Positions 1-53,429 of a DNA stretch of 53,429 nucleotides are shown here, piece after piece. This stretch comes from Bacteroidales bacterium (lineage in GTDB: Bacteria > Bacteroidota > Bacteroidia > Bacteroidales > VadinHA17). The stretch covers positions 1 through 53,429 of the forward strand of contig JAWOIF010000055.1 of assembly GCA_046484805.1 (NCBI GenBank). The letters are read 5' to 3'. The notes beneath the pieces are model-generated. The model made no database searches and was not told the DNA's origin. It was given only the letters and a program-made list of their open reading frames with translations. A program made the position numbers and the translations under genes. Within the stretch, counting starts at the first letter, position 1; each line of letters opens with the position of its first letter.

Positions 1-342
1 CCTGTAAAGAAGTTCTTCCATTGAGAAGGGTTTGGTGAGATAATCATCTGCACCGGTTATGAATCCCTCAATAATATCTTCCTTCTGGTTTCTTGCAGTG
101 AGATAGATTACAGGTGCGGCCGGGTCAATCTTCCGAATTTGCCTGACCAACTCAAAACCATCCATAACCGGCATCATTACATCAATAATGCTGATTGAGA
201 GATTTCCTGATTTGAATCCTTCAAGAGCTTTCTGCCCGTCACCGTAAAGGAGAACTTCATACCCTTTTGCGTTAAGATAATTCTGTAAAAGTGTTCCCAG
301 GTTTTCGTCATCCTCAGCAAGGAGGATCCTTTTTCTTTCCAT
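1..342 (-). CDS. rprY: OmpR-family response regulator (RprY-like), N-terminal receiver domain; truncated by the window edge
   Basis: Not in the ORF track. Manual translation from ATG at 342 gives MERKRILLAEDDENLGTLLQNYLNAKGYEV..., followed by DVMMPVMDGF and GADDY receiver motifs. Overlaps the 3' end of the sensor kinase gene. Confidence 0.85.
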   Translation of the reverse strand, partial: MERKRILLAEDDENLGTLLQNYLNAKGYEVLLYGDGQKALEGFKSGNLSISIIDVMMPVMDGFELVRQIRKIDPAAPVIYLTARNQKEDIIEGFITGADDYLTKPFSMEELLYR

Positions 343-1894
343 GGTCGGAATATTTTGGAATATGTATAATAAACTTCGTTCCTTTGTTAATAGTACTTTC
401 GACCCTTATTTTTCCTCCGTGGCAGTCAATGACCCTTCTGACATAGCTTAGTCCCAGGCCAAACCCCTTTACATCATGAACCCTGCCTGTTGGCACGCGG
501 AAGAATTTGTCATAAATATGCTTAAGATTTTGTTTGCTGATGCCGATTCCTTTGTCCTGTATTGATACGGTAATCGTCCCTCCCCGTGAATGGGTTGAAA
601 TCTTTATCTCAGGCCTGTCGGGAGAGTATTTTATTGCATTATCAATGATATTGGAAACAGCGTTAGTCATATGTACTTCATCGATCGCGACAAGAGGATT
701 TTCTGCCTTATAGTTTTTGATGATCAATACCTGACGCTCGGAGATTTGCAGCTCGAAGCCCATGATTGCCTTGTCAATCAGGAGATGGAGGTCAACAGGT
801 TCAATCTTGAGTCGCAACCTGGTTCTTTCGAAGACGGCCGTCTGAAGAACCTTCTCCACCTGGTATTTAAGTTTCAGCGATTCATCGGATACTATTCTGG
901 CAAGGTTATCTGTGTCTTTGCTCTCATTTGGAATGGTTTTGTCAGAAAGCATCTGCGACGCTAAAAAAATTGTTGAAATTGGGGTCTTCAGCTCATGAGT
1001 CATGTTATTAATGAAGTCACTCCTGATCTCAGACATCTTTTTCTGGCGCAATATTACAGAGAATGTTGCAGTCGAGACCACGATCAGCAGGATCGTGAAT
1101 ATGATCGAAGAGAAGCCGAGCATGCCAATCTGAATGAACTTGTATTGCTTTTCCTTGCTGAAATAGACATGTATCATATTCTGACCCGGTACAGGATCAT
1201 TCGGGAAGAGCTGTCTTAAAAATATGTTTGGACCCGATGAATAGGTGAACCCCGGACTCGTATATACTATACTTGAGTTCCCTGACCTGACAGAAAATTC
1301 ATAATCGAGGTATATGCCAACGTTATTGAATGATCTTCTGAGAAGGCTGTTTATATCATCTGGATTTATCCTTTCACGCAGATCAGGCGTCTCAGCAAGG
1401 ATCTTCTCCATTACATTCTCGAGGTACACTATTTTATTGGAGACTCTCATTACAACTCCGGCCTCCATCGTCTCATCATAGCTGCCAGGAAAATTCTCTG
1501 AAAGATAGTCAGTGAGCATTTCAGGAGAGAGAGTTATTCTGTGTGTAAGATCTATCAGACTGTCTGAACGAAACAGTTCCGCAGGGTCGGTCGTAATGTG
1601 TATTCCGGTCTCAGGATCATAACCGACTATCTTGCCGTAGATTGGCGACTCGGCCGGCAGTATGGCTGTTACTGAATCGGGAGAGGTATCTCCTATCTCT
1701 TTCATGAGCCTGTCCATCAGCTCTTTGCCCTCCATTTCCCTTACCACCGCATCGAGAGCCCTGTTAACCTGGTACCTGAATTGCTGATCATTGATATCAA
1801 TGGCATTTGTGATCCAGTAAACCTGAATGAAAATCAATCCTGAAAGGACAAAGGCAAACAGGATCGCAATTACCAGTATGGTTCTTCTCTTCAT
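314..1894 (-). CDS. rprX: Membrane sensor histidine kinase (RprX-like)
   Basis: Two TM segments, H-box FINNMTHELKTPI, N-box NIIDNAIKY, G-boxes DKGIGI and KGFGLGL; coupled to the regulator gene. Confidence 0.85.
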   Translation of the reverse strand: MKRRTILVIAILFAFVLSGLIFIQVYWITNAIDINDQQFRYQVNRALDAVVREMEGKELMDRLMKEIGDTSPDSVTAILPAESPIYGKIVGYDPETGIHITTDPAELFRSDSLIDLTHRITLSPEMLTDYLSENFPGSYDETMEAGVVMRVSNKIVYLENVMEKILAETPDLRERINPDDINSLLRRSFNNVGIYLDYEFSVRSGNSSIVYTSPGFTYSSGPNIFLRQLFPNDPVPGQNMIHVYFSKEKQYKFIQIGMLGFSSIIFTILLIVVSTATFSVILRQKKMSEIRSDFINNMTHELKTPISTIFLASQMLSDKTIPNESKDTDNLARIVSDESLKLKYQVEKVLQTAVFERTRLRLKIEPVDLHLLIDKAIMGFELQISERQVLIIKNYKAENPLVAIDEVHMTNAVSNIIDNAIKYSPDRPEIKISTHSRGGTITVSIQDKGIGISKQNLKHIYDKFFRVPTGRVHDVKGFGLGLSYVRRVIDCHGGKIRVESTINKGTKFIIHIPKYSDHGKKKDPPC

Positions 1895-1899
1895 TTTTG

Positions 1900-1949
1900 C
1901 AAAAATATACCCAAATAGTCAGAGTTAACACTAATTAACATACTTTAAC
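1900..1949 (-). promoter_or_regulatory. rprXY promoter (-7 box TATTTTTG) with three GTTAA direct repeats at a 10-bp period
   Basis: Minus-strand TATTTTTG at 1907-1900. Plus-strand TTAAC at 1925, 1935 and 1945. Confidence 0.6.
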
Positions 1950-2061
1950 TAATGGGCGTGAATCCAGAAAATCAATCTCTTACAAACCTCCTTCGGAGTT
2001 TAGTGTTGCCTTACCGGTAAGGCTAAAATGAGAGAAAAAATTATTCGCAACTGAACTTTTT

Positions 2062-2077
2062 TGGCACGTGTTTTGTT
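2062..2077 (+). promoter_or_regulatory. sigma54 (-24/-12) type promoter
   Basis: TGGCACG-TGTT-TTGT against consensus TGGCACG-N4-TTGC(W); spacing exact, one mismatch at -12. Confidence 0.65.
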
Positions 2078-2087
2078 ACATATCAAA

Positions 2088-2170
2088 CAGAGGTTTTTTT
2101 TCATAGGTTAGGTTAGTTTTAGGGTTAACAGAAGAACAGGAGGTGAGCAATCACCTCCTTCTTCTTTTTT
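2088..2170 (+). ncRNA. Putative sigma54-dependent small RNA with an anti-start-codon seed (GibS/FopS-like architecture)
   Basis: Promoter upstream, GT-rich seed GGTTTTTTTTCATAGGTTAGGTTAGTTTTAGGGTTAAC, then a GCAA-loop hairpin with a U tail. No plus-strand ORF explains the terminator. Confidence 0.6.
2138..2170 (+). terminator. Intrinsic terminator (may also act on the converging fabF operon)
   Basis: AGGAGGTGA-GCAA-TCACCTCCT followed by TCTTCTTTTTT. Confidence 0.8.
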
Positions 2171-2187
2171 ACGATCTGATCTGCAGA

Positions 2188-2634
2188 TCAGTGGAGAGGG
2201 ATTAGTTTTTCGAAGATATCCTTATCGATCAATGCCCTTTCAATATTAAAAATACCATTTGTCACTCCGGATTTTCTGACTGATGATGCAAATTCGTTAT
2301 CATCGCACTCATTTTCCGAATCATTGAAGTGAAGTATCAGGTAGTCAATATTGGCAAGCTTCTTTACGAGGCTTATGCTTTCGTAGCGATTTGACACAAG
2401 GGCCGTCCACTTCAAGGGTATTTCCGAAAGATCGCAGAATCTGGCAAAGTTGATTTTATTTCCCTTACCGTCATCAACTACGACTGGTGTATCACTTTTT
2501 AATGATATACCCAGCAGGTTATTGAGTGCAAGGCAGAGCTTGTATGCCGGTTCAGGGAAGACAATCCCGTATATTGAACAGCAGGTGTCGTCTTTTACCT
2601 GAAGTTGGATTTTTCTTATTTTATCACTTCCCAC
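2188..2634 (-). CDS. IPExxxVDY-family conserved hypothetical protein
   Basis: GTG start. YGI..PAYKLCLALNNLLGISL and VKKLANIDYL resemble this Bacteroidota family, which usually lies downstream of fabF/rnc. Confidence 0.65.
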   Translation of the reverse strand: MGSDKIRKIQLQVKDDTCCSIYGIVFPEPAYKLCLALNNLLGISLKSDTPVVVDDGKGNKINFARFCDLSEIPLKWTALVSNRYESISLVKKLANIDYLILHFNDSENECDDNEFASSVRKSGVTNGIFNIERALIDKDIFEKLIPLH

Positions 2635-2712
2635 GGTTCTTTATTATGATTGTTCAAAACTGCCCATCTCGAACTCGAAGATTGGGAGGGCTAAGGAACC
2701 GGGATACCAGGG

Positions 2713-3954
2713 TTATGGCTTCTTAAATACCACTGAAGCATTATGCCCTCCGAAGCCAAAGGTGTTGCTCAGGGCGTACCTTACCGGTCTTGTTTCTGCC
2801 TTATCGGGGGTTATGTTAAGTTTCGGGTCTATTTCAGGGTCGGGTACCCGGTAGTTAATTGTCGGAGGCACTATATCGTTATATATTGCAAGTATTGCTG
2901 CAATTGCCTCAATTGCCCCGGCCGCACCCAGAAGATGACCCGTCATTGATTTTGTTGCGCTGATATTTAGCTTATAGGCGTGGTCTCCAAACAGTGAAAC
3001 AATTGCTTTGGTTTCAGAGATGTCTCCCAGAGGGGTGGCGGTTCCGTGTACATTAATATAGTCAACATCGGTAACTTTAATGCCTGCCTCTTCAATTGCC
3101 AGCTTCATTACGTTGCGGGCGCCCTGTCCGTCGGGGTGAGGGGCTGTAAGGTGGTGTGCATCTGCAGTCATGCCTGTACCAACAACTTCGGCATAAATAC
3201 GGGCTCCCCTGGCCAGGGCATGTTCATATTCTTCGAGGATAAGAGCTCCTGCACCCTCTCCCATAACGAATCCGTCACGGGTCTTATCGAAGGGGCGCGA
3301 TGCAGTCTTGTACTCTTCATTGTTTGTTGAAATGGCCATCATGGCATTAAAACCTCCGATGCCCGGCTCGTTGATTGCAGCTTCTGATCCCCCTGCAATG
3401 AAGATGTCAGCTTTCCCTATCATAATGTAGGTATAGGCATCTATCAGCGAATTTGTGGAGGAGGCACAGGCGGAAACAGTTGAGAAATTAGGACCTCTGA
3501 ATCCGTATTTGATCGATAATAACCCCCCTGCAATGTCGCTTATCATTTTGGGAATAAAGAAAGGGCTGAAACGGGGAGTTCCTCCACCCGTAACAAACCC
3601 TTTTATTTCATTGGTAAATGTCTCTATTCCCCCAATGCCCGAAGACCATATTATTCCGACCCTGTCTCTGTCAATGTTATCAGGGTCAATACCCGCGTTC
3701 TTCAGAGCCTCATCTGCTGCAATATGTGCATATTGAGCATAGAGATCCATCTTTCGGACCTCTTTCCTGTCAAAATAGTTTGCCGGGTCATAGTTTTTCA
3801 GTTCGCATGCAAACCTGGTTTTAAACTTTGAGGCATCGAAATTCTTTATGAGGTCAGATCCGCTGACCCCCGCCTTAAGTGATTCCCAGTATTCATGCAA
3901 ATCATTCCCAATGGGAGTAAGAGCCCCCATTCCGGTTACTACCACCCTTCTCAT
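2713..3954 (-). CDS. fabF: 3-oxoacyl-ACP synthase II
   Basis: MRRVVVTGMG, catalytic SACAS, HGTAT, KSMTGHLLGAAG and SNTFGFGGHN. Confidence 0.97.
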   Translation of the reverse strand: MRRVVVTGMGALTPIGNDLHEYWESLKAGVSGSDLIKNFDASKFKTRFACELKNYDPANYFDRKEVRKMDLYAQYAHIAADEALKNAGIDPDNIDRDRVGIIWSSGIGGIETFTNEIKGFVTGGGTPRFSPFFIPKMISDIAGGLLSIKYGFRGPNFSTVSACASSTNSLIDAYTYIMIGKADIFIAGGSEAAINEPGIGGFNAMMAISTNNEEYKTASRPFDKTRDGFVMGEGAGALILEEYEHALARGARIYAEVVGTGMTADAHHLTAPHPDGQGARNVMKLAIEEAGIKVTDVDYINVHGTATPLGDISETKAIVSLFGDHAYKLNISATKSMTGHLLGAAGAIEAIAAILAIYNDIVPPTINYRVPDPEIDPKLNITPDKAETRPVRYALSNTFGFGGHNASVVFKKP

Positions 3955-3976
3955 AAACAGATTTATTTACGCAATA

Positions 3977-4213
3977 TTACTTTGCATTCTCCTCGATGTA
4001 CTTGATGGCTTCGCCAACAGTACTGATGCTTTCAGCCTGATCGTCGGGAATTCCGATATTGAATTCTTTTTCAAACTCCATAATAAGCTCAACGGTGTCG
4101 AGTGAATCGGCTCCGAGATCGTTTGTGAAGCTTGCATCAGCTGTTACTTCTGATTCATCAACTCCCAGTTTGTCAACGATGATCTGCTTTACTCTTGTTG
4201 CAATGTCAGACAT
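3977..4213 (-). CDS. acpP: Acyl carrier protein
   Basis: [11 protein letters not shown] phosphopantetheine motif; start corrected to MSDIA (ATG at 4213). Confidence 0.97.
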
Positions 4214-4397
4214 ACCAATAAATTTAAAATTAATACTAGGTTTAAAACCATGCAAAGAAATATATTTGTACCATATTATTCAAATGATTTGATAAAATTT
4301 TGTATACCACAGGGATTAAGACGCACATATACAGCGACATAGAGACACTAATGAGTCGTAATAGACCACTTCTCTTAATATTGATAATAACCACATA

Positions 4398-4973
4398 ATG
4401 AATAAGATAGTAGTTTTTGCATCAGGGTCGGGAACCAATGCCGCGAACATAATAAGATATTTTTCGACCGGAAAAAATGCAAAAGTTGTCTCAGTATTTG
4501 TCAATAATCCTGAAGCAGCAGTAATAAAAAGGGTTACAGTACTTGGCACAGATGTTTTCCTTTTCGACCGTGACGATTTATGTGTCACTGGCAGAGTGCT
4601 TGAAAAGCTTAAAGAGTTGGGAACTGATCTGATTGTCCTGGCTGGCTTCCTGTGGCATATCCCCGATACTATAACCTCACAATACAGAGGTCAGATAGTC
4701 AATATTCATCCGGCGCTTTTACCTGAGTTCGGGGGCAGGGGGATGTATGGAGAAAGGGTTCATAAGGCAGTTATTGAAGCCGGGAAGAAGAAAAGTGGCA
4801 TTACCATTCATTACGTAAATGAGAAGTATGATGAAGGTGATATCATCTTCAGGGCTGAATGTGAAGTGGTTGCCGGTGACACCCCTGCCACACTTGCAGC
4901 AAGGGTACATGAACTTGAATACAAATATTATCCTTTTATTATTGAAAAATTGCTGGCCGGTGAGAAGGTGTGA
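4398..4973 (+). CDS. purN: Phosphoribosylglycinamide formyltransferase
   Basis: FASGSGTNA, NIHPALLP and GITIHYVNEKYDEG. Confidence 0.96.
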   Translation: MNKIVVFASGSGTNAANIIRYFSTGKNAKVVSVFVNNPEAAVIKRVTVLGTDVFLFDRDDLCVTGRVLEKLKELGTDLIVLAGFLWHIPDTITSQYRGQIVNIHPALLPEFGGRGMYGERVHKAVIEAGKKKSGITIHYVNEKYDEGDIIFRAECEVVAGDTPATLAARVHELEYKYYPFIIEKLLAGEKV

Positions 4974-4975
4974 GG

Positions 4976-6235
4976 TCAGATTGCCCTCAGCAGCGAAAGC
5001 ATTATATCCAGCACCATTGAAAACCGCTCCATATTCTCTTCAGAGACCGGCTCTACCGGGGGTGATTCAACCTTAAGCGGATTGACAGGCTGGCCGTTCC
5101 TGTAAAATCTGAAATCAAGGTGAGGCCCTGTTGACAGACCCGTACTGCCAACATAGCCTATTACGTCCCCCTGTTTAACCCATACGTTCGGGGCAATTCC
5201 TTTTGCAAATGATGACAGGTGCATATAGGCTGTCGAATAGACGCTGTTATGCCTTATCCGTACTATTCTTCCTTCAGCCCGAAGGTATTGGGTTGATATA
5301 ACCCTGCCGTCGCCAATTGCGAGAACAGGGGTGCCGACAGGCGCTGCATAATCAACTCCGTAGTGAGGTCTTACAATTTTAAGTATCGGATGAAGCCTGG
5401 CTGAGGAGTAACCTGAACTTATCCTGGAATACCTCAGCGGCGCTTTCAGAAATGCTTTCCGCAGGCTGTTGCCGTCTTCATCGTAGTAACTCACGGTTCC
5501 GTCCTGCATAAATGGTATTGCTATCAGCTCCTTTCCGGCATGTGTAAATATGGCTCCGTTTACCGAGCTGATCCCTGCCGACTTGTCCCCGGTAAATGCT
5601 TCCTCATAGATTATACTGAAGCTGTCGCCCTTCTGAAGGCCGAAGAAATCGATACTCCATGCGTATATTTCTGACAGTTCAACAGCCAGTATCGGGTTAA
5701 CATCTGCAGAGATCATGGCCTCCCACAGGGAAGATTCAATGACCCCTTTAACCATCCTTATTTCCCTCACCGTTTCGTGCCTGTAATCGGTTATGCCGGG
5801 GCTCTCTTCGAGGTTAAATATGTGTGAAAGAGTATTGTCGTGTTCATAAACCAGATATGAGGGCCGCAGGGCAGTATCTGATGACCAGAAGAAGGTATAG
5901 TTATTGCCATATCGCACCTTCCTGGAATCAATAGTACTGGTCGAACCGGCCAGCATACGGTCGATCTCGGGATAGCTGAAGCCCTTCGACAGCAGCAGCG
6001 ACGAAATCATCTCATTTCTCCTTATCCTGCCTGGTTCCGGCACGAACGTGTCAGGCACAACGTCATAAATATATGAAACCGGCGGTGACGGTTCATCTAC
6101 AATATCAATATCATCACTGAAGACATCCTGTTCCGCATGCAGTGATTTGCAGGAACCAGGGGCAATTATCATGATCAGGCTCAAAATGAGCAGCAGAGGC
6201 CGGAGTGAAATGTTGAAAGGGCGGTACAGTATCAT
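4976..6235 (-). CDS. M23-family peptidoglycan DD-metalloendopeptidase (MepM/Csd3-like)
   Basis: N-terminal TM segment, HYGVDYAAP (HxxxD) and GYVGSTGLSTGPHLDF (HxD variant of the HxH motif). Confidence 0.9.
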   Translation of the reverse strand: MILYRPFNISLRPLLLILSLIMIIAPGSCKSLHAEQDVFSDDIDIVDEPSPPVSYIYDVVPDTFVPEPGRIRRNEMISSLLLSKGFSYPEIDRMLAGSTSTIDSRKVRYGNNYTFFWSSDTALRPSYLVYEHDNTLSHIFNLEESPGITDYRHETVREIRMVKGVIESSLWEAMISADVNPILAVELSEIYAWSIDFFGLQKGDSFSIIYEEAFTGDKSAGISSVNGAIFTHAGKELIAIPFMQDGTVSYYDEDGNSLRKAFLKAPLRYSRISSGYSSARLHPILKIVRPHYGVDYAAPVGTPVLAIGDGRVISTQYLRAEGRIVRIRHNSVYSTAYMHLSSFAKGIAPNVWVKQGDVIGYVGSTGLSTGPHLDFRFYRNGQPVNPLKVESPPVEPVSEENMERFSMVLDIMLSLLRAI

Positions 6236-6244
6236 CAGTTTTGT

Positions 6245-8902
6245 CTATACTACAATATTAATAATACGTCCCTTTACGAATATAACCTTCCGGGGAGGTT
6301 TTCCGGCAAGCCATTTTTCTGATCTGGAGTCAGCAGTTATTATTCCCTCTATCTCTTCTGACGGGGTGTCAAGAGGCAATTCAATTTTGAACCTGAGTTT
6401 CCCGTTAAACGACACCGGGTATTCGTAAGAATCCTCTTTCAGCAGGGACTCATTTACCACCGGCCAGGGCTCCCGGGCAAGGCTGCCTGAGTGCCCGAGT
6501 ATCTGCCATAGTTCTTCTGCCAGATGCGGAGCAAAAGGAGAGAGTGTAAGGGCGAACTGCGAAGCACTTTCATGCGATATTCGCTCCTTCCTTGTGACGG
6601 TATTGAGGAAGATCATCATTGCCGATATGGCTGTATTGAACCTCATGTGTTCAATATCCGATTCGACTTTCCTAATGGTTTTGTGCAGTGCTTTCAGTAT
6701 TTCAGGGTCTTCTTCTCCACCATGAATATTGTCGGGGTCGGAGAAAAAGCGGAAGGCTCTTGAAAGGAAGCCAAAAACACCCTTAACGCCTTTGTCATCC
6801 CATGGTTTGGTAGCTTCAAGCGGGCCCATGAACATTTCGTATAGTCTCAATGAATCGGCTCCGTAGCGGCCTGTTACATCATCGGGATTAACAACATTCT
6901 TTAGCGATTTCGACATCTTGGCAACTATCTGCTTCAGTTCTGCGCCTGTTTCGGTATGATAGTGCCTGCCCTCCTTCTCCACAACCATATCGGCAGGTAC
7001 CTTTGCCCCCGCAGGAGTTTCATAGGCAAATGCCAGTATCATTCCCTGGTTAAAGAGTTTTTTAAAAGGTTCGTCTGTCGATACTATGCCAAGGTCGAAG
7101 AGCACCTTGTGCCAGAACCGGGCATAAAGAAGGTGGAGTACGGCATGTTCAGCACCTCCTACATAAAGATCGACTGGCATCCAGTACTTCTCCTTTTCGC
7201 TGTCGAATATTCTGTCACGGTTCAGGGGATCGATATACCTCAGGTAGTACCAGCATGAACCGGCCCACTGTGGCATTGTATTGGTTTCACGTCTCCCTTT
7301 CCTTCCATCAGGTCCGGTAACATTTACCCAGCTTACGGCGTTTGCCAGCGGTGACTCGCCTGAATCACCCGGCTGATATTTTTCCATTTCAGGAAGGGTG
7401 ACAGGCAGTTCCTTTTCATCGAGAATCTCTATCTCTCCATCTTCCCAGTGAATTACCGGAAATGGTTCTCCCCAGTATCTCTGTCTGCTGAATAACCAGT
7501 CCCTGAGCTTGTAGTTTACCCGTGCTTCACCCAGATTCCGGTCTGTTAGCCATTTGGTTATTACGTCTATACCCTTTTCCTTATTCAGACCGTTTATGTC
7601 GATTCCTCTTCCGGTATCGGCAGAGTTTATATATTTTCCGTCTTCAGTCCAGCATTCCCTGCCGGAAAGAATCAGGTTTCTGAGTTGTTCATCTGTAGTA
7701 TCAGGATCCATTATGCATCTGATCTCCAGCCCGAACTTTTCTGCAAATTCATGATCGCGGGAATCGTGCGCCGGAACTGCCATAATTGCCCCGGTTCCGT
7801 ATCCGGTAAGTACGTAATCGGCTATCCATACCGGGATTTCGGCTCCGTTTACCGGGTTTATGGCATAACTTCCGGTAAAGACCCCCGTCTTTTCTTTTGC
7901 AAGATCGGTACGGTCGAGATCTGATTTTAACAGGGTTGCGTTAATATATTCCTCTACCTTTTCCTTCTGGTCATATGAGGTGATCTCTTTTACCAGGTGA
8001 TGTTCAGGAGCCAGCACCATGTAGGTTGCACCGAAAAGGGTATCTGGCCGGGTGGTGAATACCCTGATTAATGCAGAATGATCTTTAACACTGAAATCCA
8101 CCTCGGCGCCTTCCGACCGGCCGATCCAGTTCCGTTGCATCTCCTTTATTCCTTCGGGCCAGTCAACGGTTTCGAGTCCGGCGAGCAGCCTTTCGGCATA
8201 GTTGGGAATCCTGAGCAGCCATTGCTTAAGCTGCTTGCGCAGAACTTCGTTGCCGCATTTCTCATGAGATCCGTCAGCCAGCACCTCTTCATTGGCGCAG
8301 ACTATATTGCATGAGGGGCACCACCACACGCTGGCATCATCATAATAAGCCAGTCTCTGTGAGTCGGTGTATTCGCGTACGGCCCTTTCACCTGCCGCAA
8401 TAATATTTGCAGGGACTCTGAGTTCGGACACCGGCCTGCCTCTTCCTTCGGTCTCATCAAACCATGTATTGAAGAGTTTGATGAATATCCATTGCGTCCA
8501 TTTGAAGTATTCCGGATCGGTTGTATTTATCTCCCTGTCCCAGTCGTAACCCAGGCCAATCTCCTTTATCTGCCGCCTGAAAGTTTCACAGTTCCTGAGC
8601 GTGGTTACCGAGGGATGTGTCCCTGTCTGAATGGCATACTGTTCAGCCGGTAGTCCGAATGCATCCCATCCCATGGGATGAAGAACATTATAACCCTTCA
8701 TACGCTTGTAGCGGCTTATGATGTCAGTAGCCGTATATCCTTCAGGGTGTCCTACATGAAGTCCCGCTCCCGAAGGATAGGGGAACATATCGAGTATATA
8801 ATATTTCTTTTTGTTTGAGAAGTCATCTTCGGTTTTGAAAGTTTTGTGTTCCTCCCAGAACTTCTGCCATTTGTTCTCTATTTCCCTGAAGTTGTAATCC
8901 AT
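6245..8902 (-). CDS. leuS: Leucine--tRNA ligase
   Basis: [12 protein letters not shown] (HIGH motif), KMSKS, CP1 editing domain FTTRPDT; start corrected to MDYNF (ATG at 8902). Confidence 0.97.
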
Positions 8903-9013
8903 TGTCGGAGTGTGGTTGGAGAGTTTATGCCTACAGGGGTGCGAAATTAGGAAATCTTTGTCAGAATGCAGCATTTCAGGTTTGCAGATGTATGCTGAAA
9001 ATGGTGAAAGAGC

Positions 9014-9044
9014 TTTGAAAAATGGAGTAATGATCTTACTTTTG
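9014..9044 (+). promoter_or_regulatory. Bacteroidota primary-sigma promoter for tRNA-Arg and probably mrp
   Basis: TTTG (9014-9017), a 19-nt spacer, then TACTTTTG (9037-9044), matching TTTG-N19-21-TAnnTTTG. Confidence 0.75.
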
Positions 9045-9056
9045 GTGCCTGAATAG

Positions 9057-9129
9057 GGTCCCGTAGTTCAATGGATAGAATGACAGATTCCGGTTCTGTT
9101 GGTTGTGGGTTCGAATCCCGCCGGGATCA
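9057..9129 (+). tRNA. tRNA-Arg (anticodon CCG)
   Basis: Acceptor stem GGTCCCG/CGGGATC, anticodon arm ACAGA-TTCCGGT-TCTGT, T arm GGTTCGAATCC; CCA not encoded. Confidence 0.95.
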
Positions 9130-9202
9130 CATGGTGACGGAATGCACAAGAGGAAGTCATGGAGAACCTTTTCCGGCTGTAGTTGTTAGATAATGATTAC
9201 AT

Positions 9203-11557
9203 ATGCCGGAGAAGTTTTCCATATATCTTCCCTTAATCACAGGACTGATGTTTGTTGCAGGGGTTCTTGCACCGTTGCTTTACAAGTTTATGGGCCGGCG
9301 CATCGGGCTTTTTCTCTCCCTCTTCCCTCTGATTTTTTTTATCACCCTATTTTTATACCTTCCTGTTATCGGAGAATCGGAAGCCCTGATAACGCCCGGT
9401 TTTTTCAATATTGCCGAAGGTATTGATCTGAGTTTCAGGATTGACGGCCTGAGTATTACATTTGGCCTGATGATAAGCGGTATCGGGTTCTTTGTAATGC
9501 TCTACTCGGCATTCTATATGTCAGCATACGAGAGACAGTCGCAATACTATCTCTACCTTACCCTCTTTATGGGAGCTATGACTGCCATGGTGTTTGCCGA
9601 CAACCTTATCTCCCTCTTTATTTTCTGGGAGCTGACCAGTGTTACCTCCTTCCTGCTGATAGGATTTAATTATGAGTCGGCAAAATCGAGGCAGGCAGCA
9701 CTGCAATCGCTACTGATAACGGCTTTCGGGGGCTTGTGTCTGTTGTTTGCCGTTATACTGACCGGTAATATAGCCGGAACATACAGGATAAGCGAGATAA
9801 TAGCTGCGGGCTTTAGCATTGCATCACATCCACACTCCCTGCTGATATTTATTCTGATGTTGCTTGCCGTACTTACCAAGTCGGCACAGTTCCCTTTTCA
9901 TTTCTGGCTTCCGGGGGCGATGAATGCTCCCACGCCGATAAGCGCCTATCTGCATTCCGCCACAATGGTCAATGCAGGGATTTTCCTGCTTATGCGGGTT
10001 CACCCTTTTCTGGGAGACATACACCTGTGGGAGGGCACTCTGATGATATCCGGTGGTATTACGATGTTTCTGGGAGCGTTTTTCTCGATGGGACAGACCG
10101 ACATCAAACGAATTCTCGCATTTACTACCATAAGTGCCCTCGGCACCATGGTATTGCTGATAGGTATTAATACATCACTATCGATAAAGGCAGCCCTGGT
10201 CTTTTTTATTGTACATGCTCTGTATAAGGGAGGCCTTTTTATGATGGCCGGCATTATTGATAAAAGTACGGGGACACGTGATATTACAAAACTTGCCAGG
10301 CTGACCAGGGGCCTGCCTTTTACTACTGCGGCAACAGTACTTGCGCTTATATCTATGGCAGGACTGCCTCCCATGCTGGGCTTCATAGGCAAGGAACTTA
10401 TCTATGAGGCCAAGATTCAGTTGCCTGGCCTGTCATGGCTGGTACTTCCACTGGGAGTTGGCGCCAATATCATGATGGTGGCTATTTCACTTACCCTCTT
10501 CGTTGAACTCTTTTACCCTCTAAGAAAAAAGGAGGGGGTACCATTCAAATATACAGAAAGGAGATTCCCTTGGTATTTTCCGGCAGGGACAATCATACTT
10601 GCAGTTGCGGGACTATTACTGGGTTTGTTTCCGGGTTGGCTCGACAGGCTGATCAGCAATGCACTGGTATTTGCCGGAAACTATGATACAATGGTAAAAC
10701 TATCGCTTTGGCACGGATTCAACGACGTCTTTATTGTAAGCCTTCTGACAATTATATCAGGGGTGATCGTTTTTATTAACAGGCACAGGGTTATGCCTGC
10801 TATATCATCACTTATAGCATGGTTTGACAGACTTTTCCTGCCTGATCTGTTTGCCATGGCGATTAAGAAGTATGTTGAGGTGGCCGGCCGGCAGACTTCC
10901 CGTATTCAGCACGGGTATCACAGGTTTTACCTGATGACATTCTTCATGGTCACTCTCCTGTTGGTTGCTTTCAAATTATTCTCAGGCAGGGTAGATATGG
11001 TCGATCTTACGGGTCTGAGTCCGATAAAACTGCATGTGGGCCTACTCTTACTGGTATCTGCACTTGCTGTCGTCTTTGCCGTATTTACAGGTGGAAGGCT
11101 CACGGCAATACTGGCCATGGGTGTTGTAGGATATGGAATAGGGTTGCTGTACCTTTTTTACGGGGCTGTTGACCTGGCAATCACCCAGTTTCTTGCTGAA
11201 ACAGTACTGATGGTGCTTTTTGTAATGGTTATGCTCAAGCTGCCCAGATTCGGAGTTGTCTCAGGCAGGACCTCCAGAATTCGCGATATTGTTATCTCCC
11301 TGGCAGTAGGAGTGATGGTAACTCTCGTCGTACTGAATGCCAGATTCATTAACCTTTACGAGCCTGTTTCAAACTTTTATGCCGCCAACAGCCTTACAAA
11401 AGCACACGGCAGGAATATTGTAAATGTGATTCTCGTCGATTTCAGGGCTCTTGATACTCTGGGTGAGATCACCGTGCTGACACTGGCAGCTGTGGGCGTA
11501 TACGCACTTTTCAACATCAGGGTTAAAAAGATTAAGGAGAAGGAGGAGAGCCAATGA
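9203..11557 (+). CDS. mrpA: Multisubunit Na+/H+ antiporter subunit A
   Basis: FWELTS, KSAQFPFHFWLP..APTPISAYLHSATMV and C-terminal NIVNVILVDFRALDTLGE. Confidence 0.95.
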   Translation: MPEKFSIYLPLITGLMFVAGVLAPLLYKFMGRRIGLFLSLFPLIFFITLFLYLPVIGESEALITPGFFNIAEGIDLSFRIDGLSITFGLMISGIGFFVMLYSAFYMSAYERQSQYYLYLTLFMGAMTAMVFADNLISLFIFWELTSVTSFLLIGFNYESAKSRQAALQSLLITAFGGLCLLFAVILTGNIAGTYRISEIIAAGFSIASHPHSLLIFILMLLAVLTKSAQFPFHFWLPGAMNAPTPISAYLHSATMVNAGIFLLMRVHPFLGDIHLWEGTLMISGGITMFLGAFFSMGQTDIKRILAFTTISALGTMVLLIGINTSLSIKAALVFFIVHALYKGGLFMMAGIIDKSTGTRDITKLARLTRGLPFTTAATVLALISMAGLPPMLGFIGKELIYEAKIQLPGLSWLVLPLGVGANIMMVAISLTLFVELFYPLRKKEGVPFKYTERRFPWYFPAGTIILAVAGLLLGLFPGWLDRLISNALVFAGNYDTMVKLSLWHGFNDVFIVSLLTIISGVIVFINRHRVMPAISSLIAWFDRLFLPDLFAMAIKKYVEVAGRQTSRIQHGYHRFYLMTFFMVTLLLVAFKLFSGRVDMVDLTGLSPIKLHVGLLLLVSALAVVFAVFTGGRLTAILAMGVVGYGIGLLYLFYGAVDLAITQFLAETVLMVLFVMVMLKLPRFGVVSGRTSRIRDIVISLAVGVMVTLVVLNARFINLYEPVSNFYAANSLTKAHGRNIVNVILVDFRALDTLGEITVLTLAAVGVYALFNIRVKKIKEKEESQ

Positions 11558-11976
11558 GGAATATTGTTTTAATTAAAATATCAAAGCTTTACCTGGTGGC
11601 GATGATCATCTTTTCCATATTTGTGCTGCTCAGAGGGCACAATCACCCGGGAGGCGGATTCATAGGAGGGATAATCACATCGACAGGATTTATCTTCTAC
11701 GGGATCATAAATGGATCGGATAAGGTAAAGGGGCTATTTCGGATAACAACCATTGAGCTGATGGGTGCCGGCCTTCTGGCAGGGCTGATAGCCTTGCTGA
11801 TACCTGTTTTCGCCGGACGCGAACCATTTACCGGGGTCTGGATAGAGTTCAGCATCTTCTCTGCGGAATTTCATCTGGGTACACCCCTGCTGTTTGACAC
11901 CGGTATCTATTTGGTGGTAACCGGAGTATTTCTCTCAATAATAATCAGTGTAATGGATGTTGTTAAATGGAACTAG
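11554..11976 (+). CDS. mrpB: Na+/H+ antiporter subunit B
   Basis: RGHNHPGGGFIGG and LFDTGIYLVV; ATGA overlap with mrpA. Confidence 0.93.
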   Translation: MRNIVLIKISKLYLVAMIIFSIFVLLRGHNHPGGGFIGGIITSTGFIFYGIINGSDKVKGLFRITTIELMGAGLLAGLIALLIPVFAGREPFTGVWIEFSIFSAEFHLGTPLLFDTGIYLVVTGVFLSIIISVMDVVKWN

Positions 11977-12314
11977 TTATTGCGATATTCATAGGGCTTC
12001 TTTATGCCTGTGGCGTTTACCTGGTACTCAGAAGAAGCATCATTAAGGTCATCCTGGGAATTTTCGTCCTGAGCAATGCCACCAACCTGATAATCTTCCT
12101 TGCCGGAGGCGTAACACGGAATGGCAAAGCATTTATCCCGGCTGATGCGGAAACCATAGATCCGACCCTGATATCTGATCCCATTCCCCAGGCTCTCATT
12201 CTTACGGCAGTAGTAATAAGTCTTGGAATATCGGCATATGTTCTGGCACTCAAGTTCAGGTATTTCGAGGTTACCGGAACACATGACCTTGATCAATTAA
12301 GTAATACTGACTGA
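11967..12314 (+). CDS. mrpC: Na+/H+ antiporter subunit C
   Basis: DPIPQALILTAVVI motif. Confidence 0.94.
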   Translation: MELVIAIFIGLLYACGVYLVLRRSIIKVILGIFVLSNATNLIIFLAGGVTRNGKAFIPADAETIDPTLISDPIPQALILTAVVISLGISAYVLALKFRYFEVTGTHDLDQLSNTD

Positions 12315-12316
12315 GA

Positions 12317-13831
12317 ATGGAGGTTCTGGCACCGGTACTGATTCCTTTGGGATACATAATCTTTGCCCTGCTTACAAGGTCGAAAGCCATCAAGCAGGTA
12401 ATGGCAGTGCTCTTTTCCTTCCTGAACCTTATGGTGGCATTGTGGATAGTCAGGATTGTCGGGGAGCATGAGATGATTGTGAGCCATATTGGCTCATGGC
12501 CTGCCCCTTATGGCATTGTAATGGTTGCCGACAGGTTCAGTGCCATAATGCTCACTGTTGCGGCTATTGTCTTTCTGGCGACTACGGTGTACTCCACCCA
12601 GGCCATAGATTCACTCAGAAAGGAGAACGGCTTTTTTCTCATCTCTTTTGGAATACTGGCAGGTGTGAACGGCAGCTTCATGGCCGGTGACCTTTTCAAT
12701 CTCTATGTCTGGTTCGAAGTGATGCTGATGGGCTCATTTATACTGGTTAGCTTCGGCGGAGAGAGACTTCAGCTGCAGGGGGCTATCAAGTATCTTATTC
12801 TTAATCTTATATCGTCATTCTTCTTTCTGGCCGGCGTAGGGATTCTATATGGCAAGCTGGGCTCTCTCAATATGGCTGATATCTCATACAAGATTATGGA
12901 ATCGGGTGACCTGCTGTCATCCCTGACCCCGTCACTGGTGCTTTTTGTTGTTGGTTTTGCTATCAAAGGGGCACTCTTCCCGTTCTTTTTCTGGCTCCCG
13001 GCATCATACCCCACACCACCACCCGCTGTTACGGCTCTGTTTGCCGGGCTGCTAACCAAGGTAGGGATTTATTCCCTAATCAGGATTTATTCCCTATTTC
13101 TGTCACATTCCGATTCTTTCTGGAACCCTCTGATAATGTGGCTGGGTGTCCTCTCAATGGTGATCGGAGTTATTACTGCAACCTCACAGTTCGATTTCAG
13201 AAAAATACTCTCATTCCATATTATCAGCCAGGTGGGGTATGCAGTAACCGGTCTGGCATTCTATACTGTAGGCGGCGTTGCGGCGGCCATCTTTTTTCTG
13301 GCGCACAATATGATCTCAAAGACAAATGCGTTTCTTGTTGCAGGATGGGTGCATCGTCAAAAAGGGTCGCTTGACATCAGGAATCTGGGAGATATGCTAA
13401 AAAGCAGCCGTATCTGGTCAACGCTATTCTTTATTTCTGCCTTCAGCCTGGCGGGCCTGCCTCCCCTGAGTGGTTTTGCAGCCAAGTTTTTTATTATCAA
13501 ATCAGGTATTGAAGCCGGACAGATAGTTGTATCGATGATAGCCCTGTTCGTGGGCTTCTTTACGCTCTTCTCGATGGTTAAGATATGGATTGAGGTATTC
13601 TGGAAACCGGCACCGGTAACCGGGGAAGCAGATAAAACCGGCGACACAGCCCTTCTGCCTGACAGAATCATGCTTGGTTCCTCGTTATTTCTGGGGGTTA
13701 TAATTGTTTTCATGGGGATCTTTGCCTTACCTGTCATAGAATTCTGTGAGGCAGCTGCAGCTGACCTGCTCGATACAGGTAAATACCACAGCTACATATT
13801 TGGTGAAGCATTAACAATAACGATTAATTGA
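12317..13831 (+). CDS. mrpD: Na+/H+ antiporter subunit D
   Basis: DLFNLYVWFEVML, KGALFPFFFWLPASY and LAGLPPLSGF. Confidence 0.94.
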   Translation: MEVLAPVLIPLGYIIFALLTRSKAIKQVMAVLFSFLNLMVALWIVRIVGEHEMIVSHIGSWPAPYGIVMVADRFSAIMLTVAAIVFLATTVYSTQAIDSLRKENGFFLISFGILAGVNGSFMAGDLFNLYVWFEVMLMGSFILVSFGGERLQLQGAIKYLILNLISSFFFLAGVGILYGKLGSLNMADISYKIMESGDLLSSLTPSLVLFVVGFAIKGALFPFFFWLPASYPTPPPAVTALFAGLLTKVGIYSLIRIYSLFLSHSDSFWNPLIMWLGVLSMVIGVITATSQFDFRKILSFHIISQVGYAVTGLAFYTVGGVAAAIFFLAHNMISKTNAFLVAGWVHRQKGSLDIRNLGDMLKSSRIWSTLFFISAFSLAGLPPLSGFAAKFFIIKSGIEAGQIVVSMIALFVGFFTLFSMVKIWIEVFWKPAPVTGEADKTGDTALLPDRIMLGSSLFLGVIIVFMGIFALPVIEFCEAAAADLLDTGKYHSYIFGEALTITIN

Positions 13832-13838
13832 CCTTTAC

Positions 13839-14186
13839 ATGTTTAAGAAGATCAAAAAGATAGTTACAAGAGCATTGAATCTGGCAGCACTGTTCCTCTA
13901 TTTCTGTTATAAGATAGTGATGTCAGGGTGGATTGTGGGATGGTCGGTATTGAAGGGTTATCGCGGAGAGAACGGGACCATGGTTTTATACAGGCCGGTT
14001 GTAAGATCAGGTTGGGCTCTTGTTCTGCTTTTCAGCCTGATCAGCATGACACCGGGGTCGCTGAGTGTTGATATTTCGGAAGATAACAGCGCCATTCACG
14101 TGCATCTTCTCGACCGGGCGGGAGCAGATGATTTCTTTGCCGTCACCGGAAGGATTGAAAGGATGCTTGACCGGATTTTTAACTGA
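13839..14186 (+). CDS. mrpE: Na+/H+ antiporter subunit E (short form)
   Basis: ISMTPGSLSVD..IHVH motif and operon position. Confidence 0.85.
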   Translation: MFKKIKKIVTRALNLAALFLYFCYKIVMSGWIVGWSVLKGYRGENGTMVLYRPVVRSGWALVLLFSLISMTPGSLSVDISEDNSAIHVHLLDRAGADDFFAVTGRIERMLDRIFN

Positions 14187-14237
14187 TAATACGCAGATAT
14201 ATTCGTGCAGAAATGAACAAAGACAGATGGTAAGAAT

Positions 14238-14522
14238 ATGACAGGTACTTCATTTTTAAATATAGCATCAGAGACTGCAATGTGGGTTATGACACTCAGC
14301 CTTCTGTTCCCTCTGTACCGGCTTTTCAGAGGACCCGGCCTGCCTGACCGCGTGATAGCTCTCGATCAGATAGCAATGATAGTAATTGGTATAATTATCT
14401 GTGATGCTATCTATTCCAACGATCACATACTGCTTGATGTCGTGCTGATAGTATCTTTCATGCTTGTCTTCGGGGCAATAATCATAGCACACTACCTTCA
14501 TAAAAAACAACTGGAAGAATGA
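14238..14522 (+). CDS. mrpF: Na+/H+ antiporter subunit F
   Basis: RLFRGPGLPDRVIALD motif. Confidence 0.92.
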   Translation: MTGTSFLNIASETAMWVMTLSLLFPLYRLFRGPGLPDRVIALDQIAMIVIGIIICDAIYSNDHILLDVVLIVSFMLVFGAIIIAHYLHKKQLEE

Positions 14523-14815
14523 AAGAGATAATAACCGGAATACTGGTCCTCTCGGGGGCACTTATAGTGCTGGTAGCTTCATTGGGCATATTAAGGTTTA
14601 AGGACCTTTACTCGCGTACCCATGTTGTTACCAAAGTCTCATCTTTTGCAATGCTACTGTTTCTGGTCGCGGTTAATATTCATTTTTTAAGTGTCAGAGT
14701 TCTTCTGGTTACACTAATTGTTTTCCATGTGGTAGTTGTTCTCGCTCCCGTAGGCGCACACGTAATTGCCAAGGTGAATAAGATACTTGATGAAACCTCA
14801 GGTCAGGGTAACTGA
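14519..14815 (+). CDS. mrpG: Na+/H+ antiporter subunit G
   Basis: GILRFKDLYSRTHVVTK and APVGAHVIAK. Confidence 0.92.
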   Translation: MKEIITGILVLSGALIVLVASLGILRFKDLYSRTHVVTKVSSFAMLLFLVAVNIHFLSVRVLLVTLIVFHVVVVLAPVGAHVIAKVNKILDETSGQGN

Positions 14816-17358
14816 GAGACTATAACGAGTCTTGAACTGGTCACCGCAGTATTGTTACTGAATCTGATAATATATATCCCTGCTTTTAACTGAGAGAGAT
14901 CAAGTTCGGTTGTTCCTTCAATTGTTTTGGTGAAAACAGCTGTACCTCCCGGCAGGAAGATAGTGATATCTGTTCTTTCACTGGCCGGAACAACAATTTT
15001 GCCGGTAGAGGGATTGGGGTAGAATGAAGCCGGGTCGGAAAGGTTTAAAGTTCGGGCAGGAACCTTTTCCATCCTGAAATCCTCAAACAGTATCCCCTTG
15101 CCATAAATCTGGGTTTTAATACCAAAATAGTGTGTCTCTGATTCAGCCGGTTTGAATACTGCCCGTGCAATTACATAGTCGTTGTATTGTACATAACTAT
15201 CGGAGTAAATGTTGTGCTGAAGAAGACCGTTATTATGCCTTTCTGTTCCGCCATAGAAAGCAATATATTCCCTGCTGGCCGGGTCAGAACTTTTATATCT
15301 GAATGTAATCAGATATTTAGATTGAGAGGAAAGGTTTATTCCAGGTGTATAAAACCAATTAGATTGAGGCCCCGGATCTCTTATCAGAATTGCGTTCGAC
15401 CCCGATAAGCTGTTGATGGATGAAAGCTCCCACTGGTCAGCCCCGGCACCTGCTTTCCATCCCCTGGGAAGTTCACTGAATGTGGCAGTTGAGAAATCCT
15501 CCGTCCATGGAAGCGAGATTACATTGTGAATGCCGGTTCTTTCCGATCCTTTAAGCGGACTGGAGTATATTCCGTCAGTTTCATCAGTTATCGACCAGAT
15601 AGTGTAATAGTAAGGTTCATCGCTAACCAGTCCGGTATGCAGGAAAGACGTTCCGGTCCCCTTGTATATTACAGTGCCATTGGTACCGATTCTGTCTCCG
15701 GGAGAATATGCAGATGAAACTCCCGGATTTAGTGGTTCGTCGGTTGTTGAAACTGCAATCATGAAGGGTTTGGTTCCCGTACCTGACCAGTTCAGGCCAA
15801 GCGCATCGTCACTGTTCTGGCTGATGATCAGATTGCGGGGCATGTCAACATCGACCCTGAAGGTCATGCTGTCGGTATAATACTTTATATCGCTGATATA
15901 GATACCTGCCTCTGAACCATCCTGAAGGAATGCCGAAGGGTTAGTATTATCATTGAAAGCCGTGCGCCCGTACAGGTCTGAGAATGTTGCCGAGTTAACT
16001 GTCCCGTTAGCAGTCAGAGTACCTCCCGGCCTGAATATATAGACTTCATCGGGAGGGCCCTGGGCATTTCCCCTGTACCGGCGGTCAATTCTGGAGATAA
16101 TAATGCCGTTTGAGGGAAGTGTATTTTCATATATTCCTGTTTTCTTCCTGAATTCAAGAACAACGAACTCATCGCTTGAGTAGGGAGAAGCTATTTTAAA
16201 GCTGTTTTTTTCAGGCGAGGTAAGAGGCAGTAATGAGTAGGTTCCTGATTGAGTAATTTCCGGAATAGAACTGATCCATCCTCCATATCTCGATTTCATC
16301 CAGGCGGTTGGGTGTCCTCCGCCTGAGTGCATTAAGTCCCACGGACCGGCAGGGCTTATTCCGTCACGGGTATAGTGATAGAGGTCGGGAGCGCCAAGGG
16401 CGTGGAACATCTCATGTGTAAAGGTCTTTACGCTGACGTTTTCGAGTTGAAAGGTGTATCCGTATACCCTTTTACCCCAGAGGTTTGCTGTTAATGAATA
16501 GAGAGACCATCTATGGGGCCACAGAAGGTCACTCCAGCCATCGGCAGAGCCCTTGATTATAAAAGCAACATTATCGAATCTGCCGTCATTGTTCATGTCG
16601 AAGTTAACACCATCAGGGGCCTGGTAATTATCATTAATATATTTTACTACTCTTGCCAGAAGGTTGTGTTCCCTTGATGTCTTTTCGGAACTGGTCGAAT
16701 AGCCCTGTGGGTTTGTTGCTACATCGTAAGGTCTGAAGTAATCTCTTGGGTATATGTCGGTATAACAAAGATTTTCGGTAGGGCCTCCTGGCATGTGATA
16801 ACTGATCATATCGACCTTGTCGTAGGAGATTTCACGGTAATAATGACGCACTGAGGAGGAAGTAAGGGAATTGAACCGGTTGTCATATGTGGTTCTGGTT
16901 GTGGTGAAATTGGATTGGTCGCTGAATTTGATATAGATTACCAGGTTATTGTAAACACCTGAATACTTTGAATCGAAACTGAAGTTGTTCTTCCTGTCCT
17001 CTGCTTCGAGGGTCTTGTAGAACTCCTCTCTCTTCCGGGAGACATTTGAAGGGATTACGACCGGCTTAATATTTGTTATTGAAAGGGGGTCATAATCGCC
17101 GGCCCGGTGATTTGTATAACTAAATATGGAATCATTTTGAAGCATATAGTAATAGTATCCGTCACCTCCTTTTTTCACCGGATAACCGAGGGTGTCGTGC
17201 ATCCAGTTGAAGAATTCGTCACCTGAGATGTAGAGACTGAGGGTTCTTCCGTCGGGGAGGTTAACGTTGCGGGGTTCGAAAAACAGAGGGGCCGAGGAGA
17301 GGCTGCAGGAAATCAGAAGGTATATCGAAACAGCTAATATTTTTCGCGTCAGATTCAT
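14803..17358 (-). CDS. M6 (immune inhibitor A-like) metalloprotease with accessory beta domains and a T9SS C-terminal sorting domain
   Basis: Signal peptide, LPDG..GDEF prodomain, WPHRW, HEMFHALGAPDLY zinc motif, and FYPNP...LKAGIYIIRF C-terminal domain. Confidence 0.88.
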   Translation of the reverse strand: MNLTRKILAVSIYLLISCSLSSAPLFFEPRNVNLPDGRTLSLYISGDEFFNWMHDTLGYPVKKGGDGYYYYMLQNDSIFSYTNHRAGDYDPLSITNIKPVVIPSNVSRKREEFYKTLEAEDRKNNFSFDSKYSGVYNNLVIYIKFSDQSNFTTTRTTYDNRFNSLTSSSVRHYYREISYDKVDMISYHMPGGPTENLCYTDIYPRDYFRPYDVATNPQGYSTSSEKTSREHNLLARVVKYINDNYQAPDGVNFDMNNDGRFDNVAFIIKGSADGWSDLLWPHRWSLYSLTANLWGKRVYGYTFQLENVSVKTFTHEMFHALGAPDLYHYTRDGISPAGPWDLMHSGGGHPTAWMKSRYGGWISSIPEITQSGTYSLLPLTSPEKNSFKIASPYSSDEFVVLEFRKKTGIYENTLPSNGIIISRIDRRYRGNAQGPPDEVYIFRPGGTLTANGTVNSATFSDLYGRTAFNDNTNPSAFLQDGSEAGIYISDIKYYTDSMTFRVDVDMPRNLIISQNSDDALGLNWSGTGTKPFMIAVSTTDEPLNPGVSSAYSPGDRIGTNGTVIYKGTGTSFLHTGLVSDEPYYYTIWSITDETDGIYSSPLKGSERTGIHNVISLPWTEDFSTATFSELPRGWKAGAGADQWELSSINSLSGSNAILIRDPGPQSNWFYTPGINLSSQSKYLITFRYKSSDPASREYIAFYGGTERHNNGLLQHNIYSDSYVQYNDYVIARAVFKPAESETHYFGIKTQIYGKGILFEDFRMEKVPARTLNLSDPASFYPNPSTGKIVVPASERTDITIFLPGGTAVFTKTIEGTTELDLSQLKAGIYIIRFSNNTAVTSSRLVIVSQLP

Positions 17359-17414
17359 GGTGCCTGGTGATAAATTGTTTTCTGGAGGAATGCTTCTTTA
17401 AGTAATACAAATAT

Positions 17415-17452
17415 AAAAAAATAGCCGCTGATAACAACCAGCGACTATTTTT
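17415..17452 (-). terminator. Intrinsic terminator after exbD (bidirectional appearance)
   Basis: AAAAATAGCCGCTG-N8-CAGCGACTATTTTT; directly abuts the minus-strand -7 box TATATTTG (17415-17408) of the M6 gene. Confidence 0.8.
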
Positions 17453-17471
17453 AACATCTCTTCCTGCAGTA

Positions 17472-17951
17472 TTAATACAGAGCTATCATTTCAACAGGAT
17501 TATTTGCATACATTATCTTGAGAGCATTGGCCTGCCTTAGTGCCTGTTTCACATCAATTACCACACCCATTTTGGTGGTACGGTCAATCTTCAGTGATAC
17601 GAGCATCTTTGACTTATCGGCCTCATCGAGAGCATCTCTTTCCTGAGCGATGAATTCCTGTATATCAATAACCTCCTTGAACGAATCATTCAGCTGTATT
17701 TTCGGTTCTGTTCCGAAAGTAGCCTGTAATTGTTCCACGGGTGTTCCGATATAGATAAAGCTGGCCAGTGATTTCTTTTCCAGCTTCTTTCCTTCAGTTG
17801 CATCGGGAAGAGCGACATTTATTTTAAGTTCCACCTCACGAAGTACGGTAACTGTCATGAAGAAGAAGAGGAGCATAAAAACAATATCGGGAAGTGATGC
17901 GGTATTTATTGCGCCTACCCCTTTTCCTGTACTTTTCTTGAATTTTGACAT
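17472..17951 (-). CDS. exbD: ExbD/TolR-family biopolymer transport protein
   Basis: INTASLPDIVFMLLFFFM TM segment with the conserved Asp. Confidence 0.9.
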   Translation of the reverse strand: MSKFKKSTGKGVGAINTASLPDIVFMLLFFFMTVTVLREVELKINVALPDATEGKKLEKKSLASFIYIGTPVEQLQATFGTEPKIQLNDSFKEVIDIQEFIAQERDALDEADKSKMLVSLKIDRTTKMGVVIDVKQALRQANALKIMYANNPVEMIALY

Positions 17952-18529
17952 TATTTTCCTCCCACTCTTTTAGGTTCAGCTTCTGAAATAGGTACAAAAT
18001 AATACTGATCAACAGCCTTTTGTCTTTCTTCATCAAGCTCGTAATAGCCTATACCCCATGTATTCATGGCGAGATCATTCTTGAGCTCATCCCTTGCGGC
18101 CAGCAGTTCATTTTGCACTGCTATGTAGACTGCGTAGGTTGTTCCCCTGTCATTTTGCAACGAAATCACGGCCTTGGTGGCCATAACGTCTCCGAAGAAC
18201 GGGATGGTTTTCATCTCTTTTTCCGCCATATTCACATTGTCGGTCGGATTGACGATGAATTGTTTTGTGATATCCCTTAGTTCTTCCAGTCTTGCCAGGT
18301 CACCTTCAACAAGCAGAAGGTCGTCCAGGTTAACTTTTACTTCAAGAATGTTCCTGTCATTAATCTGGGATTCAGGTGTTTCCTGGGTTGGGTCTGGTGG
18401 CGGTGGCAACAGTCGCAGCAGCCCCATATCGGAATCCATGGTTGTGGTAACCAGGAAAAAGATAAGCAGGAGGAATGCGATGTCGGCCATCGACCCGGCA
18501 TTAATTGGTTGTATTGCCCTTTTTGCCAT
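17951..18529 (-). CDS. exbD: ExbD/TolR-family biopolymer transport protein
   Basis: INAGSMADIAFLLLIFFLVTT. Confidence 0.9.
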   Translation of the reverse strand: MAKRAIQPINAGSMADIAFLLLIFFLVTTTMDSDMGLLRLLPPPPDPTQETPESQINDRNILEVKVNLDDLLLVEGDLARLEELRDITKQFIVNPTDNVNMAEKEMKTIPFFGDVMATKAVISLQNDRGTTYAVYIAVQNELLAARDELKNDLAMNTWGIGYYELDEERQKAVDQYYFVPISEAEPKRVGGK

Positions 18530-18570
18530 AGTTTATAATATTTTACCCTGATTAACAGGAATCTACATCA

Positions 18571-19029
18571 TTATTTAAATGCTTTTGAGATCTCGGAGTA
18601 GATAATGGCCAGAATCGCAACGCCGGCGAGCAGGTAGGCTGTAATGAGCCCTGTATCTACGAACTTGAGAGTCTGTGGCACATTATCCTTTCCGGTGTAA
18701 TGCGGCAGGTTCAGCACTGTGTCATCAGCAAGGAACCATGCAACCAGTATTAACACTGCTGCAAATACTACTGCCACTATGCTCTTTTTTGCGCCTTTCG
18801 GATTAAGGAATAGGCCAATAAGTGAGAACACAATGGTAAGCCCGGCAGTAATTCCAAGCAGGATGTATGCCCAGGTCAGGAACGTTTCCGTTATCCTGGG
18901 TTCTTCAAAGTTTGTGCCCTCCGTGCCTTCAACCAGCGGTCCGGCGTAGAATATAACTACGATAACCGCGGTGATGACCATCAGCACACCCAGAAGAATA
19001 TTGATTAATCTTGATGATTTATTCGACAT
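18571..19029 (-). CDS. Conserved 4-TM membrane protein of the exbB-exbD cluster
   Basis: Four hydrophobic segments; start adjusted to MSNKSS (ATG at 19029), just after the exbB stop. Confidence 0.75.
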   Translation of the reverse strand: MSNKSSRLINILLGVLMVITAVIVVIFYAGPLVEGTEGTNFEEPRITETFLTWAYILLGITAGLTIVFSLIGLFLNPKGAKKSIVAVVFAAVLILVAWFLADDTVLNLPHYTGKDNVPQTLKFVDTGLITAYLLAGVAILAIIYSEISKAFK

Positions 19030-19036
19030 GGTGCGA

Positions 19037-19843
19037 TTATTTTTGGAGGTTGTACTTAACGAGAATGTCAATCAGTGAGATTGATGAATCTTCCATCTGG
19101 TTGGTAAGACTGTCGATTTTTGACAGGATATAGTTATAGAAAACCTGCAGGATGATAGCTACGATAAGACCTGTTACGGTTGTTATAAGAGCAATCTTAA
19201 TACCACCGGCAACCAATGTTGCAGATACGTTGCCTGCTCTTTCGATATTGTCAAACGCAGCGATCATACCGATAACGGTACCCATGAAACCAAGCATGGG
19301 AGCAATTGCGATAAAGAGCGCGATCCATGAAAGGTTCTTCTCCAGGAGACCCATCTGTACACCACCGTATGAGATAATTGATTTTTCAGCAATTTCAATA
19401 CCTTCGTTAGCCCTGTCGAGGCCCTGGTAAAATATGCTGGCCACGGGTCCGCGGGTGTTGCGGCAAACCTCCTTGGCGGCCTCAATACCACCCTCCTGAA
19501 GGGCAGTCTCTATTTTAGCCAGTAATTTATTTGTGTTAGTGGTTGCCAGGTTCAGATAGATGATTCTTTCAATCGAGATTGCAAGACCCAGGATAAGACA
19601 GAGCAGTACTACGCCCATGAAGCCTGCACCACCTTCAATGAAAAGTCTCTTGATTTCCTTGAGGAGCTGGCCACCCTCTTCTTCCTGGAGAAAATCTGTG
19701 GCAGTCTGGGTAACCAATTCCTGTGTCTCGGCAACCTGTTCCACTGCTGTAGTATCAGTCTGCCCTTCCTGAGCATACATGTTTACTGATGCTCCGATGA
19801 AAAGCATCCCAATAACAGCAACAAATGCAAATAATTTTTTCAT
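19037..19843 (-). CDS. exbB: MotA/TolQ/ExbB proton channel protein
   Basis: APMLGFMGTVIGMI and GIKIALITT; N-terminal signal-like extension. Confidence 0.92.
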   Translation of the reverse strand: MKKLFAFVAVIGMLFIGASVNMYAQEGQTDTTAVEQVAETQELVTQTATDFLQEEEGGQLLKEIKRLFIEGGAGFMGVVLLCLILGLAISIERIIYLNLATTNTNKLLAKIETALQEGGIEAAKEVCRNTRGPVASIFYQGLDRANEGIEIAEKSIISYGGVQMGLLEKNLSWIALFIAIAPMLGFMGTVIGMIAAFDNIERAGNVSATLVAGGIKIALITTVTGLIVAIILQVFYNYILSKIDSLTNQMEDSSISLIDILVKYNLQK

Positions 19844-19908
19844 GTTTGTTTTTGATTTAAGTTATTAACGACCGTTTTTATAGTTCTCAAAATTAAAATA
19901 AATATTTC

Positions 19909-19998
<90 letters not shown>

Positions 19999-20210
19999 AG
20001 TAGGCGCTTAACACATTAATTATCAATAGAATGCTCATTCTAATGCTGTGCCAACCCGCCTGCTGGTCATCCTCTGATCGGCCAGACTGGAATCATTCTA
20101 AATAATTCTGCTGCATTTCAGGAGATTTGATTCTCCCTGTTACAACAATCAGTATTTCAAAGAAAACAGCGGCGCAATGTACAAAAAAAATATAAAACAA
20201 AAGTAATGGC

Positions 20211-21242
20211 TCAGGTAATTTCTCCTGCCAGTGACCTATTTAACAACATATGAATCTTGTCGTTGTCATTAGATGACTCCATGATGCACATTAGTTTAGC
20301 GACTGCAGCTTCGGTGGTGATATCCTTTCCGCTTATGACACCAATATCAAGTAAAGTCTTACCTGTTTTGTAAACCGTCATCTCTACACTTCCTGCGTGG
20401 CATTGGGTAACATTCAGAACAATTCCTTTCTGTTCTATGAATTCCTTCAGGGCTTCTGTAAACCAGGAAAAGGTTGGGGCATTTCCTGAACCATAAGTTT
20501 CGAGGATTACTGCTTTCAGGTCTCTGACCGAGAGCAGTGACCTTACTGTTTCAGGAGTGATCCCGGGAAATATCTTCAGTATGGCTATGTCTGTGCATAG
20601 CTTTTTGCCAACCCTGAGCTTCTCTCTTATTCCGGGGTATCTTATAAACTTTGTATTATACCTTATATGTACTCCTGTCTCAGCGAGGTCAGGATAATTG
20701 GGTGAGCTGAATGCATTGAACTGTTCAGAGCTGAGTTTGGTGGTTCTGTTTCCCCTCATCAGCCTGTTCTCGAAATAGATGCATACTTCCGGTACTATTG
20801 GCTGTCCGTTCGATTCGGCAGCTGCTATCTCAATTGCGGTTATCAGGTTCTCCTTTCCGTCTGTTCGAAGCATTCCTATCGGCAACTGCGAGCCGGTGAA
20901 TATGACAGGCTTTTCAAGATTCTGCAAAAGGAAACTCAGGGCTGATGCTGAGTAGGCCATTGTATCGGTTCCGTGAAGGATCACGAACCCGTCATGGTTA
21001 TCATAGTTTTGTTCGATTGTGGCTGCCATCTTCAGCCACAGATCAGGAGTAATATCAGAAGAATCGACTACCGGGTCAAAAGTAACCGACGTCAGGTCAC
21101 ACCTGAATCTTTTCAGCTCGGGGACCTGACCGGAGATATGGCTGAAGTCAAGTGGAATCAGCGCTCCTGTTTCAGGATCATGAACCATACCTATGGTTCC
21201 CCCGGTATAGATTATCAGTATTGATCGTTTTCCGTGGTTCAT
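20211..21242 (-). CDS. ansA: Type I L-asparaginase
   Basis: YTGGTIGM, HGTDTMAY and TGSQLP; no signal peptide. Confidence 0.95.
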   Translation of the reverse strand: MNHGKRSILIIYTGGTIGMVHDPETGALIPLDFSHISGQVPELKRFRCDLTSVTFDPVVDSSDITPDLWLKMAATIEQNYDNHDGFVILHGTDTMAYSASALSFLLQNLEKPVIFTGSQLPIGMLRTDGKENLITAIEIAAAESNGQPIVPEVCIYFENRLMRGNRTTKLSSEQFNAFSSPNYPDLAETGVHIRYNTKFIRYPGIREKLRVGKKLCTDIAILKIFPGITPETVRSLLSVRDLKAVILETYGSGNAPTFSWFTEALKEFIEQKGIVLNVTQCHAGSVEMTVYKTGKTLLDIGVISGKDITTEAAVAKLMCIMESSNDNDKIHMLLNRSLAGEIT

Positions 21243-21251
21243 TATATGTTG

Positions 21252-22025
21252 CTAACAGTTGGTGTTGAAAAGCCTTCCTGCGTTCTCTGTCGTAATTGCG
21301 GCTGATTCTTCGGGAGTGATTCCGTAAATGGCGGCCACCCTTCTGTTTATTTCCGTGAGGTACGAACTTTCATTCCGTTTTCCCCTGTATGGAACCGGGG
21401 CCAGGTAGGGGGAATCGGTTTCGAGCAGGATATTCTCAATATTTGTACGGGCAATAACATTTGCCAGTCCTGAATTCTTAAAAGTTACTATACCTCCTAT
21501 ACCGACCATAAATCCGATGCCGGTTGCTTTTTCAAGATCACCGGCGGTTCCGGTAAAGGCATGAAATACTCCTCTGAGTCCACTGCCTGAATAGTCAGAA
21601 AGAATTTCGAAGATCACCGGAAATGAGTCCCTCGCATGAATTACGAGCGGCAGGTTAAGTTCGAGAGCAATCTCTATATGTTTCCTGAATGATATCTTTT
21701 GCTGCTCAAGAAATGTAGTATCCCAGTACATGTCAATGCCTGTTTCGCCGATAGCAGCAAAGGGGATTGTTCTGGCCGCATTAAAAAGGAATGCCAGTTC
21801 ATCTTCATATTTCATGCTGACTGAAGTAGGGTGGAGACCAATCATTGGAATACATATTCCGGCGAACCGTTCAGCAGTATTCATCATTGGCTCAAACGAG
21901 CCCGAGTCGATATTGGGCATTATCATTTTTGCTATGCCATTCTCGAGGGCGCGGGCGACTGCCTGGTTTCTGTCGTCGTCGAACTCCGTCAGGTAGAGAT
22001 GTGTATGGGTGTCAATAAGTGTCAT
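21252..22025 (-). CDS. tatD: TatD-family hydrolase
   Basis: IDTHTH, GLHP, AIGETGID, IHARD and LETDSPYLAP. Confidence 0.93.
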   Translation of the reverse strand: MTLIDTHTHLYLTEFDDDRNQAVARALENGIAKMIMPNIDSGSFEPMMNTAERFAGICIPMIGLHPTSVSMKYEDELAFLFNAARTIPFAAIGETGIDMYWDTTFLEQQKISFRKHIEIALELNLPLVIHARDSFPVIFEILSDYSGSGLRGVFHAFTGTAGDLEKATGIGFMVGIGGIVTFKNSGLANVIARTNIENILLETDSPYLAPVPYRGKRNESSYLTEINRRVAAIYGITPEESAAITTENAGRLFNTNC

Positions 22026-22052
22026 TATCAGTTCAGCCGGGACAAAATTAGT

Positions 22053-22090
22053 AAAAAAAGAACCACCCGGTTAATGATTTCCGGGTGGTT
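22053..22090 (-). terminator. Intrinsic terminator after gdhA
   Basis: AACCACCCGG-N10-CCGGGTGGTT with a minus-strand U tail; next to the tatD -7 box TAATTTTG (22050-22043). Confidence 0.85.
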
Positions 22091-22114
22091 ACCTGTAATT
22101 TCAGAATGTCAGCT

Positions 22115-23455
22115 CTACACTACACCCTGTGCGATCATTGCATTTGCTACTTTAACGAATCCTCCGATATTGGCTCCGTCAACATAATTGATGAATCCGG
22201 TTTCCTTGGTTCCGAACTTAACGCATGTAGCATGTATGTTCTTCATGATGGTCTGCAGTCGTGAATCAACCTCTTCCCTTGACCAGGGCAGACGCATTGA
22301 ATTCTGTGTCATCTCGAGCCCCGATGTAGCTACTCCGCCGGCATTGGCTGCCTTACCCGGACCGTACAGGATACCTGCATTCAGGAAGACTTCGACGGCT
22401 TCAGGTGTAGAAGGCATGTTGGCTCCTTCAGAGATGCACATACAGCCGTTCTTTACAAGCGTCTTCGCATCGTTTTCGTCGATTTCGTTCTGGGTGGCAT
22501 TCGGCATGGCAATGTCACACTTAATGAACCATGGCCTTTTATCATCGAAGTATTCAACACCATATTTTTCAGCATATTCTGAGATACGTCCCCTCTTGAC
22601 ATTCTTCAATTCCATTACGAACTCAAGTTTCTCCTTGTCTATTCCTTTCGGGTCGTATATGGTACCGTTGGAGTCAGACAGCGTAACTACCTTACCTCCC
22701 ATTTCAGTTACTTTCTGTGTTGCAAACTGGGCAACGTTGCCTGAGCCTGAGATTGTAACTATCTTATCCTTGAGTGTTTCACCCCTTGTTGACAGCATTT
22801 CTGCAGCAAAGTAGGTTGCACCATAGCCGGTAGCCTCAGGCCTTATAAGAGATCCGCCCCATTCAATACCTTTTCCGGTCAGCACTCCCGTGAACTCGTT
22901 ACGGAGTCTTTTATACATTCCGAACATGTAACCAATCTCACGTCCGCCAACGCCAATGTCACCTGCAGGGACATCAGTATCAGGTCCGATATGGCGGAAT
23001 AGCTCGCACATGAAGCTCTGGCAGAATCTCATTACCTCATTGTCAGATTTACCTTTGGGGTCGAAGTCCGATCCTCCCTTGCCACCGCCCATCGGCAGAC
23101 TGGTAAGACTGTTTTTAAAGACCTGCTCAAAGGCCAGAAACTTGAGAATTCCCAGGTTAACGGTGGGGTGAAAGCGAAGACCTCCCTTATATGGGCCAAT
23201 TGCACTGTTCATTTCGATACGGTAACCCTTATTGATCTGAATCTCTCCCTTGTCATCAAGCCAGGGTATTCTGAAAAGAATGACCCTTTCAGGCTCGGCT
23301 ATTCTTTCAAGTATTTTGGCATGACGGTACTTGGGATTCTCATCGATGAAAGGCATGAGCGATTCGGAAACCTCATGGACTGCCTGATGAAATTCGTTTT
23401 CTCCCGGATTTTTGGCCTTAATCATGGCCATGAATTGTTGTACTCTTGGATCCAT
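22115..23455 (-). CDS. gdhA: Glutamate dehydrogenase, NADP(H)-type
   Basis: GPYKGGLRFH, GGGKGG, RPEATGYG and SGSGNVA..SDS; start corrected to MDPRV (ATG at 23455). Cofactor inferred from motifs. Confidence 0.9.
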   Translation of the reverse strand: MDPRVQQFMAMIKAKNPGENEFHQAVHEVSESLMPFIDENPKYRHAKILERIAEPERVILFRIPWLDDKGEIQINKGYRIEMNSAIGPYKGGLRFHPTVNLGILKFLAFEQVFKNSLTSLPMGGGKGGSDFDPKGKSDNEVMRFCQSFMCELFRHIGPDTDVPAGDIGVGGREIGYMFGMYKRLRNEFTGVLTGKGIEWGGSLIRPEATGYGATYFAAEMLSTRGETLKDKIVTISGSGNVAQFATQKVTEMGGKVVTLSDSNGTIYDPKGIDKEKLEFVMELKNVKRGRISEYAEKYGVEYFDDKRPWFIKCDIAMPNATQNEIDENDAKTLVKNGCMCISEGANMPSTPEAVEVFLNAGILYGPGKAANAGGVATSGLEMTQNSMRLPWSREEVDSRLQTIMKNIHATCVKFGTKETGFINYVDGANIGGFVKVANAMIAQGVV

Positions 23456-23592
23456 AGTATGTAATTTGGTTAGTTGGTTTTTATGAGAGGGATAAAAGTA
23501 GAAAAAACAATGAAAAGCAATGTCTGATGTGAAAAAAAAATAGAAAATATGTTTTAGAATAGGAAATGGGAATTGGTGAATTAGCAAATTAG

Positions 23593-23662
23593 CACATTAT
23601 CACATTATCACATTATCACATTATCACATTATCACATTATCACATTATCACATTATCACATT
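23593..23662. repeat. Tandem repeat (CACATTAT)x8 plus a partial unit
   Basis: Eight perfect 8-mers at 23593-23656 plus CACATT; degenerate units extend left to about 23569. Confidence 0.97.
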
Positions 23663-24782
23663 TGATGTAAGCGTTTCCGGGGCAGCATTTTATTGCACCC
23701 TTCAGTTCAAGGGAGAGTAATACCGATGAGATTTTATTAACCGGTTGTCCGTAAAGCTGTGATATCTGGTCAATGGTCAGGCTCTCCTCGCAGGAAATTA
23801 TTCTGAGTAAGTCTGATTCATTTTTGTCAAGGTTTTCAAAAAGCTTTGGTTGCTTTGGCGATAATGATTCGGGTTTTGCCCAGTTCAGGAATTCGCATAT
23901 ATCTGAGGCATTTTCCACCAAAGCAGCGATATTTCTTTTTATCAGCCTGTTGCAACCTCCTGACCAGTTGTCTGTTGGCCTTCCCGGCGTTGCCATTACA
24001 TCGCGGTTATATGAGAGGGCCATTTCAGCTGTGACCAGAGCACCTCCCTTTACTCCCGATTCGACCACCAGCAACGCAGGTGAAAGTCCTGCTATTATCC
24101 GGTTTCTTTTAAGGAAGTTATTTTTTTCCGCCGGGGCATCTGAGATAAAATCGGTAAGCAATCCGCCCCGGGTGACCATTTTTCTGGCGATGGCGGTGTG
24201 AACCGGGGGATATATTGTTCTTAGTCCATGCGCTAGAACAGCAACAGTTTTAATTCCATTATTGAGTGCGGCCTTGTGGGCAGTTATATCGATGCCGTAG
24301 GCCAGTCCGCTTACAATTACCAGGTCGGGAAACATTGCAGCCAGTTGCGATACAAGATCTTCGCAGAGGTCTTTTCCCCTGGTGGTGGCTTTTCTGGTTC
24401 CCACAATACTCAGCATCTTTACGGCGTCAAGGTCGCCATTGCCAAGGTAATAGATCATTACCGGAGAATCAGTGCACTCCTTCAGCCGTTGGGGGTAATC
24501 GTCATCGAGATAGAAGAGGGTGGTGATCTTTTTTGAGGTAACAAAGGCGGCTTCCTTTTCGGCCTGAGCGAGGTATTTTTTGTCAATAACCGATCGTGCC
24601 ATAGTGTCACCAATACCCGGAATTTTTATAAGGTTTCCGTAAGGTTCTCTGAATACTGCTTCAACAGAGCCGGTAGCGCTTACCAGTTTTCGTGCATTGA
24701 TATCACCCACGCCCGGAATAAGGCCAAGGGCAATTTTACAGACCAGGTCATGATTTTGCATTTCGGGAAATGTTAGAGACAT
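23640..24782 (-). CDS. dprA: DNA-processing protein DprA
   Basis: SIVGTR, VSGLAYGID, FLKRNRIIAG, GALVTA and a C-terminal wHTH. The start could instead be the second Met (MQNH). Confidence 0.95.
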   Translation of the reverse strand: MSLTFPEMQNHDLVCKIALGLIPGVGDINARKLVSATGSVEAVFREPYGNLIKIPGIGDTMARSVIDKKYLAQAEKEAAFVTSKKITTLFYLDDDYPQRLKECTDSPVMIYYLGNGDLDAVKMLSIVGTRKATTRGKDLCEDLVSQLAAMFPDLVIVSGLAYGIDITAHKAALNNGIKTVAVLAHGLRTIYPPVHTAIARKMVTRGGLLTDFISDAPAEKNNFLKRNRIIAGLSPALLVVESGVKGGALVTAEMALSYNRDVMATPGRPTDNWSGGCNRLIKRNIAALVENASDICEFLNWAKPESLSPKQPKLFENLDKNESDLLRIISCEESLTIDQISQLYGQPVNKISSVLLSLELKGAIKCCPGNAYIKCDNVIM

Positions 24783-24791
24783 GGTAAAGAT

Positions 24792-24832
24792 AAAAAAAAA
24801 GAGGCTGCCTCAAAGGGGCAACCTCATTTTTT
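24792..24832 (-). terminator. Intrinsic terminator after the second gdh
   Basis: Minus strand GAGGTTGCCCC-TTT-GAGGCAGCCTC followed by T9. Confidence 0.8.
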
Positions 24833-24849
24833 ATTAGCTGATTAGCTGA

Positions 24850-26187
24850 TTAGATTACGCCCATGTCGAGCATTGCGTTTGCAACCTTTAGGAATCCGGC
24901 AACGTTTGCTCCCTTTACATAGTCAACATATCCGTCTTCACGCTTTCCGTATTTCACGCACTGGGCATGTATGTTGCACATGATTTCATGTAGTCTGTTG
25001 TCTACTTCTTCGCGGCTCCAGTTGAGCTTCATTGAGTTCTGTGACATTTCCAGGCCTGAGGTTGAGACACCTCCTGCATTGGCTGCTTTACCCGGGGCAA
25101 ACAGGACTCCTGCCTTCAGGAAAACCTCAACTGCTTCCGGGGTTGATGGCATGTTTGCTCCTTCACAGACGCAGAAACAACCGTTCTTCACAAGTGCTTC
25201 CGCATCTTCCTTGTCAAGTTCGTTTTGTGTTGCACACGGCAGAGCTATATCTACCTTAACTTCCCAGGGACGTTTGCCTTCATGGAACTCAACCCCCTCA
25301 AACTCATACGAGTAAGGTTTGACGATATCCTGATTCGAGGAACGCAGTTCAAGCATGTACTCGATCTTCTTGCCTGATATGCCTTCTGCATCATAGATAT
25401 ATCCGTCAGGGCCGGAGAGTGTAACTACTTTCCCTCCCAACTCGGTTACCTTGAGTGCTGCGCCCCAGGCAACGTTTCCAAATCCTGAAATCGCAACGGT
25501 TTTTCCCATAAATGAATCACCACGGGCGGCAAGCATCTCTTTTGCGAAGTAAACGGTTCCGAACCCTGTTGCTTCGGGACGAATAAGCGAACCGCCCCAG
25601 TTGATACCCTTGCCTGTTAGTACTCCGGTGTGATCACCGGCAAGTTTCTTGTACATTCCGTACATGTAACCAATTTCACGGCCGCCAACACCTATATCGC
25701 CGGCAGGAACATCTGTTTCGGGTCCTATGTGCTTCCACAATTCGAGCATGAATGACTGACAGAATCTCATGATCTCATTGTTTGAACGTCCTTTCGGATT
25801 GAAGTCACTGCCTCCCTTTCCGCCACCCATTGGCAGGGTAGTAAGAGAGTTTTTGAAGATCTGCTCGAAACCGAGGAACTTCAGAATTGAAAGGTTCACG
25901 CTCGGGTGGAAACGGATCCCTCCCTTGTATGGCCCGATGGCATTGTTGTACTGTACCCTGTAACCGATGTTGATATGTACATTACCTTCATCATCGAGCC
26001 AGGGGACCTTGAACATAAAAACACGGTCAGGTTCAACAAGACGTTCAATAATGTTTGCCGATTCGAACTGAGGATTATCATTATAGATCTCCTCAATGGA
26101 TTCGACTACTTCCCTTACTGCCTGCAGATACTCAACCTCTCCGGGGTGTTTTTTTTCGAGGTTGCTCATTAATTTGTCAACGTTCAT
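24850..26187 (-). CDS. gdhB: Glutamate dehydrogenase, likely NAD(H)-type (GdhB-like)
   Basis: GPYKGGIRFH and RPEATGFG; SGFGNVAWG..SGPDG recalls Bacteroides GdhB. Specificity is inferred. Confidence 0.8.
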   Translation of the reverse strand: MNVDKLMSNLEKKHPGEVEYLQAVREVVESIEEIYNDNPQFESANIIERLVEPDRVFMFKVPWLDDEGNVHINIGYRVQYNNAIGPYKGGIRFHPSVNLSILKFLGFEQIFKNSLTTLPMGGGKGGSDFNPKGRSNNEIMRFCQSFMLELWKHIGPETDVPAGDIGVGGREIGYMYGMYKKLAGDHTGVLTGKGINWGGSLIRPEATGFGTVYFAKEMLAARGDSFMGKTVAISGFGNVAWGAALKVTELGGKVVTLSGPDGYIYDAEGISGKKIEYMLELRSSNQDIVKPYSYEFEGVEFHEGKRPWEVKVDIALPCATQNELDKEDAEALVKNGCFCVCEGANMPSTPEAVEVFLKAGVLFAPGKAANAGGVSTSGLEMSQNSMKLNWSREEVDNRLHEIMCNIHAQCVKYGKREDGYVDYVKGANVAGFLKVANAMLDMGVI

Positions 26188-26379
26188 GATATTGTATGTT
26201 ATAAGTTAGTATTGTGAAAAAGTGTATTCCGATCAGTAATCTGAAGGTCTCTAAAATATATCAGAAATTTTTGTATTATAATATTTTACGTTTTCAGACC
26301 AAAATGTTTTTAAAGCCCAAAGTTCCAACCACCTTTATGAATTAAAAATGATTTTCCTCATGTAAGCCGGGGTCAAATA

Positions 26380-26862
26380 TCATTCATTCCGGTTGTATTT
26401 CCCGAGGCTCCTGAATACCTTCTCTCTCTCTTTATGGTTAAGGGCGCTCAGTGATACCGGTGGGTATTTTGCAATTACCCCCCGCCTCTCTTCAAACAAT
26501 ATAATATATTGTATCAATCCCAGTCTCTTTCTTTCAGTGGTGAAACCTGCAAAGGTGCCTTTGGGTATCTCTATCGATTGTTTTGCGCCCTTGAAAATAC
26601 CTGTTGAATAGAAACGAAATATAACTGAATCTCCATCATCTGAGAAATATATATAGTTGTACTTCAGAAATGACGGGAAATATGCAATTGCAAAATAGAT
26701 AGCAGATAAAATTACGACCCATGCTGTATCGCTCATTCCAAGAACCGGGAAATCAACAAGCCTGGCAACGTAGGCGACGGCAAGGAATGCAAGAAAGGGG
26801 AATGTGGCGACGAATAGAGTCAGCCTTATTGAGACTATTTTCCTGCTGTTGTCCAGGGTCAT
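26380..26862 (-). CDS. Hypothetical membrane protein (2 TM segments plus a soluble domain)
   Basis: 160-aa ORF downstream of tadA with its own -7 box TACGTTTG (26885-26878). Confidence 0.7.
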   Translation of the reverse strand: MTLDNSRKIVSIRLTLFVATFPFLAFLAVAYVARLVDFPVLGMSDTAWVVILSAIYFAIAYFPSFLKYNYIYFSDDGDSVIFRFYSTGIFKGAKQSIEIPKGTFAGFTTERKRLGLIQYIILFEERRGVIAKYPPVSLSALNHKEREKVFRSLGKYNRNE

Positions 26863-26896
26863 AATATAAATTTTTTACAAACGTACTCTATTTTTT

Positions 26897-27367
26897 TTAC
26901 TGTGCTTCTCTTCTGCTGCCAAAGAACGATTTAAGCAGAGCGGAGCACTCCTCTTCAAGCACATGTTTTTTTACTACGGTTATTGGATGAAGTATCCGGC
27001 CTGACAAAAGAGAATAGCCTCGTTTCGGATCGCTGCACCCATAGACTATTGTGCCTATTCGGCTCCAGAAAAGGGCACCGGCACACATGGTGCAGGGTTC
27101 GAGTGTAACATAAAGCGTACAGTCTGACAGATATTTGCCTCCCAGCCAGTCGGTGGCGGCGGTAATTGCCTGCATCTCGGCATGAGCTGTGGGGTCATTT
27201 AGTGTTTCAATCAGGTTGTGAGCCCGTGCGATTACCCGGCCACGGGCAACAATAACCGCACCGACCGGAACCTCATCCCGCTCTGAAGCTCTGCGTGCCT
27301 CATCAATGGCCATCTTCATGAAGAGAATGTCTTCAGATGAATCTGTGGTGTCATTGCTATCGGTCAT
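26897..27367 (-). CDS. tadA: tRNA adenosine deaminase / nucleoside deaminase
   Basis: EVPVGA, HAE and TLEPCTMC. Confidence 0.92.
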   Translation of the reverse strand: MTDSNDTTDSSEDILFMKMAIDEARRASERDEVPVGAVIVARGRVIARAHNLIETLNDPTAHAEMQAITAATDWLGGKYLSDCTLYVTLEPCTMCAGALFWSRIGTIVYGCSDPKRGYSLLSGRILHPITVVKKHVLEEECSALLKSFFGSRREAQ

Positions 27368-27744
27368 TGCACAAAGGTACCAAATTCGGGTATAATCTAT
27401 ATTTATAAGAGCATGATGACCAAAGTTTCATAATCAGAGGTGTTACTCAACTAAGTTTGAAATCATAAACAACATTAGTTAATGTTGATATTCCGGCTTC
27501 GGCCCGGTCAGCAGTTGAAGTTATTAACACACAAACACATAAAGATATCTATCTATATAATAAAATAGATAAAATAATATCAAATCATCTATCACCATAA
27601 TGATATTGTATAAACCATTAAAAAAAGTTAATTTTTCCTATTCAATATGAATTAACAGGTTTTGTGCGACCATTTTTTCATATAATTGTACCCTGAGACC
27701 CTTTCAAACCAATTAACCTATTGATAACTAAAAACAACCGACTT

Positions 27745-30700
27745 ATGAATGAACCTTACCGTATTCGTGTAATGCGCGGATGCAGGATTTCCAGGATTTT
27801 GCTGGCGTGTTTTACAGCGTTATTCTTTCAGATGCAGGTTCTCTCGGTTTATGCTTCTGACGATCCGCTGTACCAGCAGCGTACCATCAGTGGTACAGTA
27901 ACCGATGAGACCGGATCACCGTTCCCTTTTGTAACGGTGTACGTTGATGGTAATACCACAATCGGTAGTATCACAGACGAGAAAGGAGAGTATCGTTTAA
28001 CAGTACCCCAGGGCTCAACATTATGTTTTGCCTTTGTAGGGTACAAGACACTCAAGTTCCCTCTCACTGCATCTGATGTTATGGATGTAAAGATGGAACC
28101 AGAGATGAAGGCCCTTGATGAAGTAGTCGTCGTGGGATTTGGAGAGCAGCGCCGGGCTTCGGTATCAGCAGCTGTTACCACAATTTCCGCAGACGAAATA
28201 ATACAGAGTCCTGTTGCCAACATCACAAATGCCCTCGCAGGGCGGCTCCCCGGTCTTACCACCATTCAGACCGGTGGTCAGCCTGGACTTGATGCCGCTG
28301 CTCTGTATATCAGGGGTAGAGGTACCTGGAACAACGCTGATCCTCTTTACGTTATTGACGGAGTTGAGAGAACATCAGCTATTTTCCAGACCATGGACCC
28401 ATCTGAGGTCGAATCGTTCACAGTACTGAAGGATGCAGCAGCGACCGCAGTTTACGGAACAAAGGGAGCTAACGGTGTTGTGCTTATCAACACCAAGAGA
28501 GGGCAGGAAGGAACAACCACTGTCAGCATAAACAGTTCGGTTACCCTTCAGCAGTTCACACGCTATCCCAGGTTTCTTGATTCGTATGAGAGCCTTAAGT
28601 TATACAATGAAGCTCTTATGAACGACGGACTTGATCCTGTCTACTCGGAGTATGATCTTGAGATGTATCGCACGGGTGCTGATCCTTACCGTTACCCCAA
28701 TACCGACTGGTATGAGCTTATGATGAAGAAGGTAGCACCACAGTACAGAACTTCAGTGAACCTTCGTGGCGGGTCAAGGACGGTCAGGTATTTTGTCTCT
28801 GCATCGTATATGCGTCAGGAGGGTCAGTTGAAGACGCAGCCGGGCAGGATTTATAATCCGAGATTTGCTTATGACAATTACCGTTTTACTTCCAATGTTG
28901 ACGCGATTATTACCAATGCTTTCACACTTACCTTCGAGCTTGCCGGCAATCTGTCCGACAGAAGTGATCCGTGGGAGCAGATGGGTATATTCCATAATAT
29001 GAACAGGCTGGGTCCATGGGTGATCCCGGCTACCAACCCCGACGGCTCTTACGCCGGTAACTCAGAGTTTCCTGATTTCAATCCTCTTTACCTTATTCAA
29101 ACGAGAGGTAATGATACCAGGCTGAACAACAGTATAACAAGTGCTATCAAGCTGGCATTCAACCTTGATAAATACGTGAAGGGTCTGAGTATCAACGGAA
29201 GGGTTGCCTATGACTCGAACTTTGGTTATTACAAGGGATGGTCTGAGACACAGTCAACATTCCAGCTGATCTCACGGCCCGGAAGAGCTGACAGGTACAC
29301 ATCATATCTTACTCCATCTTTCTTCTCTCCCTCCTACAGTACGATGACTGCACAGAGGACAGTTGATGCTTTGGGTAATATTGTATATAACCGCCGTTTC
29401 GGTGATCATTCACTAAGGATACAGGGTGTGGCTAATATTTCTGAGTACAGAACAGGCACAGCCATACCATATAACTCTGTAAGTTTTATTGCAAGGGCCA
29501 ACTACGGTTACAAGAACAAGTATAATCTTGAGGCCAACACCGCCTACAGGGGTTCAGAGAACTTTGCTCCCGGAAGGAGATTTGGTTTGTTCCCGTCTGT
29601 ATCACTCAGCTGGAATATCCAGGAAGAGTCTTTCATGCAGTCGCTTACGATGATAAATGTAGCGAAGCTTCGTGCATCCTACGGTCGTTCGGGTAGTGAT
29701 TATGCCGGAACCAGGTTTATCTACAAAGAGGGTAAGTGGACTACAAACACCACAACACGTGCCTATTTTGGCGAAGAGCTGGGAGCGTCACTGGGAGGCT
29801 CATATGAGCCTGATATTGCCAACCCGCTGGCTACCTGGGAGACTGCCGAACAGATAAACCTTGGTTTCGACCTTGTTGTCTTCAGGAACAGGCTCTCAAT
29901 GTCATTTGACAGATTCTTTGAAAGAAGGACCGGTATTCTGCAGACACCAAGAAGTGTTCCCGGTATTCTCGGTATTGGCACGCCGGACCTTAATATTGGT
30001 GAGACATCACGTGAAGGCTGGGAGTATGATGTAACATACAGGCACGAACTGGCAAGCAGGGTAGTATTGACCTTAAGACCAAATATAGCCTATTCTGTTA
30101 ATAAGGTGGTTTTCAGGGATGAACCTGAAGATGCCGATTGGTGGAGTAAGCAGGAGGGTAAGCCTATAGGTCAGTTTATGGGTTACCAGGTACTTGGTTT
30201 CTTTAAGGATCAGGCAGACATTGATAATTCACCCGTACAGCAGGTAGGAAGCACACCGATACCTGGTGATTTTAAATATATGGACTACAACGGTGACGGA
30301 GTTGTCAATGAGTATGACAGGGTACCGATTGGTTACACTACCATGCCCAGATTTACCTTTGGTACAACATTGGGTATGAATATTGGTAATGTCAACTTCA
30401 GTGTCCATTTCCAGGGAGCTGCCCAGTCAAGCATTTATGTCTCGCAGATGCTTATGTGGGAATTCTATAACAGGAGTAAGGTTCAGGAGCATCATCTGGA
30501 AAGATGGACTCCTACCACACATGAGACTGCAACCTATCCGGCACTTCATATCGGAGCTATAAGTCAGAATCATGTGCAGAACTCTTTCTTCATCCAGGAT
30601 AATACCTACCTGAGGCTGAAGACAGCAGAAATTGGCTACACGATTCCCAGTACTTTGATAAGAAGAGTGGGACTGAAGGGTTTACGGCTGTATCTGAGTG

Positions 30701-30822
30701 GTACGAACCTTTTGACATGGGACAGGTTTAAGGTGCTCGACCCGGAAGTTAGATCAGGTACCACAACCCAGTGGTATCCGCAGTCAAGGAACTACAGTTT
30801 TGGGTTTAACCTTAATTTTTAA
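27745..30822 (+). CDS. SusC/RagA TonB-dependent transporter 1
   Basis: N-terminal extension, plug motif LKDAAATAVYGTKGANGVVLINTKRG, PGDFKYMDYNGDG and terminal F. Start is ATG 27745 or TTG 27721. Confidence 0.95.
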   Translation: MNEPYRIRVMRGCRISRILLACFTALFFQMQVLSVYASDDPLYQQRTISGTVTDETGSPFPFVTVYVDGNTTIGSITDEKGEYRLTVPQGSTLCFAFVGYKTLKFPLTASDVMDVKMEPEMKALDEVVVVGFGEQRRASVSAAVTTISADEIIQSPVANITNALAGRLPGLTTIQTGGQPGLDAAALYIRGRGTWNNADPLYVIDGVERTSAIFQTMDPSEVESFTVLKDAAATAVYGTKGANGVVLINTKRGQEGTTTVSINSSVTLQQFTRYPRFLDSYESLKLYNEALMNDGLDPVYSEYDLEMYRTGADPYRYPNTDWYELMMKKVAPQYRTSVNLRGGSRTVRYFVSASYMRQEGQLKTQPGRIYNPRFAYDNYRFTSNVDAIITNAFTLTFELAGNLSDRSDPWEQMGIFHNMNRLGPWVIPATNPDGSYAGNSEFPDFNPLYLIQTRGNDTRLNNSITSAIKLAFNLDKYVKGLSINGRVAYDSNFGYYKGWSETQSTFQLISRPGRADRYTSYLTPSFFSPSYSTMTAQRTVDALGNIVYNRRFGDHSLRIQGVANISEYRTGTAIPYNSVSFIARANYGYKNKYNLEANTAYRGSENFAPGRRFGLFPSVSLSWNIQEESFMQSLTMINVAKLRASYGRSGSDYAGTRFIYKEGKWTTNTTTRAYFGEELGASLGGSYEPDIANPLATWETAEQINLGFDLVVFRNRLSMSFDRFFERRTGILQTPRSVPGILGIGTPDLNIGETSREGWEYDVTYRHELASRVVLTLRPNIAYSVNKVVFRDEPEDADWWSKQEGKPIGQFMGYQVLGFFKDQADIDNSPVQQVGSTPIPGDFKYMDYNGDGVVNEYDRVPIGYTTMPRFTFGTTLGMNIGNVNFSVHFQGAAQSSIYVSQMLMWEFYNRSKVQEHHLERWTPTTHETATYPALHIGAISQNHVQNSFFIQDNTYLRLKTAEIGYTIPSTLIRRVGLKGLRLYLSGTNLLTWDRFKVLDPEVRSGTTTQWYPQSRNYSFGFNLNF

Positions 30823-30834
30823 GAGGAAACGGAT

Positions 30835-32676
30835 ATGAAACATCTATTTAAATATATAATAATTCTGGCCATTGTCGCAGGGTTCTCACTTACATCGTGT
30901 GATGAGTTTCTTGATCAGGCTCCGGCCGGAGAGGAGACCAGCGAATATATATTCGAGGATTACCTCAGGGCAGCCAGGTATATGGATCTTCTCTATTACT
31001 ATACACCTCCGCTCTGGGAAGCTGCAAGAGGTTTCGGGACCTACGGTTTTATTGAGACCGGCACCGATATGGCAAGGTATAATGCCTCCTATGGAACTGC
31101 CAATCAGTCAATAAATCTGGGTAACTGGAGGGCAAGTGTTGCATCTTCCGAGATCAGCAGATGGGGAGACCTGTATGCCCAGATCAGGAGAGCACATATG
31201 TTTCTTGACAATATCGATCTTTTTCAGAATGAACCAACTTTCGAAGGAGAGAGTCGTAAGGTGACCATGAGGGGAGAGGTTCATTTTATGATTGGGTTCT
31301 ATTATTTCGAATTGCTTAAGAGATATGGGGGTGTACCCCTTGTAAAAGAGGTATTATCACTTGATTCTGATTTCAAGATTCCAAGAGCTTCATATGATGA
31401 TGTAAAGGAATATATACTTGACAATCTTGATATTGCCTATGATCTTGTTCCTGATGAGTGGCCAACAGACAATTATGGCAGGGTAACCAAAGCGCAGGTA
31501 ATGGCACTAAAGAGCCGGCTTCTGCTCTATGCCGCCAGTCCGCTTAACAATCCGACCAACGATCAGGCCCGCTGGCTGGAAGCTGCCGAGGCTTCCAGAG
31601 ACCTTATCGACTATCTTGATGAGAATAATATGCATCCTCTCTTTCACGACTACCAGGAGATATTTATGAGATCATGGTCCAGTGATGTTCCGGAGATTAT
31701 AATGCCAAGACACAGGGGCGCCAGTACCGTCTCCTTTAACAGCAATCTTATTCTTTACGGACAGGGTCTGCCACATTCAGATTTCCAGGCTTATGGTAAC
31801 ACTTCGCCAACCCAGAATTTCGTTGACAGGTTTGAGGTTATTGAGTACGACGCAGGTGGCAATCCTGTTGGATCGGTTCCATTTGACTGGAATAATCCTG
31901 ATCATGTCGCAAATATCTATGATAACCGCGACCCCAGATTCTATTATACTGTTCTGTACAATAATCAGTATTGGATAAAGAGGAATATTGAGGTATGGCG
32001 CGATGGCGACAACTGGGGAAAGGATTACAATCCCAAGAACCACTTCTATACCAGAACAGGGTATTATATGAGGAAATACTGGCCGCGTGAGTGTCAGGAC
32101 TATTCAAATGCCGGATCGGCACGGGTTACCAGCTTCTATATCCGAACAGGCGAGATCTATCTCAACTATGCCGAAGCTATGAACGAGCTTTACGGTCCTG
32201 AAACTGATAATCTCGGCAGAGCCTCAGGATCCAAAACGGCTCTTGATATTATCAACAGGCTTAGAGACAGGCTGGTTTGTCCTGCAAGTGAGGATATTTC
32301 CGGTCAGAGTGACCCTTATTACAACGTTTGGTTCGAAAGAAACTGGAACGATAATTTCCCTGTACTTCCTGATGGAATGCCGCACATCCCAACAGGCCTG
32401 TCGAAGGATGATTTTCGTGAAAGATGCCTGAATGAGAGAGCCATTGAGATGGCCTTCGAGCAGCACTACTGGTTTGATGCCTTAAGGCTGAAGAGGGGTG
32501 AAGATCGTATCGGAGGAACAATCTATGGTGTTGACGTTGTTAAGGATGGTGATAACTTTATATATACCAGGAAGGAAGTTGAGCAGAGGGTGTTTGATCC
32601 GTCACGAATGTATCTCTATCCCATTCCGCAAAATGATGTTTATATCATGGGTATAGACCAGAACCCCGGATGGTAA
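30835..32676 (+). CDS. SusD/RagB lipoprotein 1
   Basis: Lipobox LTSC, YGGVP, RDPRF, ERAIEMAFE and QNPGW. Confidence 0.95.
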   Translation: MKHLFKYIIILAIVAGFSLTSCDEFLDQAPAGEETSEYIFEDYLRAARYMDLLYYYTPPLWEAARGFGTYGFIETGTDMARYNASYGTANQSINLGNWRASVASSEISRWGDLYAQIRRAHMFLDNIDLFQNEPTFEGESRKVTMRGEVHFMIGFYYFELLKRYGGVPLVKEVLSLDSDFKIPRASYDDVKEYILDNLDIAYDLVPDEWPTDNYGRVTKAQVMALKSRLLLYAASPLNNPTNDQARWLEAAEASRDLIDYLDENNMHPLFHDYQEIFMRSWSSDVPEIIMPRHRGASTVSFNSNLILYGQGLPHSDFQAYGNTSPTQNFVDRFEVIEYDAGGNPVGSVPFDWNNPDHVANIYDNRDPRFYYTVLYNNQYWIKRNIEVWRDGDNWGKDYNPKNHFYTRTGYYMRKYWPRECQDYSNAGSARVTSFYIRTGEIYLNYAEAMNELYGPETDNLGRASGSKTALDIINRLRDRLVCPASEDISGQSDPYYNVWFERNWNDNFPVLPDGMPHIPTGLSKDDFRERCLNERAIEMAFEQHYWFDALRLKRGEDRIGGTIYGVDVVKDGDNFIYTRKEVEQRVFDPSRMYLYPIPQNDVYIMGIDQNPGW

Positions 32677-32698
32677 TAATAACTAACTTAAAAATTTG

Positions 32699-35600
32699 AT
32701 GAAGATGTCTTTAATCAAAAATCATATAAAAAACGGAATAATCGGCAAGTCATTGCTGGTAGCTTTTATTTCCGTTTTCGCATGGATGACATGTTTGCCG
32801 GAGGTAAATGGTCAGGGCCGTCAGAACCCGATAACAGTAGACGGGGTTGTGAGGTCTGCTCAGAATCTTCCTGTAATGGGAGCGACAGTATATCTGCAGG
32901 AGTCGACCACATTTACTACCACCGATGAATTCGGGAACTTCACATTAGAGGTTCCCGGTGCTAACTCAGTTATCAATATCGAGGCAGAGGGTTTCGAACC
33001 CCTCTCCGTAACAATTATTGATGACAAATTTCTCGATCTGACCCTTGATTTTTCAGTTGCCGGTCAGGGTATTAGTGACAGAGTATTCGTTGCCTGGGGT
33101 GTATCTGACCGTCGTAGTAATGTCGGTTCGATATCAGCTATCTCTCACGATGAACTCAGAAAGAGTCCGGTTATGAATCTGGCAACGGCAGTTTCAGGTC
33201 GTTTGTCAGGCTTCACCGTAGTACAGGGTTCCGGAACCCCGGGACTTGAAGATGTTGAATGGCGTATAAGGGGTATCAGAACCCTTGAGGACGGAGGCAT
33301 GAACAATATGGCAAAAGGAGGTGTCGGAGCACCAACAATCATTGTTGATGGTTTTGAACGTGATTTTACCGATTTTGATGCCAGTGAGATTGAATCGATA
33401 AGTGTTCTCAAGGATGCCTCTGCCACTGCTTTATACGGACTACGTGGTGCAAACGGGGTGATCCTTGTTAATACCAGGAGAGGTCAGGCTAACAGAAGGA
33501 CAATTGACGTTGAGGTTAGTAACGGTATAGTTGTGCCAACAAGGCTTCCAAATTTCCTTGATGCCTACGATTATGCCACACTTTTCAATGAAGCCAGATT
33601 AAATGATGGTCTCGATGCTCCTGGCAGCCCCTTCTACAGTGAGACTGATCTTCAGAAATTCAGGTCAGGATCGGATCCTCTTACCCATCCTGATGTAGAT
33701 TTCTACGATGAGTTTCTCAAGAAGTATACCCATCAGAGGAAAGCTGCACTGACACTTTCCGGCGGTAATAATATTGTAAGGTATTTTGTGTCATTTGCAT
33801 ACAATAATCAGGGTGGCTTGTATGACAGGACCGACGAGGGAACCCTGTTTACCACCAAGACCAATTACACAAGGTACAACACGAGGGTTAATCTCGATAT
33901 CGCTGTTACAAAGCGTTTTTCAGCCGCTTTCAATCTGGCCGGAAGGATAGAGGACCGCAGGTATCCATACGATAGTGAGGGCAATATCTTTAACGACCTC
34001 TCAAACACACCCCCGACGGCTTATCCGTTGTCGTTCACAGGTATCGACCCTGCTCTTAACAAGGAGATATTTATGCTGGGCGGGAACTCGACATACACAA
34101 CCAATCCTCTGGGACGTTTGTCATACAGAGGTTTTCGCGAAGATACCAGACGTTATTATCAGATAGGAACAAAGCTGAGTTATGACCTGGGTGATATTAC
34201 GGAAGGACTGAAGCTGAACTTTGAGTTCAATGCCGACGGCTATAACTACTTCAGGGTTTCACAGTATATGAACTACCAGGTATGGGACAGGGTTGTACAG
34301 CCTGATAACTCGATAGCGTATGTTTCATTCAATACTCCTTCCTCGCTTTCGAGATCTTATGGAACTGACACCTATACCAGTACCGGTTCGAATCTCTATC
34401 TGACATGGGACAGGACCTACGGTGATAATGGCTTTAAGGTTATTGCACTCTGGAGAAGGTGGACAACTGTATTTCCGCAGGCCAACCAGCCAGACCAGAA
34501 ACTGGAGGATTATGCAATCAGGGCTAACTATTCATATAAGAACAGGTACTTCCTGGAGGGGAATTTTGCCCTTTCCGGAAGCGAGAACTTTTTCATGACC
34601 AACACTCCGAGGATACCCCTGCCTGCATTTGCAGCGGGATGGATTATCTCAGAGGAGGATTTCATATCAGAATCTGACTTTCTACAGTTTCTTAAGTTGA
34701 AGGCTTCATGGGGTATAACAGCCAATCATGATTATACCTTCCCTGATCCTAATGGTATTAAATACCGCTATGCATACAGGAACAGGTGGTGGAGTCAGAA
34801 CAGTCAGCAGGCATTTGGCGCCGCACTTGCTTACGTTAGTCCTATTGTAAGGGAAGGTGTTGTACCAAATCCTGATATAACTGCCGAAAAGGCAATGATG
34901 ACCAATATAGGTATTGAGGCCGGTATGCTTGACAACAGACTCTCTTTTACCACTGAAGTATGGCATGAGAAGCGTTACGATATTTTTACAAGGGGTGTAG
35001 GTAGTATTCCTCTTGCATTCGGAGCACTTTCATCAAACCTGCCAATCGAAAATGAGGGAATAGTTCTGAGCAAGGGAATTGAGACTACACTGGGATGGAG
35101 AGACAATGCCAGCTCAAGCTTTGGTTACTGGGTTAACGGTATGGTTGATTTCTGGACAAACAAGATAGACTACATGGCGGAACCCTACAAGGAGGATCCT
35201 TACAGGGTAGAAACCGGAGGACTTGTACGTCAGAATTACGGCCTTATTGCTCTGGGTCTTTTCAAGAACCAGGATGAGATCGACAATAGTCCGGAACAAC
35301 TGTTCGGTCCTTATCAGCCCGGAGATATCAAATACAAAGACATGAATGACGATGGAGTGATCGATGCCAATGATTATTCGGCAGTCGGCAGAAGCACTTT
35401 CCCGCAGCTTTCATATTCACTTGATATGGGTATTCGTGCCGGTAATTTTGATTTCTCCGTTCTTCTTCAGGGAAGTTCAATGAAGAGTTACTACCTGAAT
35501 AATAACGTTATCCGCGCTTTCACCAGTAATGGTAAGATTTCAGATTTTGCCCTTAACAGGTATACCGATGAAGCAAGCTGGGCCACTGCCGATTATCCGA

Positions 35601-35878
35601 GGCTTACGACTGTCGCCAATGATAACAACTGGAGAATCTCTACCTTCTGGCTCAGGGATGCAGCATTTCTACGGGTCAGGAACCTGGAGATCGGTTATAA
35701 TCTCCCCATGGAAGCCGCACGCAAAATGGGGATGTATGGTATGAGGATATATCTTAACGCATATAACCTTCTGTCACTGGATAACTTCAAGACTTTTGAC
35801 CCTGAAGACCCGAATGCCGGTATAAGCAAATATCCGATGACGAGCATTGTAAACCTGGGTGTCAACCTTAAATTCTAG
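32699..35878 (+). CDS. SusC/RagA TonB-dependent transporter 2
   Basis: LKDASATALYGLRGANGVILVNTRRG, PGDIKYKDMNDDG and terminal F. Confidence 0.95.
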   Translation: MKMSLIKNHIKNGIIGKSLLVAFISVFAWMTCLPEVNGQGRQNPITVDGVVRSAQNLPVMGATVYLQESTTFTTTDEFGNFTLEVPGANSVINIEAEGFEPLSVTIIDDKFLDLTLDFSVAGQGISDRVFVAWGVSDRRSNVGSISAISHDELRKSPVMNLATAVSGRLSGFTVVQGSGTPGLEDVEWRIRGIRTLEDGGMNNMAKGGVGAPTIIVDGFERDFTDFDASEIESISVLKDASATALYGLRGANGVILVNTRRGQANRRTIDVEVSNGIVVPTRLPNFLDAYDYATLFNEARLNDGLDAPGSPFYSETDLQKFRSGSDPLTHPDVDFYDEFLKKYTHQRKAALTLSGGNNIVRYFVSFAYNNQGGLYDRTDEGTLFTTKTNYTRYNTRVNLDIAVTKRFSAAFNLAGRIEDRRYPYDSEGNIFNDLSNTPPTAYPLSFTGIDPALNKEIFMLGGNSTYTTNPLGRLSYRGFREDTRRYYQIGTKLSYDLGDITEGLKLNFEFNADGYNYFRVSQYMNYQVWDRVVQPDNSIAYVSFNTPSSLSRSYGTDTYTSTGSNLYLTWDRTYGDNGFKVIALWRRWTTVFPQANQPDQKLEDYAIRANYSYKNRYFLEGNFALSGSENFFMTNTPRIPLPAFAAGWIISEEDFISESDFLQFLKLKASWGITANHDYTFPDPNGIKYRYAYRNRWWSQNSQQAFGAALAYVSPIVREGVVPNPDITAEKAMMTNIGIEAGMLDNRLSFTTEVWHEKRYDIFTRGVGSIPLAFGALSSNLPIENEGIVLSKGIETTLGWRDNASSSFGYWVNGMVDFWTNKIDYMAEPYKEDPYRVETGGLVRQNYGLIALGLFKNQDEIDNSPEQLFGPYQPGDIKYKDMNDDGVIDANDYSAVGRSTFPQLSYSLDMGIRAGNFDFSVLLQGSSMKSYYLNNNVIRAFTSNGKISDFALNRYTDEASWATADYPRLTTVANDNNWRISTFWLRDAAFLRVRNLEIGYNLPMEAARKMGMYGMRIYLNAYNLLSLDNFKTFDPEDPNAGISKYPMTSIVNLGVNLKF

Positions 35879-35881
35879 ATT

Positions 35882-37777
35882 ATGAAAAAGTATCATAAAA
35901 TAATAGAAGCTATTAAAAAACCTTCCGTTGTAATTGCTGCCCTGCTGATGATGGCAGCCTGTGAAAGGCCCTACCTGGAGCCCTGGCCGCCTGATGGCGC
36001 CAGGACCCCGGAGGATGTTTGGAACTACTACTACTTCACACGCGGGTTCCTCGATGCACTATATGCCGACCATATGACAAATGTCTATTATAACGACGTT
36101 CAAGGTTATGGTATGCTCGCTTCAGCAACTGACGAAGCTGTTCATTCAGACCTGCAGGGGGAGGTAAGAAACTTTACCAATGGTATCTGGAACCCCACTA
36201 ATGTTCCGGAGGTTCGTTATGGCGGACCGTGGACATCATCCAGAATGCTAGCTTCACCATGGGATAATTCCTTCAGGGGAATCAGAAGGGTAAATATTTT
36301 CCTTGAGAATGTTGACAACTCTGTTTTCATAGATGATGTCACCAATCCAGACAGAGCCTTTGACCGTACTCACGGAAAGGGACAGGCCTACTTCTGGAGG
36401 GCCTTCCTTATGTTCGACCTGCTTCAGAAGTACGGTCCCTTCCCTATATCAACCGAGAGTCTCAGCCTTGATGATGATATCTTTGCTCCGAGGAACACAC
36501 TTGATGAGTGCTTTGAGCAGATAATAACAGACTGTGACAGTGCTATTGCCAATCTTCCATTGCTCTGGACTGACAATAAGTGGTACAGAGCTAATCTTAC
36601 CGCAGCACAGGCACTCAAATCAAGGGTTGCTCTCTACTATGCCAGTCCCCTCTATCAGGGTGACTTCGAAACTTTCGGTCTTGAGAAGAATACGGTAGGT
36701 AATGTTGACAGGTGGATTGATGCAGCCAATTATGCAAAGGACTGTATTGATGATAACAGCTTTTATAATTTGATGAGCGTTACAAGGTTTAACAGACCTT
36801 TCTCAAATACCAACACCTATAATAACAGAGTTGGATTTGTTAGCAGTACGTCTCAATATGAGATTATCTTCTCAACACCTATGTACTCAACATACCAGTA
36901 TCTGAATCATTATATGAATATGCCTGCCGGTGTTGAGGGCTGCCGCGGATATACCAATCCCACCCAGGAGATGGTTGATGCCTATGAGGTGGTGCCTCTC
37001 GATGGAAGCGGCAAACCTGTAACCGGAGCAACATCAGAGGTGTTTGACTGGGATAACCCGGTACATGCCGATAATCCGTATGCAAACAGGGATCCCCGCT
37101 TCTATGCCTCAATAAACTTCAACGGATATTTCTGGGGTACCTCTTCTGCAAGTGGTTACTATATTGATACATATGAGGGAGGGGTTCACCGTCAGCCTAG
37201 TATCCCGACATCAACAAAAACGGGATACTACTACAGGAAGTTCATGCATGAGTCATTCTATGCCTATGCAACCGGCAGGTACAGCAGTCCTACCAGCGGA
37301 AGGATAGTAAGCCGCCTCGCCGAGATTATTCTCAACTATGCAGAGGCAATGAACGAAGCTTATGGACCTGACGTACCACATACCGAGGGCGACCTGAGGA
37401 TTGGCGGATCGACAGCACGCGAAGCTGTTAATCTGATCAGGGCCAGGGTAAATATGCCTCCTGTTCCACTGGGACTCAGTCAGGCTGAGATGCGCGAAAG
37501 GATCAAGCATGAGCGCCGTGTTGAGCTGGGTTTTGAAGGACACCGGTTTTATGACCTGAGGCGCTGGAAAGAGGGCGAAAAGCTTGGCGGACCGGTGCAT
37601 GGTGTAAGGATAACACCTACCGGATTTGATGTGGACAACAGGCCAATAGGTTTTACCTACGACGTAGAAGAGGTCGAAACCAGAGTCTGGGCTGACAAGA
37701 TGTACTGGTGGCCGATACCATATTCAGAAATAGTGAAATATGAAGGCAAGCTTTCTCAGAATCCGGGCTGGAACTAA
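35882..37777 (+). CDS. SusD/RagB lipoprotein 2
   Basis: Lipobox MAAC, RDPRF, ERRVELGFEGHRFYDLRRWK and QNPGWN. Confidence 0.95.
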   Translation: MKKYHKIIEAIKKPSVVIAALLMMAACERPYLEPWPPDGARTPEDVWNYYYFTRGFLDALYADHMTNVYYNDVQGYGMLASATDEAVHSDLQGEVRNFTNGIWNPTNVPEVRYGGPWTSSRMLASPWDNSFRGIRRVNIFLENVDNSVFIDDVTNPDRAFDRTHGKGQAYFWRAFLMFDLLQKYGPFPISTESLSLDDDIFAPRNTLDECFEQIITDCDSAIANLPLLWTDNKWYRANLTAAQALKSRVALYYASPLYQGDFETFGLEKNTVGNVDRWIDAANYAKDCIDDNSFYNLMSVTRFNRPFSNTNTYNNRVGFVSSTSQYEIIFSTPMYSTYQYLNHYMNMPAGVEGCRGYTNPTQEMVDAYEVVPLDGSGKPVTGATSEVFDWDNPVHADNPYANRDPRFYASINFNGYFWGTSSASGYYIDTYEGGVHRQPSIPTSTKTGYYYRKFMHESFYAYATGRYSSPTSGRIVSRLAEIILNYAEAMNEAYGPDVPHTEGDLRIGGSTAREAVNLIRARVNMPPVPLGLSQAEMRERIKHERRVELGFEGHRFYDLRRWKEGEKLGGPVHGVRITPTGFDVDNRPIGFTYDVEEVETRVWADKMYWWPIPYSEIVKYEGKLSQNPGWN

Positions 37778-37813
37778 TAATTAGTACTTGTGACAACAAA
37801 GAAGATTAATTCT

Positions 37814-39121
37814 ATGAAAAGAATAGCAATAATACTAATAACGATAGCTGCAATGCTTACGGCATGCAGTAAGACCGACGTCTGGCTCGACTACGACGAT
37901 CCGTCTGTTTATATCGCACGCAACGGTGTTAGTTTTAATACCGCCTGGATGTACGATACTGATGAATGTATTGTTGAGTTGGGTGTTACCCTCTCTGGAG
38001 TACGTCCCTCTAACCAGAATAGTGATATAGAGGTCTCTTTTCAGGTTGATGAGTCTGTCATCTCTGTCTACAATTCTGACATTACCCAGCAATATTCCGG
38101 ACAGGTTATAACCCTTCCGGCAGATTGTTATCAGTTACCGGGTAACAAAGTTGTAATACCCAATGGTGAGGTGGATGTCAAGATACCCATCAAAATCTTT
38201 ACCGATAAGGTAGAGGCCCTCGGTATGGGGCCTGATGATATCTATGCGATACCAATCAAACTGACCTCTACCACAAAGTACAGGCTTTCGCAGAATGCCG
38301 GTCAGGTGGAATCAATTTATGGTATTGCACTCGATAATCCCAGGTTCTACTTCTGGGCTAACAGAAATGCAGGATCCAGCCCGCCGGTAATCGGCCGTAA
38401 GGTCATATTTGGTGAGACACCCAAGGTGGAAAACTTTATGGTGACAAGCTATGGCCTTGATGCCAGTGAGTCATATGAACTTACATTTGAAGTTGATCCT
38501 TCGATGGTTCCTGCGGGTCAGACATTACTACCTGCTGAGGCATACGAACTGCCTTCAACGACGGTGACCATACCGGCGGGTTCGCTTACTGCTAATTTCC
38601 CTGTGAAGATCATTAATGACAACGTAGAGTTCAGGCAAGTCTTCTATCTGCCTGTTACAATAACGGCTGCCTCAAAGTATGGAGGTGATCCGGTAAAGGG
38701 CACATTGCTCCTCAGGGTTGACGTTAAGAATGACTATGAGTGGGCCTATGTCAGTAAGGTATCAATCTTAGCTACAGCAACCGGAAGGTCCTCGAGCAGT
38801 CAAACCAATAAAGCTCCGACCTCATGGGATGCTAACACTCTGATGGTCCCCCACGGATACTACCGGGAACACCTCGGTACCGGGTATTGGATAACAAGCG
38901 GTCTTCTGTTCAAACTGAAGGTAATACCAACCAGTGATAAAAACAGATGGGATGTTGAGATCATCAATGATGATGATACTTCGGTTCACTCATCCTTCGA
39001 GCAGGATCCTAACATTGAAAGTTACTTCGACTGGGATAATGAGACCTTTTATCTCTATTACAGATGGTTACATTACGGCAACTATGTATATGTAGGTGAG
39101 ATACTTGAGGCTCAGTTCTAA
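37814..39121 (+). CDS. Surface lipoprotein with two DUF1735/BT_3987-like domains
   Basis: Lipobox LTAC; internal repeat VD...LPADCYQLP..VVIPNG / VD...LPAEAYELP..VTIPAG; start adjusted to MKRIA. Confidence 0.8.
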   Translation: MKRIAIILITIAAMLTACSKTDVWLDYDDPSVYIARNGVSFNTAWMYDTDECIVELGVTLSGVRPSNQNSDIEVSFQVDESVISVYNSDITQQYSGQVITLPADCYQLPGNKVVIPNGEVDVKIPIKIFTDKVEALGMGPDDIYAIPIKLTSTTKYRLSQNAGQVESIYGIALDNPRFYFWANRNAGSSPPVIGRKVIFGETPKVENFMVTSYGLDASESYELTFEVDPSMVPAGQTLLPAEAYELPSTTVTIPAGSLTANFPVKIINDNVEFRQVFYLPVTITAASKYGGDPVKGTLLLRVDVKNDYEWAYVSKVSILATATGRSSSSQTNKAPTSWDANTLMVPHGYYREHLGTGYWITSGLLFKLKVIPTSDKNRWDVEIINDDDTSVHSSFEQDPNIESYFDWDNETFYLYYRWLHYGNYVYVGEILEAQF

Positions 39122-39143
39122 AATAATTATCAGTCAGGGTAAA

Positions 39144-39180
39144 AACGGTTGCGGAGTTTAATACTTCGCAGCCGTTATTA
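39144..39180 (+). terminator. Hairpin closing the susCD locus
   Basis: AACGGTTGCGGAGT-TTAAT-ACTTCGCAGCCGTT; weak U tail. Confidence 0.65.
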
Positions 39181-39266
39181 CTCTGATCGTATAACCTGCC
39201 AGCCAGAGACTAAACGGCATGATGTTTGATGATTCCAGTTTACATAAATCATAATAAATTAGCTGT

Positions 39267-39959
39267 ATGAGATACCAGATTACAATCATTGCCTTTTTAA
39301 TCTGCTTCCCCGCGTTGTTTTCACAGCAGCGTGAAACTGTAATAGTCAAGGGCGAGGCATATCTTGAAAGCGAACTGCCAAGGGAGATGCTCTATTCTTT
39401 CACTGAGTTCAGGGAGGCTACACTTATCAGAAAAGACGGAGTGGAGAATCAGACCAGGGTAAACTTAAATCTGTTTACCGGCGATATCCTTTTCCTCTCT
39501 GCCGGAAACCAGATCCTGGTACTGGCCTATCCCAAAGATCTTGACCGCATAAAGATAGGCGACGATCTTTGGCTGCCGGTTGAAGACACCTTCGGAGAGG
39601 TTATTAATCGCATGGATGAAATCTCTTTGGTGAAGGTTAAAAAGACCCGGATAACTGATACCCGAAGGGAATCAGGATTTGGAGGTATGTCAAGTACTAC
39701 TTCAACCAAATCTATCACCCAATTTACAGCCAACAATCATGGTCAGGTAGCACTTCCTCTGGGTGAGTATGATTTTGAGACATCTGTAACCTACAGGCTG
39801 TCTGATGGCAGCCGGATGATTATTGCTGATGCCAAAGGCTTCAGAAAGCTTTTTCCTGCAAAGAAGAAAGAGATTAAAGCCTATCTAAAGGCTAACGATG
39901 TCGATTTCAAGAACGAGAGTCATCTCAAAGCCTTTATGGAAAAGTGCATAGCAATGTAG
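39267..39959 (+). CDS. Hypothetical exported protein
   Basis: 230-aa ORF with a signal peptide (ALFS/Q), flanked by terminators. Confidence 0.75.
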   Translation: MRYQITIIAFLICFPALFSQQRETVIVKGEAYLESELPREMLYSFTEFREATLIRKDGVENQTRVNLNLFTGDILFLSAGNQILVLAYPKDLDRIKIGDDLWLPVEDTFGEVINRMDEISLVKVKKTRITDTRRESGFGGMSSTTSTKSITQFTANNHGQVALPLGEYDFETSVTYRLSDGSRMIIADAKGFRKLFPAKKKEIKAYLKANDVDFKNESHLKAFMEKCIAM

Positions 39960-40011
39960 GGTTTGCTTAAAAGACTGATCCGGGTCAAGATACTCCGGTG
40001 AAGATGTAATA

Positions 40012-40051
40012 ATGCCGGTACAGTTATCAAACAGTGCCGGCATCATTTTTT
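40012..40051 (+). terminator. Intrinsic terminator
   Basis: ATGCCGGTAC-N12-GTGCCGGCAT followed by CATTTTTT. Confidence 0.7.
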
Positions 40052-40113
40052 ACTGAGGGACAAGCCAGAGCAGGAAAAATGCCTATTTTTGCTGAAATTC
40101 AAAAAATAGCAGG

Positions 40114-41871
40114 ATGTACAGAACTCATACATGCGGGGAATTAAGACTTAGCGATAGGGGTAAGGAAGTTAATTTATGCGGATGGTTGCAGCGTTCAAGG
40201 GATTTTGGCGGTATGACTTTCACCGATCTTCGCGACCGGTACGGAATAACGCAGCTGGTATTCAATATGGAAGAAGATGCTGAGTTATGCAAGAAGGCCC
40301 GTGATCTGGGCAGGGAGTTTGTACTCCAGGTAACCGGTATTGTGGCTGAGAGGAGCAACAAGAACAATCGCATATCTACCGGTGATATCGAGATCATGGT
40401 CAGAAGTGTAAGAGTTCTGAACAGGAGTGAACTGCCTCCTTTCACTATTGAAGATGATACTGACGGCGGCGATGAGTTGCGTATGAAGTATCGCTATCTT
40501 GATCTGAGACGAAGACCGGTTCGTGACAATCTGATGCTCAGGCACAGAATGACAAGAGAGGTGAGGAGCTACATGGACAGCCACGGATTTATCGAGGTTG
40601 AGACGCCTGTGCTTTATAAGTCTACACCAGAAGGAGCCCGTGATTATGTTGTTCCCTCAAGGATACATTCCGGGGAGTTCTATGCCCTTCCGCAGTCTCC
40701 GCAGACTCTCAAACAGCTGCTTATGGTGGCAGGTTTTGACAGGTATTACCAGATTGTCAGGTGTTTCAGGGACGAGGACCTCAGGGCCGACCGGCAACCG
40801 GAATTCACACAAATAGACTGCGAAATGTCATTCGTAGATCAGAATGATGTTCTTAATACTTTTGAAGGCCTCGCTATTCACCTCTTCAGGCAGATAAAGG
40901 GAGTTGAGTTAAGTGGTCCGTTTTTACGGCTGCCCTATTCGGAAGCTATTTCTTTGTATGGAACGGATAAGCCTGACCTGAGGTTTGAAATGAAGATAAC
41001 GGAGATAACAGATATAGTGAGGGGTAAAGGGTTTCAGGTATTTGACTCATCAGAGTTTATCGGGGCCATTGCCTGTCGCGGGGCATCACAATATACAAGA
41101 AAACAGACAGATGAACTCACGGAGTTTGTTAAGCGGCCACAGATAGGGGCAAAGGGACTCGTATGGATTAAGCAGGATGCAGACGGGACATTCAGGTCCT
41201 CAGTTGACAAATTCTACGACTCTTCTGATCTTGCCGCCATAGCTGCAGCTACCGGAGCCAATGCGGGAGACCTTATCCTGATCCTTGCAGGAGAGAGGCT
41301 GCCCACCCTGAAGGCACTTGGTGAGCTGAGACTGGAGATGGGCTCCAGACTGGAGTTGCGTGCCAGAGATGTTTTTATCCCTTTGTGGGTAGTTGACTTC
41401 CCCCTGCTGGAGTGGGACGAAGAGGAGGGGAGATATTTTGCCATGCATCATCCGTTTACCTCGCCGAAACCTGAGGATATTGACCTGCTCGAAAAGTCAC
41501 CGGCCGATGTCAGAGCCAACGCCCATGACCTGGTAATAAACGGAGTTGAAATTGGCGGCGGGTCAATCAGGATACATGACAGCGAACTGCAGAGATTGCT
41601 GTTCAGGGTGCTCGGATATACTGATGATGAGGCACAGAAGCAGTTTGGGTTCCTGCTCAACGCATTCCGGTACGGGGCACCGCCTCACGGGGGCATTGCA
41701 TTCGGTTTTGATCGCTGGACGGCTCTTATGGGTGGGTCGGACTCAATAAGGGATTTTATAGCATTCCCAAAGAATAATTCAGCAAGGGATATTATGATAG
41801 ATTCTCCATCGGCGGTATCTGCCAGGCAACTTGAAGAGTTATCTCTTAAGGTTGTTACTAAGAAGAAATGA
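40114..41871 (+). CDS. aspS: Aspartate--tRNA ligase
   Basis: [34 protein letters not shown] and GAPPHGG; -7 box TATTTTTG at 40084-40091. Confidence 0.97.
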
Positions 41872-41885
41872 TCAGAGTCAGGCTG

Positions 41886-42578
41886 CTACTTTTTGCGCCT
41901 TATAAGAATTACTCCGTTAGCCCCCCTTGATCCGTACATTGAGGCATCGGCGCCTTTCAGAACCTGAATCGACTCTACCTGTGTGGGTGGTATATCAGAA
42001 ATAGTACTTGTGGGTACTCCATCAACAACAAACAGAGGTTCATTGCTAAGGTTAATACTGCTTATGCCTCTTATCCTGATGGAATTACCATTCACCTCTA
42101 CACCGGGTACCTCGCCCTTGATCATATCATAGATAGTGGTGTAGGACCTGAATCGGACATTTTCTGTTTTTATCGTACTGCTTGAAGTGGTAAGGTTACT
42201 CCTTTTTACAAATCCATATCCAATATCAACCATCTCATCATCATGACCCATCTCCAGCAGTTGAATAATCCTGGCCTTGTTAAGCTTCAGGTTGAAATTT
42301 GTCTTATCTCCAATTAATTCCTCAGCTATTCCGATATCTGGCTTTATTGCTGCAATTCTGTCTGCTTCAGGATCGATCTTCATCCGGAAATTCCCGAGTC
42401 TGTTTGTCTTTGAGCTTGTCTCAACCCCATCTATAAATAATATTGCCCCCTGTACCGCAGCACCTTCTTCGGTAATGACATTTCCCGTAATGACAACTTT
42501 TTTCGCCTTTTTCTGTGCATTAGCCAGAAAACCCGGCAGCATAAATGCTACTAATATTAATGTAACCAATCTATTCAT
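41886..42578 (-). CDS. Exported protein with a SusC-type N-terminal domain and a TonB plug domain, no beta-barrel
   Basis: Signal peptide; IRGISS..PLFVVDG..VLKGADASMYGSRGANGVILI followed almost at once by the stop. Confidence 0.85.
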   Translation of the reverse strand: MNRLVTLILVAFMLPGFLANAQKKAKKVVITGNVITEEGAAVQGAILFIDGVETSSKTNRLGNFRMKIDPEADRIAAIKPDIGIAEELIGDKTNFNLKLNKARIIQLLEMGHDDEMVDIGYGFVKRSNLTTSSSTIKTENVRFRSYTTIYDMIKGEVPGVEVNGNSIRIRGISSINLSNEPLFVVDGVPTSTISDIPPTQVESIQVLKGADASMYGSRGANGVILIRRKK

Positions 42579-42600
42579 ATCACGTTATTTTAAGTGTTTT

Positions 42601-43923
42601 TCATTTCACCATCGTGCCTATCAGCGTTGCTGACGTACTCTTTTCGATCTTCACTTTTACATAGTCACCATTTCGCTGTCCTTCATCAGGAAATACCACA
42701 ACCTTGTTTTGTGAAGTTCTGCCAAAGAGATCATTATCAGACTTTTTTGACCGGCCTTCTACAATTACCTCAAATACCATACCAATATCCTGTTTTTTGA
42801 CCGAGGCAGATATCTTGTTCTGCAATAAGATAACCTCACTGAGTCTTCTCTTCTTAATCTCTTCCGGTATATCATCCTTTAGCTTCCTGGCGGCTCCGGT
42901 ACCTGGTCTTTCACTATAGGCAAACATATAGGCAAAATCAAACCCTGCCCATTCCATCAGGCTCAGAGTCTCTTTGTGGTCCTCTTCAGTCTCGCTGCAG
43001 AATCCGGTAATAATATCTGTTGAGATGGCACACTCCGGAACGATACTCCTGATAGCTCTGATCCTTTCCATATACCAATTCCTGTCATACTTACGGTTCA
43101 TCAGCTTCAGGATTCGTGAACTGCCACTCTGAACCGGAAGGTGAATATGCCTGCAGATATTCGGGTATTTTGCCATTGTACTGAGAACATCATCGGACAT
43201 GTCTTTTGGATGGTTTGTCGAGAATCGTACCCGTAAAAGGGGGCTTAGTTCTGCAGTAAGAGCCAGAAGGCTGCTGAAATCAACGATTGTATCACCGGCT
43301 TCCCATTTATATGAATCGACATTCTGTCCGAGCAGCGTCACTTCACGATATCCTTTTGCAAACAGATCCTCCGTCTCCCTGATAATACTGTCTGGATCGC
43401 GGCTTCTTTCAGCCCCGCGAACATATGGCACCACACAATAGGAGCACATGTTGTTGCAACCTCTCATAATAGAGACGAAGGCACTGACTCCGTTTTCATC
43501 AAGCCGCACAGGGGCTATGTCAGCATAGGTCTCCTCGCGCGAAAGGAGAACATTTACAGCCTTATGACCTTCCAGAGCATCTGTTACAAGAGCAGGTAAT
43601 TCACGATAGGCATCAGGGCCAACCACCAGGTCGACCATCTTATCGGTCTCAAGAAGCCTCTCTTTAAGTCTTTCAGCCATACATCCGATCACGCCAACCA
43701 CAGTGCCGGGCCTTCTGCGTTTTTCCTTCCTGAACAGGTCGAGCCTTCCCCATATCCTCTGTTCGGCATTCTCCCTGATCGAGCAGGTGTTGACCAGTAT
43801 CAGGTCAGCCTGACTGATATCGCGGCAGTGCTCCAGTCCCTGATCTTTAAGCACCGATACAACAATTTCAGTATCAGCAACATTCATCTGGCAGCCGTAG
43901 GTCTCAATGTAGAATTTCTTCAT
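42601..43923 (-). CDS. miaB: tRNA-i6A37 methylthiotransferase
   Basis: TYGCQMN, NTCSIRE, CNNMCSYC and a TRAM domain; start taken as MKKFY. Confidence 0.96.
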   Translation of the reverse strand: MKKFYIETYGCQMNVADTEIVVSVLKDQGLEHCRDISQADLILVNTCSIRENAEQRIWGRLDLFRKEKRRRPGTVVGVIGCMAERLKERLLETDKMVDLVVGPDAYRELPALVTDALEGHKAVNVLLSREETYADIAPVRLDENGVSAFVSIMRGCNNMCSYCVVPYVRGAERSRDPDSIIRETEDLFAKGYREVTLLGQNVDSYKWEAGDTIVDFSSLLALTAELSPLLRVRFSTNHPKDMSDDVLSTMAKYPNICRHIHLPVQSGSSRILKLMNRKYDRNWYMERIRAIRSIVPECAISTDIITGFCSETEEDHKETLSLMEWAGFDFAYMFAYSERPGTGAARKLKDDIPEEIKKRRLSEVILLQNKISASVKKQDIGMVFEVIVEGRSKKSDNDLFGRTSQNKVVVFPDEGQRNGDYVKVKIEKSTSATLIGTMVK

Positions 43924-43937
43924 ATCGTTACCCTTCG

Positions 43938-44672
43938 TCAAGTGAGTAATCCTTTTTCTGAGAGCTTATCGTAGAATGCATTTTTGTAGCTGTCGCTGAC
44001 GGGTATCAGTTTGTCGCCTATCTTGATGCGGTTCCTGGTTACGTTTTCAATCTTGTCGAGAGCAACAAGGTATGATTTATGCACTCTTATAAAATCGCCC
44101 CCGGGTAGTACTGACTCAAGTTTTTTGAAGTTCTGGAGGGTCATCACCTTCATCGTTTTTGCAATTATCCTGAGGTAATCACCCTGCCCTTCAACGTAAA
44201 GGATATCATCAACAGCTATTTTCTGCAGCCGGTTTTCGGTTTTCACGAAGATATATTTACCAGTGGCATGCATTTCAAGAGAAGATTCCGCAATCTTCTT
44301 TGTCCCCTCACGGGAGGTGATTTTATTATAAACCCTGTCGACGGACTTGACAAATCTTTCGAAGCTTACCGGTTTCAGAAGGTAGTCGGCGGCATCGAGT
44401 TCGAAACCCTCGATAGCATAAGAGTCATATGCGGTAATAAATATCACTTCAGGTCTGACCTTAAGTGCATGTATTAGCTGGATACCGGTGAGAGATTCCA
44501 TTTCTATATCGAGGAACATCAGGTCTATTTTGTTATTCTTAAGGAAATCGATGCATTCGATAGCATTGTCAAATGACCTGACAAGTTTAAGGAACGGCAC
44601 CCGGTTAATATAGTCACGAATTATTTCAAGAGCCAGGGGCTCATCGTCAATGGCAATGCAGTTCAATTCCAT
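43938..44672 (-). CDS. LytTR-family response regulator
   Basis: IDDEPLA, FLDIEM and FIRVHKSYLV. Confidence 0.93.
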   Translation of the reverse strand: MELNCIAIDDEPLALEIIRDYINRVPFLKLVRSFDNAIECIDFLKNNKIDLMFLDIEMESLTGIQLIHALKVRPEVIFITAYDSYAIEGFELDAADYLLKPVSFERFVKSVDRVYNKITSREGTKKIAESSLEMHATGKYIFVKTENRLQKIAVDDILYVEGQGDYLRIIAKTMKVMTLQNFKKLESVLPGGDFIRVHKSYLVALDKIENVTRNRIKIGDKLIPVSDSYKNAFYDKLSEKGLLT

Positions 44673-44675
44673 ACT

Positions 44676-45719
44676 TCATTTGTTTCTGATAGTTTCACAG
44701 TACAATTCTATTGAAACGGTATATTTTCCGCTGTTCCTTGAGATTCTGAGATCGTGGCAACCGGGGTAGAGAAGCTCCAGTCTTCGTCTTGTGTTCTGCA
44801 TGCCAATACCTGAATCGGCTTTAGTCTTTTCCGGCTGATCATCAAGAGTGTAGTTTGACACCACGAACCTGAGCCTTTTTCCCTCTGCCCTGATGTCAAT
44901 TGTTATTCCCGGATTGGCTACTCTTTTTTTCCCGTGCTTGAAAGCATTTTCGACTACTGATATCAGCAGCATGGGAGGAACCTGATGAACCGAGATATCT
45001 CCCTCTGCCCTGAGTGAAACAAAGTCGGGGTCCTTAACCCTGAGTTTCTCCAGTTCAAGGTAATACCCAAGGTGTTCAATCTCCTTTTCAAGAGGCACTC
45101 TTTCAGATTTTGACTCATAGAGCATATATCTCATTATATCTGAGAGCTTCATTAGTGCTGCCGGCGCCTCATCAGATTTCATGTATACAAGTGAGTATAT
45201 GTTGTTCAGGGTATTAAAGAAGAAGTGGGGGTTGAGCTGAGTCTTAAGGAAGTCCAGTTCCATCCGGTGTTCATGTAACATAAGTTCAGCAGCATGCTTT
45301 CTTTCATTGTACCATCTGATAGCCAGCTTCATGAAAACAGCAAACAGTGTATAGATAATAATATTAATCAGATCAGTTATATAGTGGGTTACACTATAAA
45401 TATTGTATCTCTCCAGTCCGAGCCCGAACCGGTAATCAGTTATCACGGTCTTTCCTATTTTTATAAACCACAGAAACAGTACCGCGGCAATGAATATCAC
45501 CAGATTCCTTAGCAGGGAGTTGGAGGAACCAAAAGTTATCGGTACAATAAAGAGGTAGACGAAGTAGAATACAATGGCATAATAGAAGTGGGTTACCAGT
45601 TGGTAGATCATCATCCCCTGAGATATCTGCTCCTTATATGTAAGAAGCAGGGCTGAAGGGATCATTACGCTGAGCGCCCAGAATGCCATATGGATAAGTA
45701 TGACAGAGCTTCGTTTCAT
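44676..45719 (-). CDS. LytS-type membrane sensor histidine kinase
   Basis: Four TM segments, LKTQLNPHFFFNTLNN and VENAFKHG. Confidence 0.93.
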   Translation of the reverse strand: MKRSSVILIHMAFWALSVMIPSALLLTYKEQISQGMMIYQLVTHFYYAIVFYFVYLFIVPITFGSSNSLLRNLVIFIAAVLFLWFIKIGKTVITDYRFGLGLERYNIYSVTHYITDLINIIIYTLFAVFMKLAIRWYNERKHAAELMLHEHRMELDFLKTQLNPHFFFNTLNNIYSLVYMKSDEAPAALMKLSDIMRYMLYESKSERVPLEKEIEHLGYYLELEKLRVKDPDFVSLRAEGDISVHQVPPMLLISVVENAFKHGKKRVANPGITIDIRAEGKRLRFVVSNYTLDDQPEKTKADSGIGMQNTRRRLELLYPGCHDLRISRNSGKYTVSIELYCETIRNK

Positions 45720-45785
45720 TGTTAATCAGGTCTGTGGCAAAGGAACATCAAAAAAAGCCAAATGCACTGCAGATGCAAATTTTTT

Positions 45786-45869
45786 TCTGTGAAAGGTTAA
45801 GTTTATACGGTAAGTTTCAATTTCAGGATTTTTTTTCGATTTCGGCTGTTTAATCATGGCATTCACAGA
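45786..45869. promoter_or_regulatory. Candidate LytTR operator: two divergent pairs of 8-mers at 21-bp spacing
   Basis: TCTGTGAA(45786)/ACGGTAAG(45807) and TTCGGCTG(45841)/TTCACAGA(45862); the outer sites are exact inverted copies. Confidence 0.5.
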
Positions 45870-45940
45870 ATAGTTTTTCAAACACGGTTCAACTTGTTGA
45901 CTTTTGCTTTGAATTAACCAATTTAAAATATCTCTTTAAA

Positions 45941-48364
45941 ATGAAAACCCGATTTGCATTCACACTGCTTACACTGATGATGGCTTCATCCCTGTTATTA
46001 TCGCAGGCATCATACAGGGGAGTAATAAAGGGCAGGGTAATAGACTCTGCCACAGGAGACCCCTTAAGTAACGTTACGGTAGCTCTCTATTCGCTTCCCG
46101 ACTCCGCTCTAAGCGGAGGTGTAGCTACAGATGATGCCGGTGAGTTTTTACTCCAGGCAGCCAGCGAAGGCAGTTATTATATAGTGTTGAGCTTTATTGG
46201 ATACCAGTCACAGGTATTTCCTTTCACACTGGCGGCCGATGCTCCTGAAACCGACCTGGGGGAATTCATCCTGCGGGAAGTAACAGGTGATGCCGGAGAT
46301 GTTATTGTTTCAGCTGTTCGTCCCCAGGTTATTTATCAGCAGGACAAAAAAATTGTAAGAGTTGATGAGTTTCGGCAGGCCGGGGCAACAACCCTCGCAC
46401 AGGTGCTTGAGAATGTACCTTCGGTTACTACTGATGTTGAGGGCAATGTGCTTCTTCGCGGGAGTTCAAATTATACCCTGCTGATTGACGGCAATCCGGC
46501 TCCACAGACAGGAGCCAATCTTCTTCGCCAGATTCCTGCCGAGATGGTTGAATCGATCGAGGTAATGACAAATCCGTCGGCAAAATATGATCCTGATGGC
46601 ACAGCCGGCATTATCAACCTGATACTCAAGAAACAGCAGCAGGCCGGTTTCAACGGGATGGTTACCCTGATGGCAGGCCTCGGCGGAAAATATACGGGAG
46701 ACGCGCGTCTCAACTACAGAAAAGGTAAGGTAAATATCTTCGCAGGATTTACAGGTATGCGTTATGGTACTGAAGTTACCGTTGACCTTTCAAGGGAAAC
46801 AGTTCTCTCCGGCGGTGAGTTCCTGATGGATTCATATCTCGATCAGCAGATAGTAATGAAAACCGGCAGCTTCAACGGAGGCGCTGATATCACCTTCAAC
46901 GAAAGAAATTCCCTGACAGTTTCCGGTACATTTGGTCCAATCAACCAGAACGTAGAGATTGCCACACGGGTGTTCAGAGATTACAGGGAGACATCAACCC
47001 TGGAGTATGCCCTGAATACCAATGATCTGGGTCTTAAGGGATTCATGTATAATCCCTCCCTGAACTTCACGCATAAGTTCAAGAGGGAAGGAGAGAAGAT
47101 CAGTTTTAATATGTTCGGAGGAGGTGCCATGGTGGATATCATCCAGAATCTTTCAGAAGTGGAGACTGACAGTCAATGGGTGCCGGGTTCCGCATTACCG
47201 GTGCTGAGAGAGTCAGTACTGACACTTGATCTTCTTGACATCAGGTTGAAAGCGGATTACGAGCGCCCGGTTGGAGAGAAATCAAAGCTGGAAACCGGGT
47301 TGCAGTATAACATTATGAGTGATTCAGACAATAACAGCTTCAGGAACTATGACCATGGTGCCGGTGACTGGGTGCCTGATAATCTCTATTCCAACGAGTT
47401 TTCATTTAGCCGTGACATCTGGTCAGTATATACAACATGGTCGTCAGCTCTTGGGAAATTCAACTATCAGCTGGGACTGAGGGGTGAATATGAATACCGG
47501 ATTATTAATCAGATTACTCTTAACGAAGAATATAGTTACGATAAATTCAGTCTGTTTCCCACGGTTCATCTTACAAGGCCCATGAAGAACAACCAACAGC
47601 TACAGCTGAGTTATTCACGCCGGATCAATCGCCCCAACTGGAATGTCCTTAATCCTTTTCCTCAATTTATAGACAATCAGACAATAGCAAAAGGCAACCC
47701 ACAGATCAGGCCTGAATATACAGGCAGTTATGAGCTGAATTACCAGAGACAGGTGAAGATAGGCTCTCTTTCGGCCGAGTCATTCTACAGACAGTCAAAT
47801 GATTTGATTTCCAGCATTGTTGTAACTGATGATGAGGGTACTTTGTTTCTAACCTCTGCTAATGCCAACAGGTCGCATTCTGCCGGTCTTGAATTCATGG
47901 CCAACCTTCAGCCGGTTAACTGGCTTCGCATGATGGTATCGGGGAGCGGTTATTATTACCTTCTTGATGATGAGACGATCAGCACTGGTGTTGATGAGAG
48001 TACATTTACCTGGAATATGAACAGCAATATAATATTTCTGTTTACCCCCACCACAAGGTTTTCACTTCAGGGTATGTACACTGGTCCGTCAATCAATACT
48101 CAGGGACGGACATCGGGTGCCTTTATGCTCAACGCCGGGCTCAGCCAGTCTCTGATGAAGCAGAAGCTTAATCTTAGTCTTGGTTTCCGCGATATTCTTG
48201 GTTCCTATAAGATAAAGAGTACCTCAGAGGGGATGAATTTCAAAGTAACGACGATTGCTATTCCCGAACAGAGGGTTCTTACCCTTACGGCAACCTATAA
48301 CTTCAATAATTATCAGAGGCGCACTGATCAGCAGGAGTCATTGGACATAAACTTCATCCGCTAG
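45941..48364 (+). CDS. TonB-dependent receptor (outer-membrane beta-barrel family, non-SusC)
   Basis: Carboxypeptidase-regulatory-like N-domain, plug IEVMTNPSAKYDPDGTAGIINLILKK, and barrel motifs SYSRRINRP and GNPQIRPE. Confidence 0.9.
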   Translation: MKTRFAFTLLTLMMASSLLLSQASYRGVIKGRVIDSATGDPLSNVTVALYSLPDSALSGGVATDDAGEFLLQAASEGSYYIVLSFIGYQSQVFPFTLAADAPETDLGEFILREVTGDAGDVIVSAVRPQVIYQQDKKIVRVDEFRQAGATTLAQVLENVPSVTTDVEGNVLLRGSSNYTLLIDGNPAPQTGANLLRQIPAEMVESIEVMTNPSAKYDPDGTAGIINLILKKQQQAGFNGMVTLMAGLGGKYTGDARLNYRKGKVNIFAGFTGMRYGTEVTVDLSRETVLSGGEFLMDSYLDQQIVMKTGSFNGGADITFNERNSLTVSGTFGPINQNVEIATRVFRDYRETSTLEYALNTNDLGLKGFMYNPSLNFTHKFKREGEKISFNMFGGGAMVDIIQNLSEVETDSQWVPGSALPVLRESVLTLDLLDIRLKADYERPVGEKSKLETGLQYNIMSDSDNNSFRNYDHGAGDWVPDNLYSNEFSFSRDIWSVYTTWSSALGKFNYQLGLRGEYEYRIINQITLNEEYSYDKFSLFPTVHLTRPMKNNQQLQLSYSRRINRPNWNVLNPFPQFIDNQTIAKGNPQIRPEYTGSYELNYQRQVKIGSLSAESFYRQSNDLISSIVVTDDEGTLFLTSANANRSHSAGLEFMANLQPVNWLRMMVSGSGYYYLLDDETISTGVDESTFTWNMNSNIIFLFTPTTRFSLQGMYTGPSINTQGRTSGAFMLNAGLSQSLMKQKLNLSLGFRDILGSYKIKSTSEGMNFKVTTIAIPEQRVLTLTATYNFNNYQRRTDQQESLDINFIR

Positions 48365-48436
48365 TTTTCATTTTTCCACAGAGGTTTGGTTGCGCCGTCG
48401 CAGGGAGCTGTCCGCCAGGGCGGCTCCCTCTTTTTT
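48364..48436 (+). ncRNA. Putative 3'UTR-derived sRNA or autoregulatory element with an anti-start-codon seed
   Basis: GTTTTCATTTT...GAGGTTTGGTT followed by a strong terminator; same layout as the element at 2088-2170. Confidence 0.4.
48402..48436 (+). terminator. Intrinsic terminator
   Basis: AGGGAGCTGTCC-GCCA-GGGCGGCTCCCT followed by CTTTTTT. Confidence 0.88.
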
Positions 48437-48482
48437 GTACTGATATGTTAAATTCGTACTTTTACCTCAGCAAAAACCGGTT

Positions 48483-49583
48483 ATGATGAAAAAAGCAGTT
48501 TTTCTGTTACTGATTATGCTGCCTGCCGCTATTTCCTGCAACAGGGAGAGCGATGATTTTTTATGGGAGTATACAGGAGGGAATGGAGGCGCACATTATC
48601 TGGCACTTACACCTGATTCGGGGTATATCAGTGCAGGTGCCGTTGACGGGAAACCTTACCTGATGAAGAGCGACAGGGCAGGCAACAAGATTTTCAGTTT
48701 CTCTTCAGAGATGCAGGGAAGTTTCAGGTCGGTGTGGTATGACACTGCTTTCTATATGGTGGCAGGGGGTTCCGAAGGGGATCTGCTTCTCACTATGCTC
48801 GACCCTGACGGAGATCTTCTCTGGGAGAAAAAGGTAGAAGCGGGGATATCAGTCAGTGAGGTATTTCTCTTTCCCGGCGAGTTTGACGGGGAGATTATAG
48901 CTATTTGCGGAACCGGACCTGACGAGCCTGCAGAAGCTTTGTCAGGTATAATGAAGGTCATATGTGACACTGCGGGGAATATAGGATCAACAATTACCCG
49001 GGATGAACCGTTTTTCTTCCGGCTGTCAGGGGCTGTTGCACTTTCAGATGGCGGGTATATGCTTGCAACTACAGAATCGGCAGGTACGGCAAAACCGGTT
49101 GCGGCAATGCGAAGAATAACCAGTACCCTGTCAAATGCAGGCAGCAGGACGGAACTATCGAATAACCCTTCCTATAGCGCAGCATCGCTTGATATATGCA
49201 GTACTGTGCCCGGAGAATACCTGGTGAGCGGCCGTACCGAGCTGTCATCAGGAGAGACCATTTTCATGAACTCGTTTTTAAGCATGGTCAGATCGACCGG
49301 ATCATGGAAAAAGTATCCCGAGAACTCTAACGAGGGGGTTGCACTATTTTATGACGGACACGGCCTGGTATATATGCTTAACAGGAACTGCTTCATTGTT
49401 ACTGTACTCAGCATCGATGACGGTTCAGAATACAGGAGGTTAAGAATATACAATGCATGCGATTCATACGATACCGATGCACTGGCTGAGACCTTTGTCA
49501 TGACCCATGACGGAAACCTGTTGCTGGCGGGTATAAAAGGAGGAAGATACTATCTTACTCTGAAACCCGTTAGTGATGAATGA
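48483..49583 (+). CDS. Hypothetical lipoprotein, probably beta-propeller-like
   Basis: Lipobox AISC; repeated D.DG.LLW.K and DGG/DGN turn motifs. Confidence 0.7.
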   Translation: MMKKAVFLLLIMLPAAISCNRESDDFLWEYTGGNGGAHYLALTPDSGYISAGAVDGKPYLMKSDRAGNKIFSFSSEMQGSFRSVWYDTAFYMVAGGSEGDLLLTMLDPDGDLLWEKKVEAGISVSEVFLFPGEFDGEIIAICGTGPDEPAEALSGIMKVICDTAGNIGSTITRDEPFFFRLSGAVALSDGGYMLATTESAGTAKPVAAMRRITSTLSNAGSRTELSNNPSYSAASLDICSTVPGEYLVSGRTELSSGETIFMNSFLSMVRSTGSWKKYPENSNEGVALFYDGHGLVYMLNRNCFIVTVLSIDDGSEYRRLRIYNACDSYDTDALAETFVMTHDGNLLLAGIKGGRYYLTLKPVSDE

Positions 49584-49605
49584 AAAAATGGGTTAATTTT
49601 GCACC

Positions 49606-50070
49606 ATGAAAAGAGTTTTTGTAATAATCCTTACCCTGTTACTTGTCGCTTCGAGTGGAAATGCTCAGCGTATTGTCAAGACAGTTGATCTGTTCAACGT
49701 CGGGCAGGATGATCCTTACAGGGGTGATCTCTTTATATTTCACGATCCTGCCATAGACACACTTATAAGCAGACACCTTGAGGCCAACAGGCTTGCCGGA
49801 GGAATTGACGGTTACCGGATACAGGTGTATCGCAGGGGACACCGTGCGGCACGGGACGAGGCAGATAAGGTAATGGCGCAGGTGATTAGCGACTATCCTG
49901 ACATGAGGGCATACCAGGAGTTTGAACGGCCAAACTTTTATATAGTCCGACTGGGGGATTTCCGAACAAGAATTGATGCAATGCGTGCACTGGAAAAGGT
50001 CAGGAGATCATTCAGTGAATCATATCTCGTCAGACAGAAGATCAATCTTCCGGAAATAATCAATCAATAA
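49606..50070 (+). CDS. SPOR-domain peptidoglycan-binding protein
   Basis: Signal peptide; GYRIQVY...PNFYIVRLGDFRTRIDA. Confidence 0.85.
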   Translation: MKRVFVIILTLLLVASSGNAQRIVKTVDLFNVGQDDPYRGDLFIFHDPAIDTLISRHLEANRLAGGIDGYRIQVYRRGHRAARDEADKVMAQVISDYPDMRAYQEFERPNFYIVRLGDFRTRIDAMRALEKVRRSFSESYLVRQKINLPEIINQ

Positions 50071-50071
50071 G

Positions 50072-51973
50072 ATGAGCGAACCTGTTAAGCACGAATGCGG
50101 GATAGCACTTTTAAGACTGCTTAAGCCCGTAGAATTCTTTATTGAAAAGTATGGTACATGGAGATACGGACTTGGGAAGATGTATCTCATGATGGAAAAG
50201 CAGCGTAACCGCGGTCAGGATGGAGCCGGTCTGGCAGGTCTGAAGCTTAATGCTCCTGCGGGAAGACGCTATATTTTCAGGCAGAGGTCAAATAATGTTG
50301 ATTCAATAAAGGACGTTTTTTCACGGGTTTACGATGATATAGAGTTAGTTAAGGTAAAGGAAAAAGAGAGGGCGGAGAATCCGGTCTTCCTGAGGGAGGA
50401 GATGCCTTTCGCATGTGATATTTACCTTGGACATCTGAGATATGGAACCTTCGGTAACTATAATATAGACTATGTCCATCCGGTTACCAGAGAGAACAAC
50501 TGGAGGTCGCGAAGCCTTGTTCTTGCCGGGAATTTCAATCTTACCAATGTCGATGAGATATTCAATCATCTTGTTGATATCGGCCAGAATCCTGTCGATT
50601 TTTCAGATACCGTTACGGTACTTGAGAATCTTGGCCATTTTCTCGATGAAGAGAATGAAAGGTTGTACAGGGACTATAAGATGCATGGGTATTCGAAAAA
50701 GGAGATTACTCCTATGATCGAACAAAATCTGAATATTTCTACGGTTCTTGAGAATGCAGCCAGAAAGTGGGACGGGGGCTATGCCATGGCTGGCATAACC
50801 GGTTTCGGAACAGGCTTTGTATTAAGGGATCCTTCTGGTATCAGGCCTGTATTCTACTATCATGATGATGAAATTGCCATTGCTGCTTCAGAAAGGCCGG
50901 TGATTCAAACCGTTTTCAGAAGGAGGACTGCAGAGATAAAAGAGCTGACGCCGGGTCATGCTTTGATAATCAATGCTTCAGGATCAGTTGCAGAGGAGAA
51001 GGTACTGGACCCTGCTCCAGCCAGGAAATGCTCATTTGAAAGGATCTACTTCTCAAGGGGTACAGACAAGAATATCTACCGCGAGAGAAAAATGCTCGGG
51101 GAGCTTTTGACCCCTGCTGTACTTAAGGCAGTCGATTACGACATCGAGAACACGGTCTTTTCATATATCCCCAATACTGCCGAGAGTGCCTTCTTCGGCC
51201 TTATCAAGGGTCTTGAGGACTACCTGAACGGATTCAAGGTTGATGCCATTCTGAAACAGAGGGAAAAGGCCGGACGCGATAAGCTGGCTGAGATTATGGC
51301 GGTAAGACCAAGAATTGAAAAGATTGCCGTCAAGGATGTCAAGCTCAGGACATTCATTACAGAAGACACTGCCCGTAACGACCTCGTGGGGCATGTTTAT
51401 GATGTAACCTACGGGGTGGTAAGACGGGGTATCGACAACCTGGTTGTATTGGATGATTCGATAGTCAGAGGAACCACCCTTAAGAACAGTATAATCAGGA
51501 TTCTTGATGGTTTAGGACCCAAAAAACTCATAATCGTCTCATCCTCTCCACAGATCAGGTACCCCGACTGTTATGGTATCGATATGGCCAGACTGGGTGA
51601 TTTTATAGCTTTCAGGGCGGCAATTTCAATTATTATGGACCAGGGAAAGGAAAGCCTGATAGATGAAATATATGAGAAGGCCAGAGCTGAACTTGAGAAG
51701 CCTGTCAGTGAGATGGAGAATGTTGTCAGAGAGATTTATGCAGATACCTCCCCGGCTGATATATCAGGCAAGATAGCCTCAATGCTCAAAACACCCGGAA
51801 TTGAGTCAGAACTGGAAATAGTTTATCAGTCAATTGAAAACCTGCATATTGCCTGTCCGGGACATGCCGGTGACTGGTATTTCTCGGGAGATTATCCCAC
51901 AGCCGGTGGCAACAGGGTTGTCAACAGGTCGTTTGTAAACTTCATCGAGGGGGTTGACAGAAGAGCATATTAA
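50072..51973 (+). CDS. purF: Amidophosphoribosyltransferase-like class II glutamine amidotransferase (long Bacteroidota form)
   Basis: KHECG (Ntn Cys after a short propeptide), RGQDGAG, GHLRYGT and PRPP motif VVLDDSIVRGTT. Confidence 0.85.
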   Translation: MSEPVKHECGIALLRLLKPVEFFIEKYGTWRYGLGKMYLMMEKQRNRGQDGAGLAGLKLNAPAGRRYIFRQRSNNVDSIKDVFSRVYDDIELVKVKEKERAENPVFLREEMPFACDIYLGHLRYGTFGNYNIDYVHPVTRENNWRSRSLVLAGNFNLTNVDEIFNHLVDIGQNPVDFSDTVTVLENLGHFLDEENERLYRDYKMHGYSKKEITPMIEQNLNISTVLENAARKWDGGYAMAGITGFGTGFVLRDPSGIRPVFYYHDDEIAIAASERPVIQTVFRRRTAEIKELTPGHALIINASGSVAEEKVLDPAPARKCSFERIYFSRGTDKNIYRERKMLGELLTPAVLKAVDYDIENTVFSYIPNTAESAFFGLIKGLEDYLNGFKVDAILKQREKAGRDKLAEIMAVRPRIEKIAVKDVKLRTFITEDTARNDLVGHVYDVTYGVVRRGIDNLVVLDDSIVRGTTLKNSIIRILDGLGPKKLIIVSSSPQIRYPDCYGIDMARLGDFIAFRAAISIIMDQGKESLIDEIYEKARAELEKPVSEMENVVREIYADTSPADISGKIASMLKTPGIESELEIVYQSIENLHIACPGHAGDWYFSGDYPTAGGNRVVNRSFVNFIEGVDRRAY

Positions 51974-52917
51974 TCGACAGAGTCGAACTCGAAACCTTCG
52001 CGGTAGGATGCAAGATGCCTGCTGATCTTCTCTACGTATATATCCCTGATGGTAATCATTATCCCGGTCTCCTCGACATTACCAAAATGATGATTCAGAA
52101 AGGTCCCGAATGTCCTCATTGTGGGAGAGAGGTTCATATAAGCATTGAAGAGCGGAGGGATGTTCTCGCCCAATTTTCTCACCTCTGCTGAAAGAACCTT
52201 ATAGTCATCGCGGTATCCTCCGGTGAACAGCTGTTTCAACTCTTCCTCATGGAAATCAATTTCCATGGGTTCTTTCGGGGTGATAAGATTCTCATGATCG
52301 CCAAAATGCTTGCGCATGAAGCAGAGTATCATATCCCGTGCCTTCTGGTTATAGTGCCTGTACATGGTCACCTTCCCGAACAGATACCTGATATTGGGAG
52401 ACTCAATAGCTATTGCCCCCAGGCCGTCCCAAAGATTGTCGAGAGAGTAGAGACTCTTCCTCCCCATTGACTTTGACTGGTATTCGGGCTGAACAAATGA
52501 CCTTCCCAGCTCCATCAGGAAAGGGTAAAAATTTTGCCTGAAGGAATCTGAAAAGTGAAAGTATGAGTATGATGCAAGTCTTGTCAGATCATTGTCAGGA
52601 TTCCGGTGGTCGTTTATGAAGTATCTGTATCCGCCAACTACCTCGAGATTGTCAGGATCCCATACGATAAGCTGCTTATGAGGATGGTCAGGGTCGATGT
52701 CATAATGGTCTACATCAATCTCCTTTCCCGTTCCTCCGCCAGCACTCCTGAAAGCATGCTCACGAACCCTTCCGACTTCACTCATAAGCACAGGTGATTC
52801 GGTTCCGGTGAAAAGATAAACCTCGTTATTGCCATTATTGGTTTTCCGCAAAAGCCTTTCAGGAGTAAGTTCTGCAATTATCTCCTCTACTGGTGCGCGC
52901 TCAGCTATTTCGTTCAT
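51970..52917 (-). CDS. GNAT-family amino-lipid N-acyltransferase ('hemolysin', GlsB-like)
   Basis: REHAFRSAGGGTG, ELGRSFVQPEYQ, LDNLWDGLG and IPPLFNAY. Confidence 0.82.
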   Translation of the reverse strand: MNEIAERAPVEEIIAELTPERLLRKTNNGNNEVYLFTGTESPVLMSEVGRVREHAFRSAGGGTGKEIDVDHYDIDPDHPHKQLIVWDPDNLEVVGGYRYFINDHRNPDNDLTRLASYSYFHFSDSFRQNFYPFLMELGRSFVQPEYQSKSMGRKSLYSLDNLWDGLGAIAIESPNIRYLFGKVTMYRHYNQKARDMILCFMRKHFGDHENLITPKEPMEIDFHEEELKQLFTGGYRDDYKVLSAEVRKLGENIPPLFNAYMNLSPTMRTFGTFLNHHFGNVEETGIMITIRDIYVEKISRHLASYREGFEFDSVD

Positions 52918-52933
52918 ATGCTTTGTGTTATGA

Positions 52934-53429
52934 TCAGATTGCAGACTTTTGATTAATTGTATTATGTATATTTTTTTCCAGATCGTAGGATCTCTTTCTC
53001 ATGAATGCAGCCCACCCTGACGCGCTTTTTGACTTGTCGAATGTTTTCCAGCTGACCGGTTTGCCGAATACAATGTATATCTGCTTTCCTTTCTGCTGAA
53101 ACATCTCATCGGGCAGCCAGAGCATCTCAAGATTGGTTTTAATCCCCAGCAGGCTTCTAAGGTTAGCCAGAGAATAAAAGAAGCCTGAATTTCTGCCTGA
53201 AAAATAGACGGGGATGATATCCCTGCGATGCCAGACAGCCTTCGCTATAAAGCTTTTATGCCAATCGACATCGGATATTATCCCTTTTTTTCTCCTTGAG
53301 CAGATGCCGGCAGGGAAATAAAGTATCTGATCATCAGACGCATAGGCATTATCAATCGCCCGCACTGCTTGCCTGCCCTGTACCCCGTGCTTGTTCACCG
53401 GAAGAAATATTCCTGAGAAGTTGTTAATG
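52934..53429 (-). CDS. PlsC-family O-acyltransferase (GlsA-like); 5' part lies outside the window
   Basis: Frame is open to the window edge (INNFSGIFLPVNKHG); FPAGICSR, WHKSFI, IIPVYFSGRNS and LPDEMF. Confidence 0.8.
   Translation of the reverse strand, partial: INNFSGIFLPVNKHGVQGRQAVRAIDNAYASDDQILYFPAGICSRRKKGIISDVDWHKSFIAKAVWHRRDIIPVYFSGRNSGFFYSLANLRSLLGIKTNLEMLWLPDEMFQQKGKQIYIVFGKPVSWKTFDKSKSASGWAAFMRKRSYDLEKNIHNTINQKSAI

Follow-up and report, generated by a model that had tools for sequence, protein, structure and literature searches.

FopS of Bacteroides thetaiotaomicron (Rfam family RF04319) is described in PMC11697453 as a set of 14 paralogues, with 12 to 15 copies per genome, which are transcribed from canonical primary-sigma (sigma-ABfr) promoters and are reported within the Bacteroidaceae. 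Experiments reported there show that FopS binds the start regions of susC mRNAs and represses these, and both FopS and GibS are bound by the protein RbpB (PMC11697453). GibS (RF04182), which is approximately 145 nt long and contains two inner hairpins, has both an R2 seed and a 5' R1-type seed that pairs over start codons, and is driven by the non-housekeeping PM2 promoter (PMC7366714). A further Rfam family, BTnc231 (RF04180), is approximately 150 nt in length, incorporates additional hairpins and opens with a UUUUCAUAG seed. In the enterobacteria, the Hfq-dependent sRNAs MicA, RybB and CpxQ, which are controlled by sigma-E or CpxR, lower envelope protein synthesis during envelope stress, while the sponges SroC and RbsZ are short RNAs which mimic a target and pair with the seed of its regulator. 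To our knowledge, the Bacteroidota make use of neither Shine-Dalgarno initiation nor Hfq. Their sigma-54 regulon is known mostly from prediction.

Anatomy of the sRNA unit and its relation to FopS

The window analysed here, namely the whole stretch of 53,429 nucleotides, incorporates a unit with a comparable seed at positions 2062-2170 of the plus strand. A sigma-54-type -24/-12 promoter box (TGGCACG-N4-TTGT; 2062-2076), with its two elements at 2062-2068 and 2073-2076, places the predicted transcription start at approximately 2088-2090. It is followed by a predicted FopS/GibS-like sRNA of approximately 80 nt (2089-2170), delimited by a match to RF04319 (2093-2171) and by alignment. The single-stranded seed (2093-2129) consists of a U-run, a CAU complementary to the start codon (2102-2104) and an extension of GGUUAG repeats, and is succeeded by an intrinsic terminator (2138-2170) comprising a hairpin with a GCAA loop (2138-2159) and a U-rich tail (2160-2170), which may also end a convergent minus-strand transcript. 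The 5' half is open in the predicted fold, while the 3' hairpin is stable (z -3.4). The promoter, seed and terminator proposed in the initial annotation are thus all in place, with the seed recurring in 65/66 loci picked by the neighbouring kinase. On the plus strand of the unit, the only open reading frame (ORF) of at least 20 amino acids starts at 2143; the minus strand contains ORFs of 34 and 24 codons. The GNRA loop, which had been presented as a feature, is incidental and unconserved in an alignment of 25 sequences.

The match to FopS extends over positions 1-71 of the 71 positions in the RF04319 model, but its score (36.3 bits; E 6.7e-4, obtained at a relaxed threshold) falls below the gathering cut-off of 56, which is likewise reached by none of eighteen related loci. 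At the gathering threshold, only tRNAs were detected by Rfam in the window and in these eighteen loci, and no GibS match was found in the window at E values of up to 10. The relationship to FopS and GibS suggested in the initial annotation is supported by this full-length, sub-threshold RF04319 match and the R1-type seed. The unit shares with FopS a length of 70-80 nt, a 5' seed that is single-stranded, has UUUUCAU as its core and ends in GGUUAA, a single terminator directly after the seed, and pairing at susC start regions, which is predicted for the window unit. It is distinguished by its GGUUAG-repeat extension, its fixed position beside rprXY, a linked mirror RNA and one clear copy rather than 12-15; in the source genome, which is 86 % complete, a single match to the FopS model was found below E 0.1, with a few weak seed-like terminator leaders elsewhere.

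The promoter differs as well. Among thirty inspected loci matching the FopS model, the twenty-two above the cut-off all carry a primary-sigma-type box (22/22), and none carries a sigma-54 box (0/22). GibS has in common with the window unit its R1-type seed pairing over start codons and a promoter that is not housekeeping, but is longer and has two inner hairpins and a second seed, unlike the single hairpin of the window unit. It was rejected as the sigma-54 member, since the single homologue examined has a different motif upstream (GAAC...TGTT) and no sigma-54 box. BTnc231 shares its opening seed with the window unit, but is likewise longer, and the one homologue inspected has a primary-sigma-type box. 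Given that homologues of FopS and GibS are driven by other promoters, the window unit is considered a variant rather than a member of FopS: it would work like FopS, yet differs from the family in score, promoter and copy number. Literature searches yielded no published sigma-54-driven member of the FopS family and no sponge, and neither is mentioned in the portions available of a 2026 review (PMC13750123), of PMC10994844 and of a 2026 preprint. In many of the FopS homologues (loci L161-L181), the promoter is also preceded by a palindrome, TATGTT...AACATA. We take this palindrome to resemble the site of Cur (BT4338).

Conservation, genomic context and promoter

Conservation was assessed in loci chosen on the basis of the neighbouring kinase protein alone. 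Seventy-three loci were examined, mostly derived from the 76/121 genomes of the family with a kinase match at E <= 1e-125, and seven without a recognisable kinase motif were dropped. In 65/66 of the remaining loci, the seed occurs at the same place, and an exact TGGCAY-N5-TTG box is situated 23-26 nt before the CAU in 63/65 seed-bearing loci, a fixed spacing which upholds the sigma-54-type box of the initial annotation. Sixteen consecutive columns of the seed are invariant in the 25-sequence alignment, most members of which were picked by the seed pattern. The terminator shows two-sided changes at all nine pairs, a level attained by 0/500 shuffles and above all slid controls, with the pair counts favoured by construction, as the structure was taken from the window sequence. 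RNAalifold returned no consensus pairs for the 25-sequence alignment, probably owing to gaps in the stem. The conserved sRNA gene is very probably real.

The same layout occurs beside unrelated genes in records of the Rikenellaceae, Muribaculaceae, Cryptobacteroides, Marinilabiliaceae and Chitinophagaceae, as identified by a GTDB pattern scan with at least 120 rows among the matches listed, many of them by chance. Its distribution is patchy, with the exact promoter-plus-seed pattern in 7/400 genomes from across the phylum, about two of these being convincing. In Chitinophagaceae-type genomes, a related seed is present in three to nine exact copies, under a mixture of sigma-54 and primary-sigma promoters (L223-L242). 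Twenty copies from three such genomes represent sRNA paralogues, with a sigma-54 box in ten and a primary-sigma box in three (by regular expression), and the 5' ends indicated by the two kinds of box nearly coincide. The genera g2, g15 and g20 and one g11 locus have a tandem arrangement, in which the first seed RNA is succeeded by another that is provided with a terminator of its own (L008, L009, L010, L012, L274, L276-L283, L286 and L287). Furthermore, a scan of the viral collection IMG/VR gave thirty-nine matches, twenty-three of them distinct, and one (contig L327) clearly has the promoter-seed-terminator layout. Elsewhere in the source genome, tandem GGTTAGGTTTA repeats precede a terminator on contig C221 (approximately 19480-19620, minus strand) with a CTTTCAT word upstream, possibly a longer paralogue of the seed family. 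U/G-rich seed-like stretches also occur before terminators in 3' UTRs on contigs C76 (near 3268, minus strand), C58 (17381-17472, plus strand) and C16 (near 15596, minus strand), one of them behind a small secreted protein, and it is possible that these are 3'-UTR sRNAs.

The sRNA is divergent from an rprX-like sensor histidine kinase gene (314-1894, minus strand; Pfam HisKA and HATPase_c domains) and the 5' part of an rprY-like response regulator gene (1-342, minus strand). For the latter, RprY is the best NCBIfam family, with the fragment scoring below the cut-off, in agreement with the rprXY assignment made previously. On the other side, an IPExxxVDY-like gene (2188-2634, minus strand; below the curated cut-off) is convergent, which means that the sRNA unit cannot serve as a leader for the gene that lies downstream. 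Activation of sigma-54 is not a property of OmpR-type regulators. Since RprY is not of a sigma-54 activator type, the link between the sRNA and rprXY is perhaps positional only. Three TTAAC direct repeats with a 10-nt period (1925-1949), a pattern present in 60/63 loci against 0.5 expected, are likely an RprY (OmpR-type) operator. In Porphyromonas gingivalis, the regulator is described as binding its own promoter (PMC3646045).

Elsewhere in the family, in other genera, the seed and terminator are located in the 3' UTR of a gene for a secreted, highly charged protein which is divergent from the kinase gene. The sigma-54 box falls inside the ORF of this protein in 6/6 loci for which ORF and UTR were read (L014, L015, L016, L019, L023 and L025), while in L017 and L024 the box is present and the host ORF absent. 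No informative Pfam family was found for these secreted host proteins of the sister clade. Loss of the host gene would be a plausible route to the stand-alone sRNA. The sister-clade copies, each at the 3' end of a gene which encodes a secreted protein and diverges from the sensor operon, are in this respect comparable with CpxQ in cpxP. Two adjacent glutamate dehydrogenase-like genes, the second of them presumably of this kind, also occur in the window (22115-26187).

Transcription is inferred to proceed from the -24/-12 box. The source genome encodes RpoN and three strong matches to the activator domain, one of them with GAFTGA and another with GSFTGA. A relaxed search for sigma-54 boxes in this genome recovered twenty-two intergenic sites, against three in a backwards control, and signal-peptide genes lie downstream of 15/22. 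Among the genes preceded by such a box are dnaK, identified by motif, and what we take to be lon, hsp20 and thioredoxin genes. Chaperones and proteases are predicted to be under sigma-54 control in the Bacteroidota (PMC12316311). The -12 element lacks the canonical C in many units, its fourth base being T in 21, A in 15 and C in 13 of 49 units. A primary-sigma-like box is furthermore found just upstream in genera g10 (17/19) and g13 (18/19), so that sigma-54 is perhaps not the sole input; this box is absent in g1, g2 and g11 (0/21).

Predicted targets and the mirror unit

Pairing of the seed with start regions was scored for 2039 ATG genes, of which 762 were flagged as encoding signal peptides, with both gene starts and signal peptides taken from a rough in-house predictor. 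A register-fixed score was adopted, because free duplex energies gave many off-register structures. Signal peptides occur in 42 of the top 50 targets, against 762/2039 overall, a bias which derives mostly from pairing of the U-run with MKK/MKR-type codons. The seed extension favours true starts over internal ATGs (high scores in 34/700 and 6/676, respectively). Across all genes, the letter order of the 3' part of the seed is only marginally above shuffles, with 3/40 composition-matched shuffles performing as well; much of the pairing is thus compositional and single targets cannot be called. The SusC/TonB-like genes form a set of only fourteen, one or two of them short, and 13/14 are placed among the 270 best-scoring genes (p 3.6e-6 in comparison with the remaining signal-peptide genes). 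In the leaders of these SusC-like genes, the real seed order scores 17.3 against 9.4 +/- 2.2 and exceeds 200/200 shuffles. Of the broad targeting of exported and outer-membrane protein starts put forward initially, the predicted bias towards signal-peptide and SusC-like genes is retained, but the genome-wide order specificity barely rises above chance.

Within the window, the short seed matches listed in the initial annotation are present at their respective genes, and their ranks differ considerably. The best predicted target is the susC1 start region (27705-27760, plus strand), which ranks 48/2039 by the register-fixed score and 12/2195 by duplex energy, followed by susD2 (66) and DUF1735 (154). 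By contrast, gdhA (1347 and 1475) and exbB (591) are ordinary, as is susC2 (1540 of 2039). Several short seed matches are common, with 52/2039 ATG genes beginning with ATGAAAAAA. The window includes a tandem susCD-susCD locus (27721-39121), in which the leader of the second susC matches the seed poorly. Elsewhere in the genome, a 15-nt perfect complement of the seed extension is situated on contig C39 (minus strand, before 8090), directly before a predicted GTG start, and is the best match by duplex energy. The gene with this GTG start presumably encodes an M23 peptidase. In a cross test of seeds against leaders in four Chitinophagaceae-type genomes, the twenty exact matches inspected were sRNA paralogues and not targets.

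A second unit, complementary to the seed, follows rprY outside the window, a short way past window position 1. Contig C157 of the source genome overlaps window positions 1-605 at 95.9 % identity, probably as a strain variant, and carries the remainder of rprY. Here, a candidate decoy RNA of approximately 95 nt (C157:1044-950, minus strand; L037) is located 3' of the rprY stop codon, on the strand opposite to rprY. It sits behind the stop codon of what we assume to be a lepA-like gene and on the same strand as that gene. This mirror unit pairs with 20/21 bases of the 3' half of the seed and is the best sRNA partner among 259 terminator leaders of the genome, scoring -28.2 where the leaders average -9.5 (standard deviation 3.4). 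It has its own terminator and resembles a SusC leader minus the start codon: no ATG follows the core in 41/41 mirror units, and the CAU and U-run of the seed have no complement in the mirror RNA. A TAnnYTHG promoter box occurs 49-62 nt upstream of the core in 40/42 units, against 6.0 expected. Mirror units are present in 43/63 readable relatives, in most of which sRNA and mirror unit share a contig, and missing at the site in 20/63. They are gained or lost as one block, the gap measuring 117-193 nt with the unit and 6-102 nt without it. The cognate duplexes between sRNA and mirror unit outperform all 100 shuffles in 38/41 cases. Within the genus, some of the anti-seed can be sequestered by intramolecular pairing with the 5' part of the mirror unit.

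The pairing with 20/21 seed bases, the missing AUG, the separate promoter and terminator and the presence in 43/63 relatives make the mirror unit a candidate sponge, and on this comparative evidence it may be a sponge of the seed RNA, a reading to which we give slightly less than even weight. Like SroC and RbsZ, it is short, target-like and complementary to the seed of a regulator, but it differs from these in having its own promoter and in bracketing the same operon as its partner. A substantial chance, although somewhat further below even, is accorded to the view that it is instead a long lepA 3' UTR, a protein-binding decoy or a relic of the leader of a lost gene. Its position, co-oriented with the lepA-like gene and behind the stop codon of that gene, agrees with this, as does the partial preference for the cognate partner: mirror units prefer their own seed type in g1, g10, g13 and g8 but not in g2, g11 and g16 (4/7 genera, with kin not independent). 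Covariation in the mirror terminator is weak and does not exceed a control slid by -1. The unit is also dispensable, with no convincing relocated copy in five genomes lacking it at this site. The promoter box, the block-wise gain and loss and the shuffle-beating cognate duplexes, however, speak against the non-sponge view. The mirror unit matched no Rfam family. Across 120 genomes from the order, a decoy model recovered four borderline matches, all of them lacking strong complementarity, and it recovered none in five sister-clade genomes in a run without a positive control, and no mirror unit was found after rprY in four genomes of other families. A second, weaker anti-seed unit precedes a terminator on contig C7 (5495-5609, minus strand; L319), with a duplex energy of -23 kcal/mol and a model E value of 0.09.

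Proposed mechanism, rival explanations and significance

The mechanism that we regard as probable, from the sequence comparisons above, is that of an approximately 80-nt trans-acting, sigma-54-dependent RNA which blocks translation of exported proteins, and SusC-like proteins above all, under stress, and which is reset by the mirror RNA. Heat or envelope stress would lead to sigma-54 transcription of the RNA from the -24/-12 box. The U-run would then pair with codons 2-4 of mRNAs for MKK/MKR signal peptides, which are rich in A, and the CAU with the AUG, while the GGUUAG repeats would pair with (C/U)UAACCU motifs in the leaders. Pairing across the AUG would block translation of exported-protein mRNAs, in particular those of SusC-like transporters. 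The response would be reset by the mirror RNA encoded after rprY, which has no AUG and would titrate the seed. The stress role is inferred, as the same box precedes dnaK and the apparent lon, hsp20 and thioredoxin genes. Such an RNA would be comparable with MicA, RybB and CpxQ as an sRNA linked to an alternative sigma factor or two-component system that cuts envelope protein synthesis, but it has no sequence relation to these and is associated with sigma-54 rather than with sigma-E or CpxR.

An RNA that is real but acts mainly through a protein of the RRM-1/RbpB type, or solely by pairing with the mirror RNA, with the start-region match being a by-product of U/G-rich composition, is unlikely. 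The binding of FopS and GibS by RbpB (PMC11697453) would accord with a protein-mediated role, and two RRM-1 genes are encoded in the source genome. The weak genome-wide order specificity and the rank of the mirror RNA as best partner among the terminator leaders point in the same direction. Against this, the SusC-like leaders are order-specific, the CAU and U-run are invariant despite being uncomplemented by the mirror RNA (no AUG in 41/41), and 20/63 loci keep the seed where the mirror unit is absent. Less likely still is transcription by another sigma factor, either primary or ECF, with the -24/-12 box being secondary: the non-canonical -12 base, the additional primary-sigma-like box in two genera and the primary-sigma boxes of the FopS homologues would fit this explanation, but an exact box at a constant distance is found in 63/65 loci and persists within coding sequence in six sister-clade loci, and the extra box is lacking in three genera (g1, g2 and g11).

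It is very improbable that the functional strand is the minus strand, in which case the sequence would represent an idealised short-peptide start (2104-2000) or an rprX leader element, and the hairpin merely the terminator of an acpP-fabF-IPExxxVDY transcript. A 34-codon ORF does begin at the ATG complementary to the CAU, and a terminator is predicted at the hairpin for either strand. The ORF from this ATG, however, varies from 4 to 114 codons over 49 units (those of 148 pattern matches which passed the terminator filter, at least one of them falsely) and measures 34, 18, 23, 20, 7 and 5 codons within the genus. With a length so poorly conserved, the minus-strand peptide, which the initial annotation had named as the refuting alternative, is rejected. 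A primary-sigma-type -7 box of the Bacteroidota kind (1900-1907, minus strand), called with what we take to be its TAnnTTTG consensus, lies just before the rprX start codon, which makes an rprX leader an unlikely role for the anti-seed strand. The occurrence of the unit beside unrelated genes also argues against the minus strand, and the promoter and U tract point to the plus strand, the same strand as in the validated FopS RNAs.

The preferred reading, of a sigma-54-driven repressor of exported-protein translation, can be set in a broader picture that is tentative and rather doubtful. According to this, rprXY would be bracketed by an RNA switch, consisting of the sigma-54 stress sRNA, which would recognise the general SD-less start signature shared by mRNAs of exported proteins, and an AUG-less sponge that mimics a SusC leader and has a housekeeping promoter, the stand-alone sRNA would derive from a lost secreted host gene of which the internal sigma-54 promoter and the 3'-UTR RNA were retained, and FopS and GibS would form one branch of a phylum-wide superfamily of anti-start-codon RNAs rewired by promoter swaps. 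With this unit, the range of the seed family widens to include distant Bacteroidales and the Chitinophagaceae, and the family becomes linked to sigma-54. A repressor arm is thereby suggested, by which envelope-protein synthesis would be cut while chaperones are induced, and the mirror RNA provides a concrete, testable sponge candidate for the seed family.
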